A stretch of DNA of 64,000 nt from an uncultured Planctomycetota bacterium (lineage in GTDB: Bacteria > Planctomycetota > Planctomycetia > Gemmatales > Gemmataceae), in assembly GCA_963849325.1 (NCBI GenBank), contig CAWKHF010000005.1, forward strand, positions 160,001 through 224,000, in the 5' to 3' direction. The notes beneath the pieces are model-generated. The model was not told the origin of the DNA. It ran no database searches and was given only the letters and a program-made list of their open reading frames with translations. The number at the start of each line of letters is the position of its first letter. The stretch's first letter is position 1. Of the stretch, positions 1 to 64,000 are shown piece by piece. The position numbers and the translations under genes are program-made.

Positions 1-568
1 TCAACTGGCCGCCGGAGACGAACACGCCGCCGCCCTTGGCCGCCAAGCCGGCGTTGCCCAGAGCCTTGTTGTTCTGCACAACCACGTTGCTCAGCGTGAC
101 GTTGCCGCCCAGATCGAGGATGGCGCCGCCCTCGGCCGTCGTGTTCACCAACACGCCGTTGTCATGGGCCGTGCCGTGCTGGATGGTCAACGCCTCGAAC
201 GCCACGTTGGTCCCCGCGCCGAGGTTAAAAGCGCGGTTGTTGGCTCCCGCGGCATCAAGAATGACATCGGACGCCTTGCCGCTGGCGCCCTCGATAATCA
301 AGGTGTGCGGCGTCGTCACCGACAACTGATTGGACAGGTTGTAGGTGCCCGTTGACAGGACGATGGTGTTGGTCGCATCCGAGGCCGGAGCGTTGACGGC
401 GTTGATGGCCTGCTGGAGTTGGGTAGCGTTGCTAACGTCGAAGACCGCCGGCGCCAGACGCTCCTCCAGCGATTCCAGGAGCGGACGCACGCCGCGGCGC
501 TTCTTAAGTCGCTGCGGCCGGCGCTTGCCCTGGCCCGCGAACTTGCGAAGCCATTCGTTGTGAAACAT
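1..568 (-). CDS. Secreted beta-helix-like surface protein with planctomycete extracellular signal domain (5' part; runs off window)
   Basis: Manual translation from ATG at 568 (GGAGG RBS upstream): MFHNEWLRKF...RRGVRPLLESLEERLAPAVFDVSNATQLQQAINAVN...GGAILDLGGNVTLSNVVVQNNKA...GGGVFV. Shows the planctomycete 'LExLExRxxP' motif plus GGAI-type repeats. Not in the ORF track because it is open at the window edge. Confidence 0.85.
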   Translation of the reverse strand, partial: MFHNEWLRKFAGQGKRRPQRLKKRRGVRPLLESLEERLAPAVFDVSNATQLQQAINAVNAPASDATNTIVLSTGTYNLSNQLSVTTPHTLIIEGASGKASDVILDAAGANNRAFNLGAGTNVAFEALTIQHGTAHDNGVLVNTTAEGGAILDLGGNVTLSNVVVQNNKALGNAGLAAKGGGVFVSGGQL

Positions 569-702
569 GCGATTCCTCCACATTGAAGGGAACGAAGGAA
601 GACACAGAGTACGTTGCACGGCGCGGGAAGGCGATCCCGCGCATCGCTTTTGTCCACGCCGCTTGCTGCCCGCTAAGCCGCAAGCGGCCTGATAATCAAC
701 TC

Positions 703-2950
703 TCAGACCGGCACGCCCACATCCGCCGGCATCTCGTCGCCGGAACTGCTGGGGGTCGGAACGGACGCCAACCCCGGCAGCCGAGCGAACAAGGGCTGCA
801 AGGCCGCTTCATAGTTGCGCCAGCGGTCGAGAGAGCGGCGATAAATGGGTTGCCGCACCTGCAAAAGGCTGGCGGTGCGAACCGGCCTCTCGGTGCGGTG
901 GAACTCCAGGCAGGCCGGCTCCCACTCCAGGCCGCAGAAGGCGACGACGCGGCGGGCCACGCCTTCCAGGTCGTTGACCATGTCTTCGTAATCGACGGCC
1001 AGCACCGGCTGAGGCAGGGCGCGGCGCCAGTGCTCCATGACGCGCTGATACTGGCTGAAGCGCGACAGGATTTCCTCGAAATCGTTGGCCCAGGGAATGC
1101 GGCGGAACTGCGTCATCCAGCACGACACGGCCACGTCGCGCAGATCGCGGCGGCAGTCGATGAAGCGCCGCGCGGGAACAGGGCCGCCATCATACCGACA
1201 TAGAGGTAGTTGTCGGGCATCTTGTCCGTGACGCGCACGGCCGAGCCGTTCATGGCTTGCAGCTGGTCCAGGTGGTTGTGGGCCAGGCGTCGCAAGGCGT
1301 CGGCGTCGATGGCGGTCAGGATGTCAAAGGAGCGATTTTCGCAAGAGACGTCTTCGCCGCCGCCCAGCGCCGTGAAGTCTTCGCGGGCCAGGCGCAGCTC
1401 GCCGGCGCCGAAGACCTGCGAATGGCTGGCGAGAATCTGTTCGAGCAGCGTCGTGCCGGAGCGCGGCAGGCCGACGATGAAGACCGGCCGCTCGCTGTCC
1501 ACGCCCCAACCGCGCACGCGCTCGAACCACTCCGGGGTGAAGGTGGTCAGCAAGCGATCGACGAAGCCGACGTGGACGGCGGCGTTGTACGCTTCGCCGC
1601 GGAAACGCCGGACCTCGCGCTCGAGGCTGTTGGCCACCTGCAGGCGACGGGCCGCCTCGCCGTACTCGCGGCGAGCGTCGTGGACCTGGGCCAGCCCGAA
1701 GAGCAGACAGGCGCGGTCGGAATCGGCCACGCTGGCGTCGTCGGCCAACTGGCGCAGGGCGTCGAATTCGTCCTCGGGCAGCTTGTCGCGCAGCATGGTG
1801 GCGAGCCGGCCCAGGGCGACGCTATGCCGTGGATCGCAGCGGCGAGCGGCCCGGAACGTGGCCACCGCTTCTTCCTGCCGGTTCAATTCCAACTCGACTT
1901 CGCCCAGCGCCGCATGGATGTTGGGGTCGTTCGGCCGCAGCTGCAGCGCAGCCAGGTAGGTCGCACGGGACTCGTCCAGCCGGTTCTGTTCGTAGCGCAG
2001 GTTGCCCAGGCCGACGTAGGCTTCGACATAGCGCGGGTCGAGCTGCAAGGCGTTTTGGAAGTGATTTTCCGCCGTGACGTGGTCGCGCAGCTCGACCAGC
2101 GTGCAGGCGAGGTTGGTGTGGAACTGCGCCGAGTTCGGCTCCAGCCGCAATGCCTGGCGAAACCAGTTGGCGGCTTCCTCGGCCTTGCCCTCGTCGAGCA
2201 GGACCTGGCCGATGTTGTTGGATACCATGGGCACGTTCGGCGCCAGCCGTAGCGCCTCGACGTAGTGGGCCTTGGCCTGGTCGCGCTGGCCGAGGCGGCG
2301 CAGGACGTTGCCGAGGTTGTTCAAGGCCGGCGCGCTGCCGGGCTGGAGTCGGACGGCCTCGCGGCAATGGTGCAGGGCTTGTTGCGGCCGATCGCAGTCC
2401 AGCAACATCTGGCCGAGGTTGCCGTGAGCGAAGCCCAGCTGCGGGTTCACTTCCACGGCGCGACGGAAGTGAGCGATGGCCTGGTCGGCGTTGCCCAGGA
2501 CGCGGTGGGCGTTGCCGAGGTTGTTGTGGGCCACGGCGAAGTCCGGCCGATACGCGATGGCCTGCTCGAAGGCCCGCACCGCCTCGGTGGGCCGGCTCGT
2601 CTGCATCAGCAGCGTTCCCAGGCTGTTGGCCGCCTCGGGGTAGGCCGGCTGCAAGCGCAGGGCCAACTGGCAGCAAGCGATGGCCCGGTCGATCTGGCCG
2701 CACGCGCGGTACGCTTCGGCGAGGTTGCCGTGGTAGGGCGCCTGGCTTGGCTCCCGAGCGATGGCGCGCTCGATGAATTCGACGGCCTGTTGCGGTTGGC
2801 CGCCCTGCAGGGCCAGCACGCCCAGCAAGTGCAGGGCGTCCGTTTGTTCGGGTTGGACAGCGAGAACGTCGCGGTACAAGCATCGGCCTGAGCCAGTTCA
2901 CCGCGTTGATGATGGGACAACGCCGTCGCCAGCAAAGTTGCAATGTCCAT
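703..2950 (-). CDS. TPR-repeat sulfotransferase (frameshifted across 3 ORFs)
   Basis: ORFs 2606-2950, 1113-2879 and 703-1134 join up. Many TPRs (AHNNLGNA), PAPS-binding FIVGLPRSGTTL, DKMPDN, C-terminal YEDMV...VRTAS..QVRQPIY. Confidence 0.9.
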
Positions 2951-3186
2951 GAGATGTCAAGGTGCCTTCTCTGTTGATCCGTCCAAGGACGCCGATGGGC
3001 CTCGCGGTACGGACGACGGACGCAAGACGCAATCCGCGGCGATGAGCGGACGGGCCTCTGATGCGAATCCCGTTGGTTGACGTGGAGATCACTCGGACCG
3101 GGACGTCTGATCGGACTGCGCCGTCCATCAGGGCAGGACCGGGCGAACGCGATCATCCCGAACCCGTCGAGGAAGTCCAGGGGCAG

Positions 3187-3215
3187 AGTTTAGCTTCCCT
3201 TGGTCCCCCTGTCAA
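3187..3215 (-). promoter_or_regulatory. sigma70-type promoter TTGACA-N17-TAAACT for the TPR-sulfotransferase at 2950
   Basis: Minus strand reads ttgaca gggggaccaagggaagc taaact, next to an AT-rich upstream tract. Confidence 0.65.
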
Positions 3216-3252
3216 CCTATTTTCCTCAATTTTCACGTTTCATTGCGATTAC

Positions 3253-3283
3253 AATCAACAATATCTTCATAATCAACAATATC
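3253..3283. promoter_or_regulatory. 13-bp direct repeat AATCAACAATATC x2 (possible regulator binding site)
   Basis: Exact copies at 3253-3265 and 3271-3283, just upstream of the -35 box. Confidence 0.45.
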
Positions 3284-3339
3284 GATATGTGAATGGGGTA
3301 ATGGAGGATTATCCCGTGAATTGTAGGGAAATCACCACT

Positions 3340-3380
3340 CGTTTCGCCGCCACGCGCAGCTGCCGCGCGTCGCGGCTAAG
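3340..3380. repeat. Degenerate family-A REP-like palindrome
   Basis: gtttcgccgccacgcgcagc...gcgcgtcgcggctaa resembles the 10486 and 42353 elements. Confidence 0.55.
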
Positions 3381-3394
3381 TGTCCGTCCGGTAA

Positions 3395-3507
3395 GCCCCT
3401 CTCCCCCGCTTCGGGGGAGAGGGGTTGGGGTGAGGGGGTAGGTTTGTCGCGGCTTTTCCTCCCCCTCACCCCCTACCCCTCTCCCCCGAAGCGGGGGAGA
3501 GGGGGGC
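3395..3507. repeat. REP-like inverted doublet (CCCCTCTCCCCC-GGGGGAGAGGGG type)
   Basis: Two hairpins in inverted orientation with CCCTCACCCC/GGGGTGAGGG arms. Confidence 0.8.
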
Positions 3508-5676
3508 TTAATTGCAGTTGACGGAAGAGGGCGCTAGGGCCGGTTCGTAGTGCCGCCAGCGCACGACGGAGCGCGTGTAGACGGGCTGTCGGACCTGGGT
3601 GACGCTGGCGGTGCGGACGGGGCGCTGCGTGCGATAAAACTGCAAGCAGGCCGGCTCCCATTCCAGGCCGCACCACGCCACCAGCCGCCGAGCCACGCCC
3701 TCCAAGTCGCGCACCGTGTCTTCGTAAGAGACCTCCAGCACCGGCGCCGGCAGCACCCGCGCCCAGTGCGCCATGATGCGGCGGTAGTCGCGGAAGCGGG
3801 CGGCGATGTGATCGATGTCGTTGGCCCAGGGGACCTGACGGAAGTGCGTCATCCAGCACGACACGGCCACATCGCGGAGGTCACGGCGGCAGTGAATGAA
3901 GCGCACGCGCGGAAACAAGACGTGTAAGAGACCCAAATACATGTAATTGTCCGGCATCTTGTCCGTCACCCGCGCGGCCGTGGCGTTCAACCGCCCCAGC
4001 CGGTCGAGGTGGCGCGCGGCCAACCGCCGCACGTCGTCGCGGTCGAGGCGCTGGAGGGCGGCGAAGCACGCGGGTTCGTCGCCGCCGGGTTGCAGCGCCT
4101 CGAAGTCCTCGCGGCCCAGGCGCAGCTCGCCGGCGCCGAAGACCTGCGAATGGCTGGCGAGAACCTGTTCGAGCAGAGTCGTGCCGGAGCGCGGCAGACC
4201 GACGAGGAAGACCGGCCGCTCGCTATCAAGGCCCCAGCCGTCCACGCGCCGAAAGAACTCCGGCGCGAACGCCGACAACAGTTGATCGACGAAGCGTGTG
4301 TGGACCGCCGGATCCCAGCCCTGGCCGCGCTGCGCCCGCCAGGCACGTTCCAGCGCATGGGCCTGGCGGAGACATTCGCCGGCCTGCTCGTAGGCGCCGC
4401 GGGCATCGTGGACGTGAGCCAGGCCGAACAACAGGGCGGCCCGCTTGCCGTCGGACAGTAAGGGTTCGGCGGCCAGCTGTTGCATCGCCTGCCATTGCGG
4501 CTCCGGCATCCGGTCGCGCAGCAGGGTCGCCAGCTGTTCGTAGGCCGCCGTGTTCCGCGGGTCGTGCTGGATGGCCTGGCGCAGATGAGACTCGGCGGCG
4601 GGCAGATCGTTCAGCTCTTGCATCAGCTGGCCGAGGTTGCCGTGAGCGAGGGCCAGGTCCGGCTTCAACCGCAGTGCCTCGCGGTAGTGGGCGCGGGCCT
4701 CGTCGAAGCGGCCGCGCTCGTGCTCGACCCAACCCAGGCCGGCGTGGGCCTCGGCGCAACCGGGATGCAGACGCAGCGCCGTGCCGTAGCAGGCGACGGC
4801 CTCGTCGATCGCACCCTTCTCGCGCAGCGCGCCGCCTCGGTTGACGTGAAAGCGCGCGGTATTCGGTTCCAGGTTGATGGCCTGTTGATACCAGCGCAGG
4901 GCGTCGTCGAGAGCGCCCTCTTCCTCCAGGACCTGGCCGATGTTGTTGTGGAGCATGGCCAGGTTGGGTTCCAGGCGCAGCGCCTCGGCGTAACGGGCCT
5001 TGGCCTCGCCGAGTCGGCCCAGCTCGCGCAGCACGTTGCCGAGGTTGTTGCGGGCCGGGGCGGAGTTCGGTTGCAAGCGGACGGCGGCCTGGCAGTGCTC
5101 CAGCGCCTCGGCGAAGCGCTTTCGCTCCAGCAACATCTGTCCCAGGTTGCTTCGTGCCATCGGCAGGTCCGGGTCCAGCTCGACGGCGCGGTGGAAGTGC
5201 GTCAGCGCTTGCGGGACGTCGCCCAGCAGACGGTACGCATTACCGAGGTTATTGTGGGCCAGCGCGAAATCGGGCCGCAGACGCAGGGCGGCCTGGAGCG
5301 GCTCGACGGCGTCGGCGGGCCGGCCCTGGTCCATCCTCACCAGGCCGAGACTGTTGTGCGCCGCCGCGTAATCCGGCCGCAGTTGCAGGGCCACGCGGCA
5401 GCAGTTGGCGGCCAACTCGAACTCGCGGACGGCCCGGTACGCCTCGGCCAGGTTGGCGTGGAAGGCCGCCACGCTCGGCGAAACGCGGACGGCCCGGTCG
5501 ATCCACTCGATGGCGCTGCGTGCGTCGCCGCGCTGGAGGAATACCAGGCCCAGCAGGTGAAGCGCGTCGGCATGATCGGGCTGGGCCGCGAGGATTTCGC
5601 GGTACAGGCGCTCCGCCTGGTCCAGATCGCCGCGCCGATGATGGGCCAAGGCCGTCGCCAGAGGGGCCGATTCCAT
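3508..5676 (-). CDS. TPR-repeat sulfotransferase (paralog 2)
   Basis: 722 aa ORF with a TPR array, FLVGLPRSGTTL, HCRRDLRDVAVSC and VRTASVTQVRQPVY. Clearly paralogous to 703-2950. Confidence 0.92.
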   Translation of the reverse strand: MESAPLATALAHHRRGDLDQAERLYREILAAQPDHADALHLLGLVFLQRGDARSAIEWIDRAVRVSPSVAAFHANLAEAYRAVREFELAANCCRVALQLRPDYAAAHNSLGLVRMDQGRPADAVEPLQAALRLRPDFALAHNNLGNAYRLLGDVPQALTHFHRAVELDPDLPMARSNLGQMLLERKRFAEALEHCQAAVRLQPNSAPARNNLGNVLRELGRLGEAKARYAEALRLEPNLAMLHNNIGQVLEEEGALDDALRWYQQAINLEPNTARFHVNRGGALREKGAIDEAVACYGTALRLHPGCAEAHAGLGWVEHERGRFDEARAHYREALRLKPDLALAHGNLGQLMQELNDLPAAESHLRQAIQHDPRNTAAYEQLATLLRDRMPEPQWQAMQQLAAEPLLSDGKRAALLFGLAHVHDARGAYEQAGECLRQAHALERAWRAQRGQGWDPAVHTRFVDQLLSAFAPEFFRRVDGWGLDSERPVFLVGLPRSGTTLLEQVLASHSQVFGAGELRLGREDFEALQPGGDEPACFAALQRLDRDDVRRLAARHLDRLGRLNATAARVTDKMPDNYMYLGLLHVLFPRVRFIHCRRDLRDVAVSCWMTHFRQVPWANDIDHIAARFRDYRRIMAHWARVLPAPVLEVSYEDTVRDLEGVARRLVAWCGLEWEPACLQFYRTQRPVRTASVTQVRQPVYTRSVVRWRHYEPALAPSSVNCN

Positions 5677-5911
5677 GATGCGTGTTCCCGTCGATCGGGT
5701 GTCGATCGCTACCCGTCAATTATTCCAGCCGGGAGACATTTCACAAACATAGCGGATGAAAAATCCATTGAAGCCGTGCCCCCAAGTGCGTACACTCAGT
5801 CAATTATCCACGAACGCGATCGCGGGGAAGCTCCGTCGAAGGAGACGGAAGACCATCGCCGCCGCGAGACGGTTCGATCCGAACGGGGAACAGCCAGAAA
5901 GAGAGCCTCGT

Positions 5912-7039
5912 ATGTCCAACTGGAACCAGGGAGACTTCATCTTCGCCAACGTCGCCGGCCTCGGCACCGCTCCCAACAGCCGGCCGGTGACGCCCGATTG
6001 GCGGCGCTGGATCGCCGAGAACGTACTGCTCAACCGCGACCGTCAGATGCTCATCGACGCCATGATGCGCAACGGCTTCGACCGCGGCACGGTCCTGCAG
6101 GAGCTGGCGCCGCCGAGACGCATCCGTACATTGAGGCGGCGCTCGGCCGCGTCCATCCTGACGGCGGCGCCGGCCCCGGCCGCGCCTGCCGCGCCCGCCG
6201 CCGTCGAGAACAAGATCAAGAAGCGCGATTGGATCCTGGAGATCTATCGCCGTTCGGCCCGCCAGGCCAGCACCTTCGGCGCGGTGCCGCGCGTCCGCCG
6301 GCCGTCGCGCCAGGAGTTCCTCGATCAATTTTATTCGCGCAACCAACCGTGCATCATCGAAGGCGCCACCGACGATTGGCCGGCCCGCACGCGCTGGACG
6401 CCCGAATACTTCAAACAGCGTCTCGGCGACCGCCTCGTCGAGGTCCAGGCCAACCGCAACTCCGACCCCAATTACGAGATCAACTCGACCAAGTTCAAGA
6501 AAGAGATGCGCTTCGGCGACTTCGTGGACGTGGTCGAGTCCGCCGGCGAGACCAACGATTGGTACATCACGGCCAACAACGACGGCAAGAACAAGGAGAA
6601 CCTCAAGGAACTGTGGGAAGACGTCATCCAGGTGCCCGAGTACCTGCGCGACGACGATCCCAAGGGCAAGGGCTTCTTCTGGTACGGCCCGGCCGGCACG
6701 GTGACGCCGCTGCACCACGACCTGACCAACAACTTCATGGCCATGGTTCGCGGCCGCAAGCTCATTCGTCTAATCGCTCCTTATGAGATGGCCGATGTCT
6801 ACAATCATCGCCACTGCTTCTCGCAGGTGGACCTCGACCACATCGATTACGACAAGTTCCCGCAGTTCCGCAACGTCAAGGTGATCAACGTGGTCATCAA
6901 TCCCGGCGACCTGTTCTTCCTGCCGGTCGGTTGGTGGCACTACGTCCGCGGCCTGGACATCACCGTGACGATGACGTTCACCAACTTCGTCTTCGAGAAC
7001 GATTTTTACGCACAGTACACGACCTACGGCGAGATTTAA
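5912..7039 (+). CDS. JmjC/cupin-like (Cupin_8) 2-oxoglutarate/Fe(II) hydroxylase with N-terminal extension
   Basis: TPLHHDLTNNF (HxD), GRKLIRL, PGDLFFLPVGWWHYV (distal His). Start taken at MSNWNQ. Confidence 0.88.
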   Translation: MSNWNQGDFIFANVAGLGTAPNSRPVTPDWRRWIAENVLLNRDRQMLIDAMMRNGFDRGTVLQELAPPRRIRTLRRRSAASILTAAPAPAAPAAPAAVENKIKKRDWILEIYRRSARQASTFGAVPRVRRPSRQEFLDQFYSRNQPCIIEGATDDWPARTRWTPEYFKQRLGDRLVEVQANRNSDPNYEINSTKFKKEMRFGDFVDVVESAGETNDWYITANNDGKNKENLKELWEDVIQVPEYLRDDDPKGKGFFWYGPAGTVTPLHHDLTNNFMAMVRGRKLIRLIAPYEMADVYNHRHCFSQVDLDHIDYDKFPQFRNVKVINVVINPGDLFFLPVGWWHYVRGLDITVTMTFTNFVFENDFYAQYTTYGEI

Positions 7040-7046
7040 CGGAACG

Positions 7047-7108
7047 AACCGAGCCGCGACCGTCAGGGAGCGGGGCTTTCTCCGCTCCCTGATGGTCGCG
7101 GCTCGGTT
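7047..7108. repeat. REP-like palindrome (AACCGAGCCGCGACCGTCAGGGAGCGG / inverse)
   Basis: Near-perfect ~27-bp inverted repeat just after the JmjC stop. Confidence 0.8.
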
Positions 7109-7155
7109 TGACCCGCTAGCTTGTGTCTGCCGTCGACGGCGGGTAGGATAACATC

Positions 7156-7364
7156 ATGAATGCCGAAGCCGTCCGCGAATTGCTGCGCCGTCAGCCGTTC
7201 GAGCCGTTCAACGTCCACATGACGAATGGCGAGGTCTATTCCGTGCGCCATCCGGAGCAAGTGTTTCTGGCCGGAACAAGACTGCTGATCTACTACCCCG
7301 AAGCCGATCGTCTCGCCTGGTGTTCGCTGTTGCACGTGGCCAATATTCTCATGTCGCAACCGGC

Positions 7365-7368
<4 letters not shown>
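7156..7368 (+). CDS. Small conserved planctomycete protein (PFxPF...G..Y.VxHP family), paralog 1
   Basis: 70 aa. Shares a motif with the ORFs at 16048-16305 and 55787-56053. Confidence 0.8.
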
Positions 7369-8759
<1,391 letters not shown>

Positions 8760-8921
8760 GACGTCCTTCTCCTGGCATCCCGCGCCGCTGCCAAGCCGCG
8801 CGCGGCGCATCCGTGAAGTTATCCGCGCTGCCAGGAGAATTGAATCAAATTCTCTTGAGATGCTCCATCCTCGTCTTGGAAATGCTCTCTCCAGGGAGAG
8901 ACGCGGCGATGGCTGCCCCCC

Positions 8922-9846
8922 CTACCGGGGCGATGAGGATTTGAACTTGAGGTGTTCGGCCAGGCGGATCGACTCGCCGGCCAGCTGCGGCGTGAGTTCC
9001 TTCAAATAGGAATAGCTCAGATAAGCGTAGAAGCGAGCGATGCCGAGCAGCGGCAGAAATTCGCCCAGCGTTTCTTCCGCGAACACCGCCGGTTTGCCCA
9101 GTACGCCGAGGACGCTTTCCTCGGTGACACTATCTTGGAGCAGCGGTTTCAGATGATCAACGTGTGCGCGGAGATCGGCCGAGGCGGCCGTCGGCTCGGC
9201 GCGGGCAGTGGACAGGCCGCCCAGCAAGTCGCGGAGTTGGTCCCGCAGGTTCGGCGTTTCCGCGCATCCACTGGTTGAATTCTTGCATCTGTTCCGGCGT
9301 AATTTGTCCGGTCTGCATCCACTTCCACTGGGCCTCGCGGAGTTCGGGCGGCATGCGCTGCTGCAACTGTTGCTGCATTTGTCGGGCGCGGTCGAGGAGG
9401 ACGCGCTGCACCTCGGCGGCGTTGGCCCCCGCGAACGCGCCGGTCAGGCCCGCCAGTGCCTCGTGGTCCTCCTCGTCCTCGCCGTCCTCCCCTCCGGCGG
9501 AATCGAACTCATCCAGCGCCTGGCCGGCGTGGTAGAGCTGGTAATGCCAGGAGTCGCTGTCGTTGACCATGACCTGGAGGGCGTGCGTGCCGAGCCGGCC
9601 GGACAGCGCCTCGGCCAGCGACAGCGAACAACCCATCAAGTCGCTGTCCAGCACGGACACCCAGCTGTCGCGGGCCTCGGAGACGTGCAGGGCGCGCCGT
9701 TGCGAAGGCAAGCCCGGTTTGTCGCTCCTCGCCGGCCCCTCGTCGGTGGCCTCGTAGCCCTCAGTTCGCAGCAGCTCGCGGATGGCGTCGGCCACCGATG
9801 CGGCGTTATTGGACCTCACGTGAACGCTATTGGCAAAGCTGCCCAT
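8922..9846 (-). CDS. Hypothetical protein (frameshift near 9250)
   Basis: MGSFANSVHVRS...WVSVLDS...DSDSWHYQLY..G...DEF, continuing into ORF 8922-9227. GGAG RBS before the ATG. Confidence 0.65.
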
Positions 9847-9960
9847 GTTGTACTCCTCGGCTGGACCGCACCCGGCAACGATGCCGGCGCACCTTTCGAT
9901 ACTATAGCTCCGAAACATCGGGAGTGCTTCACTCTCCCGAAGCTCCCGGAGGCCATCCCC

Positions 9961-10491
9961 ATGCCGGACAATGTCCCCGCGCCGCATCGAAACCTGGAAC
10001 GCAAGGCACGCTGTAACGACCTGGCCGCGGCCGCCGCCGCCATCGAGCGGCTCGGGGCGCGGCGCGTGGACGTGCTGGAGCAGACAGACGTGTATTTCCA
10101 TGTGCCGCACGGCCGGCTCAAGCTGCGCACGATCGAGGGGCAGCCGGCCATGCTCATCTGGTACGAACGGCCCGATGCGCCGGCCGCGCGCTGGAGCCGC
10201 TATCACCTCGTTCCCGTGAGTGAACCGGCATCGCTGCGCGCGGCCCTGGCGGCGGCGCTGGGCGAACGCGGCGAGGTACGCAAACGCCGCACGCTCTGGC
10301 AGTGGCAGAACGTCCGCATCCATCTCGATGAGGTCGCCGGCCCGGGGACGTTCGTCGAGTTCGAGGCGGTGATGTCCGCGAGTGACAACGAAGTGACAGC
10401 ACACGAACGCTTGACGGCGTTGGCAGCGGCGCTCGGTCTGACCTCGGCGGATGACGTGGCGGGATCGTATGCGGATTTGCTGTTCGTTTAG
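9961..10491 (+). CDS. cyaB: CYTH-domain protein (class IV adenylate cyclase-like)
   Basis: NLERKAR (ExExK-like), QTDVYF, GRLKLR, VRKRR, RIHLDEV...FVEFE. Confidence 0.85.
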   Translation: MPDNVPAPHRNLERKARCNDLAAAAAAIERLGARRVDVLEQTDVYFHVPHGRLKLRTIEGQPAMLIWYERPDAPAARWSRYHLVPVSEPASLRAALAAALGERGEVRKRRTLWQWQNVRIHLDEVAGPGTFVEFEAVMSASDNEVTAHERLTALAAALGLTSADDVAGSYADLLFV

Positions 10492-10550
10492 CCGCGACGC
10501 GCAGCGGAGCGCGAGATGCTCCCGCGCTCCGCTGCGCGTCGCGGCTAAAC
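10486..10550. repeat. Family-A REP-like palindrome (GTTTAGCCGCGACGCGCAGCGGAGCGCG)
   Basis: Long inverted repeat between convergent genes; overlaps the cyaB TAG stop. Confidence 0.85.
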
Positions 10551-10559
10551 AATTGGAGA

Positions 10560-11189
10560 TCAGCCGTGCAGCTCGGGGAAGACGTCGGCGGACAGGCCGG
10601 CGTCGCGGATGTGCTCGCTCAGCTTCTTGACGGCGGCGAAGCGATAGTTCGCCACCTGCTGCTCGCTGATTTTCAGGAAGGCGGCCACGTCGCGGTTGGC
10701 CCAGCCCTTGACCCACAACAGCTCCAGCACCTTCAGACGCACCCAATCGCCTTTCTCCTGCAAGCCGCGCAGGATCTGGCCCAGGCAGCGCACGATGGCG
10801 GCGCACTCTAACTCCTGCCGCTCGTCGCTGCGCGCCGCGCTCGACGCGGTCGGCTGGTCGTCGTACTGCTGGTTGAGCAGGTCGGAGGAGCTGTCGCTGA
10901 GCGAGCGCAGCGGGTGCCGGCCGCTGCGGCGCAGGTGATCGGTCAGCTTGTGCGCGGCGATGGTGAACAGGTAGGTTTGCAGCTCGCGACGGTCGTCGAA
11001 GTTGGGCAGGCTGTTGAGGAAGCCGACGAACGTCTCTTGCACCACGTCCTCGCTCGCCCCCCGGTCGCGCAGGCGACGCTGGATGAAAGCCAGCAGCCGC
11101 CCCTCGTAGCGCGCGATCAGTGTCTCCCAGGCGCGCGGGTCGCCTTGGCGGATTTGCTGAATCAACAGGCGGTCGCTGTCGGAGGGCAT
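10560..11189 (-). CDS. ECF RNA polymerase sigma factor (kinase-associated type)
   Basis: Region 2: AWETLIARY...SEDVVQETF...YLFTIAAHKLTDHLRR. Region 4: GWANRDVAAFL. Confidence 0.9.
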   Translation of the reverse strand: MPSDSDRLLIQQIRQGDPRAWETLIARYEGRLLAFIQRRLRDRGASEDVVQETFVGFLNSLPNFDDRRELQTYLFTIAAHKLTDHLRRSGRHPLRSLSDSSSDLLNQQYDDQPTASSAARSDERQELECAAIVRCLGQILRGLQEKGDWVRLKVLELLWVKGWANRDVAAFLKISEQQVANYRFAAVKKLSEHIRDAGLSADVFPELHG

Positions 11190-11216
11190 AACGACGAACT
11201 TGTCCCCAGTACCTTT

Positions 11217-11282
11217 CGTTTAGCCGCGACTGCGCAGCGGAGCGCGGGAATCCCGCGCTCCGCTGCGCGTCGCGGCTAAACG
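11217..11282. repeat. Family-A REP-like palindrome
   Basis: Near-identical to 10486-10550. Confidence 0.85.
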
Positions 11283-11287
11283 AATTA

Positions 11288-11863
11288 TCAAGCGATCACG
11301 CACAGACCCAGGGCGATGGCGATGAGGATACCGATCGCCGCCAGACGCAGCAGGCGCGTGTAATAACCCTTGGTCGCCTCCTCCAGCCGAAGGTAGCCAC
11401 CCACCACGACGAGCAGAGAGACGAGGCCAACCAGGACGTAAAGCGATAGCTTTTGGCGTCCTTCCATGCGCTGCTGCCGGGCCTGTTTCTGGATGTCGCG
11501 GGCCTGGGCGGCGGTGATCTCCAGCTGCATCTTGACGACCTTCATCTTGCCGCCGTCGGCGAAGTCCTTGGCGACCTGGAATGGCTCCTCGGTCGGCTCG
11601 CCGAACTGGACCATGCCCTTGTCGCGCAGGAACTCCGGCGTCGGCGTCCAGCCGAGATTGGCGGAGTGCTCGGCCAGCCAATCGCAGGCGTGCTCCAGGG
11701 CGTTGGACTCGGCGTCCTTGGGCGTCAGGCCGTAGCCGATGAATTCCTCCTTGATGAGGACTTTTTTCGGGCCGGACGCGGCCGCGGCTGGAGAGCTGGA
11801 CGCCGGCACACTGCCCGCGATCAGGCACACGGCGATCAGGCGGAGCCATCCCGCAGTTCGCAT
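11288..11863 (-). CDS. Exported/membrane protein with two C-terminal TM helices
   Basis: MRTAGWLRLIAVCLIAG signal-like N-terminus; C-terminal hydrophobic helices flanking YLRLEEATKGYYT. Confidence 0.75.
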   Translation of the reverse strand: MRTAGWLRLIAVCLIAGSVPASSSPAAAASGPKKVLIKEEFIGYGLTPKDAESNALEHACDWLAEHSANLGWTPTPEFLRDKGMVQFGEPTEEPFQVAKDFADGGKMKVVKMQLEITAAQARDIQKQARQQRMEGRQKLSLYVLVGLVSLLVVVGGYLRLEEATKGYYTRLLRLAAIGILIAIALGLCVIA

Positions 11864-11886
11864 TGCAGTTCCTCCTCTTCGGGGCA

Positions 11887-13397
<1,511 letters not shown>

Positions 13398-13477
13398 ACA
13401 TCGTCCCCCTGTTCGCCGCGGTCGTTCCATCGCCTTATTCGCCGCGCGGCCCGCGCATTCATTGCCGCAAAAGATCA

Positions 13478-14843
13478 TTACCCCAAACGACTGCCCACCG
13501 GTTCAAGAGCGAACGAAATATTTTCGCCGCTGACGGTGGCGTGCGGATCGCCGAGCAACAGGCGCTCGCCGCTGGTCTGGCCGTTGATGCACAGTTTGCC
13601 GGCGTAGCGGATGCCGAGCGCGTCCTTCTGACGGAACAGCACCAACGGCTGTTTCAGGTCCGGCAACGGTCACGTGCGCCTGCGGGCCGTCGGCCGAGGA
13701 CCAGCGTGTCGGCCATCAGCAGAATGGCGTCCACCGACAGCGGCAAACGGTGGCCGCTCACCAGGTCCAGCCGGGCCGTGGTGCTGATCGGCACCGGCAG
13801 ACGGAACTGGAACTGGCACGAGGCGCCCAGCGTCACGCGGTCGCCGGTTTGCAGCAGCGTCCGCGTCAGGTTCTGCCCGTTCACCTGGATCGGCCGAACC
13901 GCCTCCAGGACGTACCCTTCGGCGTCGCGCGTCAGGCTGGCGTGCAGGCGCGACACGTCGGCCACCAGCGGCACATCGACGTGGGCGTCGAGGATGGCCT
14001 GGCCGAAGGTCAGGCGCGATCCCAGGCAAACCAGGTAACCTCCGACGCCGTCGATCCACAACAAAAATCGCGTCGGCAGACCGTCGCCAGCGGCGGCCTC
14101 GCTCTTCGGTCGGGACGGCGGGGCTGGGCATGGCGACCGTCACCGGCTCGATGGCCTTCCAGGCTCGCGACCGCGCCTTGCGCGCCTCGGCGTGGTGCGG
14201 AGCGAGCGGCCAGCACCTGCTCGGCCAGTTCGACCACTTCGCGCCAGCGGCCAGCATCGGCGGCTTCGTGCAGACGGACGAGCAGGCCAGCGAAGCGATC
14301 GCGGTGCTTCTCCAGATCGACGGCGAACTGCTCCAGCACGGCCGGCCGATTGTGCAGCCGACGACGGACGCGCTCGATGGCGTCCAGGGCCAGGGCGAAC
14401 TCGCCGCGCTCGGCCAACTCGCAGGCCTGCAACCAATCGCGCGTCGCCTCCTCCAGCACCTGCAGCTCCGCCGAACGCACCCGGCGCTCGCGCAGACGGG
14501 CGACGGCCTCGTCGGCCCGCCGTGTCTCGCCGGCGTGCAGCAGCGCCCGCACCTCGGCGAGTCCCAGCCGCGTCAAGGTTTGGCGCAGGCGCTCGACGCC
14601 CTTTTCCGCCGTTTGCAGCTGCTCGGCCAGGATCAAGTCGCGCCAGGCGCCCTCGGCGTCATCGAGTTGGAGCTGGCGTTCGCCGTGCTCGACGTACTGG
14701 CGGGCGAGCTGGGCGAGAAGTCCACCGACGGCGCGATGATCGCGGAGGACGGGCTGGGTCAGCAGACGATGGGCCTCTTCTCGGCGCCCTTGCTTGAGGG
14801 CTTCGCGCGCCTGCCGGATTGCCAGCCATGCCAAGCCGAACAT
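13478..14843 (-). CDS. Helical-repeat + FHA domain protein (frameshifted)
   Basis: Helical N-terminus (14010-14843), then [11 protein letters not shown]...ADVSRLHA...VNG...[10 protein letters not shown] (FHA), continuing to 13478. Confidence 0.8.
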
Positions 14844-14951
14844 TTTTCGCTGTTGATCTCGATCCCAAGAGCGGAGGGCGCCCGCCTCCGGACAGACGGA
14901 CTGCCGCAGGGCGGACGCCCTCCGCTCGGGGTTCAGGTTTCAAAACTTCCT

Positions 14952-15009
14952 GAGCGGGAGGCGTCAGCCCCCTGAGTGCTACATCTCAGGGGGCTGACGC
15001 CCCCCGCTC
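14952..15009. repeat. Family-E REP-like palindrome
   Basis: gagcgggaggcgtcagccccctgag...ctcagggggctgacgc...ccgctc. Confidence 0.8.
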
Positions 15010-15014
15010 CGTTC

Positions 15015-15860
15015 TTACCTGTTGTTCGTATTCTGGTCGATGGCGTCGTTCTTGTCGAGCGTCACCTTGTCGGCCCCGTCGTCTTCCTGCAGGGCGGCGC
15101 GGGCGGCCTTGAGCACTTCCTCGCGGCTCTTGCCCGGCTCGACGACCGGAGCCGCATCCGTGTAGCCGTTCTCCTGGAGCATCCGAGCTTCCGTGTCCGC
15201 CGTCTTCAGGCGCGTCTCAATGTCGCGGGCCAGCTCGCGGCAGCGCTTGACGGCGCTCTCATCGAAATCGACGGCCACCTGGCTCTGCATCTGGTTGAGC
15301 TTCACCATCTCCAGATGGTTCGCCAGCTTGGCGGCGACGAGATGGAGTTTTTCCTTCTCGTTCCTCATCTTGGTGTTGCGGTCCTGGGCCGTCTCGAAGG
15401 TCCGCTTCTTGGCCACCAGGAACTGTTCCTGCGACTTGATGTTTTCCTTGAGCGTGGTGAATTCGGTGACGGCCATGTCGAGGCGGCGCGTCAACTCCGA
15501 GGGCCGATAGCTTTGCCCGCGGAAGACGACCTTCTCGGTACGTCCTTCCAGGCCTTTCTGCAGATCGTTGATCTCGGCCCGCAGCTTGGCCTGGTGCGTC
15601 CGCTTGGCGTTCAGCTCGAACGTCCAGGTCATTGATCTCGACTTCCATCCGGGCCAGGCGGCTGATGTTCTTCTTGATGTCCCGGTCGATGTTGTCGATC
15701 TCGGCGTTGAGCTGCTTGAGCTGGACTTCCGGCGGGACCATGTCTGCGCCGAATGGCAGCAGTCTCCGAACCAGACCATCGGCGAGATCTTGGTGACCTT
15801 GCCGAGGACCACCAGACCGGCGACGACGGCGACCGTCGCAATGAGGATCTTCTTGAGCAT
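15015..15860 (-). CDS. Membrane-anchored long coiled-coil protein (PspA/IM30-like; frameshifted)
   Basis: MLKKILIATVAVVAGLVVLG anchor, VPPEVQLKQLNAEIDNIDRDI, then heptad-rich helices to the end. Confidence 0.7.
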   Translation of the reverse strand: MLKKILIATVAVVAGLVVLGKVTKISPMVWFGDCCHSAQTWSRRKSSSSSSTPRSTTSTGTSRRTSAAWPGWKSRSMTWTFELNAKRTHQAKLRAEINDLQKGLEGRTEKVVFRGQSYRPSELTRRLDMAVTEFTTLKENIKSQEQFLVAKKRTFETAQDRNTKMRNEKEKLHLVAAKLANHLEMVKLNQMQSQVAVDFDESAVKRCRELARDIETRLKTADTEARMLQENGYTDAAPVVEPGKSREEVLKAARAALQEDDGADKVTLDKNDAIDQNTNNR

Positions 15861-16047
15861 GACGTTGAACCCCTTTCCACGTAGAACGGTGTACACGTGC
15901 GGAGGGAACCAACAAAGTGTACGGTCGGCTCCGCCTACCATTGTATTCGCCGCGTCAACGAATTCATTTAGAAGAAATGGAAAAATTGCTCGGACAGGCA
16001 TCCGCCCTTTTTGCCTGCCGTAGCTGCGGCCAGGGAGGCGGTAGCCT

Positions 16048-16305
16048 CTAGCTGGCGGGGCCATTCGACGAAGACGGCAGCGCGGGGAGTTCTTCGATGC
16101 CGACAATGTGCAGAAGATCGACCTTAATCGTGTAATCGTAGACCGTCTTATTCGGCTTATGGGTCAGGCCGAGCGTGGCCGAGCGTTGACCAACCATGAT
16201 CAGGTCCGGATGGCGAATGTCATAAGTCGCTCCCGTGGTCAAGAGGATGCGGAACGGCTCAAAAGGTTGGTGACGCGCGGTGCGCTGAAGTTCTTCTTGC
16301 GTCAT
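16048..16305 (-). CDS. Small conserved planctomycete protein (PFxPF family), paralog 2
   Basis: MTQEELQRTARHQPFEPFRILLTTGATYDIRHPD...VDLLHIVGIEEL; AGGAGG RBS. Confidence 0.82.
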   Translation of the reverse strand: MTQEELQRTARHQPFEPFRILLTTGATYDIRHPDLIMVGQRSATLGLTHKPNKTVYDYTIKVDLLHIVGIEELPALPSSSNGPAS

Positions 16306-16407
16306 CGGACCTTCCTCCTTATGACGTTCAGTGTACCCCCAAGCTCCCCGCGGAACAAGGGATGGCCTTCGTGCTCGGCGCGGCGAGCTGCACAGGAGAT
16401 TGCCTCG

Positions 16408-18595
16408 ATGTCCAGCATTCTCATCGGTGGGATTTTTTACGAAACCGAAGGCGGGCGCACCGTCCTGCATGCCATGCCGTTGCTGCTGGGCGCCCTGTGC
16501 TGCATCGCCATCGCCTACCGCTATTACAGTGCCTTCCTGGCGGCGAAGGTGGCGGTCCTCGACGACTCCCGGCTGACGCCGGCCCATCGGTTCCAGGACG
16601 GCCAGAACTACCATCCGACCAGCAAATGGGTGCTATTCGGCCATCACTTCGCCGCCATCTCGGGAGCGGGACCGCTTATCGGGCCGGTGCTGGCGATCCA
16701 GTACGGCTACATGCCGGGTCTCTTATGGCTGGTCATCGGTGTCTGTCTCGCCGGAGCGGTGCAGGACATGCTCGTCTTGGCGGCGTCGGTGCGGCGCGGC
16801 GGCAAGTCGCTGGCCGAGATCGCTCGCAGCGAGCTAGGACCGTGGGCCAACCTCGTCGTGTCGGCGGCGATCCTGTTCATCGTCGTCATTGCCCTGGCGG
16901 GACTCGGTGTCGTCGTCGTCAAGGCGCTGGGCGGCGAGGAGGCGGCGCTGCCGGCCGGCATGCGCATTACCTTGCCGGATGGAGGCGTCCTCCAGGAAGA
17001 GACGGAGAATGTCTACAAGTTCCCCGGCGGTTGCACGATTCGCTACGGTCCGGCCGAGCCGCCGCAAATGCGCCGGAAGGCTTCGCGGTTCGAGTCCCGA
17101 TGAGTACGACGCTGGACGCGGACGCCAGCGGCACGGTCGAACTACCGGCCAAGTCCGTGCAGATGGTGCCTGGCTCCTCGTGGGGCGTCTTCACCATCGC
17201 CTGCACCATCCCCATCGCCCTGCTCGTCGGCTGGTACATGTATCGACTGCGGCCAGGCAAGACCGTCGAGGCGTCGCTGATCGGCGCCGCCTTGACCCTG
17301 ACCGCCGTCGTCGTCGGCAACTGGATACCCGGTTCGCCGTGGGAGGGATATTTCTCGCTGGGCAAGGGGCAGACGGTGTTCGCCCTGTGTGCCTACGGTT
17401 TTGTCGCCTCGGTGCTGCCGGTGTGGCTGCTGTTGGCCCCGCGCGATTATCTCTCCAGCTTCCTCAAGCTCGGCACCATCGCCCTGCTCGTCGTCGGCGT
17501 CTTCTGGGCCAACCCGAAATTGCCCAGTCCCGCCTACAACCCCATTTTCGTCAACGGCGGCCCGACCTTCCAGGGCCATTTGTTCCCGTTCGTTTTCATC
17601 TGCATCATGTGCGGGTCCATCTCCGGCTTTCACGCCCTCGTCTCGTCCGGCACGACGCCGAAGATGATCGACAAGGAGAGCCACGTCCGGCCGATCGGTT
17701 ACGGTGCGATGCTGATGGAGGGATTGGTCGGCATCATGGCCCTGATCGCGGCGGCGTCGCTCGATCCGAAGCTCTATTACGACATCAACGTGCCACTGGA
17801 TAAGGCGCAGCAGTGGCAGCAGCCGCTCGACAAGCTGTACGCCGAACTGGGCAACGTCAGCGGCCCGGAGCATCTGAACCTGGCGCAGGTCGAGCAGAAC
17901 GTCGGCGGCGAATCGCTGCGCGGCCGCACCGGCGGCGCCGTCACGCTGGCCGTGGGCATGTCGCACATCTTGACGAAACCGCTCTCGCAACTCGGTCTGC
18001 CGTTCGAGACGCTCATGAAATACTGGTATCACTTCGCCATCATGTTCGAGGCGCTGTTCATCCTGACGACCATCGACGCCGGCACGCGCATCGGCCGCTT
18101 TCTCGTGCAGGAAGCGCTGGGCGCGTCCATCCCAAGTTCGCGCAGACGGACTGGTGGCCGAGCGCCCTGCTGTCCACGTTCCTGGTGACGGCGGGCTGGG
18201 GCGTACTGGTGGCGACCGGCTCGGTGGCGACGATCTGGCCGATGTTCGGCATCGCCAATCAGCTGTTGGCGGTGATCGCGCTGACGCTGGTGACGACGCT
18301 GCTGGTCAACACCGGCCGCGGCCGTTACGCGCCGGTGACGGTGCTGCCGATGCTGTTCGTCATCGCCACGACCATGACGGCCGGCGTGCAGATGTGCAGC
18401 GGCAAGTTCCTCGACCTGATGCGGCAGGGGCAGGTGCTGACGGGGGCGCTGAGCCTGGCCATGACCATCTTCGTGATAACGTGCGTGGCGACGCTGTTGA
18501 TCCTGGCCGTCAGTCGCTGGGTACTGGTGGCGAAGGGACTGGTTGCCGTCAAGGAAGAACAAACCGCCAAGGCGTTATCCGCGCCTGAAGCGTAA
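16408..18595 (+). CDS. cstA: Carbon starvation protein A family peptide/pyruvate transporter (frameshifted)
   Basis: [79 protein letters not shown]. Confidence 0.95.
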
Positions 18596-18627
18596 GCGAA
18601 GAGTATCCCTTCGCTTACGCTTCAGGC
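18582..18627. repeat. REP-like palindrome / bidirectional terminator-like hairpin
   Basis: gcctgaagcgtaagcgaag...cttcgcttacgcttcaggc between convergent genes; contains the cstA stop. Confidence 0.7.
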
Positions 18628-18633
18628 TCGGAC

Positions 18634-19107
18634 TTACTTCGCCTGGCGGAACAGGACGAGGTCGTGACGGCGGATCATGACGCCGGGCTGGGCGTCGTTG
18701 CGCATGCCCATCGTGTAGACGCCGAACTTGCCGGACGTCGTCTCGGCGATGTACAGCGCCGCCTGACCGGCGGCGATCTGGCCGGTGGTCATGAGGAAAT
18801 GCACGTTTTGCCGCGGCGGCAGACCGAACTCCGTCACCAGATCGACCTCGGCCCAACCGACGATCTTGCCGGCGGTGCGGTCGATGACCGTGCCCAGCAG
18901 CTTGCCGGCGCGATAGTCCAGGAGCCAAACGCCGTCGGTCGGCGCCTTGAGGTTGGTGGCCACGGCGCCGGTGCAGAGGATGTAATCCTCAAAGCGGTCG
19001 TTGTTGCCGGCCGCGGCCCGCGGTTGCAGGCCGATACACCAAATCGCTCCGGCCGCTCCCAGCAGCAGACCCAGACCCAATCCCAGCCAGCCGCGCACGT
19101 CTTTCAT
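18634..19107 (-). CDS. Conserved hypothetical exported protein
   Basis: 157 aa with an N-terminal hydrophobic signal; DGVWLLDYRAGKL, LYIAETTSGKFGVY. Confidence 0.75.
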   Translation of the reverse strand: MKDVRGWLGLGLGLLLGAAGAIWCIGLQPRAAAGNNDRFEDYILCTGAVATNLKAPTDGVWLLDYRAGKLLGTVIDRTAGKIVGWAEVDLVTEFGLPPRQNVHFLMTTGQIAAGQAALYIAETTSGKFGVYTMGMRNDAQPGVMIRRHDLVLFRQAK

Positions 19108-19208
19108 GGCCTCGCCTCCTCTCGCTCTCCGCCCTCGACGGGCAACCGCACTATAACAACCTCCGGCTTCCCGGCAACAACAGTATTCTCGTCGAAACGA
19201 GGTTTCCC

Positions 19209-20285
19209 ATGTTCTCGATGTCGCGCATCCTCCGGCATTCGGCCCTCCTGCTGGTGCCGCTCGTCGTCGCGGTTGGCTGCCAGCAACAGGCTCGGCCGCC
19301 GGACTCCGGCGATTACCTGTTCTGCTTCTGGAACGTCGAGAACTTCTTCGACAACAAGGTCAACGGCTGGAACAACGAGCCGGATCGGACGTTCGACCGC
19401 TGGTTCGGCGAGGATCGGGCCGCCTTCGAGCAGAAGGTGAAGAACCTGACGGAAGTGCTGGCCGCCCTCAACGACGGCAAAGGCCCGGACATCCTGGCGC
19501 TGGCCGAGGTCGAGTCCGAATCGGAGGCGGCCCAGGCACTGCTGGAGTCGCTCAACAAGGCCATCAAGCCGGATGCGCCGCCCTATCGACACATCTTGAA
19601 GAAAGACCTGCGCGCTGGCCGCAACATCATTACGGCGATCCTGACGCGCTTGCCGGTCGTCGCGGATCGCACCCAACTACTGGGCAAGAAGCACCGCATC
19701 CTGGAAGGCCACGTCGAGGTGGACAGGCAGGATCTGGCCATCGTGGCGTCGCATTGGACCTCGCGCGTCAGCGACGAGCACGGCGAGGGCCGCGAGAAGT
19801 ATGCCGACCAGATTTACGGCCGCTATCGCGCCCTGTACAAGGCCAACCCCGCCGTATCGCTGCTGATCTGCGGCGACTTCAACGACAACCCCGACGATCC
19901 CAGCGTCCGCGACCACTTGCACGCCACGGGCGCTCTCGATCCGGTCAAGGCGGGCGGCGATCCGCCTCTGCTGTACGACGTGTTCGCCAACCTGTGGGCG
20001 GAGAACAAGGGCGGCAAGTCGGTCGGCACGCACTTCTATCGCGGTCGGGCATTCGTCTTCGATCACCTTGTCGTGTCGCCGGGCATGGTCAACGGCAAGG
20101 GCGGCTGGCAGTGCCAGGTCGAGACGGCGAAGATCGTTACGCACCCGGATCGCTTTGTCGTGCCGCGCGGCCGCAACAAGGGACATCCCCTCGCCTTCGG
20201 CACGGAAAAGGAGAAGGTGCCGCTGAGCGAGCGCGGCGCCAGCGACCACCTGCCGGTGACGGTACGCCTGAAAGTCGCACGGTGA
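19209..20285 (+). CDS. Endonuclease/exonuclease/phosphatase (EEP) family lipoprotein
   Basis: Lipobox AVGC; FWNVENFFD, LALAEVE, SHWTSR, GDFND, FDH, SDHLPV. Confidence 0.9.
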   Translation: MFSMSRILRHSALLLVPLVVAVGCQQQARPPDSGDYLFCFWNVENFFDNKVNGWNNEPDRTFDRWFGEDRAAFEQKVKNLTEVLAALNDGKGPDILALAEVESESEAAQALLESLNKAIKPDAPPYRHILKKDLRAGRNIITAILTRLPVVADRTQLLGKKHRILEGHVEVDRQDLAIVASHWTSRVSDEHGEGREKYADQIYGRYRALYKANPAVSLLICGDFNDNPDDPSVRDHLHATGALDPVKAGGDPPLLYDVFANLWAENKGGKSVGTHFYRGRAFVFDHLVVSPGMVNGKGGWQCQVETAKIVTHPDRFVVPRGRNKGHPLAFGTEKEKVPLSERGASDHLPVTVRLKVAR

Positions 20286-20289
20286 AAAT

Positions 20290-20439
20290 CATTCACCACG
20301 AAAAACACGGAAAACACGCAAAAAAGACAAAAAGAATCTTAAATAGAATACCAAAGCCGCGGGTGTCCCCATGCAAGGGCCATTCTTGTATTTTGTCTTT
20401 GTCTTTTTTCCGTGTTTTCCGTGTTTTCCGTGGTGAATG
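20290..20439. repeat. AT-rich inverted repeat element with 9-mer tandem arms (ACCACGAAAAACACGGAAAACACG / inverse)
   Basis: Left arm 20290-20337 is complementary to right arm 20383-20439. Confidence 0.75.
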
Positions 20440-20445
20440 GTGTTT

Positions 20446-21093
20446 TCACTTCCCGGCGTCGAACTTTTCCAGTTCGATCTCGACGGTAACGTTGCCTTCC
20501 TGGATCACCTGCTTGACCATGCCGACGCCCTCGGCGTAGTAGGTCGTGATGGTCGGCTTGAGTCCGTTGACTTCGAGGTCTTGACTGCTGACGCGGACGG
20601 CCTTGTAGGCGCCGGCCGGCACCTTGACTTCCTGCTCGTCGATCCGGAAGGCGCCGCGGAAGGTCTTGCCGTCGGACTTGGAGTCCACCTTCCAGCCGTC
20701 GCCCTTCTTCGGCGGCAGCTTCAGCACGAGGATCGGTGGTTTCGGTTTGTCCTCGACGGTCTGCTCGACCGCCTGGCCGCCCTTGGGATCGGGCTGGGGG
20801 AGCCGATAGCCCAGGTCATAGCGATACACGCCGTCGGCGGTGGCGGCGAGGTGCTGCCAGGCGATGACCTTGCCGTCGCGCGTCACTTCCAGGCGCGCGC
20901 AGAGTACATCGCCGACCTTCTCGTGCTTGCTGACGCGGATGGTGAACTTGCTCTCGCCAGACCTGTAGTGCCAGGTCGCACCAACCGGGAGCGGATAGTA
21001 AGGCGTCGGGACGATCTTGTCCTGGGCCGGCAGGATGCCGCCGGTGAGGAGCAGTAGAGGACAAAGGAGCAACATCGAGATCAGCCGTTTCAT
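20446..21093 (-). CDS. Exported hypothetical protein (YYPLxxGxxWxY ... YAEGVGMVK type)
   Basis: Signal peptide; YYPLPVGATWHY, VKVPAGAYKAVRV, YYAEGVGMVK. Confidence 0.8.
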   Translation of the reverse strand: MKRLISMLLLCPLLLLTGGILPAQDKIVPTPYYPLPVGATWHYRSGESKFTIRVSKHEKVGDVLCARLEVTRDGKVIAWQHLAATADGVYRYDLGYRLPQPDPKGGQAVEQTVEDKPKPPILVLKLPPKKGDGWKVDSKSDGKTFRGAFRIDEQEVKVPAGAYKAVRVSSQDLEVNGLKPTITTYYAEGVGMVKQVIQEGNVTVEIELEKFDAGK

Positions 21094-21350
21094 GGTCGTA
21101 CTCTCCGTGGATCGAGCGCCTTCGTGAAGGATCATCCTACGCTGCGACGGTGCGACCGAAAAGTTTTGCCATTTCGTGCTTGTCTTGTGGCGATGACCGT
21201 GGTTAAATGCGTATATCCAGCCATTGGATACCCCGCAGGGTGTCGTTGCTCCGACCCCTCCTTCCAGTCCGTCGTTCCAGCCACCCGATGTCATCGCGCG
21301 GGCGGCGGACTCTGCGTCTCACCAACCCCCTTCCGACGGGAGTAACGCGC

Positions 21351-21515
21351 ATGTTCGGTCTTGGCATGGCGGAAATTCTGGTTATCTGCGTCATCGGCTT
21401 GCTGCTGTTCGGCAATCGGCTGCCGGGCCTGGCCCGTTCGCTGGGCAAAACCTTCATGGAGCTGCGCAAGGAAGTGCGCGGCCTCGAAGACGACATCCGC
21501 GGTCCAGCCCATTGA
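21351..21515 (+). CDS. tatA: Twin-arginine translocase TatA/E subunit
   Basis: MFGLGMAEILVICVIGLLLFGNRLPGLARSLGKTFMELRK. Confidence 0.88.
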   Translation: MFGLGMAEILVICVIGLLLFGNRLPGLARSLGKTFMELRKEVRGLEDDIRGPAH

Positions 21516-21679
21516 GCCGGGCGCGTTGGGCGTCCGGGCGAGAGAATCCAGGGCCATGCCGGGATTTCCGCTTGTCCGGGCCGCCGCTGCGTTGCTATAG
21601 TTGGGAGGTGCGGCCCGCTGAGGGGACCAGACCGCGCCTGAAACGACCACGACATCCATCCGCAAAGAGGTTTCCTTCC

Positions 21680-21991
21680 ATGACTGCGTTGTTCGGTCTG
21701 TTCAATCTCGGCGCCCAGGAGATGCTGATCCTACTCATCATCGGCGTTCTGCTGTTCGGGCGGAAGCTGCCGGAGGTGGGCCGTTATCTGGGCAAGGGCA
21801 TCGTCGAATTCAAGAAGGGCATCAAAGGTTTGGAAGACGAATTCGACGCCTCGGCCACGGCGGCGCCGCGTTCGGAGCCGGCGCCCCTGGAGCAGCCGCG
21901 TCCGCCGCAGCGCATCACGACGACGGCGCCGAAGTTCGAGGACAACATCACCACGCCCGCCAACAACCTCACCACGCCGCCGAAGGCGTGA
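21680..21991 (+). CDS. tatA: Twin-arginine translocase TatA/E subunit (second copy)
   Basis: LGAQEMLILLIIGVLLFGRKLPEVGRYLGKGIVEFKKG. Confidence 0.9.
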   Translation: MTALFGLFNLGAQEMLILLIIGVLLFGRKLPEVGRYLGKGIVEFKKGIKGLEDEFDASATAAPRSEPAPLEQPRPPQRITTTAPKFEDNITTPANNLTTPPKA

Positions 21992-22066
21992 GAACGACGA
22001 AATCGAAAGATCGAAAGGAAACAAGTGGCGGAGAACGGTGCTCACGAAAATGCACACTTCGCCCTT

Positions 22067-22140
22067 GGGCGCTTAGCTCAGTTGGTTAGAGCGCATGGAT
22101 CACACCCATGAGGCCGGGGGTTCGAGTCCCTCAGCGCCCA
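22067..22140 (+). tRNA. tRNA-Val (anticodon CAC), CCA not encoded
   Basis: GGGCGCT/AGCGCCC acceptor stem, TAGCTCAGTTGGTTAGAGC D-arm, CATGG-ATCACAC-CCATG anticodon arm, GGTTCGAGTCC T-arm. Confidence 0.93.
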
Positions 22141-22180
22141 TTGCCATCCTTTCGAGGCGAATCGCCTTGCCTCTACACGA

Positions 22181-23361
22181 TCAGTTTTTGTCCTTGTCCC
22201 GCGCCTCGTGTGCGGCCGCCTTCTCGGCAACGTAGGCGAGGATCCATCCCGTCGCCGCGTTGCGCGCGAAGTACAGCTTTTTCTCCCGGTCGAAGTGAAA
22301 CTCCGAAGACAACGCCTGGAGGATCTCGGCGCCGGCCAGCAGTTGACGCGGGTCTTGGTACACCTTTTTGACGCGCTCGATCTCTCCATGAGCCGTCTCG
22401 CGGAGCTTGGCATCTTCAATCGTCGAGAGATCGATCTTCGGAAAAACGTTCGGCGTCCGGAGAAGTAGTTGGCGGTAGGCGGCGATGTCGTCGGCGGTCA
22501 AGGCCACGTAGCTGCGGCGATCGCTCGGCCGAACGAGAGAGGCCATCGCCCAGACGGCGCCGCCGCTGAGATAAACGTGCTTCCGCTGGAGCAACTCCGG
22601 CTTGGCCTCGATGTCCTTCCGCAGAGCGGGGACAAGGATCTCCACGCGAAGAGCAGCGCTGGTCTCCGCGTATTTCCCTTTCTCCGCGCGTTTCTCGACC
22701 AGGTCGGCGAAAGTCACCGAGCCGTAAGGTATGCTCACCGTCGCGTACTCCTTGCCGGACTCGCGGTAGCCGCCCTTGGTGTTGCCGCCGCCGATGTCCA
22801 GCAGCAGGGAGTCGGCCGCGCGCTTGGCGGGGACAATGCCGGCGATGGACAGCTCGATCTCGCGTCGCACGTCAATGAAGCGAATCGGCAAACCACAGGC
22901 TTCTTGCACGGCGGCGGCGAGGGTTCTCTTGTTCGCCTCAATGGCTTCCTTCTTCGCTCCCAGGGCGCTGAAGAGACCGCTACTGCCGACGACGTAGATA
23001 CGGTTGTCGGGAATTTTATGCTCTGTTCGCATCTGCTCGGCGAATTTCGCCACCGCCGCGCTCGTCTCCCGGAGATGCCGGCTTCAAACCGATCGGCGGA
23101 GGCCAGACCCGCCGTCAGGGCGGTGTTCTTGGTGCAGCTCAGGAGGATCTTGGCCTCGTAGCCGTCGGTGCCGTCGGTGACATCGAGAACGGTTGCCTTG
23201 ATGCCTTTGGCGCCAATCTCGATGCCGCCGTGAACTTCGGCGCGGCCTTGCGCGGGCAACCCCAGACCCAGGATCGCCACCAGCAAGATCACGGCGATTC
23301 GTCGCGGCTTAACAATCCGGAAACGACGACAAAAACCAAGCGAAGGAGCCGTCATGGCCAT
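22181..23361 (-). CDS. Exported Ppx/GppA-like (ASKHA fold) phosphatase (frameshift near 23070)
   Basis: Signal-like N-terminus; GGIEIGAKGIK, LLLDIGGGNTKGG, IPYGSVTF, VYLSGGAVWA; GGAGAGG RBS. Confidence 0.75.
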
Positions 23362-23396
23362 AACCTCTCCCTTGATGAAGCCACCGGAATCGACGC

Positions 23397-26300
23397 TTAC
23401 GGCCCTTGGACGCAGACGACACGAAATCCGGTGTAATGGTCTGTCCTGGCCGGCTCAAGCTTATCGCGGTGCGTGCAACGGCAATGACAGGGCTTTGCAG
23501 AAGGCGTCGGCGTCCGTCCAACTCACGCTCTCGACGGGAAATTTCGTGGTGTCCCCGGAGCGAACCGCGGATTGCTGTTGCCCTCCTTCGCTGTACGCGC
23601 TGGGGTTGCTCCCCATGACCGTTTGATACTGCTCCTGCGTCACCTCGTGAGCACCCATGAAGAAGTCGGCTGGGATCACGACTTCGTGCTGCTTCTCGTC
23701 CTTACCGCGTATGGCATTGGTAGGCGATCCCATCAAGAATGTCCCTTTGGGAATGGGCATTAACCGCATCCCGATCGAATTTTGGATGCCCCTCCTCTCG
23801 GTTTGGCCTCCGGGCTGCGGTCGATGCACCTCGCCCTTGTCCAACGGTCCAACAAGCTTCGCCAACGGCGATCCCTCCAGCCGGACCAGCAAGGGGCTGG
23901 CTCCTACCACGTTGCCGAACTTGTGAGGAGTCTGGAGCCTTGCTCCGGTGTAAGCCTTGCTCTCCGATTGCATGGCCTCCTCCACATAGACAGCGAGCCT
24001 TCCCCAGGTTACTTTCCCGGAGACGGCATCCTTCGCTTCGCCGCGGAGCCCCTTCAAGACAAAGTAGAAGAAGACGCCGTGTTGCAAACGCGGACTCTCG
24101 TAGGCCAGCTGTCCGCTCTTGCAGCTGAACATGGCTGCTAACCCGGCAGGAATGAGAACTTTGTTGTAATCCACGCTCAGCGAGCGCGAAGCGGGCAACT
24201 TCTTATGCTCTCGGCAGGCATCCATCAACAGCAGTTTCGCGCCCGCCCCGCACTTGCCCAGCGTCTCGAGCATCAAGTCCTTGATATTGATTAAGTGCTC
24301 ATTGTAGCCCGTGGCGTAGTCGGTGCCGTCAACGTCAAACTGGGCATCGCTGGGGCAGAAGAAGGGGTAGATGCAATCGTCCGGCGATGCTTCTCCCTCC
24401 GGACGAGTCGAGCGACGTGCCCCGGCGCCGGGCGGAGGCACCATCAATTCGACGCCGTGACTGGCCAGCGCCACTAGGACCGTCTCCTCGCGCGTTCGCC
24501 GGCCGGTCAATTCCTGGAGTGCCTTGCGGATGTTCGCCGCCGTCGGCTTGTCTGCAGCCGTCTTGCTGCCGCGCGAGCTGGTCAACACGCGAACGCGGCC
24601 GTGAAAGGGCGACCCTGGCCTGTCAAGCAGCCGGCCCAGTTCCTCGACATCGTTTTCCGTATATTTCAGCTCGTCCAAGCCCGAACGATCGAAGGTTTTG
24701 ACGCCGATGAGGAGAGCGTAGGCTTTGCTCGGCGGCTTCTTGCCATCCTTTTCGCCTTGCAGCAGCTCGCGGACTTCGGGCAAATCGACCTCATCGGGGA
24801 GGCCTCCCGCTTTGAGGGTGTTGTAGGCGGCCAGGCGGACTCCCGGCTCCAGGTCGCGCAAACACTCCACCAGCCCCGCATAGGCGGCATCCTGGCCGGC
24901 CTTGCCGTAGCTGGCCAGGGACAGGGCCGCGTTCTGCCGCACCTGGGCATCGTCGTCCTTCAGCGCGTTCTTGAGCAACTCGATGATCTCTTTGCGTTTG
25001 TCCTCCGGGAAAGAATCCAGCGATAGCGCCGCATAGCGGCGAGCCTCTTTGCAATAGGCATCGTCTCTCTTGTCCTGCAGGGCAGCTTTCAGCGCCTTGA
25101 ACTGCTTATGCTCCGGCGGGCCGATTTCCCTCAGCGCCTTTTTGGCGGCCCGGCGAACCGCATCGACCTCGGTGGGTTCGCGGAGGATCTTCAACAGAGC
25201 GACGGCCGCCCTCTGGGCCTCTGGGCCGAGCTTTCCCAGGTCGTCGGCTGCTTCTTTGCGCGTCTCCGATTCGGCAGCCTTCAGCTTTTGCAGCGACTTA
25301 TTGACTCCATCCACCACCCGCGTTTTGGCGTCCTCATCCGAGTCTTCGGGGAATTCCTTGTCCAGCTTCTGCCGGTACGCCGTCCGAAGAAACCTTCGCA
25401 CTTCATGGACGTGAATGTGTCCAGCATTCAGGACACCATCCGCGTGCATGGTGTGGACGCCGACGAGGTAGCCGCGGCTGTCCACCACAGCACCTCCGCT
25501 ATCACCGGGGTTGGTGGCAACGGAGCTGGCGATGACCTCGGCCTGCCGCTCAACGGTCTGTCCTTTGTAAACCCAGGTGTTGAAGGAAACCTGCCGAACC
25601 GCTCCGGAACTGTAGATCCACACGCCCAGGTTGCCCTTGGGTTTGCCGCCGACGGTGTGCAGCGGCTGTCCCGGCCGGATGGTTCGCCTGCTGAGCCGGA
25701 GAGCCTTCACGCCCACCGGCAGCCGATCCAGGTGGATCAGCGCAAGATCACAGGTCGCTTGATCGTAGACAAAATCCGCAGGGATGGCGTGTTTGGGCTT
25801 TTCCTTTTTCAAATCGTTCAAGTAGACTTCACTCTCCGTCACGAGCTTGCCATCTCGGATGATCGGGAAGAAGACCACAATTTCTTTCTTGCTGCGGTTA
25901 GCAACGTGTTGGGCGGTGAGCACCATCTGCTTCTCTCGATCAATCAGCGATCCGGTTCCGTACCCTACGTTGCCGTTCGCGTCCTGCGTACGAATCCACA
26001 CGCACGACTTGAGCATTTCGTTGTACAACTCGTCGCTGGTCATCCCGCTGGCGTCCGCCTTGACGCTGGCGTCCGTCTCCAGGGTGCGCTCCGTCTCCGG
26101 GCTGGCGTCCGTCTTTCGCTCGGCGTCTTTCTTCCGGTCGGCGTCCTTCTTCCGTTCGGCGTCCGCCTTCGGGGCGGCTGGATTATCCTTCCGCGCGACC
26201 GTCTCCTGGGACAGAGTGCTCGAAGGGAGCTTCCCTTCGAGAAGAGAAGGGAGCAGAAGGATGGCACCGCCGAGGAGGAGGCCCGTCAGGGCGCTTACGC

Positions 26301-26487
26301 CCAGAAGGAGCGGGCCGCAGCCCCGACCGCGTGGCTGCGCGATGGCGGTGCTCGCATTCGCCGACTTCTCGGCGCGGACGACGACGCGCATTCGCTGACC
26401 GCAATTGCCGCACGGCCACACAACTCCACTCGGAATGTTCTCCGAACTGAGCTCTGTTCGACACTCCGGGCAGGTGTACGTGAACAT
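23397..26487 (-). CDS. Multidomain protease: Zn-ribbon, TM, trypsin-like, HEAT repeats, caspase (C14), FGE-sulfatase/CLec (internally deleted)
   Basis: CPEC..CGNC; TM helix; LTAQHV / DLALI / GDSGG; HEAT repeats; ALLIGV..SHG..MDACR; NSIGMRLMPIPKGTFLMGSP. The in-frame stop is at 23461, but a C-terminal GFRVV segment in another frame ends at 23397. Confidence 0.88.
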
Positions 26488-26543
26488 GGTCGTGTCTCCG
26501 TTCGGCCTTCGCTGCGTCGAGCGTGTTGGGCCTCGTGATGCAG

Positions 26544-26654
26544 GCTTTTCGGAGTTGACGGATGGTGCGAGTATTATCGGCTCAAGAACCAAGGGATGGA
26601 TCGGGCCGGTAAAGGACGCTTTTCGGAGTTGACGGATGGTGCGAGTATTATCGG
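26544..26654. repeat. Exact 37-bp direct repeat x2 separated by a 37-bp spacer
   Basis: GCTTTTCGGAGTTGACGGATGGTGCGAGTATTATCGG at 26544-26580 and 26618-26654. Confidence 0.9.
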
Positions 26655-26675
26655 GGCAGCCTGTCGATTCCGCAA
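26647..26675 (-). promoter_or_regulatory. Putative sigma70 promoter TTGCGG-N17-GATAAT for the multidomain protease
   Basis: Minus-strand hexamers with 17-nt spacing; the -10 box lies inside the 37-bp repeat. Confidence 0.45.
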
Positions 26676-26706
26676 GGGTCATTTCTTCGATTTTCATTTT
26701 CGTCGA

Positions 26707-26753
26707 GACCCGCAACGTCAGCGAGGGAGCGTCCTTCGCTGACGCGGCGGGCC
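26707..26753. repeat. Imperfect REP-like palindrome (CCCGCAACGTCAGCGAGG / CCTTCGCTGACGCGGCGGG)
   Basis: Inverted arms with a CGTCAGCGA core. Confidence 0.6.
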
Positions 26754-26768
26754 CCGACGAAAATGCGC

Positions 26769-29030
26769 CTATTTCGGCTCCGTCCTCCACTTCAAAACCC
26801 GCATGCCGTGCTGCTCGGCGAACGACGGAATGAGCACGCTGCGAGCACCGGATCGATACATCGCGTGCTCCAGCAGCTGGCCCAGCGGCGACCGCAGACC
26901 CTGACTGCGATCCACGGTTCGCGCTCGCCGCAGTCCGTCTTGGGCCAGGGCCGTGAAGTTCATCGGCGGGTTCGTCGCCGGCGTGGCGATCACCACCAGG
27001 TGCTCCGGGCCGAACGGCGGCTCGTCTCCGACCTCTCCGTGCGGCGGCGGCGTGTCCAGCGTACGGCCGGGTGGCACGGTTTTGCCCGCCTCGTTGGACT
27101 TGGGGTAGAACGCCTCGATCTGAAAGTCCGCGCCGATGGTCAGCAGCGTCACGTCCAGCGGCGATCGGCTCTTGTTGTGGATGCGGAACGAGATCCGATC
27201 GCCCGGCCGGAACACCCACCCTTCGGCCGGCTGCCGCAGCACCTCGCCGCGATCAGACGGGTTCTTGTGCCCCAATACCTCCACGTCCAAACCGACAAGA
27301 GAGCTGCCGCGGTACCGCTGTCCCTCGAAGCGGCCCGCCAGCGCGAGCAGGTTACGCGCCCGATAGACTTTCTCCAGATTGTGACGCAGGGCGTCGATCC
27401 ATCCGACGTTGTCCAGGTCCGGCAGGGCGAACGGCTCCCGGTTGCCCGAGGCCTCCACCAGCTGGAGCTTCCCCTTTTCCGGACGTACCAACCACTGTGC
27501 CTGCCGTGGATCTTCCACGTACTCCACCAGTCCCTCCTTCGCTTCGGCGAGAGACTGGACGGCCTTCCGTAACCGCTGCCGCAGCGCCGCCTGTCCGTCC
27601 GGGACCTGGACGGCCACCTTGAAGCGCCGTAGGCTGTAATCGACGAGCACCGGCCGGCACGTCGAGAGCAGCGGCAGCTTCTCCACCCGCAGCGATTCCT
27701 CATCGGCGCACGGCTCGACGGTCGCGTCGAACGGTCGGATGTCCTGCACGCGGACGTGGCCCAGCAGCTTTGGCTTCTCTCGCCCGCCGGCAGGCGACTC
27801 CACCGCCAGAATGCTCCCGGAGGTGAGCCCGTGCAGCGCTCCCGCATTGACCTTGTAGCCGTCCTCGTCTCGGCTTAACAGCAAGGGCGACCGCAGTGGT
27901 TGCTCCGTACCCAGGACGACGCGATCCTGTCCTCTGCCCTCGACCAGCGGCGTCGGCGAGCCTTGCGGCCGACCGGCGTACTGGATCTGGAGGCGTTGGA
28001 CCAGTTCTCGGTAGGTCAGCGGCGAGGGCGACTCCGCCGACTTGGTGAGGATGTCCACCAGGTTATAGGTGAGCAGCCCATAACACTTGGCGTCCCGCGA
28101 ATCGGCCGGCTGGGGACATTCCGGCGTCGTTTCCTGCGGCCGGCAGGCGTACACCGCCACCAGGTAGTCGGAAGGCTCCTGCGGTACGAACGGAGCGGAC
28201 TTGGCCGACGATCCGCCGCGTGTCTTCCCCTGCCGCCGAGCCGCCCGCTGCCGGGCCTTTTCCAGCTCCTCTCGGGGCATCAGGGTATCCGGCGGCAGTT
28301 CGCGGACGACCTCGACGCCGCGGGTCATGGTTCCGGAGTGGCAGCAATCGAAGATGATCCAGACGTAGGCCTTCTTCGCCGTGATGGCCCGCAGCCAGTC
28401 GCCGATCTCATTATCGATGATGGCGTTGTGTACCCTCTTGGGGCTTCCCTCGCTCTCTTTCACGTCGGCCGGAAGGAAGATCTCGTCAATGCCGTCCGGC
28501 TCGGGGTAGCGTGGATCGGGAGGATCGCTCTCGGGCTGACGATCGCCGTGGCCGGACAGCAAGATGAGGATCTGATCGCCTTCGCCGGCCTGGTCCGCCA
28601 GGCGGCGGAACTCGCGCGCGATGTTCGCCCGCGTCGGCCGACGATCCCGGCGGCCTTCGTCCTCCGTCAAGGCGACGATGCCCTCGGCCGGAAATCGAAA
28701 GCGTTTCGTCAACAACGTCCGCATCAGCCGCACGTCGTTGGCCGGGCCGGTGAGGTGGACTCTCTCGGGCAAGTGGTCGTATTTCGTTATGCCCACTAGG
28801 AGCGCGAGCCTGTGGACGTCATGGGCAGCAGGAGCGGGATCCGCTTCCGAGGTCCGAACCTGCGCGGCAGTCGCCTGTACGAGTTTGAGCATCTCCGATG
28901 GCGCATTCCCTTGGATCGGCCGGCCGGCATCCGCTCCCCGCCGGCGGCTTCCTCCGCAACCGAGGGAAAGCCCAGTGACGATGAGGACGACGCTCCCTGC
29001 CGCAAGGAGGGGTAAATTCAGGCGACTCAT
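26769..29030 (-). CDS. Caspase (C14/metacaspase-like) lipoprotein with C-terminal DUF4384-like domain
   Basis: Lipobox-like LSLGC; LALLVGITKY, GPANDV, LSGHG, IFDCCHSG catalytic dyad; C-terminal FRPGDRISFRIHN...PPFGPEHLVVIAT. Confidence 0.88.
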   Translation of the reverse strand: MSRLNLPLLAAGSVVLIVTGLSLGCGGSRRRGADAGRPIQGNAPSEMLKLVQATAAQVRTSEADPAPAAHDVHRLALLVGITKYDHLPERVHLTGPANDVRLMRTLLTKRFRFPAEGIVALTEDEGRRDRRPTRANIAREFRRLADQAGEGDQILILLSGHGDRQPESDPPDPRYPEPDGIDEIFLPADVKESEGSPKRVHNAIIDNEIGDWLRAITAKKAYVWIIFDCCHSGTMTRGVEVVRELPPDTLMPREELEKARQRAARRQGKTRGGSSAKSAPFVPQEPSDYLVAVYACRPQETTPECPQPADSRDAKCYGLLTYNLVDILTKSAESPSPLTYRELVQRLQIQYAGRPQGSPTPLVEGRGQDRVVLGTEQPLRSPLLLSRDEDGYKVNAGALHGLTSGSILAVESPAGGREKPKLLGHVRVQDIRPFDATVEPCADEESLRVEKLPLLSTCRPVLVDYSLRRFKVAVQVPDGQAALRQRLRKAVQSLAEAKEGLVEYVEDPRQAQWLVRPEKGKLQLVEASGNREPFALPDLDNVGWIDALRHNLEKVYRARNLLALAGRFEGQRYRGSSLVGLDVEVLGHKNPSDRGEVLRQPAEGWVFRPGDRISFRIHNKSRSPLDVTLLTIGADFQIEAFYPKSNEAGKTVPPGRTLDTPPPHGEVGDEPPFGPEHLVVIATPATNPPMNFTALAQDGLRRARTVDRSQGLRSPLGQLLEHAMYRSGARSVLIPSFAEQHGMRVLKWRTEPK

Positions 29031-29100
29031 GGATTCCACCTCTTACCGAAGGCAAATGCCGGCGACACGTCGGCGAAGCGTCGCCAACCGAAGGCAAGTA

Positions 29101-32100
29101 TCAGCGCCAGTCGCCGGAGAGGACGAAGGCGGCCCAGACGTAGGGCGGCGGCGATCCCTCCCGCGTCAGGCGCTTCAGCCCGCCACGGGGCTTCCAGTTG
29201 TCCAGCATCCATAATTGCGCCTGCCGCATCGCCTCCGCCTTGGCCATCGGCTTGTCCGACCACACGAGACGATAGAACTCCCGCATGAGCTGATGGGTCT
29301 CCTCATCGGGCACGCTCCACAGGCTGGCCGCCACGCTGCGCGCTCCTGCCAGCTGGAAGGCACGCTGCAAGCCCAGCACGCCCTCGCCGCCGGCCACCTG
29401 TCCCCGGCCAGTCTCGCAGGCGCTGAGCACCACCAGCTCCACCTTGCCCAGGTCCAGCTCGCCGGCCTCCAGCGCCGTCAGGATCGTCTCTTCGGGCCGT
29501 CGATCCGTGCGGTTGACACCGGCGAACACCACGCCCGACAGCAAGCCGGGATGCCGCCCCGTGGCCTCGACGCGCAGCCGCAGGCCGTCACGCAGCAGCG
29601 CGGCCCTCTGAGCTACATCCAGGGCGGACTTCTCGGATTCCGCCGCGAAGAAGCCGTGCGTGGCCAGATGCACGAAGCGATGCGACGGGACCGCGGCCAG
29701 AATGGCTTGCTTGGTGGCCCTGTCCTTGCGCAGCACCTTGGGCGCGGGGGCATCGGGGAAGGTGTCCTCAAACTGGGCGCGCAGGTCGTTGACCTCGCTT
29801 TCCGAGCCGGGCAACCTCTTGAACAGAGGCAGCGGTGGCAGCTTGCCGGGGCGGATTTCGCTGTCGGCGGCTTTTCGCTCGCCGAAGTCGATGCCGCCCG
29901 CCAGCAGCAGAGACGGCTGTTCTCCGGGCGGCCGCGGCTGGCGGCGCAGCAACTGGGGGAGCAGTTGAGGAACGGGGATGGTGGCAAAGGTGTACTCGTG
30001 GACCAGGAACTTACCTGGCTCGGCGCCGGGCAGGGCGGCCAGCGGCAGGCCGTGCAGCGGGCCGTCCGGCGACACCAGCACGACTTTCACGCCCTTGAGG
30101 TGTTTCGCCAGCGGTTCCCACAGGTGCTGGCGCAACTCCGCCGCGGGATCGCCCGTGCCTTCGAGGGGCATCTTGCCGGCACCGTAGCTGGCGCGCCAGC
30201 GGTCGATCCGCTGGGCCATGAGCCGCGACACCCCCAGCGGCACGATGGTGACAGCCTTCTGCCCCGGCCGCACTACGAAGGCGAGCAGTCGTCGTTCGCT
30301 GGACGGTTCGCCATCCCTCGTGGCCGGGGCCGTCCAGTGGAGATAATCAACGAAGTCCAGCAGGGCCACATCGCCGGCCTTGCCGAGGGCGGCGCGGATG
30401 TCATCGGCTTGCAAGTGCGTCTGTTCCTGTAAGGCGCTGTAAACGGCGCTGCGGTCGCTCAACTGCCGCTCGATTTGGGCGCGTTCCTCCGAGAGGCTCC
30501 GGATTCGGGCGGCCGCGGCCTGCGGCTGGTTGCCTGACGCTCCTGGCTGGTCGGATACGGACAGTCCGGTCAGTTGCCGGTTGATGTCGCGCAGTCGGGC
30601 GATCAGGCGAGCGGTGTCGGGATCCTTGGTATCGCGGAGTAGCCGGGCCAAGCGTTGCTGGGTGGTGACGGAGCCTTTGACGTGGACGACGCGCGTGTAG
30701 AGTTGGTCGGGTTCGGCGTCCCTAGTTAGTGATGCCGGGAGCAGAAGATCGAGGCAGCCGGAGGTGAGTGCAGCCGTCGTGAACTGTTCCTGTTCGGCCT
30801 GGGCCACTGCGAGGCGAAGTTGCTCGGCGTGGTAGAGATCCGTGGCCTCAGCCAGAGCCAGCGTAGCTTGCTGGAGATCTCTTCCCGAAATCAAAGTCAC
30901 AATTCCCAGATTGTAGAGGCTTAGTGCGATGTCGGGATGGTCGGGAGGCAGGGTCTTGCGACGGATGGCCAGTGCTTCCTCAAGGCTCTTCTTGGCCGCC
31001 GCGTACTCCCGCAGCACATCCTGTAGGCATCCTAGGTTGTTGAGGCTTAGTGCGATGTCGGGGTGGTCGGGAGGGAGCGCCTTGCGGTAGATGGCCAGCG
31101 CTTCCTCATAGCTCTTCTTGGCCGCCGCGTACTCCCGCAGCTCCTGCTGCACATTCCCGAGGTTATTGAGACTCTTGGCGATGTCGGGGTGGTCGGGAGG
31201 GAGCGCCTTGCGGTAGATGGCCAGCGCCTCCCCATGACTCTTCCGGGCCGCCGCGTACTCCCGCAGATCCCGCTGCACAACCCCCAGGTTGTTGAGGCTT
31301 TCGGCGATGTCGGGATGGTCGGGAGGCAGGGCCTTGCGGTAGATGGCCAACGCCTCTTCGTGGCTCTTCCGGGCCGCCGCGTACTCCCGCAACTCTTGTT
31401 GCACGAATCCCAGGTTGTTGAGGCTTTCGGCGATGTCGGGATGGTCGGGAGGGAGCGTCTTACGGTAGATGACCAGTGCCTCCCCATAGCTCTTTCGGGC
31501 CGCCACGTATTCCCGCAGCTCCTGCTGCACAAGCCCTAGATTGTTGAGGCATATGGCAGTATTGAGATGGTCGGGGGGCAGGGCCTTGCGGCAGATGGCC
31601 AGCGCTTCCTGATAGCTCTTCCTGGCCGCCATGTACTCCCGCTGTTCCTTCTGCACAAGTCCTAGGTTGTGGAGACTGTTGGCGATATTGGGATGGTCCG
31701 GGGGCAGCGCCTTGCGGCGGATGGCCAGTGCTTCCTCGTAGCTCTTTCGGGCCGCCGCGTTCTCTCGTAGATACCACTGCACAAGCCCCAGGTGGTTGAG
31801 ACATATGGCGGTGTGGGGGTGGTCGGGCGGCAGTGCCTTACGGTAGATAGCCAGCGCCTCCTCATAACTCTTCCTGGCAGCCGCGTACTCCCGCAGATCC
31901 CGCTGCCCATTCCCGAGGTTGTGAAGGCTGTCGGCGATGCGGGGGTGGTCCGGGGGCAAAACCTTGCGCCGCATAACCACCGCCTGCTCGTTGGACTCCT
32001 TCGCCCCGCGCGCGTCTTTTCGCCCCAAACGGGGACGTCCTAACAAGTGCCACACACGAGCCGTCTCGGCGGAATCTTGCGGCAGCACCTCCCGGAACGT

Positions 32101-32668
32101 CTCCAGTACCTCCGCCGCCTTGCGCTCCGCCTCCTCATACTTGCCCTGTTGGTTCAGACGGATCGCCTCCTGTTCCGTCCGCAACGCCCTGAGTATCTTG
32201 GCCCGCTGCCCCGCTTCCAGACCGGCCATCTTCTCCGCGAAGGCCAGCGCTCGCCGGGCATCGCCGGTACGCCAGTGCTTCTCGCCGTCCAGCTTTTGCC
32301 GCAGCGTCAGTGCCTCCTTGCGGTATTTCATGGTCGCGGAGAAGTCGCCCGATAGCTCTTGCAGCTCCGCAGCGCGTGCGAGGCTCTCGGCTACCTCGGC
32401 GTGTTCCGCACCCCATACTTCGCGGGTCAATTGCAAGGCCCGAATCGCGTGGTCGAGCGCCTCAGCATACCTGCCTTGGCCAAGCAACTGCTCGGACTCA
32501 CGACCAAGCCTCTCACGCTCTGTCAGCTTGGCCTTTTGCTCGGCCGTCAGCTGAGGAGGAGGACTTTTCCTCGCGGCCTCATCCGCGGCAGGAGGCGCTC
32601 GAGGCACCCAGTATCAGCAGGCAACTGAGCAAAGCCGGAACGCCGAGGCGGTATGCGGTCTTCATCAT
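29101..32668 (-). CDS. Exported TPR (42-aa repeat) + CHAT protease protein
   Basis: Signal peptide MMKTAYRLGVPALLSCLLILGA (frameshift near 32590); TPR array; VSPDGPL, VHLATHGFF, LVVLSACETG, WAAFVLSGDWR. Confidence 0.93.
30905..31972 (-). repeat. Tandem 126-bp (42-aa) TPR repeats, 8 full + 1 partial
   Basis: Repeating RKALPPDHPxIAxSLNNLGxVQxxLREYAAARKSxEEALAI. Confidence 0.92.
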
Positions 32669-32716
32669 CTCATCCTCGTGTGCCAACCCAATGCCTTCGA
32701 GCCACCGGACCAAACG

Positions 32717-32783
32717 GGCGAGCGGGGTTGCGTCAGCACCCCGAGAGACAGACCCTCGGGGCGCTGACGCAACCTCGCTCGCC
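32717..32783. repeat. REP-like palindrome (GGCGAGCGGGGTTGCGTCAGC type)
   Basis: Inverted arms related to families D and E. Confidence 0.75.
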
Positions 32784-33238
32784 AGGCTTGTCTGCCAGTT
32801 CCAGGGGCTGGAAGCGCAAGACGGCCGGCGCCAAACAGACGAAGTTGGCGATTCGTGGGGGAATGCCTTGCCAGCGCCGTATCTCGAAGTGCGCGGCCAC
32901 GAAATCAATTTGGCGTAGCGGCGAGGTCGGAAGGTTGCGCCGCTTCGGTGCGGTGGACATCGCAGCATCTCGCATCGGCCGACAAGGAGGAGACAAACAT
33001 GGAAAGTAACTTACATCAGGGATCGATTCAAGTACCTATTTGTCCCGATGGACAGATAAGAAGACCTAACGATTTGCCGACAAGCCCGGAGCGTCCGCGA
33101 CGGGTGGGCATCGAGGAGCGTCACCACGCGTTCGTCCCGCACGCCGGCCGTACTCATCGACCTCACCCGTTTCGCCGGCTTGGGGCAAACGATGTGCCGG
33201 AATGAGAAGCCGAAAGTGCGGGGAAGGGCCGCCCGCGT

Positions 33239-34557
33239 TCACAGTTCGGCGAGCGGCGCCGTGGCGTCGCCGAAGCGCTGGGCCGGCACTCCCATCCGCC
33301 GCAGCAACGACAGATACAGACTGCACAATTTGCGGTTGTCCTCGACGCGCTCCGTGTAATCGAGGACTCGGCCGGTAGCAAGTGTCCCGCCCAGGCCTCC
33401 CACCAGCAGCACCGGCAGCTTGCTCGAATCGTGCCGACTGCCCGACCACATGTTCGACAGGAACATCAGGCACGAATTGTCGAGTACGGTGGTCTCCCCT
33501 TCGCGCATCTCGGCCAGGCGTCCGGCGAGATACGCCAACTGGCTCACGTAGTAGCGCGTCACCCGTTCGTAGGCGTCGGAGTTGTCTTCGTGCGACGTTG
33601 GGTGGTGGGCCGTCCGCACGTCGAGGAACGGGTAGAAGAGGCCGGAGAGGTCTCGGCACAGCAGCAGCGTGGCGACGCGCGTCTTGTCGGTCTGGAAGGC
33701 CAGGGCAACGATGTCGCACATCAGCCGCATGTGCTCGCGGATGTCTTCGGGCAGGCCGTTGTCGGGCCGGCGCATGGCGAGGACGGGCCGACCGCGATCG
33801 CGCGCCCGCTCCTCGGCTCGATGGGTCGCGGCGCGGCTGCGCTTCACGCGCTTCTCCACTTCGCGCACGCTGGTTAGATATTCGTCGAGCTTGGCCCGAT
33901 CCGCGTGACTGACCTGGCGGCGCAGCGCCGCGGCCTGTTCCTGGACGCGGTCGAGAATGCCGATCGTCCGCCGGCTGCCCTGGTTGTCGAAGAGGCTGTC
34001 GAAGGCCAGCGACGGATAGACCTCCATCGGCACCGGCGAGTTGGCGTTCTGCCAGGAGATGTGCGAGCTGTAGGCCATCGAGAAATTCGTTTCGTGGTAG
34101 CCGGTGATCGGCTGCTCGCAGCCCAGCACGAGGCTCGGTTGCGCCGTTTCTTCTCCCAGGTGGCGGGCCAGCACCTGATCGACGCTGACGCCGCCGCGCA
34201 GCACGGCTCCCTTCTGCAGGGCGGCCCCCGACAGAATGTTGCCGGTCTGGCCAGGGTGGATGCCGACGCCCATCGCCGCCTTGTTGAACAAGCCGGAGAT
34301 GACATTCAACCGTGGCCGCAGGGCAGACAACGGTTCGAGGCTCTTGCTCAATTGCATGTCGGGGCCGGAACCTTTGGCCCACCAATTTTTGGGGCTGATG
34401 CCGTTGCCCATGAACAGGGCCGCGAACCGCCTGGGCGCGCGCCGGCCGTCGCTTCGCTGCCCCAGACCGGAATCGATTCCAGCCAGGGCAGGGCCATCGT
34501 CACGCCCACGCCCTTGAGCAAGGTACGCCGGCTGATTTTGTTCGACTGTTAGTTCAT
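33239..34557 (-). CDS. DUF1552 family protein (Tat-like N-terminus; start region damaged)
   Basis: ISRRTLLKGVGVTMALPWLES, FMGNG, SVDQVLA, HISW, LDEYLTSVREVEKR, LAFQTDKTRVAT, TVLDNS. TAA two codons after the apparent ATG and a frameshift near 34440. Confidence 0.88.
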
Positions 34558-34602
34558 TATCTCAATCCTCAAACAGGTGTCTGCAAACACCCATTCTTCC
34601 AT
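34549..34602 (-). pseudogene. Truncated PIN/VapC toxin remnant (MEEWVFADTC...)
   Basis: 17 codons directly after the antitoxin-like gene; VFADT matches the VapC first-strand 'VxxDT' motif. Confidence 0.5.
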
Positions 34603-34615
34603 CGGGACTCACCCG

Positions 34616-34834
34616 TTATTGCGGGAAATCAGGCTCCGCTAATTCGAGTCTCTCCAGTTCTTGCCAGTTGACTTCAAACTCGACTTTACCGGAGACAGCC
34701 TTCAACTCACGCAGCCGGCCAAGCCGTAAAAACTCTCGTGCGGCCTTGGAGATGGCTTCAGCATCATTATCGAGCTTTGTAAGCTGCTTGAGGGCAGCGA
34801 TTTCTTGAGAAGTCAACTCGATGGTGATACTCAT
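34616..34834 (-). CDS. VapB-like (RHH) type II antitoxin
   Basis: 72 aa MSITIELTSQEIAALKQLT...AEAISKAAREFLRLGRLRELKAVSGKVEF; typical VapB/DUF2191 layout. Confidence 0.65.
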   Translation of the reverse strand: MSITIELTSQEIAALKQLTKLDNDAEAISKAAREFLRLGRLRELKAVSGKVEFEVNWQELERLELAEPDFPQ

Positions 34835-34874
34835 GGCCCGATCTCCGCAACCCAGTTTCGCTCCTTGAGCAGCC

Positions 34875-37800
34875 TTATCGCAAGGCAGTATTGATGACGG
34901 CGGCTCGGATGCGTAGATTCTCTTGGGAAAGGCCTTCTGCCTGGTCATCAAAGAACCGCTGAGCCTCCTCAAGCGTCCTCTTCGGTGTCTGGTTCCTCCG
35001 GTAGTCGTCTGCATCCCACTGTGGGCAGACAAACCACCCGATGAGATACAGCCCGTGACAGCACGGAGACTCGGTGAGGTAGCGATCGCGCAGTTGCCCT
35101 CTCATATCCTTCTCTACCCCCTGATTCCAGCAGCCTTTCACCTCGATAATGACGGTGATCCGGTCGTACTCCTCGGGGCGGCGCCCCGGCATTAAAGCGT
35201 CGATCTTGATGTCTGTCCGCTCTCCCTGCACGTCTCCCTCCCCCCGTCGGATCTCCACCTCTCGGTTCGCGACGATTCCCCGCTGCTGGATGTCCCGTCG
35301 AAGGTAGCCGCGTGATGTAGTCCGACAATTCATTCTCGTCCTTCGGTCGGTACACGTCTTTCTTTAGCTTGTTCCAGAGATCGGGGGCAGCGGGATTTTC
35401 CCCCTGTAGTTCCTGCTCCAGCCGCTGGAGCGATTCGATCACGACAACGAGGAGTTGGTCGCCACTTTCAACGAGCCGAAGGTCTCGATCGCGGACCATC
35501 TTGAGCAGTACGTTCGGCGAAGGTGGCACCCATGTCTGCCGGAGCGTGTGAGTCCGTGTCTCCACGACCGCCCATCGCAACCAGGAGAGTTCCGGAAGGG
35601 CTGTCGCCAAGCGCTCCATTGTCCGACAGGCGGTAGGCGTTCCTCGGGATTGTAGCTGCTGGAGCACGGCATCGCGGAAGTGCGCCACGCCCTCGCGCGG
35701 CCCAACGACGTGCGCCCCTGAATGCTGCGGATCCTCCGACGGCGGGTAGTGCTGAACGAGCCACAAGTAGAGGTCGCCGATCTGCTCCGCGGAGAGATGC
35801 TGTGTCATGAGGGCGGCGTGTTGTTGGTCGTGGCGGTCGGCGACGGCGGTGATTACCTCTCGACCAAAGTCCACATCCGCTTGGATCGCCGACCATACCG
35901 CCTCCCACCCCGCGTCTGCGGCATGGACGAGGAGCATCGTTGCCGCTACTACCGCCCTGCGCCGCGGTGGCCCATCGGCGGGAAAGGGGGGCGATACCAA
36001 GGAGGTTGCGAAGGCTCTCGCTTCGTCGCTGCCATGCTCGTGGAGCGATTCGAGGAGGTTGCCCATACTCTCGGGGGTAAGGGATGGGTCGCGCGCCTTT
36101 TCCACAAGCGCGGTGGCGAGCCGTGTATCCCAGCATAATGCTACTTTCCGGTGGACCGTGAGCCGTTCGTACTGCCGGTTCTCGCCATCGATCATAGTCA
36201 GCAACACTCGGATGACCTCCTCCGGTGCCTGCATGTACGCGCGCCGCACGAGATCCAGGTGCGGCTCCTCGCCAGAGCCGCCGAGGATGGTTGGGTAGCC
36301 AACAATAACCGGGGTCCACGCTCGCCATCGGTCGGCGTCCAGTAGATCGATCGTGCCCGGCTGCTCGCGTTCCAGGAGACGCAACGCTCGATAACCTGCC
36401 ATGTCCGGGCGATGAAAAGTGTTCGTGCCGAGCCAATCAGCGGCAGAAGGCTGAGCCCGTAGAAGGTACTGTCGTGCGGCATCAAGGATGCGTTGTCGGG
36501 TTGGGCTATCCGCCGCGTGCCACCCTGGGAGAGCCGTGAGATCGGACTCCCGTTCGTCGCCGTAGTGTGTACTCGTCGGTTCGAGCGTCAACTCACAGGT
36601 TGAGCACCCACCACGCATCGAGATTCCCGGCCTCCATGCGGTTGAGATGAATCGCAATCCGTTCTTGCGGTGGGGGCTGGAGCGGCCTGCGCTGCACCCT
36701 TAGCCTTTCCTGCCATTCCTGTTCCTTGCGGTATGTCGCCCGCATCGCATCCGCCTGGGGCGAATCGATTTCGACGGGCGCGAACAGCGGGCCGAATGCT
36801 GTTTTCAAGGCGGGGTAGCTGCGGATAGCTTCCAGGAGCGCATCGACGTGTCCAGGGTGTCCTATCCTGAAAGAGACCTCGAATAATCGCAATCCAGAAG
36901 TCTTGTTCGCCGCCGAGTTGCCGTTCTCACATTGCTCGATGAGCCAGGGCAGATCACCAGGTACCAACAGCGGGGTTTGGGTGAAGGCGAGCGTTAAAGG
37001 ATATTTCCCCCCTCTATCCAGCGGGGCATGATCGCCTCTGCAAGAGGCGGTAACGCTGCGCATTGAGAATCGCTCGCTCACCAGTTCGTTCCAGTCCAGG
37101 AACCGGGCGGTGTTCGGCTAGGCGGCAACCAACGGCCTCCGCAAACAGTTCGAGGATTTCGGGATTATCCAACTGGTTCCATACAGCGTTAAGCACATGC
37201 GTTATCACCTCCCGGAATGGATACTCTGGATCATCCCGCACTGGCTGCACCACAATCCAACGCAGAGCGACGGGCAGTTCCGTAGGAGGAAGGGATTCAA
37301 GGAGTGGCCCCAATAGAAATGATTTATAGGAGCCGAGAAGTCTAGGGTCCTTCGGCGGCGTGAGAGCGGCGAACACTTCCTCGACGCGTGAGTTGATCGG
37401 GCCACAAGGCACGGAGGGCAAAACCCTTCAATTCATCCTGTGGATCATCGCCAGCCTGACCTGTTACACAAGGGAGGAGACGCCGCAATATGGGTCTACG
37501 CATCCGCAATCCGAACCAAGGCGGCCGCAGCCTGTTCGCGGATGTGTTGGTTCTCGTTAGGGTCGAGGACTATGCCCGTGAGTAACTCCTGAAGCACCTG
37601 GAGGCGGCAAGATTCGGCGATGTCGATGGCGACTCGGCGGACGATGGTGTTCTTCGTGCGATCTCGGATGAAGGGGTCCAGCTGGGTATGGAGCCGGGGA
37701 CGGGCGAGTTTCCGGTACTTCCTGCGGCGATCCCACTGGCTATCGATGAGGGTTCCAGCGTCGAAGAGCCGGAGGAGCGACCCGACAAGCCGCTCGCGTG

Positions 37801-39099
37801 CCTCGGGACTCATTGTGGCCACGTCGCTGCTGAGAAGCACTTGCGGGTCGGATTCCACGATCCGGTCGTAGAGCAGGGGAACGAGACTGGCGAGCCACGC
37901 TGCGGTTTCTTGGAGTTGCGGCACTATCTTGCCCGCCTCATCACCGGGGTGCGCGATCAGGCTGAGCATCTGCGTGGCTTCCATGCGCCGGATGTAAAGA
38001 TACCATGCGGCGAGGAATTCGGCGTAGGTCTGGTGGGCGAACCCCAGCTGCTTCGGCCCGCGTGCCGAGAAAAGCCCCGTGTCGAATACCTCCCGCACGG
38101 CGGCGTCTGTGATGTTCACGGGCTGCCCGTCCATTAGTTCCATCCCGTCGCGGAGATACTGCGAGCGGAGGTCTCCCTCGGGGGCATCATTTCGAGCACC
38201 CGTCCAGATAGTCGGCCGGCCGCAAAAAATGGATAGGGCCGCAATCCGTGCGGCGATGTGCAAACGCTGACGCGAATGTGAGGTCTCCTGAACAGTTGTG
38301 CCGCCTGCCGGCTTTCACTGATCTCCTCACAGAGGCACTCGCATCCCTGCCGGTACAGCTCCACCTGCGACAGCGGGAAACTTATCAGCACGTTGGTATG
38401 ACTCAAGGAGGAAACGGAGTGTCACGGGCTTGCTTGCGAGTGCGGCGGCCTCTCAGACGGTCCACCTCGGCGAGGAACGCCACAGGATCGACTCCCGCAT
38501 GCCGCTGCCGCGTCGGCGACATCCCTCCGACGCAATGGCACCAACTCGTACACCCCGACCCCATCCTCACCCCAAAGCCTCGTCAGCTGCGTCTCCAGGA
38601 GCATCGGCCACACCGCCGTCCGGCAAGCGATGCGCAGTCGCAGGCGGTCGAGGGGACAGCGCCAGAGCTCCTCTCCAAGGAGGGCTGCGAGCGTATCGAT
38701 GCGGATGAGGCACTCGTCTAGACTATCGAGAAACAGGTGGAGGATGCCGCTACCGGCTCTCCAGGCAGTGAAAGAGGGATCCTCGAAAATGGAGCGAACG
38801 AGCAGGAGATCCGACTGGTAGGCGTTCAGGTTCCGCCAGAGGAGGACTTCCCCCGCGCGGCGGATCGCCGCCTCGGTCTCGCGGCGGTGGCACTCCAGCG
38901 CCGTCGTCTTGCCGATGCCTGGCTCGCCGAGCAGGATGAGGCAGAGCTTTGTGGCGATCTGCTCGAAGGCGACGACGTGAGGATTCGAATGGGGACCGTA
39001 CTCCGACTCGGGATTGAAGAGGAAGCCATCGCCGGTGAGGATGATCTCCTCGCCTCGCGGGCACCAGAATCGCTTCCAGTTGAAGGATTGGTCTGCCAT
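34875..39099 (-). CDS. Large STAND/NACHT-like NTPase with helical repeats and C-terminal PD-(D/E)xK-like nuclease motif (multiple frameshifts)
   Basis: Walker A LLGEPGIGKTT, Walker B LFLDSLDE, IACR, winged-helix FAHQTYAEFLAA, HEAT-like body, C-terminal ENELSDY..NREVEI..RTDIKI..IIEVKGCWN. Stitched from 7 ORFs. Confidence 0.8.
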
Positions 39100-39264
39100 G
39101 CTTCGCCTATTCAACCACAACAGTGGGGCGAACACCAGCAATCCGCGGCTACACCGCCGCGGCCCGCAAGAGGCGCCAGAGAGGGATGCCCGCGAGAGCG
39201 ATAGTCCCACTTCTCAACAGGCCGCTGATGTCCGCAGACGACGAAGGGGATACGTGCTTCCATT

Positions 39265-42200
39265 TTACTGTCCCTGCGGATCGTCGCGCCCTCTCTTGTT
39301 CAGAAACTGCGGACTCGTCACGATCGCTTCGACCAGGCTGCCGAACGCATACCCGTCGGCCGCCAGCCGGGTCCGCATCGCGTCGAGCGCTTTGCTGTCC
39401 GACAGCAGCAGGCTCGCGCCCAGCGCGTAGGAAAACAGCTTTCGGCACAGGTTATCGACAAAATCGTCCTGCCGTTTGTCGCGCAGATACGCGCGCAGGC
39501 CCGTCAAGCCCCGTGCGGTCCTTGCCGTCGGGGAAGGTCGCGTCGGTCTGGACCGGGCGGCCGCCCAGGTCCTTGGTGCGATGCTCGCCGACCGGGCCGA
39601 ATCCCTCGAAGACCAGGCCAACCGAATCGAAGCGGCGATGGCAGGCCGGCGCAGCTCTTGTTGTCGCGGTGCCGGGCGAGCACTTGCGGCAGCGTCAACT
39701 CGCCCAGTTTCGCCTCGTCCTTCGGCAACTCGGGAACGGTCGGCGGCGGCGGCGGAATCTGCTCGCCCAGCAGCCGGCGGACGACCCAGTAGCCGCGCTT
39801 GACGGGACTGGTGCGCAGGCCCGGCGCGTTCTTCGTGAGAAAGACCGCCATCGGCAGCAGGCCGCCGCGGCCGTAACGCCGCGCGTCCGCGACGTGGACC
39901 CATTCGTCCGGTCGCCTTGCGGCTCGGGCATGCCGTAGTGCCGGGCCAGCGGCCGATTCACGAACGTATCGTTGCCGTACAGCAGATCGAGGACGGAGCG
40001 ATTGCGCTGGGCCATGTCGAGGAAGTAGCGGATCGGCTCCTCAAACATCGCCTGCCGCAGCTCGTTGGTGAAGCTCGGGAAGCGTTGGCGATCGACGCTG
40101 TTGTGCTCCTCGAAGCGGCGGAAATCGAGCCAGTTGCCGGCAAACTCGGTCGCCAGGCCGCGCAGCGCGCGGGTCGCGCAGCATGCGCCGCGCCTGGGCC
40201 GTCAGCACGTCCGGCCGATGCAGGTCGCCCGCCGCGGCGTGGGCCAGCAGCTCGGCGTCGGGCATGCTCGACCAGAGGAAATAGCTCAACCGGCTGGCCA
40301 GCTCGTAGTCCGACAGCGGCCGCACGGCCGACCTCGCTTCCGCCAGGTCGAAGCGGTAGCAGAAATGGGGCGACAGCAGCACGGTGACGAGCGTGTCGCG
40401 CAGCGCCTCCTCGTGTCCCAGATCGTCGCTCGCGGCGGAGCGTGCGATAAAACGCCAGCAGATCGTCTCCGTTCGGCGGCCGACAGAGGCCGGCGGTAGG
40501 CCCGCTCGGCGAACTGCACCAGCGGCGTCAAGGTGGCTCGGCTCGGCGGCCAGCCGGGCGCGCTCGACCCGGCGAATTTCCGCCGACATGTCCGGCGAAA
40601 TAGGTCTTCGATCGCCTCCAGCGCCTCGTCGCCGGCCCCCTGCTCGCGCGCCTTGGCCAGGTACGCCTTCGCCAGCCGATCCATCTTCGCCTCGGACGTG
40701 GCATCCTTGTCCTCGGAGCGGGCGAAGTCGAACTCGGCCTCGCGCATGAAGCGCGGCGGCTCGGCCCGCTCGAAGAAGATGAAATCCTTGTACTGCCGCA
40801 TCGGCACCCGGGTGACGAAATTCAGCTCGTGCCACAGCGCTATCCAGCTCGCGCCGCTGCCGTTCGTCGAGAATCAACTCGCACAGCGGTTCGTCGTCGC
40901 GGAAATAGCCCTGCATGAGGTGGAAGCCGGCCGTGAGCGGCCGACCCTGGCCGGCCGCGTTGGGATCGAAATACGGGCCGCGGTCGGCGACGACAAAAGC
41001 GTCGGGAAACACCGCACAGAACCGCTCCAGCGCCCGGCGCAGCCGTCGTTCCGCCTCGGCGTCGGTTGCGTTCGCCGCGAACAACTTCGCCAGCCCGGCG
41101 TCCGCGTCCTGGAGCTGGTTCGGCCAGCTTGCGGAGGTCGGAGAAAACCTCTCCCGAATAACTGCGATGCCGGCTCGCCAGTTGGCGATTTCGCCACAGG
41201 ACGAACGGCTGGCTGCCGTCGGAAATCCCCGCGACGTGCAGCTTGCCGACCTTGGGCTTGAGCTGCCGGCGCAGACGCACGACCAGGTCGCGCATCCGCT
41301 CGCAGCCGGGACGAGCCGCGTCGGACGATGCGCTCGGGCGGCGGCAGTTCGCGCCACATCGTCCGGACGGCGGCCAGCGGTCCCGCTTCCGCTCTCGGCA
41401 TCGGTCAGGGCCGACCAGACCAGCGACAGGTACTTCGCGCTCAGCCCCGCCTCGGCCGCGAAACGGTCCAGCTCCGCGTCGGACCGGCCGAGCCGGTCGC
41501 GGTGGCGATACTTCCAGGCGGCCAGGAAGTAGTCGGCGTAATCGACCTTATGGCGCTCGTAAAAATCGACGATGCGCTGCACGCAATACTTGTCGCGGTC
41601 GGTGTCGGTCACGGCCGGATGCGGTGCGAAGACGAAGCCGTCCGGCTTCAGGACGACGTGGTCGGCGATCCGCCGGGCCGCCGCCAGGTACTTCTTGAGC
41701 AGGGCCGGAGACATGGCCAGGGATTCGCCCGAGTTGTCGAAGCCGGCTTCGTTGGCGGGATCGACCGGAAACTCTCGCGTCGGCCGAATGTCCACGCCGG
41801 TCAGGTCGCGGATGGTGTAGTCGAACTCGGCGTTGCTGAGACGGCGGGCCAGGACGGGCCCCGGATCGCCGGCGTTTCGCCGCGCTTCGCGGTCGCGCAG
41901 CTCACCAATCCAGGCGATCACCGCGGCCCGCTCGTCGGCCGTCGGCTGGCGCGGCGCGTCCTCCGGCGGCATCTCGCCCGCCTGGAGTCGTTCGAGTACC
42001 TGCTCCCAACGACGCGCGTTGTTCGCGACCGCCGTCACCGTCGTGTCGCGGCTGAGGTCGAGCTGGGCTTTCGGCTTCTTCGGGCCGTGACACGATACAC
42101 AATAGCGTTGGAGGAATGGCCGCACGCGGGTGGCGAATCGCGGTTCGAGCGGGTCGGCCGGCGACGCCGGATCGGCCCCCCGCGCCGGACGAAGGGTGTA

Positions 42201-42272
42201 CCGCGCTCCTCCGTCGGTCAGGCCCAGAGCGAGAACGGCGAAGACAATCGGTGTTCCGAATTTCCTGGACAT
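39265..42272 (-). CDS. Planctomycete cytochrome c + DUF1587/1595/1592/1588/1585 protein (frameshifted)
   Basis: CVSCH heme motif, RRLSNAEFDYTIRDLTG, GFDN, ELASRLSYFLWSSMPDAEL, RTSPVKRGYWV, KLFSYALG, IVTSPQF. Confidence 0.9.
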
Positions 42273-42352
42273 CGAACTCCCCTGCGGATGGCGACCCTGC
42301 GATTGTACTGCATCGGCCGGCCCTCTTCGTATGGTTTGTCCACAAATCTCTT

Positions 42353-42408
42353 CGTTTCGCCGCGACGCGCAGCGGAGCGCGCGCTCCGCTGCGCGTCGCG
42401 GCGAAACG
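42353..42408. repeat. Family-A REP-like palindrome
   Basis: cgtttcgccgcgacgcgcagcggagcgcgcgctccgctgcgcgtcgcggcgaaacg. Confidence 0.85.
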
Positions 42409-42517
42409 CAATTCGGGAGAGTTTCGACGTGGACGATTGACTTTCGCGGCGGATCGGAGAAACTGAAAGACATTACCTCGCTCGCCAATGCACCCACACC
42501 CCAAGGGAGGAGATGTC

Positions 42518-43909
42518 GTGACGGATTCCCCGAAGCGCGGCTTGACCCGCCGCGAAGTGATGAAGGCGTCCGGTCAGGTCGCCGTGGCGACGGCCCTGGC
42601 CGGACTGGCCACCCCGCAAATCTACGCCGGCAGCAGCGACACCATTCAGATCGCCCTCGTCGGCTGCGGTGGCCGCGGCGGCGGCGCCGCCGAAGACGCC
42701 CTGCACAGCAAGAACGGCCCCACCAAGCTCGTCGCCCTCGCCGACGTCTTCCCCAACAAACTCAAAGACAAGCACGATCAATTCACGAAGAATTTCGCCA
42801 AGCAGTCCGACCTGCCCCAAGATCGTCAGTTTCTCGGCTTCGACGCCTACAAGCACGCGATGGACTGCCTCAAGCCCGGCGACGTGGTCATCCTGACGAC
42901 GCCGCCGGCCTTCCGCTGGGTCCACTTCACCTACGCCATCGCCAAGGGTCTGAACGTCTTCATGGAGAAGCCGATCACCGTGGACGGCCCGTCCACGCGA
43001 CGGATGCTCAAGCTCGGCGAGGAGGCCAAGAGCAAGAACCTCAAGGTCGGCGTCGGCCTGATGTGCCGTCACTGCCCCGCGCGCGGCGAGATGTTCAAGA
43101 AGATCCAGGACGGCATGATCGGCGACATCACCCTGCTGCGCGCCTATCGGCAGCACAATCCGGTCGGCTTCTTCGCGTCGCCGCCCAAGCCGGCGGGCAT
43201 CAGCGAGCTGCTCTACCAGGTGCAGCGCTTCCACTCGTTCTTGTGGGCCAGCGGCGGCTGCTACAGCGACTTCTACATCCACAACATCGATGAATGCTGC
43301 TGGATGAAGGATGCCTGGCCGGTCGAGGCCCGCGCCTCCGGCGGCCGGCACTATCGCGGCAACAACATCGATCAGAACTTCGACAGTTATTCCGTCGAGT
43401 ACACCTTCGGCGACGGCACCAAGCTGCTGCTCGAAGGCCGCTGCATGAACGGCTGCGATCAGCAATTCGCCAGCCTCGCTCACGGCACCAAAGGCTCGGC
43501 GATTATCTCGTCCAACAGCCATTGGCCGTCGCGCTGCCGGCTGCTCAAGAGCCAGCACAACAGCGGCGAGAAGAAATATCAGAAGGACGTTATCTGGCAG
43601 TGCGCGCAAGGAACCCAGCAGCGATAACCCCTACCGCGTGGAGTGGGACGATCTGCTCGCCGCCATCCGCCAGGACAAGCCGTACAACGAGGTCGAGCGC
43701 GGTGCCAAGCCAGCCTGGTCACGGCCATGGGCCGCATGGCCGCTCACACCGGCCAGGTCGTCACCTACGACGAGATGCTCAACTGCGAGCACGAGTTCGC
43801 GCCGGAGGTCGATAAGCTGGCGATGGATGCGCAGGCGCCGCTGCGGGCCGGGCCCGACGGCAAGTACCCCGTGCCCGAGCCGGGACGGAAGAAGAAGCGC
43901 GAATTCTAA
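42518..43909 (+). CDS. Tat-exported Gfo/Idh/MocA family oxidoreductase (frameshifted near C-terminus)
   Basis: TRREVMK Tat motif; ALVGCGGRGGGA; FMEKP; IHNID. Confidence 0.9.
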
Positions 43910-43935
43910 ACGAGGAGGACGGAAGAAGACACGGT

Positions 43936-43958
43936 GAGGGGGCCGGTCCGGCCCCCTC
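43936..43958. terminator. GC hairpin between convergent genes
   Basis: gagggggccgg-t-ccggccccctc. Confidence 0.45.
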
Positions 43959-43993
43959 GGGGCTTCTCAGCTCCGGGGTGGGGATTGATCGCG

Positions 43994-44565
43994 TTACTGG
44001 GCGACGCCCGTGGCGGGAATCGTCAGCTCGACACGGCTGACCTCACCGGGACGTACGGTCACCTGGGCCGTCGTCGTCTGCTTCTTGCCGTCGCGGACGA
44101 TCTGGGCCTTGAGGGTGTACTCGTATTCTGCCCGGCTCCAGGGCGGGCGACACGAACACGCGCTGCGCCGACGTTGAGGTAGTCGGCTCGTTATCGACGG
44201 TGAGCGTGGCGTCTTCGGGCAGGGAGACAACCAGGGTCGCCTCGTTCGCGGCGGCCTGAGCGACTGCGGCCCCCATGTTGGGGTTGATGGTGCAGACGCC
44301 GCCGAAGCAGGTGGCGCACGGGGCCGCTGCGTGGCCTCCGCCGCCCATGACGTAGCCGCCGCCACACGTCGCGCAGCCGCCCATCATCATGTAGCCGCCG
44401 CCGCAGCCACCGTAGCCGCAGCCGCCCATCATGTAGCCGCCGCCGCAGCCGCCGCCACCACAGCCGCCACCACCGCAGCCGCCCCGGCCTCGCGCCGCAG
44501 ACGCCCTGGCTGTCCGCCACCATCGCCACCGCGGCCACCGCCACGATCATCACGAACTTCTTCAT
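43994..44565 (-). CDS. Exported TIGR03000-domain protein with Gly/Cys/Met-rich linker (frameshifted)
   Basis: Signal MKKFVMIVAVAAVAMVA; GGCGGGYMMGGCG repeats; ATLVVSLPEDATLTVD..T.STS..RVFVSPAL..YTLKAQIVRDGK...V.VRPGE. Confidence 0.85.
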
Positions 44566-44675
44566 CTCCAAGATCCTTCCTCAAAAGGTGTGAAGAAAGT
44601 AACCACCCGCCACCCTGGAGGGTGGGGTTACTCTCGGCCCGCACATCTTAGCCAAGCTGTGCAAACTTCCGACGT

Positions 44676-44715
44676 AACCTAGTCAACCGAGATTAGACTG
44701 TCAACCCTGGTTGAC
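44676..44715 (-). promoter_or_regulatory. Promoter TTGACA-N17-TAGGTT with overlapping palindrome GTCAACC-CT-GGTTGAC
   Basis: Hexamers at 44699-44704 and 44676-44681; palindrome at 44700-44715. Confidence 0.55.
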
Positions 44716-44845
44716 TAATTCGAACTGGAAAATTTTTCAGGTTGCGAAAGAGGGGAAAGAGGGAGGAAATAGCGGAGGGTGGATAGCAGTGAGTCGGTCA
44801 GATAGGAAAGCTTAGGGAAATCGCGGAAATGGCAAGATAGGGAAT

Positions 44846-45373
44846 TTATTTCCGGAACTGCTGGCGCAGCTGGGTGAACTCGGCCAGGCGTTCGGGCCGG
44901 ACTTCGCCGCCGAAGGTGAGGAAGACTTTGAGGACCGCCGCCCCGCCGCGGTCGAAGAACTGGAAGGAGAGCGTGTTGACGCCGTCCATGTGGCCGGGCT
45001 TCTCGACGGCGAAGACGGCGGCGAGCTGGGCCGGACGGATGTGCAGATCCAGGGAGGGAGTCTGGACGTTGAAGAACTCGCCCCAGGTGCTGAAGCCGCC
45101 GAAGCGGCCGACGACCTCGCACGTCACGCCGCTGTTGGAGACGATGGCGTGGACGTCGCCGAGTTCCGGGAAGCTACGGAACAATTGTTCCCAGCGCGTG
45201 ATGTCCAGTTCGACGGCGCGGTTGTCGGGCAGGGCGCGGATGACCTCGACCTCCGGGACGCCGAGCTGCCGGGCCAGTACCAGCGTCATCTGGCTGGGAC
45301 CGCTCTTCAAGGCGGCGTCGATGCGCTGTCGCTGCTCCGGCGTGATGGGCGTGGCTGGTGTTTGCGGATTCAT
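44846..45373 (-). CDS. ChuX/HutX family heme-binding protein
   Basis: LARQLGVPEVEVIRALP, LDLHIR, LSFQFFDRGGAAVLKVFL. Confidence 0.85.
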   Translation of the reverse strand: MNPQTPATPITPEQRQRIDAALKSGPSQMTLVLARQLGVPEVEVIRALPDNRAVELDITRWEQLFRSFPELGDVHAIVSNSGVTCEVVGRFGGFSTWGEFFNVQTPSLDLHIRPAQLAAVFAVEKPGHMDGVNTLSFQFFDRGGAAVLKVFLTFGGEVRPERLAEFTQLRQQFRK

Positions 45374-45387
45374 CGTGGCCTCACGTA

Positions 45388-45481
45388 TCTCGGCGAACGG
45401 CCGGCGTCAGCCGGCTGGTGTAGCATCTCGATCACCTTCGTTATGTTATACCAGCCGGCTGACGCCGGCCGTTCGCCGAGA
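45388..45481. repeat. Family-D REP-like palindrome (GGCGAACGGCCGGCGTCAGCCGGCTGGT)
   Basis: Long inverted arms; second copy at 55131-55197. Confidence 0.85.
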
Positions 45482-45564
45482 TTTTCTTCTTTGATCCCCA
45501 GCCGCGCCGGAGGTACGATGCGCGGAGTGGTCGTCAACTCGGTTTCCTTGCAAGGGGGGATGCC

Positions 45565-46841
45565 ATGTTCACGTTCTGGGGTTCCAGGCAGACGTTCTGC
45601 GACGGCCTGACGCGGCGGGGATTTCTCCGCGTCGGCGCCTTCGGGGCCGGACTGACGCTGGCCGAGATGCTGCGCCTCCGCGCCGGAGCGGGGACGTCCG
45701 CGCCGACCAAGTCCGCCATCATGATCTACCTGCCGGGCGGTCCGTCGCACATGGACATGTACGACCTCAAGCCGGAGGCGCCGGCGGAGTTCCGCGGCGA
45801 GTTCAAGCCGATCGCCACCAACGTGCCCGGCGTGCAGATCTGCGAGCACTTTCCGCTGCAGGCGAAGATGTGGGACAAGCTGGCCTGCGTCCGCTCGATC
45901 GTCTCGGTGGACGAGCACTCCGACACGCTGGTGATGACCGGCTACAGCGACCGCGAGAACCGCACGGCCGGCCATCCGTCGTTCGGCTCGGTGGTGTCGA
46001 AGACTGCGTGGCGGAACGCGACGTCGCTACCCCGCCGTTCGTCAGCCTGCGCGGCATGACGCGCGGCACCGAGCCGGGCTACCTCGGCATCGCGCATCGG
46101 CCGTTCACGCCCAACGGCCCCGGCCTGAACGACCTGCGCCTGGCCCGCGGCGTCAGCGCGGAACGACTGGGACGAGCGCAAGGACCTGCTGCAAGGCTTC
46201 GACGGCATTCGCCGCGACATCGACGCCTCCGGCACGCATGACCGGGCTGGACGCCTTCGCCGCCCGCGCCTTCGACATGGTTCCTCCGGCGCCGTCCGCA
46301 ACGCCCTCGATCTGAAGCAAGGAAGAGCCGAAGATCGCGCGACCGCTACAAGGGCGTCGAGCAGTTCCTGACGGCGCGCCGGCTGGTCGAGGCGGGCGTC
46401 GGCTGCGTCACGCTGTCGATCGGCGGCTGGGACACGCACGGCAACAACTTCAAGACGCTGGCCCGCCAACTGCCGCTGGTCGACCGCGGCATCGCCAACC
46501 TGATCCAGGATCTGCACGACCGCGGCATGGACAACGACGTGGTGACGGTGATGTGGGGCGAGTTCGGCCGCACGCCGCGCATCAACAAGGGGGCCGGCCG
46601 CGACCACTGGCCGCAGGTCATGTCGGCCCTGGTCGCCGGCGGCGGTCTGCGCATGGGCCAGGCCGTCGGCTCCAGCAGCGCGCGCGGCGAATATCCCAAG
46701 GACCGCCGCGTCACGGTGCCGCAGGTGCTCAGCACCCTCTACCGCGCCATCGGCATCGACCCGGGGCGGACCTTCCCCAACGGCAGCGGCCGGCCCATGT
46801 ACATCCTCGACGACCGCAGCCCGGTGACGGAATTGCTGTAA
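45565..46841 (+). CDS. DUF1501 family protein (frameshifted)
   Basis: TRRGFLRVG, YLPGGPSHMDMYDLKP, WDTH, WGEFGRTPRIN, GRDHWP. Confidence 0.92.
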
Positions 46842-46918
46842 GGAACAGGGAACAGGGAATAGAGGCGAGGCTTCTTCTCTCTTTCTATTCCCTGTTCCCT
46901 ATTCCCTATTCCCTGTTC
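46840..46918. repeat. Heptamer tandem repeat hairpin (AGGGAAC/AGGGAAT vs CTATTCC/CTGTTCC)
   Basis: ggaacagggaacagggaatag ... ctattccctgttccctattccctattccctgttc. Confidence 0.75.
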
Positions 46919-46927
46919 GGAAGGTCG

Positions 46928-47125
46928 TCAATCGCCGCCGCCGGAGGGGCCGACGAAGCGAATGACGCAATCGCGTGCATGGAGGCGGTGCTCCTGCCGA
47001 ATTTTGCACGCCTCCTCGTAGCTGGAGCAGGCGATTACCGGCCATTCGCTGTCTTCGGGCGGATCTTGCCGGTCCCGCCGACTGCGGACGTACACCACAA
47101 AACGGTCGTCGTGCGCTTCTTCCAT
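46928..47125 (-). CDS. Small hypothetical protein
   Basis: 65 aa MEEAHDDRFVVYVR...CSSYEEACKIR...CVIRFVGPSGGGD; GAGG upstream. Confidence 0.6.
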   Translation of the reverse strand: MEEAHDDRFVVYVRSRRDRQDPPEDSEWPVIACSSYEEACKIRQEHRLHARDCVIRFVGPSGGGD

Positions 47126-47364
47126 GGCGAGAACCCTCTCACAAGATAGGTCACCAGATACGTGGTTGAGTCCGGGTCCAGAGAGGAGATCGGCGTCGAT
47201 CCCGGATCGAGGTCTTAGATTACCAAAGATTCAGCAAATAGCAAGACCATTTTCTCGGATGCGCATTCTCCACATCTTGTTCGAGGGAAACGCATCGGAA
47301 TGCTGTCGTCGTTTCCGGTTGTGGTATAATCGCTGCCGCCCGACTCTTCCGCGAGGGACCGGCG

Positions 47365-48742
47365 ATGCTCCTGTTCGGCCGACTCCGCGCTCGCACCTGT
47401 CAGGGATCGGACGCGCCGCGCGCTTCTGCAGGTCGGCGCCAGTTCGGTACTCGGGCTGTCGCTGGCCGACCTTCTGCGTCTGCGGGCCGCCGGTTCGTCC
47501 ACGGACGGTTCGGCCCGCTCGGTCCTGTTGCTGTGGCTCTGGGGCGGCCCGGCCCACCTGGACACCTGGGACCCCAAGCCCGACGCTCCGCTCGAATATC
47601 GCGGCCCTTTCTCGGCCATCGCCACGTCGGTCCCCGGCGTCCGCGTCGGCGAGCTGTTCCCGCAAGATCGGCCCGGCGAGCGACTCGCTTCGCCCTCGTG
47701 CGCTCGCTGCACACCGGCTCCAACGACCACGGCGTCGCCGGCACCATCGGCCTGACCGGCAGCGCCGCCGGCGGCGTCGGCCTCGACGGCAAGCCGCTGC
47801 CCGGCTCGGCGCGGCCGGCGACCGGGCAGCGTGGTGGCGCGGGTGCGCGGCGCCGGCGTCGAAGCTGCCGCCGTTCCTCGTCGTCGGCGGCCGGCTGCAC
47901 CAGGGCAAGAAGGCCATCGTCGGCGAGGGCGGCGGCCCCCTCGGCGCCCTCGTACGACCCCTTCCGCCTCGAATACGACCCCGTCCACGGCACGCGCATC
48001 CCCGCCCTGCAACTGCCGCCCGACCTCACGCCGGAGCGCCTCGGCGACCGCCGCCGCCTGCTTGCAAGCCTTCGATCAGGCTGGCGCAGCGCGCCGAGGC
48101 TGCGCGGGCGGCGGAGCCCTGGACGACTACCGCCGTCAGGCGTTCGCCATGCTGACGTCGCCGGCCGCTCGGAAGATGTTCGACCTCGGCCGCGAACCGG
48201 CGTCGCTCAAGGACCGCTACGGCCGCACGCGCTTCGGCCAGTCGTGCCTGCTGGGCCGGCGGCTGATCGAGCACGGCGTGCCGTTCGTGCAGGTCAACTG
48301 GAGCGATCACGTCGAGGCGGAGGAGGACTCCGGCGACGGCGGCTGGGACCACCATTATCGGAATTTTCAGATCATGCAGGACCGTCATGCCCCCTGGCTC
48401 GACCAGGCGCTGTCGGCCCTGCTCGACGACCTGGCCGAGCGCGGCCTGCTGGAGCGAACGCTGGTGGTGGCGATGGGCGAGTTCGGCCGTTCGCCGAAGA
48501 TCAACGACAAGGCCGGCCGCGATCACTGGGAGCATTGCTACAGCGCCTTGTTGGCCGGCGGCGGCGTCCAGGGCGGCCGCGTCGTCGGCTCCAGCGACGC
48601 CCGCGGCGGACATCCGCACGACCGCGCCGTCACGCCCGCCGACATCGCCGCCACCGTGCAGCACGCCGTCGGCATCACCAGCGAGCAGGCCGCCACGCTC
48701 GGGCTGTCCGGGACGGGGAAGGTGATCGACGAGTTGTTCTGA
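47365..48742 (+). CDS. DUF1501 family protein (second; frameshifted)
   Basis: RRALLQVG, WLWGGPAHLDTWDPKP, YGRTRFGQSCLL, WDHH, MGEFGRSPKIN, GRDHW. Confidence 0.92.
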
Positions 48743-48769
48743 CATCCCTTGTTCCTCGGAGGATGCGTC

Positions 48770-49240
48770 ATGTCCCGACTCTTGCACCTCGGTCTGTTCC
48801 TCGGTTTGTTCGCTCTCGGTGTGCGGCCGGTATTCTCGGCCCCGGCGCCGCCATCGAGAGTCCCCAAGGAACTCCTGGAAGTTCGGCTCAAGGCGGCCAG
48901 CGATACATATAAACAGAACTTCGAGCGATTGCGCGGCGGGCAAGGGCTGCCGACGGAGCTGTTTGGCTGGTCGCGTCGCTGGCTCGATGCCGAGTTGGCT
49001 CTGAGTAAGGACAAGGCTGCCCGGCTGGCCGCCCTGCAAGCTCACGTGAAACGAACAAGGGAAGTGGAACGACTCATGCACACCTTTGCGCGGACAGGCC
49101 AGGGCAGACAGGCGGACGCCAGCGCCGCGACCTACTACCGCGCCGAGGCCGAAATTATGCTGATCGAGGCTGGAGGAGAGTTACCCAAACCGGACAAAGC
49201 ACCTGTCCTGCCGAGGAGAGACGAGAAGAAATCGCCCTGA
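48770..49240 (+). CDS. Exported all-helical protein (TolC/OEP-hairpin-like domain)
   Basis: Signal peptide; WSRRWLDAEL...TG...ATYYRAEAEI; aligns with the C-terminus of the ECF at 61601. Confidence 0.7.
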   Translation: MSRLLHLGLFLGLFALGVRPVFSAPAPPSRVPKELLEVRLKAASDTYKQNFERLRGGQGLPTELFGWSRRWLDAELALSKDKAARLAALQAHVKRTREVERLMHTFARTGQGRQADASAATYYRAEAEIMLIEAGGELPKPDKAPVLPRRDEKKSP

Positions 49241-49254
49241 GGAGGGAGCAAACC

Positions 49255-50001
49255 ATGCCCATGCACGACTGGACGCGCGTCGATGCGGGAATTTTCCACG
49301 CCTTCCATTTGGCCTGGCTCGGCATTCTCCAGAATGCCCTGAACTCCGGGCTGTTACCGCCAGGTTATTACGCCTTGGCGGAACAGATCGCCGGAGGGAT
49401 TGGGCCGGATGTCCTGACGCTGCAAACACCCAATCCGCCGGAAGGCGACAGCAGTGGAGACGTGCCAGGTGCCGTCGCCGTCGCCGTCGCTCCACCCAAG
49501 GTACGGCACACCCTTCGCCCGCCGATCGACGAGTACGTCTTTAAACAGCGGAGCCTTGTCCTTCGCCACGTCAGCAACCACCGGATGATTGCCCTCATCG
49601 AGATCCTCTCCTCGGGCAACAAGTCCAGCCGCCACGCCCTGCGCTCGTTCCTCGACAAGGCCGAGTCGGCCCTGGCGCACGGCATCCATCTTCTGCTGGC
49701 CGATCCGTACCCACCGGGGCCGCGCGATCCGCGCGGCATTCACGGGGCGTTGTGGGAACGCCTCTTCGGCGAGGCGGTCCCGACGCCGGAGAAGCCCTTG
49801 ACGCTGGTCGCTTACGCCGCCGGACGAGTGCCGACGGCCTACTTCGAGCCGCTGGCCGTCGGCGATGTCTTGCCGGACATGCCCCTGTTCCTCACCGCGG
49901 ACGAATACATCAACGTGCCGCTGGAGACGACCGATGGCGCCGCCTACGCAGGTGTCCCGCGCTACTACCGCACGATTCTCGAAACGCGGAACGCTCCATG
50001 A
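49255..50001 (+). CDS. DUF4058 family protein (restriction-endonuclease-like fold)
   Basis: MPMHDWTRVDAGIFHAFH, IEILSSGNK, GIHLLLAD, LPDMPLFL. Confidence 0.85.
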   Translation: MPMHDWTRVDAGIFHAFHLAWLGILQNALNSGLLPPGYYALAEQIAGGIGPDVLTLQTPNPPEGDSSGDVPGAVAVAVAPPKVRHTLRPPIDEYVFKQRSLVLRHVSNHRMIALIEILSSGNKSSRHALRSFLDKAESALAHGIHLLLADPYPPGPRDPRGIHGALWERLFGEAVPTPEKPLTLVAYAAGRVPTAYFEPLAVGDVLPDMPLFLTADEYINVPLETTDGAAYAGVPRYYRTILETRNAP

Positions 50002-50876
50002 ACCGCAACGTCCTCGCATTGGCCCTGCTGCTCGTGCTGTGCTCTTGGTGCCGCGGAGGAGAAGCGCCGGCCGTGGTCCGTCTCACCAAGGACGGCGATT
50101 TCAAACAACATCCGCAATGGGCGCCCGACGGCAAGAAACTGCTGCTGACGCGCATCCACGAGGGCAAGATGGGCCTGTGGCTGCTCAGCACGGACGGCTC
50201 CAGCCTCAAGCCGCTGCTGACGCCGCCGTCCGCCGCGCCGCACTTCGATGGCCACTGGGCGCCCGACAGCAAAAAGATCGCTTATGTCCACGACGTTCTG
50301 CAGGGCACCGACGGCAAACTGCAAATCAACACGGTCAACGCCGACGGTGGCGACGCGAAGGTGCTGATCCCGCACAAGGCGTTCGAGGAGTCGCCGCGCT
50401 GGTCGCCGGACGGCCGACGCCTCGCCTGGGTCAGCCTGCGCGACGGCAACCAGGAAATTTACACGGCCGACAACGACGGCAAGAACGTCCAGCGCCTGAC
50501 GCGCGCGACGGCGCCGGACAACAACCCAAGCTGGTCGCCCGACGGCAAGCGTCTTGCCTTCGCCAGTGCCCGCGCCGGCAATTTCGAGATTTACGTCATG
50601 AACGCCGACGGCACGGACGTTCGCCGTCTGACCAATCATCGCGCCCTCGATTCTTGGCCGACCTGGTCGCCCGACGGCCGGCGCCTCGCTTTCACGTCCA
50701 ACCGCGACGGCAATTACGAGATCTACGTCCTGAACGCCGACGGCGGCGGCCTGCGCAACCTGACTCGTCATCCGGGACAGGACAATTTCGCGGCGTGGTC
50801 GCCGGACGGCAAACGCCTCGCCTTCATCTCCAACCGCGATGGCGGACATGACGTGTACGTCATGGAAATGAAGTAA
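49998..50876 (+). CDS. Exported TolB-like PD40 beta-propeller protein
   Basis: Repeated PxWSPDGxRLAFxSxRDGNxEIYVxNADG. Confidence 0.92.
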   Translation: MNRNVLALALLLVLCSWCRGGEAPAVVRLTKDGDFKQHPQWAPDGKKLLLTRIHEGKMGLWLLSTDGSSLKPLLTPPSAAPHFDGHWAPDSKKIAYVHDVLQGTDGKLQINTVNADGGDAKVLIPHKAFEESPRWSPDGRRLAWVSLRDGNQEIYTADNDGKNVQRLTRATAPDNNPSWSPDGKRLAFASARAGNFEIYVMNADGTDVRRLTNHRALDSWPTWSPDGRRLAFTSNRDGNYEIYVLNADGGGLRNLTRHPGQDNFAAWSPDGKRLAFISNRDGGHDVYVMEMK

Positions 50877-51085
50877 GAGTGCCTTTCCTCTGGGCAGCGG
50901 CTGCTCAGTGCGTCATCTCCGCCAGAACGATGGTCCAGGCATCCCTTCCTCGACATTGGTCATCCTATCTCTTTTCTGAACAAGAACTTATTCACCGTGT
51001 CTCCCTCCTTGGGGCGCGGCGGTATCGGATTTGCTCAATGGGGGCTGGCCGGGTAAACGCAACCCAAGTTCGGGAGAGGCTGCTG

Positions 51086-54000
51086 GTGATCCGCAAACGA
51101 CGCAAGACCGTGGTGGTCATCGGCAACGGCATGGTGGGGCATCGCTTCTGCGAACGCCTCGTCGAGTTCGATGCCGCCCACGACTACCAGATCGTGACGT
51201 TTTGCGAGGAGCCGCGGCCGGCCTACGACCGCGTCAACCTCACCAAATACTTCGAGCATCGCCGGGCCGAAAAGCTCGCCCTGGCGACGCCGCAATGGTA
51301 CGACGGACAACGGCATCACGCCTGTTCGTCGGCGACCGGGCCACCGCGATCGACCGCGACAAGCGCGTGGTGCGCTCGGCCGGCGGCCGCGAGGTCCCCT
51401 ACGACTGCGTGGTGCTGGCGACCGGCTCGGCGCCGTTCGTGCCGCCGGTGCCGGGCATCGACAAGAAGGGCGTCTTCGTCTACCGCACCATCGAGGACCT
51501 GGAGCAGATCATCGCCTACGGCGGCGACCGTCAAGAAGGCGGCGGTCATCGGCGGCGGCCTGCTCGGCCTGGAGGCGGCCAAGGCGGCCTACGACCTCGG
51601 CCTGGAGACGCACGTCGTCGAGTTCGCCCCGCGCCTGATGCCGCGGCAGATCGACGACGCCGGCTCGCAAGGTGCTCGTCGGCAAGATCAACGCCCTGGG
51701 CGTCCAGGTCCACCTCAACAAGAACACCAAGGAAATCCTCGGCAACGGCAAGGTCGAGGGCATGGCCTTCGCCGACGGCGGCGAGCTGGACGTGAAGATG
51801 GTCGTCGTCTCGGCCGGCATCAAGCCGCGCGACGACCTGGCCCGCGCCTGCGGCCTGATGGTCGGCCAGCGCGGCGGCGTCGTCGTCGATGACCACCTGC
51901 GCACCTCCGACCCCGACATCTTCGCCATCGGCGAGGTCGCCCTGTACGGCGGCATGATCTACGGCCTGGTCGCGCCCGGCTACGAGATGGCCGAGATCGC
52001 CGCCGCCAACCTGACCGGCCAGGACGCGCGTCTTCAAGGGCGCCGACATGTCCACCAAGCTCAAGCTGATGGGCGTGGACGTGGCCAGCTTCGGCGACTG
52101 CTTCGCCGACGACAAGAAGGCCCGGCCGATCACCTATCGAAGACCCGTTCAAGGGATCGTACAAGAAGCTGCTGTTCAGCCTCGACGGCAGCCGGCTGCT
52201 GGGCGGCATCCTGGTCGGCGACGCCTCGGAATACGGGCAACTGTCGATGCTCGCCAAGAGCGACAAGCCGCTGGCGATGCCGCCGGGCGAGTTGCTGCTC
52301 GGCAAGAGCGACGGCAAGAGCGCCGGCGCGGCCCTGACCACCATCCCCAACGACACCCAGGTCTGCTCGTGCAACAACGTCAGCAAGGGCCAGATTTGCG
52401 ACGCCATCCGCGACAAGAACCTGACTTCGGTCGAGGAGATCAAGCTGTGCACGAAGGCCGGCACCGGCTGCGGCGGCTGTCTGCCGCTGGTCACCGACCT
52501 GTTCAAGGCCGCGATCAAGGCGTCCGGCAAGAAGGTCAACAACGCCCTGTGCGAGCACTTCGCCTGCACGCGGCAGGAGCTGTTCGAGATCGTCAAGATC
52601 AAGCGCATCCAGTCGTTCGACGAGCTGATCCGCGCCCACGGCCACGGCCAGGGCTGCGAGATCTGCAAGCCGGCCGTCGCCTCGATCCTGGCCAGCCTGT
52701 GGAACGAGAACGTCGTCGAACACACGACCATCCAGGACACCAACGACCGCTTCCTGGCCAACATCCAGCGCGGCGGCACGTACTCGGTGGTGCCGCGCGT
52801 GCCCGGCGGCGAGATCACGCCCGAGAAGCTCATCGTCCTCGGCCAGGTGGCCAAGAAGTACGGCCTGTACACGAAGATCACCGGCGGCCAGCGCATCGAC
52901 CTGTTCGGGGCGCGCGGTGCATCAGCTGCCGGACATCTGGGAGGAGCTGGTCGACGCCGGCTTCGAGAGCGGCCACGCCTACGGCAAGGCGCTGCGCACG
53001 GTCAAGAGCTGCGTCGGCACGACCTGGTGCCGCTACGGCGTGCAGGACTCGGTCGGCTTCGCCATCCGCGTCGAGAACCGCTACAAGGGCATCCGTGCGC
53101 CGCACAAGGTCAAGGCGGCCGTCTCCGGCTGCGTCCGCGAATGCGCCGAGGCCCAGAGCAAGGACTTCGGCATCATCGCCACCGAGAAGGGCTGGAACCT
53201 CTACGTCTGCGGCAACGGCGGCGCCAAGCCGCGCCACGCCGACCTGCTCGCCGCCGACCTCGACGCCGAGACGTGCATCCGGTACATCGACCGCTTCCTG
53301 ATGTACTACATCCAGACCGCCGACCGCCTGACGCGCACCTCGCGTCTGGCTGGAGAAGATGGAGGGCGGCATCGAGCTACCTGCGCGACGTCATCATCGA
53401 CGACTGCCTCGGCATCGGCGACGAGCTGGAGCGGCAGATGCAGTTCCTCGTCGGACACCTACAAGTGCGAGTGGGAGGAGGTCGTCAACGACCCGGAGAA
53501 GCGCCGCCTGTTCCAGCAGTTCGTCAACACCGACGAGACGGAGCCGACCATCGAGTTCGTCGACCGAGCGCGAGCAGCAGCGGCCGGCGGACTGGACCAC
53601 GTCGTTCGTCCCGGTCAATGAGTTGACGCTACGGACGGCGGTAAGCCAGGAGCGGACAGCCGGATCTGGGTCCAGGTCGGCAAGGTCTGGGACTTCCCGC
53701 ACGACGGCGGCGCGACGGTCAAGTACGGCAAGACGCAGATCGCCGTGTTCAACTTCGCCAGCCGCGGCGAGTGGTACGCCACGCCAGAACATGTGCCCGC
53801 ACCGGCGCGAGTTCGTCCTGTCGCGCGGCATGATCGGCGACCAGAACGGCAAGCCCAAGGTCGCCTGCCCGGTCCACAAGAAGACGTTTTCGCTGGAAAC
53901 CGGCGAGTGCCTCAGCGGCGAGGACTACTCGGTGCAGCGTCTTCCCGGTGAAGGTCGAGGGCGACGACGTGTATCTGCACCTGCCGCCGGCCGAAGAACT

Positions 54001-54136
54001 GGACGCCGTGCTGGCGACGGAGAAGACGTGCAACGGCTCGTGCCACTCTGTCGAGACCCAGCCGAAAAAAGTCTGGACCCATCGCAAGGCGAAGGTGCCC
54101 GAGCTGCTGCCGGCCGACCCCCACGCGGAAAATTAG
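51086..54136 (+). CDS. nirB: NADH-dependent nitrite reductase, large subunit fused to Rieske small subunit (frameshifted)
   Basis: VIGNGMVG, IGGGLLGLEAA, CSCNNV..CGGC BFD-like clusters, VKSCVGTTWCRYG, SGCVRECAE siroheme site, then CPH..CPVHKKTF Rieske (NirD). Confidence 0.93.
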
Positions 54137-54237
54137 AGGCACTAACCCAATAGGCGAGCGGGGGGCGTAAGCCCCCTGTTGACGGCGAAAAACAGGGGGC
54201 TTACGCCCCCCGCTCGCCAAAAAGTTACAGCTTCTTA
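54134..54237. mobile_element. MITE-like element: outer TIR TAGAGGCACTAAC with inner family-E hairpin
   Basis: Left end tagaggcactaac; right end gttacagcttctta (imperfect); inner 54152-54218 palindrome. Confidence 0.6.
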
Positions 54238-54316
54238 ACCACAGATCAACACAGATGAACACAGATAAACCTCTACAATAACGAGAGGAAGGGTTTATCT
54301 GTGTTCATCTGTGGTT
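54237..54316. repeat. Inverted repeat with AACACAGAT tandem arms
   Basis: aaccacagatcaacacagatgaacacagataa ... ttatctgtgttcatctgtggtt. Confidence 0.75.
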
Positions 54317-54331
54317 CATTTCGGGTCCATC

Positions 54332-55114
54332 ATGCGCAACGAGAGCGGCGGAGTCGGTCTGTTCGCCGGATGGGAGGCATTCGCCAACGGCATCGGCTTC
54401 CTCGTCGTCACGCCGCGCGTATGGGGTTATGCGCTGGTGCCGGTGACGATGCTGCTGCTGCTGTGTTGCGGCCTGTTCGGACTGGCCGTCTGGGGATCGA
54501 ATTGGCTGAGCGCATCCGTGTTCGGTCCCGACCCCGGCACGTGGGGGCGCGTCGGCTACTGGAGCATGACGATCGCCCTCTGGCTGGTGGGTCTCGTGGT
54601 GGCGGTGTTGCTGGCCCTGAGCCTGGCGCAGCCCTTGTCCGGCTGGGCCTTGGAGTCCATCTCGCACGCTCAGGAGGTCGCCCTGACCGGCACCGCCGCG
54701 CCGACGACGTCGTTTCTCGCCAATCTTCTCAGCACCGCCAAGGCCGTCGTCATCGCCCTGCTGGTAGGCGGGACGCTACTGGCGATCCTTTTTGTCATCA
54801 ACTTCTTCTTTCCACCGGCGATGATCGTCACGGTGCCGTTGAAGCTGATCGTCTGCGGCTGGATGCTGGCGTGGGACTTCCTCGATTATCCGTTGGCCAT
54901 GCGCGGCGTCGGGTTGGAGGGACGGTTCGCGTGGGTCGGGCGCAATTTCGGCGCCTTCACGCTGTTCGGCCTGCTGTGGGCGCTGCTGGTCGTGGTGCCG
55001 GGCGTGGTGCTGCTGGTGCTGCCGGCGGGCGTCGCCGGCGCCACGCGCCTCGTCGTGGCCGACGAGCGCCTCCGCCGCAATCCGCGCCATGCCGTTGACG
55101 TTCTTCCCGTTTAA
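54332..55114 (+). CDS. EI24/CysZ-like membrane protein
   Basis: Multi-TM; WGYALVP, LAQPLSGWALESIS, LAWDFLDYPL. Confidence 0.8.
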   Translation: MRNESGGVGLFAGWEAFANGIGFLVVTPRVWGYALVPVTMLLLLCCGLFGLAVWGSNWLSASVFGPDPGTWGRVGYWSMTIALWLVGLVVAVLLALSLAQPLSGWALESISHAQEVALTGTAAPTTSFLANLLSTAKAVVIALLVGGTLLAILFVINFFFPPAMIVTVPLKLIVCGWMLAWDFLDYPLAMRGVGLEGRFAWVGRNFGAFTLFGLLWALLVVVPGVVLLVLPAGVAGATRLVVADERLRRNPRHAVDVLPV

Positions 55115-55216
55115 GAGGCACTAACAAAAAGGCGAACGGCCGGCGTCAGTCGGCTGGTTGCAGCCTTATACCAGCCGGCTGACGCCGGCCGTTCGCCCAT
55201 AAAGTTAGTGGCTCTA
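55112..55216. mobile_element. MITE-like element: outer TIR TAAGAGGCACTAAC / GTTAGTGGCTCTA with inner family-D hairpin
   Basis: Same outer ends as the 54134 element but a different inner palindrome; followed by half of a family-A repeat (55218-55237). Confidence 0.65.
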
Positions 55217-55230
55217 ACTGCGCGTCGCGG

Positions 55231-55691
55231 CTAAACGGAGGGACTTCCGTCCAGCAGTTGAACCAACTTCTGCCGGCGGTACTCGAAGATCCACTTCAGC
55301 TCGCGCTCGACGGCGGCGGCGGTGACGACGAAGCCGAGCAGGCCGCCGGGCGTCTCGAAGTCGATGCGATCCGTCACGCGCGTACCGCCGTCGGCCAGCG
55401 CCTCGAAGCGATGCGTGTGCATCCACTTCTTGAACGGCCCTTCGCGCTGCTCATCGACGAAGTGATGCTCCGGCTCCCAGACCGTCACCTCGCTGACCAA
55501 CCGCTGCGACAGGCCCCAGCGTCGGCCTTGCAGCGTGACGCGAGCGCCCAACCGCAGCTGCTCGGGGCGCTGACGAGCTGGGCGTGCAGTTCCGGGGGAG
55601 ATATTTTCAGCAGGTTGGCGGGGCGGCTGAAGAAGTCGAAGACGCGCCCCAGAGGGGCGGGCAGGTCCTCGATCATCTCGAAACGCGGCAT
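55231..55691 (-). CDS. SRPBCC family protein (frameshifted)
   Basis: VFDFFSRPANLLKISPP; FVDEQREGPFKKWMHTHRF; TRVTDRIDF; IFEYRRQKL. Confidence 0.88.
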
Positions 55692-55786
55692 GACAGCGGT
55701 TCCTCGCGGGCCGGATGGACCTTGGCAAATGCGAATAGATTCATTGTAATTGACGGGGAGGGGGAATTTCCAAAGGAGTTGTGCCC

Positions 55787-56053
55787 ATGCGTTTGGAAGA
55801 TCTGCAAGATGTTCTGCGGCAAAGGCCTTTCCGACCCTTCCGTCTGGTGGTGAGCAGCGGTTCCGCCTTCGAGGTGCGGCACCCGGAGCTGTGCCTTCCG
55901 GGCCGTCGTTCCGTATTCGTCGGCGTGCCGGCTCCGGGCGAAGTTGAACCCGTCTACGACCGCTTTGCCATCCTGGATTTGGCCCACGTCACTCATGTTG
56001 AACCGCTCGAACCGCCCACAGCTTCCGCTCCCGGCACGGCCGCCAGCGGTTGA
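55787..56053 (+). CDS. Small conserved planctomycete protein (PFxPF family), paralog 3
   Basis: MRLEDLQDVLRQRPFRPFRLVVSSGSAFEVRHPE...LDLAHVTHVEPL; AAGGAG RBS. Confidence 0.82.
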   Translation: MRLEDLQDVLRQRPFRPFRLVVSSGSAFEVRHPELCLPGRRSVFVGVPAPGEVEPVYDRFAILDLAHVTHVEPLEPPTASAPGTAASG

Positions 56054-56058
56054 TATTC

Positions 56059-64000: not shown

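Follow-up and report, generated by a model that had tools for sequence, protein, structure and literature searches.

Csx29 is the TPR-CHAT protease of the type III-E CRISPR "Craspase". Its domain order, with a TPR array first and then a CHAT caspase-like protease that has His and Cys residues, is shared by g1, the first of four genes (g1 to g4) that we analyzed in a window of 64,000 nucleotides (the whole stretch under study, from contig CAWKHF010000005.1). The DNA comes from a soil-type planctomycete of the Gemmataceae. Unlike Csx29, g1 and its orthologues bear signal peptides, from which action outside the cytoplasm would follow, and neither Cas7-11 nor a CRISPR array or a Csx30-type partner was found here, the neighbor of g1 being a gene for a caspase-DUF4384 protein (g2).

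With prokaryotic orthocaspases and metacaspases, g2 and the C-terminal half of g3 share the C14 fold and the His-Cys dyad. FGE-sulfatase and DUF4384 are among the accessory domains listed for these proteins, and members with an N-terminal helix or signal peptide, or with a predicted extracellular location, have already been reported (PMC3501461, PMC7475262). Indeed, Asplund-Samuelsson et al. (2012, PMC3501461) assigned 98 of 671 prokaryotic metacaspases to the membrane, mostly through an N-terminal helix or signal peptide, and placed 30 outside the cell, so that an earlier sequence-only reading of this DNA was too strong in calling clan-CD proteases usually cytoplasmic. However, a conserved pairing with an exported TPR-CHAT gene, the upstream membrane kinase of some relatives and a fusion to a ZnR-TM-trypsin-HEAT protein are absent from the features described in the available portions of these two sources.

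Multi-peptidase or NTP-dependent conflict systems, attributed to multicellular or aggregating bacteria (Kaur, Burroughs, Iyer and Aravind 2020, PMC7159879), resemble the cluster in their caspase, trypsin, FGE-type lectin fold, TPR and HEAT domains, the planctomycete GYF-trypsin, membrane-near zinc ribbons, the idea of a peptidase cascade and an enrichment in planctomycetes. However, their defining cores, MoxR-vWA, DO-GTPase/GAP1 and STAND, are missing from this cluster, and the terms "Ppx" and "signal peptide" have 0 occurrences in the available text of that paper, whereas the cluster proteins are predicted to be exported. Single-domain matches (TPR, caspase, protease, HEAT) were all that PADLOC reported, without assigning a system, and the cluster proteins stayed below the cut-off of every NCBIfam model; the locus thus matches no named system, as had been proposed. 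On balance, we favor reading it as two independent adjoining extracytoplasmic modules, A (g1 and g2) and B (g3 and g4), in a variable stretch after a tRNA-Val gene.

By ORF and Pfam analysis of the window, the four genes are all encoded by the minus strand, in accordance with the co-orientation first described, with gaps of 61 nt (g1-g2), 281 nt (g2-g3) and 99 nt (g3-g4). Catalytic residues are retained in all four protease domains, and the motifs noted earlier (THG/SAC, GHG/DCC, SHG/DAC and H/D/GDSGG) are readable in the translations. The reported adjacency to tRNA-Val was also confirmed, 40 nt separating tRNA-Val(cac) from the g4 stop codon. TatA and this tRNA gene are kept in all three same-genus genomes compared, while the DNA beyond the tRNA is different in each (DNA, tblastx and Pfam comparisons), and window positions 22144-32700 have no DNA match in these genomes. 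The tRNA gene is therefore a synteny break, and the cluster sits in a variable region directly after it. No integrase and no tRNA-derived direct repeat were found within the window. The palindromic element upstream of g1 belongs to a multi-copy family in the same-genus genomes (many short matches on both strands, at query positions 714-788 of the segment 32000-46000 of the window). The hairpin that begins 4 nt past the g2 stop codon, within the 281-nt gap, occurs once in the window and is strongly stable (-59.8 kcal/mol, z -7.35, equaled by 0 of 200 shuffles); it likely marks the boundary between the two modules.

Table 1 Features of the cluster and its borders, in window coordinates.
Feature	Position	Strand	Basis and remarks
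tRNA-Val(cac)	22066-22141	+	ARAGORN; convergent with g4
g4, signal-peptide Ppx/GppA-fold (ASKHA) protein	22181-23361	-	Translations; Pfam Ppx-GppA, 31.4 bits
Out-of-frame FGE C-terminus remnant (...HYTGFRVVCVQGP)	23385-23484	-	Translation, tblastn second segment, blastn, protein comparison
g3, whole ORF, 1008 aa, start MFTYTCPECR	23461-26487	-	Pfam: Trypsin_2, HEAT, Peptidase_C14, FGE-sulfatase
g3 C-terminal half, caspase and shortened FGE-sulfatase, stop at 23461	23461-24726	-	Pfam; blastn to L102 nt 7162-8441
g3 FGE-sulfatase	about 23485-23757	-	Pfam
g3 caspase domain	about 24028-24723	-	Motifs ASHG and MDACRE
g3 fusion junction	24727-24744	-	blastn coordinates, nucleotide and protein comparison
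g3 N-terminal half, zinc ribbon-TM-Trypsin_2-HEAT	24745-26487	-	Pfam, hydropathy, blastn to L102
g3 HEAT repeats	about 24763-25335	-	Pfam
g3 Trypsin_2	about 25456-25959	-	Pfam
g3 TM	about 26233-26319	-	Hydropathy
g3 zinc ribbon	about 26383-26487	-	Pfam/hydropathy of N-terminal half
46-nt direct repeat, two copies, 91% identity	26535-26654		Repeat search; g2-g3 intergenic, upstream of g3 start
Hairpin, perfect stem	26695-26765	-	Inverted repeat search and RNA fold; directly after g2 stop codon
g2, caspase/orthocaspase with C-terminal DUF4384, 756 aa, intact	26769-29039	-	Pfam, hydropathy
g2 DUF4384	about 26979-27212	-	Pfam
g2 Peptidase_C14	about 27987-28811	-	Pfam
g1 main ORF, TPR-CHAT protease, 1168 aa	29101-32607	-	Pfam and translation
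g1 CHAT	about 29107-30147	-	Pfam; motifs HLATHG and LSACETG
Eight tandem 126-nt (42-aa) TPR units in g1	30898-32079	-	Repeat search; 60-83% identity to reference copy
g1 signal-peptide/lipobox-like start (MMKTAYRLGVPALLSCLLILGASSASC)	32579-32668	-	Three-frame translation, sequence, hydropathy
Palindromic repeat element, 38-nt arms	32708-32792		Inverted repeat search; just upstream of g1

The description of g2 as a lipoprotein caspase with a DUF4384-like domain held: the ORF is intact, Peptidase_C14 (74 bits) and DUF4384 (27.3 bits, cut-off 27) are both matched, and the single N-terminal hydrophobic segment (residues 6-30) ends in a lipobox-like LSLGC. Its orthologues, 35-48% identical, all have signal peptides. 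For g1, the CHAT domain (215 bits, cut-off 24) and the TPR part (nine TPR_10/TPR_12 units, 296 bits for TPR_10) are real, but the signal peptide attributed to this protein (MMKTAYRLG...SASC, start at 32668) lies in a frame other than that of the main ORF and is ended by a stop codon at about 32579, the frame break falling somewhere in about 32582-32613. In the g1 orthologues, a signal peptide is followed by the same TAEQ.AKL.ERD motif.

In the hydropathy analysis, each protein showed a single hydrophobic segment, at its N-terminus. The orthologues of g1, g2 and g4, and those of the caspase-FGE half of g3, have kept signal peptides, and the trypsin-HEAT half of g3 has an N-terminus with a zinc ribbon and a single TM segment, also conserved. 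With such N-termini in orthologues of every gene, the export proposed earlier is borne out, and the proteins are very likely extracytoplasmic.

To follow g1 and g2 in relatives, 20 loci around g2 homologues were compared. A TPR-CHAT gene is present within the fetched locus in eight of them, three of which (L068, L069 and L074) have the same gene order as g1 and g2. The linkage is by no means general: the other 12 have no CHAT, although several of these are short contigs. None of the 20 has a Ppx-like match, g4 query included. Within this genome, TPR-CHAT genes stand beside three of the four g2 paralogues. Genomes G130 and G140 have only two CHAT genes each, yet in each one of the two adjoins a g2 homologue, so that chance pairing has a low probability. 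The two closest same-order loci, orthologous loci in G130 and G045, read Pkinase, TPR-CHAT, caspase, and a divergent ECF sigma factor gene lies near the G130 locus. In each of the two Ser/Thr kinases a TM segment is accompanied by a periplasmic tail of about 190 aa; one of these tails, that of G130, gives a weak DUF4384 match below the cut-off (E 0.018). No kinase was found within 15 kb of any of the three pairs in this genome (E 1e-8). As a Gemmataceae genome carries about 100 kinases (PMC11032199), a kinase nearby says little by itself. In terms of predicted proteins, module A is a recurrent pair in which an exported, lipoprotein-like TPR-CHAT protease is accompanied by an exported caspase-DUF4384 protein.

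In module B, the g3 product had been described as a membrane-anchored trypsin-HEAT-caspase-FGE protein; the anchor (one TM segment at residues 57-85, after a zinc ribbon) and the domains are present, but the FGE domain is without its core and the gene is a fusion of two. In the nearest relative, the metagenome locus L102, each half is a gene of its own, as it also is, among the matches listed, across 150 family genomes. None of the 150 listed matches from these genomes spans both halves, and the best non-self match among them covers residues 568-882 only. The N-terminal half is 67.7% identical (blastn) to L102 nt 2197-4090 and corresponds to the first ~600 residues of a separate 1038-aa gene product there. 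At the junction, g3 tracks L102 gene 2 to ...VRELLQGEK and then L102 gene 4 just past its signal peptide; nothing here corresponds to L102 nt 4091-7161, a stretch of 3071 nt (blastn and sequence comparison), and no signal peptide is hidden in any frame at the junction. The C-terminal half is 42% identical over residues 31-427 to a 565-aa caspase-FGE protein of locus L089. Its FGE-sulfatase match covers only profile positions 7-109 of 255: 381 nt of the FGE core (L102 nt 8442-8822) are absent at about 23485 (tblastn, blastn and protein comparison), and the last ~25 residues are found in another frame. By these comparisons g3 is probably a deletion-made in-frame fusion. Judged on one close relative and on the general family architecture, both the 3.07-kb and the 381-nt differences would be losses here; they may alternatively stem from assembly collapse.

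The L102 cluster is intact and encodes, in order, ZnR-TM-trypsin-HEAT, ZnR-GYF-TM-Ppx-like, SP-caspase-FGE and SP-Ppx-like proteins (gene order and Pfam), its gene 3 being a Ppx-like paralogue (hhalign probability 100, E 7e-44). Loss of about 3.07 kb from such a cluster would have joined the reading frame for the trypsin-HEAT protein to that for the mature caspase-FGE protein and, at the same time, taken away the anchored Ppx-like paralogue, and an additional 381-nt loss would have taken away the FGE core. Jointly with the two-module reading, we thus lean toward module B being a deletion remnant of a larger cluster still intact in L102. ZnR-TM proteins with trypsin and/or HEAT domains occur near Ppx-like genes in five of nine longer genome loci and, among the 37 metagenome loci that reach 8 kb or more, in eight. 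The only two homologues of the g3 trypsin domain detectable in this genome adjoin its two Ppx-like loci.

For g4, the assignment to a signal-peptide ASKHA/Ppx-like protein stood as to fold family and signal peptide (with the motif GGIEIGAKGIK in the translation), but the gene is split over two frames (N part 22735-23361, C part 22181-23083). Its unsplit relatives have 364-389 aa, and the sole gap in a 486-nt alignment with its closest relative, in L102, is 1 nt at 23076/23077. In a Foldseek search with the structure model of a g4 orthologue (pLDDT 88), GppA/Ppx came first (E 1e-15), the predicted fold matching E. coli GppA, Aquifex Ppx/GppA and other Ppx at 1e-15 to 1e-12; the secreted Legionella NTPDase1 of the GDA1/CD39 group came next (1e-9). 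The Ppx-like family profile matches GppA at 3e-6, and the phosphate-loop Gly residues and the aligned Glu166 and Asp187 are conserved. However, this family is exported, only about 370-390 aa long, and forms a pair of secreted and membrane-anchored paralogues beside kinases and trypsin-HEAT proteins, and a member scored 57.8 bits with the NCBIfam exopolyphosphatase model, far from the cut-off of 307. It also has Glu for the first-loop Asp and an invariant NTK for the STE motif of Ppx/GppA. As the invariant Lys occupies the site of the STE Glu, the case for the hydrolyzing effector once proposed is weakened.

Conserved linkage of the four genes, the lack of which the sequence-only reading had itself named as refuting it, did not appear around the Ppx-like family either. 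Among 78 metagenome loci and 18 genome loci (two of the latter being the same contig), not one showed CHAT; the 18 also lacked a g2-type caspase (tblastn), and the one metagenome locus of the 78 with a caspase is L102. As far as these loci go, g1 with g2 and g3 with g4 recur separately, and the four-gene "cascade operon" is not conserved as a unit.

From the domains and neighborhoods, a function in envelope proteolytic sensing or signaling is likely. Ligands from the envelope or of foreign origin would be bound in the periplasm by repeat and lectin-like modules (TPR, HEAT, DUF4384, FGE), which would gate Cys and Ser proteases that cut periplasmic or membrane targets. In intact relatives, cytoplasmic zinc-ribbon tails and neighboring kinases would pass the signal inward. 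The Ppx-fold proteins would more likely be a secreted and anchored pair that binds or processes a phosphate-rich ligand than the terminal effector of a caspase.

The modules could also be anti-phage or anti-competitor devices with several peptidases, sensing invaders at the envelope and responding by proteolysis, possibly suicidally. This proposal concerns purpose and is compatible with the two-module anatomy; we hold it only tentatively, as rather unlikely. It would fit the variable region at the tRNA, the PIN and integrase genes and the transposase flanking the orthologous pairs of G130 and G045, the strong expansion of the protein families by paralogy and the near-identical tandem TPR repeats of g1. 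Caspase, trypsin and FGE-type domains, peptidase cascades and the planctomycete GYF-trypsin occur in predicted conflict systems (PMC7159879), for which periplasmic sensors have also been predicted (Dore et al. 2024, PMC10907252). However, NTPase cores (MoxR-vWA, GTPase, STAND) are absent from the immediate flanks as well as from the cluster, PADLOC matched single domains only, the window has neither an integrase nor a tRNA-derived repeat, and the ECF sigma factor and kinase linkage in relatives fits envelope signaling equally well.

Real frameshifts in g1 and g4 would leave three of the four genes broken, and with the two deletions the locus would then be a decaying, non-functional remnant in which only g2 is intact. 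Two frame breaks and two deletions inside 10.5 kb, the missing anchored Ppx-like partner gene and the absence of the cluster from the three same-genus genomes point in this direction. We consider it unlikely. This assembly is error-prone: rpoB is broken into 4 pieces, rpoC runs over at least 3 frames, and within the window dnaE and cstA are split as well, so that the two 1-nt breaks are probably assembly errors; with the essential genes rpoB, rpoC and dnaE broken in the same way, such shifts are uninformative here. Moreover, the fusion frame of g3 is open over 1008 codons, topologically coherent and with all catalytic motifs kept, and GC3 is still high (0.79-0.81 for g1, g2 and the C part of g4).

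A single operon in which a periplasmic cascade runs from TPR-CHAT to caspase to trypsin/caspase, with the exported Ppx-fold hydrolase as terminal effector, is quite improbable: co-orientation, the two short gaps, predicted export of every product, the catalytic residues, a signal-peptide trypsin gene after TPR-CHAT and caspase-DUF4384 in G121 (L069) and the L102 caspase speak for it, and against it stand the missing CHAT and Ppx-like neighbors, the strong hairpin and 281-nt gap, the recent deletion fusion in g3 and the invariant Lys. That L102 caspase gene, directly upstream of the trypsin-HEAT gene on a contig that ends before any CHAT gene could be visible, is a different paralogue (29% identity to g2 over the caspase domain), and its position makes a looser association of a caspase with module B possible.

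The four co-oriented genes of the locus (g1 to g4) are built from known domain families, which are tabulated below together with those of L102, a close metagenome relative with an intact cluster of the g3/g4 type. From the sequence alone, they had been described as a single operon of exported proteases ending in a Ppx-like enzyme; the observation was confirmed in part and its interpretation partly supported, and the anatomy that is well supported is one of two modules of exported proteins, A (g1 and g2) and B (g3 and g4), with a deletion fusion in the latter.

Genes of the locus (window positions) and of the L102 cluster; ZnR, zinc ribbon; TM, transmembrane segment; SP, signal peptide
Feature	Position	Strand	Content
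g1	29101-32607	minus	nine TPR_10/TPR_12 units and CHAT (Pfam)
TPR repeat array in g1	30898-32079	minus	eight head-to-tail 126-nt units (42 aa each), 60-83% identity to reference copy
g2	26769-29039	minus	Peptidase_C14 and DUF4384 (Pfam)
g3	23461-26487, from MFTYTCPECR	minus	Trypsin_2, HEAT, Peptidase_C14, first ~100 positions of FGE-sulfatase (Pfam)
g4	22181-23361	minus	Ppx-GppA (Pfam)
L102 gene 1			SP-caspase; different paralogue, its caspase domain 29% identical to that of g2
L102 gene 2			ZnR-TM-trypsin-HEAT protein, 1038 aa
L102 gene 3			ZnR-GYF-TM; C-terminal 340 residues Ppx-like by hhalign (probability 100, E 7e-44)
L102 gene 4			SP-caspase-FGE, 612 aa, complete FGE
L102 gene 5			SP-Ppx-like protein

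All catalytic motifs listed in the sequence-only reading were found in the translations of the four genes. The CHAT domain of g1 (PF12770, residues 821-1166) passed the gathering cut-off with 215.1 bits against 24, and its translation contains both HLATHG and LSACETG, which we take to be the CHAT His/Cys dyad. Peptidase_C14 was matched in g2 (74.2 bits, cut-off 21.4; SGHG and DCCHSG readable) and in g3 (52.3 bits, same cut-off; ASHG and MDACRE readable), and g3 also carries Trypsin_2 (PF13365, 56.4 bits, cut-off 27.6) with readable TAQHV, CDLAL and GDSGG, the His/Asp/Ser triad being assigned by motif only. The repeat array of g1 suggests a recent expansion or homogenisation of its TPR units.

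Two of the genes are less tidy than first described: the TPR-CHAT gene is present, but the signal peptide proposed for it, starting at 32668, is out of frame and runs into a stop at about 32579, and the Ppx-like gene is present but lies in two frames, a single base (at 23076/23077) being the sole gap in 486 bases aligned to its nearest relative. The window (G000:C5:160001-224000, where G000 is the genome under study) comes from an assembly of 8.16 Mb in 14 contigs, 84.7% complete and with a GC content of ~65%, in which rpoB is in four pieces, rpoC spans at least three frames, a second secA-like gene is fragmented and several CHAT and caspase paralogues are likewise frame-split. Small indel errors are pervasive in this assembly and have to be weighed for each of its gene calls. 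Since rpoB, rpoC, dnaE, cstA, the secA-like gene and the paralogues are also split, single-base frame breaks are uninformative in G000, and those of g1 and g4 are probably assembly artefacts. Within the window, the PHP, pol III alpha and finger/HHH domains of dnaE (57965-60971, plus strand) are spread across three overlapping frames, cstA (16045-18188, plus) is divided between two frames, and a DUF1501 gene (45463-46841, plus) is broken into two pieces.

Conserved linkage of all four genes was not borne out, as g1/g2 homologues and Ppx-like genes were not found together in the loci retrieved from relatives. No g1 or g2 homologue was found by tblastn in 18 loci around Ppx-like relatives (two of them on the same contig), nor any Ppx-like match in 20 loci around g2 homologues. 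When metagenomes were scanned with an alignment of 35 Ppx-like sequences, 78 loci were recovered: none has CHAT, 1 has a caspase, 8 have trypsin and 12 have a Ser/Thr kinase. Of these loci, 37 are 8 kb or longer, and among them kinase occurs in 9, trypsin in 8, HEAT and FGE in 2 each, caspase in 1 and CHAT in 0. The g2-g3 gap (281 nt, compared with 61 nt for g1-g2 and 99 nt for g3-g4) holds a duplicated 46-nt repeat and, 4 nt past the g2 stop, a hairpin of -59.8 kcal/mol (z -7.35; none of 200 shuffles equalled it). A sigma-70 promoter scan returned 0 sites, and the 6 terminator-like sites are no more than shuffled sequence gives (mean 9.2), which leaves the scan uninformative. The locus illustrates how recent deletions, together with an assembly of low accuracy, can lend two modules the look of a single elaborate operon.

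The predicted tRNA neighbour does exist, tRNA-Val(cac) lying 40 nt past the g4 stop on the opposite strand. TatA and this tRNA are kept in all three same-genus genomes, the genes after the tRNA differ in each, and window positions 22144-32700 have no DNA match in any of them, the region being variable within the genus. An integrase-borne island at the tRNA found no support, as there is no integrase among the Pfam-scanned ORFs of the window and the 25-nt tRNA-Val 3′ end occurs in it once at up to 3 mismatches, with no far-border repeat. On the far side of the DUF1552 gene, positions 34549-39258 also lack a DNA match in the three same-genus genomes and so are a candidate for another variable segment; the ORFs there (34969-36657, 37496-38314 and 38422-39213) have no Pfam match.

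The comparison with L102, a 10.3-kb contig with five genes on one strand and a Ppx-like gene of 83% DNA identity to g4, accounts for the architecture of g3. The g3 product tracks L102 gene 2 to ...VRELLQGEK and then gene 4 from just past its signal peptide, and L102 nt 4091-7161 (3071 nt), comprising the remainder of gene 2, the whole of gene 3 and the gene 4 signal peptide, have no counterpart in the window. Among the 150 matches listed from 150 family genomes, with 287 weaker ones ranking below them, none spans both halves of g3, which are found there as separate ZnR-TM-trypsin-HEAT and caspase-FGE proteins. A 1-nt assembly error as the source of the fusion was dismissed, because the junction shows neither a hidden signal peptide nor a stop in any frame and because L102 has 3071 nt that the window lacks. 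With the halves separate in L102 and the family genomes, the 3071 nt absent and the frame open across the junction, g3 is, judging from these alignments, a derived in-frame fusion of two parts that would both already have been periplasmic. The gene had been read as trypsin-HEAT-caspase-FGE; the trypsin, HEAT and caspase parts are present, but the FGE domain lacks its core. Its match to FGE-sulfatase (PF03781) covers profile positions 7-109 of 255, compared with 6-254 of 255 in L102; residues 428-534 (107 residues) of a 42%-identical caspase-FGE protein (L089) are missing; L102 nt 8442-8822 (381 nt), which encode the FGE core, are absent from the window; and the motif that ends the domain, HYTGFRVVC, is read in another frame a short way downstream. 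A DGR as a possible cause of the truncation was considered and set aside.

Elsewhere in the family, Ppx-like genes are found in related company. Closer relatives carry a secreted and an anchored Ppx-like protein beside ZnR kinases and trypsin-HEAT proteins, and in two genomes (G061 and G095) the order is ZnR-TM-HEAT, ZnR-Ppx paralogue, ZnR kinase with a C-terminal TM helix and secreted Ppx-like gene, accompanied by a divergent ECF sigma factor and an FHA-kinase. In three others (G012, G107 and G029), Ppx-like paralogues are adjoined by trypsin-HEAT or GYF-trypsin genes. In G000, one further homologue of the g3 trypsin domain could be detected, and it adjoins the one other Ppx-like locus of that genome (C5:432.7-435.4 kb). 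At this locus outside the window (G000:C5:432680-435361), a frame-split ZnR-Ppx-like paralogue, 58-69% identical to that of the same-genus genome G107, comes first and the gene for the trypsin homologue second. In G029, a locus on contig C1272 (L047, 5319-11662) encodes a GYF-trypsin, a ZnR-Ppx-like paralogue, a ZnR kinase and an Hsp70-family protein in the slot held by the secreted Ppx-like gene in other genomes; here one ASKHA protein seems to have taken the place of another.

Then we analyzed the Ppx-like family itself. PF02541 scored 31.4 bits for the C part of g4 and 46.6 bits for the L102 orthologue (cut-off 27), and the NCBIfam models TIGR03706 (57.8 bits, cut-off 307) and PRK11031 (25.5 bits, cut-off 624) stayed far below theirs. 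A structural model of the g4 orthologue P0002, built with the family alignment (pLDDT 88.2, pTM 0.82), retrieved Ppx/GppA in the top 37 listed Foldseek rows (E 1e-15 to 1e-12, target-normalised TM at most 0.76), followed by the secreted Legionella NTPDase1 (E 1e-9); the family is thus predicted to adopt a two-domain ASKHA fold closest to Ppx/GppA. In sequence the family is distant from Ppx/GppA, its profile giving 3e-6 against PDB GppA. A profile alignment to GppA and Aquifex Ppx shows that the glycine loops, Glu166 (the EEE Glu) and Asp187 are kept, that the first-loop Asp (DxGSNS) is replaced by an invariant Glu46 and that the Ser-Thr-Glu of DxGGGSTE is replaced by an invariant N192-T193-K194, so that the conserved acidic set of the Ppx/GppA phosphate loops is incomplete. 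The Glu of STE contributes to catalysis in Ppx/GppA. If that Glu is catalytic, the Lys found in its place here may mean a different chemistry, or a protein that binds a ligand without hydrolysing it. An exported Ppx-fold family with an invariant Lys at this acidic position is a concrete biochemical target. Relatives are encoded in at least 544 metagenome stretches. Of 150 other family genomes, 13 have one at an E value of 1e-20 or lower, and a single-sequence search with P0002 in genome contigs gave 4 loci; homologues with source names come from Gemmataceae. Matching ESM Atlas clusters were unnamed or Ppx/GppA only, and searches of open-access literature turned up no account of exported Ppx-GppA proteins from planctomycetes.

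Module A recurs independently. Of 150 other family genomes, 24 encode a g2 homologue; none of the 3 same-genus genomes does. A TPR-CHAT gene adjoins the g2 homologue in 8 of 20 retrieved loci, three of which (in G130, G121 and G045) repeat the gene order of the window, and adjoins 3 of the 4 g2 paralogues of G000. The pairing is above chance, since G130 (9.0 Mb) and G140 have only two CHAT genes each, one of which, in both genomes, lies beside a g2 homologue. Two further caspase-DUF4384 and TPR-CHAT pairs of G000, outside the window (C2:225457-233420 and C12:24207-34473), have the caspase first, and their caspase genes are frameshifted. In G130 and G045, the pair is preceded by a Ser/Thr kinase whose single TM helix leaves ~190 residues as a tail on the outer side of the membrane. 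PIN and integrase genes follow the pair of G130, which also has an ECF sigma gene in divergent orientation; a transposase follows that of G045. One of these two kinase tails, that of G130, gave a sub-threshold match to DUF4384 (Pfam, E 0.018), and a profile HMM of the C-terminal 190 aa of 7 g2 orthologues matched neither tail. No kinase was detected within 15 kb of the three module A pairs of G000 (E 1e-8). Complex prediction for the g1 TPR region (20-575) with the g2 DUF4384 region (575-756), using a 13-row alignment, scored 0.00, which speaks neither for nor against binding. No description of a TPR-CHAT/caspase-DUF4384 pair was found in the open-access literature searched.

The extracytoplasmic topology proposed earlier is supported at the level of prediction, each protein having one strongly hydrophobic segment, at the N terminus (hydropathy), and SP or ZnR-TM starts being kept in orthologues. 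N-termini were judged by eye for 5 g1-type, 7 g2-type, 7 Ppx-like and 3 caspase-FGE orthologues. Four of the g1 type (L068, L069, L074 and L076) carry a signal peptide followed by a TAEQ.AKL.ERD motif, as at the start of the main ORF in the window, and the fifth (L072) shows no clear signal peptide from the chosen start codon; signal peptides were found in the seven g2-type, the seven Ppx-like and the stand-alone caspase-FGE proteins. In the longer Ppx-like paralogues, as in the trypsin-HEAT proteins, the N terminus is a zinc ribbon followed by a linker and one TM helix, which places the catalytic parts outside the membrane. Discussion of caspase-like proteases in bacteria centres mostly on effectors of death or defence in the cytoplasm, and here whole families of them are predicted to be consistently exported and to recur as gene pairs. 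Exported orthocaspases are not new: in the survey by Asplund-Samuelsson et al. (2012, PMC3501461), 98 of 671 orthocaspases were classed as membrane proteins, mostly with an N-terminal helix or signal peptide, and 30 as extracellular, and FGE-sulfatase ranked fifth among partner domains.

The TPR, HEAT, DUF4384 and lectin-like FGE folds would probably serve as binding modules that gate periplasmic Cys/Ser proteases, and the cytoplasmic zinc-ribbon tails and the kinases or ECF sigma factors of the intact relatives suggest signalling across the membrane. Planctomycetes have an unusually large periplasm, and the membrane kinases and ECF sigma factor of the relatives point to proteolysis-based sensing in it. 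A conflict or defence purpose is compatible with the same anatomy, in the sense of Kaur et al. (2020, PMC7159879), where the MoxR-vWA, GTPase-centric and STAND systems have a core NTPase in the neighbourhood; however, Pfam found no MoxR, vWA, GTPase or STAND domain in the four genes and their flanks, PADLOC recognised no system at the locus, and neither PADLOC nor NCBIfam returned a system or family name. The type III-E CRISPR Craspase, which pairs Cas7-11 with the TPR-CHAT protease Csx29, does not fit the g1 locus, as PADLOC found no Cas match among 7 locus proteins, the sole tandem array at window positions 21-34 kb is the TPR coding repeat rather than a CRISPR array, and Craspase is cytoplasmic whereas g1 orthologues carry signal peptides.

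Within the periplasmic sensing proposed here, a more specific arrangement can be drawn, which we consider rather unlikely. The secreted and anchored Ppx-fold pair, the ZnR tail-anchored Ser/Thr kinase and the ZnR periplasmic trypsin-HEAT protein would form a transmembrane receptor for an extracytoplasmic ligand of the nucleotide or polyphosphate type, with the anchored paralogue keeping its Zn-ribbon/GYF tail inside and its ASKHA domain outside, and with the shared zinc ribbons assembling the kinase. The exported caspase-type proteins (caspase-FGE and, separately, TPR-CHAT with caspase-DUF4384) would be the executioners of the periplasm or would process signals there, and the window variant would hard-wire the trypsin-HEAT anchor to the caspase. 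Such a receptor, if real, would be of a previously undescribed kind, a bacterial analogue of ecto-nucleotidase/purinergic signalling.

Two further features of the window were recorded. Two adjoining genes, each combining TPR with a sulfotransferase domain (Sulfotransfer_3), lie at 1113-2897 and 3508-5715, both on the minus strand, with a Cupin_8 gene alongside. A palindromic repeat copy lies at 32708-32792, just upstream of g1, and the same repeats occur at about 12549-12618, 14940-15014, 20285-20459 and 42339-42420; these elements of ~60-170 nt, present in many copies and on both strands in all three same-genus genomes, look like a REP/MITE-type family.

Follow-up and report, generated by a model that had tools for sequence, protein, structure and literature searches.

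Described antiphage NACHT proteins and the family at this locus

EruA and HyoA, the nearest named families to the gene analysed here, presumably correspond, judging by their names, to Erebus and Hypnos from the 2024 work of van den Berg et al., and their NCBIfam entries (NF058535 and NF058534, respectively) are each titled 'NACHT domain-containing antiphage protein' with the protein name. A literature search on 'EruA' and 'HyoA' returned nothing relevant, and the literature search found no experimentally tested member of the family of about 1,400 aa to which our gene belongs. According to the available text of 'Diverse bacterial pattern recognition receptors sense the core phage proteome' (Nature 2026, PMC13581612), Erebus, Hypnos and bNACHT64 constitute Avs10, which reportedly recognises the HK97-fold major capsid protein, and removal of the effector abolished cell death in the Avs families. 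The bNACHT proteins, as described in the available text of Kibby et al. (10.1101/2022.07.19.500537), combine a NACHT module with a repeat-type sensor and an enzymatic effector. The effector of bNACHT25 has a restriction-endonuclease fold, as predicted for our gene, but in most described bNACHTs, bNACHT25 included, it is N-terminal in that text, whereas here it occupies the last 165 residues of the protein. The Avs1-4 (AVAST) proteins share the logic of a STAND ATPase, a helical sensor and a nuclease, but have N-terminal effectors and other sensors, and belong to another STAND clade.

Profile searches relate the present family most directly to EruA and HyoA. All nine full-length intact members scanned match EruA (202-310 bits, E 1.8e-59 to 6.3e-92) and HyoA (161-198 bits), and none of the nine reaches the curated cut-offs of 1000 bits for EruA or 1200 bits for HyoA. 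Since these whole-protein scores fall far below the equivalog cut-offs, we place the proteins in a separate, unnamed sister family. One member (L017) gave a single alignment joining residues 44-1354 to positions 17-1273 of the 1,318 in the EruA profile; when the C-terminal 221 aa are searched separately, they align to EruA positions 1125-1289 (4.7e-16) and HyoA positions 1287-1392 (2.2e-7). The DNA of the window, that is, the whole 64-kb stretch analysed here, itself matches EruA positions 221-476, 944-1193 and 1186-1272. Judged by these profiles, the family is homologous end to end with EruA and HyoA and is not an equivalog of either. It also resembles them in length (about 1,400 aa, compared to profiles of 1,318 and 1,430 positions) and in the order of its NACHT, helical and C-terminal nuclease-like regions. 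The first-pass annotation had presented this order as a reversed layout; its implied novelty is not supported, as C-terminal effectors on bacterial NACHT proteins are already in print and occur in EruA and HyoA as well.

As in Avs10, in so far as the available text describes it, a single gene codes for a STAND receptor that unites helical sensor and effector; the likeness is drawn through the EruA and HyoA profiles, and capsid sensing is a property reported for Avs10 itself. None of the nine intact members matched the PADLOC-DB v2.0.0 models, and among the seven fragments of the gene in the window only the N-terminal one gave weak P-loop matches to that database (PDC-S73, E 0.0014; PtuA, E 0.086). 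The available text of a 2020 eLife survey of conflict systems (PMC7159879) contained nothing specific to this architecture. Sequence comparison supports the gene as a divergent member of an already described antiphage group. Our main reading, with a probability of nearly 0.8, is that the gene, horizontally acquired and interrupted by frameshifts that are most likely errors, specifies an Avs10-type, NLR-like antiphage receptor made of a single protein. With about the same confidence, we predict that the protein opens with a short beta element, continues with a NACHT ATPase switch and a long helical sensor, and ends in a PD-(D/E)xK nuclease.

A coding region read in three frames

The first-pass annotation had reported a gene of about 4.2 kb at this locus, and a coding region of that size is indeed present on the minus strand, though broken by frameshifts (Table 1). 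It runs from an ATG at 39099 to a last codon ending at 34878, with the stop directly after, and intact homologues align with it colinearly over their full 1,403 residues. Instead of a single ORF, its roughly 1,403 codons are read in three frames: a tblastn search with the 1,403-aa homologue P0001 yielded seven colinear pieces that together cover residues 1-1403. A frameshift-aware alignment to the same protein contains 12 frame changes (11 extra bases and one missing base), with 1,053 of 1,390 aligned codons identical and no in-frame stop along the read-through. In two cases, neighbouring events are separated by only 2-4 codons, so that the honest count is 9-12.

Table 1. Coordinates of the gene, its domains and motifs, and the surrounding features within the window.
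Feature	Position	Strand	Remarks
Inserted cassette, 4.7 kb	34570..39275		GC 0.609; gene, small ORF and about 175 bp upstream
NACHT-sensor-nuclease gene	34875..39099	-	Colinear with P0001 residues 1-1403; 76% identical
NACHT NTPase module (residues about 50-370)	37985..38952	-	Motif conservation, fold, NLR matches
Walker A GEPGIGKTT	38902-38934	-	P-loop near N-terminus
Walker B LHLFLDSLDEC	38710-38742	-	D125, D128, E129 invariant (50 sequences)
Sensor-1 RIACRT	38605-38634	-	C159, R160 invariant (50 sequences)
Winged-helix AHQTYAEFLAA	38000-38050	-	H354 invariant (50 sequences)
Helical, presumed sensor region (residues about 371-1180)	35548..37984	-	Model covers residues up to 831
Predicted PD-(D/E)xK-type nuclease domain (residues about 1238-1403)	34878..35376	-	Model, conservation, EruA/HyoA C-terminal match
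Nuclease helix E	35320-35346	-	E69 invariant
REVEI	35250-35270	-	Nuclease-domain motif
ERTDIKID	35199-35222	-	Nuclease-domain motif
IIEVKGCW	35127-35159	-	Nuclease-domain motif
Small ORF, 72 codons	34619..34837	-	Inside insert, downstream of gene; no family match
DUF1552 (HXXSHH) family resident gene, intact	33242..34561	-	Pfam 8.8e-86
Planctomycete PSCyt1/PSD3/PSD4/PSCyt3/PSD2 family resident gene, frameshifted	39268..42761	-	Domains over four overlapping ORFs

So many frame changes within 4.2 kb could mark a true pseudogene, disabled by genuine frameshift mutations after its horizontal acquisition. Family copies are truncated elsewhere (L012 has an ORF of 468 aa, L036 a remnant of 95 aa), and the density of frameshifts is patchy: a 3.5-kb CHAT-TPR ORF and the 1.3-kb DUF1552 ORF nearby are unbroken, so that a local excess in the NACHT gene is conceivable. 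However, the essential rpoB gene of the same genome shows the same density, with nine frameshift events in 3.8 kb, and its read-through matches a same-genus orthologue at 1,163 of 1,249 codons. The rpoC gene is likewise split into pieces, the flanking conserved PSD-family gene, compared with two orthologues, contains single extra bases that are unpaired, and interruptions like those of the NACHT gene affect two DUF1501 genes. Moreover, the read-through of the NACHT gene lacks nonsense codons and, measured against 104 full-length members, retains 40/40 invariant positions, 165/165 positions at least 95% conserved and 247/249 positions at least 90% conserved, which would not be expected after a decay that left about ten indels. 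Because rpoB is broken at equal density and all 165 of these conserved positions are kept, errors of sequencing or assembly most likely account for the breaks, the gene probably being intact in the organism, and decay is an unlikely explanation. No public sequencing runs containing the 4.2-kb stretch were listed. In places, rpoB included, the assembly appears to hold about 2-3 erroneous single-base indels per kb, and its apparent pseudogenes should therefore be given no biological reading before polishing. The GC3 phase track proved too noisy for use as a frameshift detector.

Predicted NACHT, helical and nuclease-like regions

The assignment as a STAND/NACHT-like NTPase is borne out by the motifs and by the predicted fold. 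Both Walker patterns tested, GxxxxGK[ST] and hhhhDxxDE, are present in the window, and G58-E-P-G, G63 and K64 of Walker A are at least 90% conserved, hence nearly invariant, across 50 aligned sequences. The arginine of sensor-1 after strand 4 and the histidine of the winged helix are known motifs of NLR proteins; here they are invariant as well. Only about 50 residues precede the P-loop, which is thus close to the N-terminus as first noted. A Foldseek search of the PDB with the predicted model of residues 1-831 (pLDDT 89.7) returned 75 matches at E<=0.001, headed by NLRP3, NOD2, NLRP9 and NLRC4/NAIP with E-values of 2.3e-7 to 1e-5 and a probability of 1.00; the joint alignment of several domains keeps their TM-scores low (0.2-0.35). 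Avs4 (PDB 8dgf) ranks 43rd among these matches (E 3.1e-5), outscored by the animal NACHT NLRs. For the Pfam NACHT family (PF05729), the best scores of 20.7 bits (P0027) and 16.7 bits (the L011 protein) stay below the gathering score of 26.7 bits, and the window fragment has only weak Pfam matches, to AAA_22, AAA_16 and nSTAND3.

The long helical body described in the first-pass annotation is reproduced by the model of the homologue, where residues from about 355 to 831, at which the model ends, are predicted to consist of helices only. Matches to HEAT_2 and alphaRep in this region are sub-threshold, and the region is also aligned to the EruA profile.

The terminal E...E...D...EVK motif, at 35127-35346, proved to be invariant: E69, E94, D110, E133, K135 and Q149 do not vary in the 50-sequence alignment, and the E, the D, the ExK and the following Q are also invariant across the 104 members. 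In the model of the C-terminal domain (pLDDT 86.2, pTM 0.83), helices at 69-87 and 142-157 and strands at 89-93, 110-118, 125-136 and 162-169 are arranged in the alpha-beta-beta-beta-alpha-beta core expected of a restriction-endonuclease-like fold, with E69, D110, E133 and K135 on its elements. Compared with 48,161 chains by VIA-align, the model is closest to BamHI (Z 7.9, 149 aligned residues, rmsd 4.4), a Z below 8 being compatible with a merely common arrangement; PaqCI (7.5) and BstYI (7.2) come next, then EcoT38I, McrBC and Can2 (7.0), and at least 13 of the top 20 entries are, by title, restriction or CRISPR-ancillary nucleases. A homodimer of the domain was predicted with a score of 0.62, compared to 0.00 for the best control, with at least 92% of contacts agreeing between runs and a partner pLDDT of at least 79; this mark is attained by 20 of 30 proteins whose solved structures are pairs and by 1 of 23 whose solved structures are single chains. 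The modelling supports a PD-(D/E)xK-type, restriction-endonuclease-like effector at the C-terminus, as the first-pass annotation had proposed.

It is very improbable, in our estimate, that this domain does not cut DNA, being inactive or another restriction-fold module (an RNA nuclease, a DNA binder or a dimerisation element) with the toxic output residing elsewhere. The middling structure matches would be compatible with such a role, Foldseek having given no match to the PDB at E<=0.001 (the best being MspJI, E 0.03), as would the lack of a match to the Pfam nuclease families searched. Nevertheless, the full catalytic set is invariant in both sequence sets, the short segment ahead of the P-loop leaves no second effector-like domain, and the Avs families in the available text of PMC13581612 depend on their effector for cell death.

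A search for short proteins with the C-terminal domain recovered mostly contig-end fragments of the same family rather than stand-alone nucleases. Some of the short C-terminal fragments carry the precomputed label PF28130.

Acquisition, proposed function and distribution

The gene arrived horizontally, as supported by its position in a cassette of 4.7 kb that separates two resident genes. The segments on either side (33239-34571 and 39266-40500) have homologues at same-genus loci, and these lie 22 bp and 58 bp apart in two same-genus genomes (L022 and L024), where the resident genes abut. The GC content of the insert is 0.609 compared to 0.651 for the window. Codon usage, which the first-pass annotation had found less GC-skewed than that of the neighbours, indeed differs: the GC3 of the gene is 0.71, against 0.72-0.875 in nine neighbouring ORFs, eight of which lie at 0.79-0.875; the lowest figure, 0.72, belongs to a frameshifted PSD ORF and is unreliable there. 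A search of 10 same-genus genomes yielded no homologue and the own genome no paralogue, and the DUF1552 gene has orthologues of 79-89% identity in 8 of the 10. The insert boundaries show only short, low-identity direct or inverted matches, and we claim no terminal repeats. The small ORF within the insert is single-copy in the genome; it was rejected as a conserved partner gene, having no family and being absent beside eight homologue loci. For a Planctomycete-type genome, the locus would provide a clear case of an NLR-like defence cassette consisting of one gene, set between two resident genes.

If the protein works like Avs10, the helical sensor would bind a conserved phage protein, in the case of Avs10 the HK97-fold major capsid protein. 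Binding would release the NACHT module for ATP binding and oligomerisation, which may gather the C-terminal nuclease domains as dimers and lead to DNA cutting; cutting would then stop the infection, probably at the expense of the cell. In this scheme, the role in defence, the trigger and the choice of DNA as substrate are inferred; what the analysis shows directly are the identities of the domains, the conserved catalytic residues, the insertion and the pattern of errors.

The candidacy as an NLR-like defence protein is supported by homology to the NCBIfam antiphage families and by context elsewhere, namely BREX genes, plasmids and viral contigs. The family comprises at least 285 clusters spread through environmental phyla, with intact copies in Bacteroidota, Cyanobacteria, Chloroflexota and Thermodesulfobacteriota, among them those of Marinifilum (L011) and Pseudanabaena (L014). 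Environmental bacteria hold a large conserved sister family of the Erebus/Hypnos (Avs10) receptors. We regard only tentatively, and as rather doubtful, the further idea that this sister clade has a trigger of its own, other than the HK97 capsid protein; if so, the phage proteins sensed by NACHT-nuclease receptors would be extended into Planctomycetota, Cyanobacteria and Chloroflexota.

An intact protein working as proposed might also serve a role other than phage defence, such as plasmid or mobile-element competition, addiction, or another conflict or maintenance function. Homologues on 21 plasmid records, 11 of them conjugative, would suit such roles, as would ParAB, TrbL, PIN and a CDI toxin-immunity pair among the neighbours in other genomes. 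We nonetheless consider a non-phage role improbable, as curation assigns an antiphage function to the nearest named families, the available text of PMC13581612 has the Avs10 group responding to a phage capsid protein, and some copies adjoin BREX genes or lie in a variable slot of viral contigs beside HEPN and reverse-transcriptase genes.

No known defence system was found adjoining the gene within the window. No match to the gene was found among 50,697 GenBank phage records. Of seven homologue loci with scanned neighbourhoods, two differ in context: from a Chloroflexi (L015) and an uncultured bacterium (L018), they have flanks with mostly housekeeping or signalling genes, and the latter locus additionally holds a protein kinase-AAA_16 gene.

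Reconstruction of the NACHT-nuclease gene

On the minus strand, 34875-39099 has no single long ORF; the open sequence is broken into seven overlapping pieces that use three frames. Among the 8,000 candidates sharing the most words with the longest open piece, at least 285 related protein clusters, mostly of ~1,400 aa, were scored as relatives; the closest, P0001 (an intact homologue of 1,403 aa), has 79% identity across the query. With tblastn, residues 1-1403 of P0001 match the window in colinear pieces running from 39099 down to 34878. Frameshift-aware alignment to P0001 required 12 frame changes, 11 extra bases and one missing base located in a G run; the true count may be nearer 9, since two pairs of changes lie only 2-4 codons apart. 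The resulting read-through is free of in-frame stops and identical to P0001 at 1,053 of 1,390 aligned codons. Because the whole protein is matched colinearly once frame changes are allowed, the coordinates of the first-pass annotation prove exact, and it was right to advise polishing and reassembling the ORF.

The breaks could be assembly errors or signs of decay. In the source genome, rpoB and rpoC are split into at least four and at least three frame pieces. Compared to an intact same-genus orthologue, rpoB shows nine frame changes in 3.8 kb (six extra bases, three missing), with 1,163 of 1,249 codons identical, i.e., 2.4 changes per kb versus 2.8 for the NACHT-nuclease gene. Directly upstream of the insert, the Pfam domains of the PSD-family gene are spread across four overlapping ORFs. 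Both same-genus orthologues compared place unpaired single extra bases at identical positions in it, and two DUF1501 genes are likewise split over frames. Relative to 104 full-length family members, the read-through retains all 40 invariant positions, 165 of 165 conserved at ≥95%, 247 of 249 at ≥90% and 387 of 410 at ≥80%, exceeding the mean family member at every level of 95% and below. Unbroken ORFs nearby (3.5-kb CHAT-TPR, 1.3-kb DUF1552) indicate a patchy error density, which counts against an error reading. However, since pseudogenization is impossible for an essential gene such as rpoB and decay would have cost the NACHT-nuclease gene some conserved residues, the breaks are, judging from sequence, most likely assembly errors, and the organism probably has an intact gene. 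Single-base indels are frequent even in essential genes, which probably explains why the 8.16-Mb, 14-contig genome reaches only 84.7% completeness by marker genes. Among the frame changes, single extra bases away from homopolymer runs dominate (11 of 12 events in the NACHT-nuclease gene, 6 of 9 in rpoB), an unusual error profile whose density is patchy along the contig (window 34878-39099, 39268-40500).

Domain architecture and relation to antiphage NACHT families

Only ~50 residues precede the P-loop, and the protein therefore lacks an N-terminal effector. Pfam matches to P-loop and NACHT families were all sub-threshold. Across P0001 and 49 homologues, aligned over P0001 residues 1-831, the Walker A, Walker B (DSLDE), CRT sensor-1 and AHQTYAEFLAA winged-helix motifs are invariant or nearly so, and the window carries all four. 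AlphaFold2 modelled this stretch with confidence (pLDDT 89.7, pTM 0.78), and the model's top PDB matches are the animal NACHT receptors NLRP3, NOD2, NLRP9 and NLRC4/NAIP (E 2.3e-7 to 1e-5, probability 1.00); Avs4 ranks 43rd among 75 matches at E≤0.001. Residues ~355-831 are all helix in this model, with weak similarities to HEAT_2 and alphaRep. Both the P-loop close to the N-terminus and, within the modelled residues, the helical body had been recognized by the first-pass annotation.

The last 221 residues were also modelled confidently (pLDDT 86.2, pTM 0.83), as a helix followed by three strands, a second helix and a fourth strand. Invariant E69, E94, D110, E133-x-K135 and Q149 (numbered within these residues) sit on core elements, and all but Q149 form the E...E...D...EVK motif noted earlier. 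Foldseek of this model against the PDB returned no match at E≤0.001, the best being MspJI (E 0.03). Exhaustive alignment to 48,161 chains was led by BamHI (Z 7.9), PaqCI (7.5) and BstYI (7.2), followed among the top ranks by EcoT38I, McrBC, Can2, CdiA-CT toxin, LlaBIII, BglII, SwaI, HamA and NgoMIV; as Z<8 may reflect a common arrangement only, the nuclease assignment rests on fold and motif together. The model and the invariant residues thus argue for the restriction-endonuclease-like domain first proposed. The domain is predicted to pair as a symmetric homodimer via residues 44-59 and helix 67-83, with a score of 0.62 (best control, 0.00). Of 30 proteins solved as pairs, 20 came up to this mark, as did 1 of 23 solved as single chains; similarity to solved restriction-enzyme dimers could, however, yield such a prediction. 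Contact agreement between runs was at least 92%, and partner pLDDT at least 79.

None of the nine intact members scanned matched a PADLOC-DB model, and among the window's seven fragments the N-terminal one alone gave matches, two weak P-loop ones. All nine match the NCBIfam equivalogs 'NACHT domain-containing antiphage protein EruA' (202-310 bits) and HyoA (161-198 bits), far below the respective cut-offs of 1000 and 1200. The likeness to EruA runs end to end (e.g., protein residues 44-1354 against profile positions 17-1273 of 1,318), and the nuclease domain alone matches the C-terminal ends of both profiles. The window's own DNA matches the EruA profile in three parts. A literature search on the two names found nothing relevant; from the names, we take them to stand for Erebus and Hypnos. 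According to one study, Avs10 (Erebus/Hypnos/bNACHT64) sensed phage major capsid proteins, and all 13 families lost cell death when effector domains were mutated or deleted (PMC13581612). Since C-terminal effectors on bacterial NACHT proteins are in print, the 'reversed layout' is already known: the suggested architecture of a C-terminal nuclease without N-terminal effector stands, but its novelty does not.

The NACHT motifs and fold, together with the end-to-end matches to antiphage EruA and HyoA, support the first-pass reading of a candidate NLR-like STAND/NACHT defence protein, and place it as a divergent member among NACHT-nuclease receptors like Erebus/Hypnos (Avs10). By analogy, this protein may sense capsids, cleave DNA and act in defence. 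For specialists, the finding is an ordinary one.

Insertion and genomic context

The gene has a GC3 of 0.71 versus 0.72-0.875 in nine neighbour ORFs (0.79-0.875 in eight, the lowest being the frameshifted PSD ORF), in agreement with the less GC-skewed codon usage reported initially. Nucleotide-level matches to both flanks (33239-34571, 39266-40500) occur in five same-genus genomes, where the two are spaced by 22 bp (L022), 58 bp (L024) and ~0.4-0.9 kb (L027, L021 and L023, in G002, G006 and G007). A search of 10 same-genus genomes turned up no homologue of the NACHT gene, and 40 relatives yielded only one partial match (41% identity). No terminal repeats were found at the insert. A lower-GC insert between genes 22-58 bp apart in two relatives, its NACHT gene not seen in the 10 same-genus genomes covered, supports the proposed horizontal acquisition, as a small cassette. 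The PSD-family/DUF1552 junction varies within the genus, and may be a recurrent insertion point; the PSD-family gene is absent within 10 kb in L029-L031 (G009, G004, G008).

Features around the NACHT-nuclease gene and its homologues (window positions unless a contig or locus is named)
Feature	Position	Strand	Remarks
Inserted cassette	~34570-39275		GC 0.609 (window 0.651)
72-codon ORF	34619-34837	minus	inside cassette, just downstream of NACHT gene; lower GC
PSD-family gene	39268-42761
DUF1501 genes	45463-46838, 47330-48739
TPR-CHAT protein	29104-32613	minus	1,170 aa
Caspase-domain/DUF4384 protein	26772-29042	minus
Trypsin-HEAT-caspase-FGE-sulfatase protein	23464-27252	minus	1,263 aa
rpoB	G000 C1:334838-338629		source genome
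rpoC	G000 C1:338780-343005		source genome
L011 neighbours			DNA methylase, AAA_21/DUF4276 pair
L012 neighbour	L012:10240-18669		2,810-aa CHAT-domain protein; Oscillatoriaceae genome
L012 family member	L012:8266-9669		just a 468-aa C-terminal piece open
L014 neighbours			BrxB, BrxC, ParAB
L015 neighbours			mostly housekeeping
L016 neighbours			CDI toxin-immunity pair
L017 neighbours			TrbL, PIN
L018 neighbours			mostly housekeeping and signalling; protein kinase-AAA_16 gene
Variable slot, three related viral contigs	L034:2413-6960, L035:2416-8253, L036:2298-7863		IMG/VR

The 72-codon ORF has no family match and a single genome copy, and was not seen beside homologues elsewhere.

Eight homologue loci in reference genomes span Bacteroidota, Cyanobacteria, Nitrospirota, Chloroflexota and Thermodesulfobacteriota, four with intact ORFs of 1,391-1,439 aa. 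No neighbour is conserved across them, which points to a single-gene system. Homologues occur in 21 plasmid records (11 conjugative, 4 mobilisable, 6 non-mobilisable), in 12 over at least 80% of the homologue length; GenBank phage records gave no match. In the IMG/VR contigs, a portal-like gene and a PLD-SNF2 helicase or methylase flank a slot containing the NACHT-nuclease gene alone, this gene with an LA2681-type HEPN gene, or a reverse transcriptase, HTH gene, NACHT remnant and HEPN gene. This slot looks like a defence-cargo hotspot.

No known defence system adjoins the gene in the window; at distances of 2-11 kb are a CHAT-TPR gene and two genes with caspase domains. These belong to a conflict-system-like cluster on the minus strand (23464-32613), in which the two caspase-domain ORFs overlap by ~480 bp, possibly owing to another frameshift.
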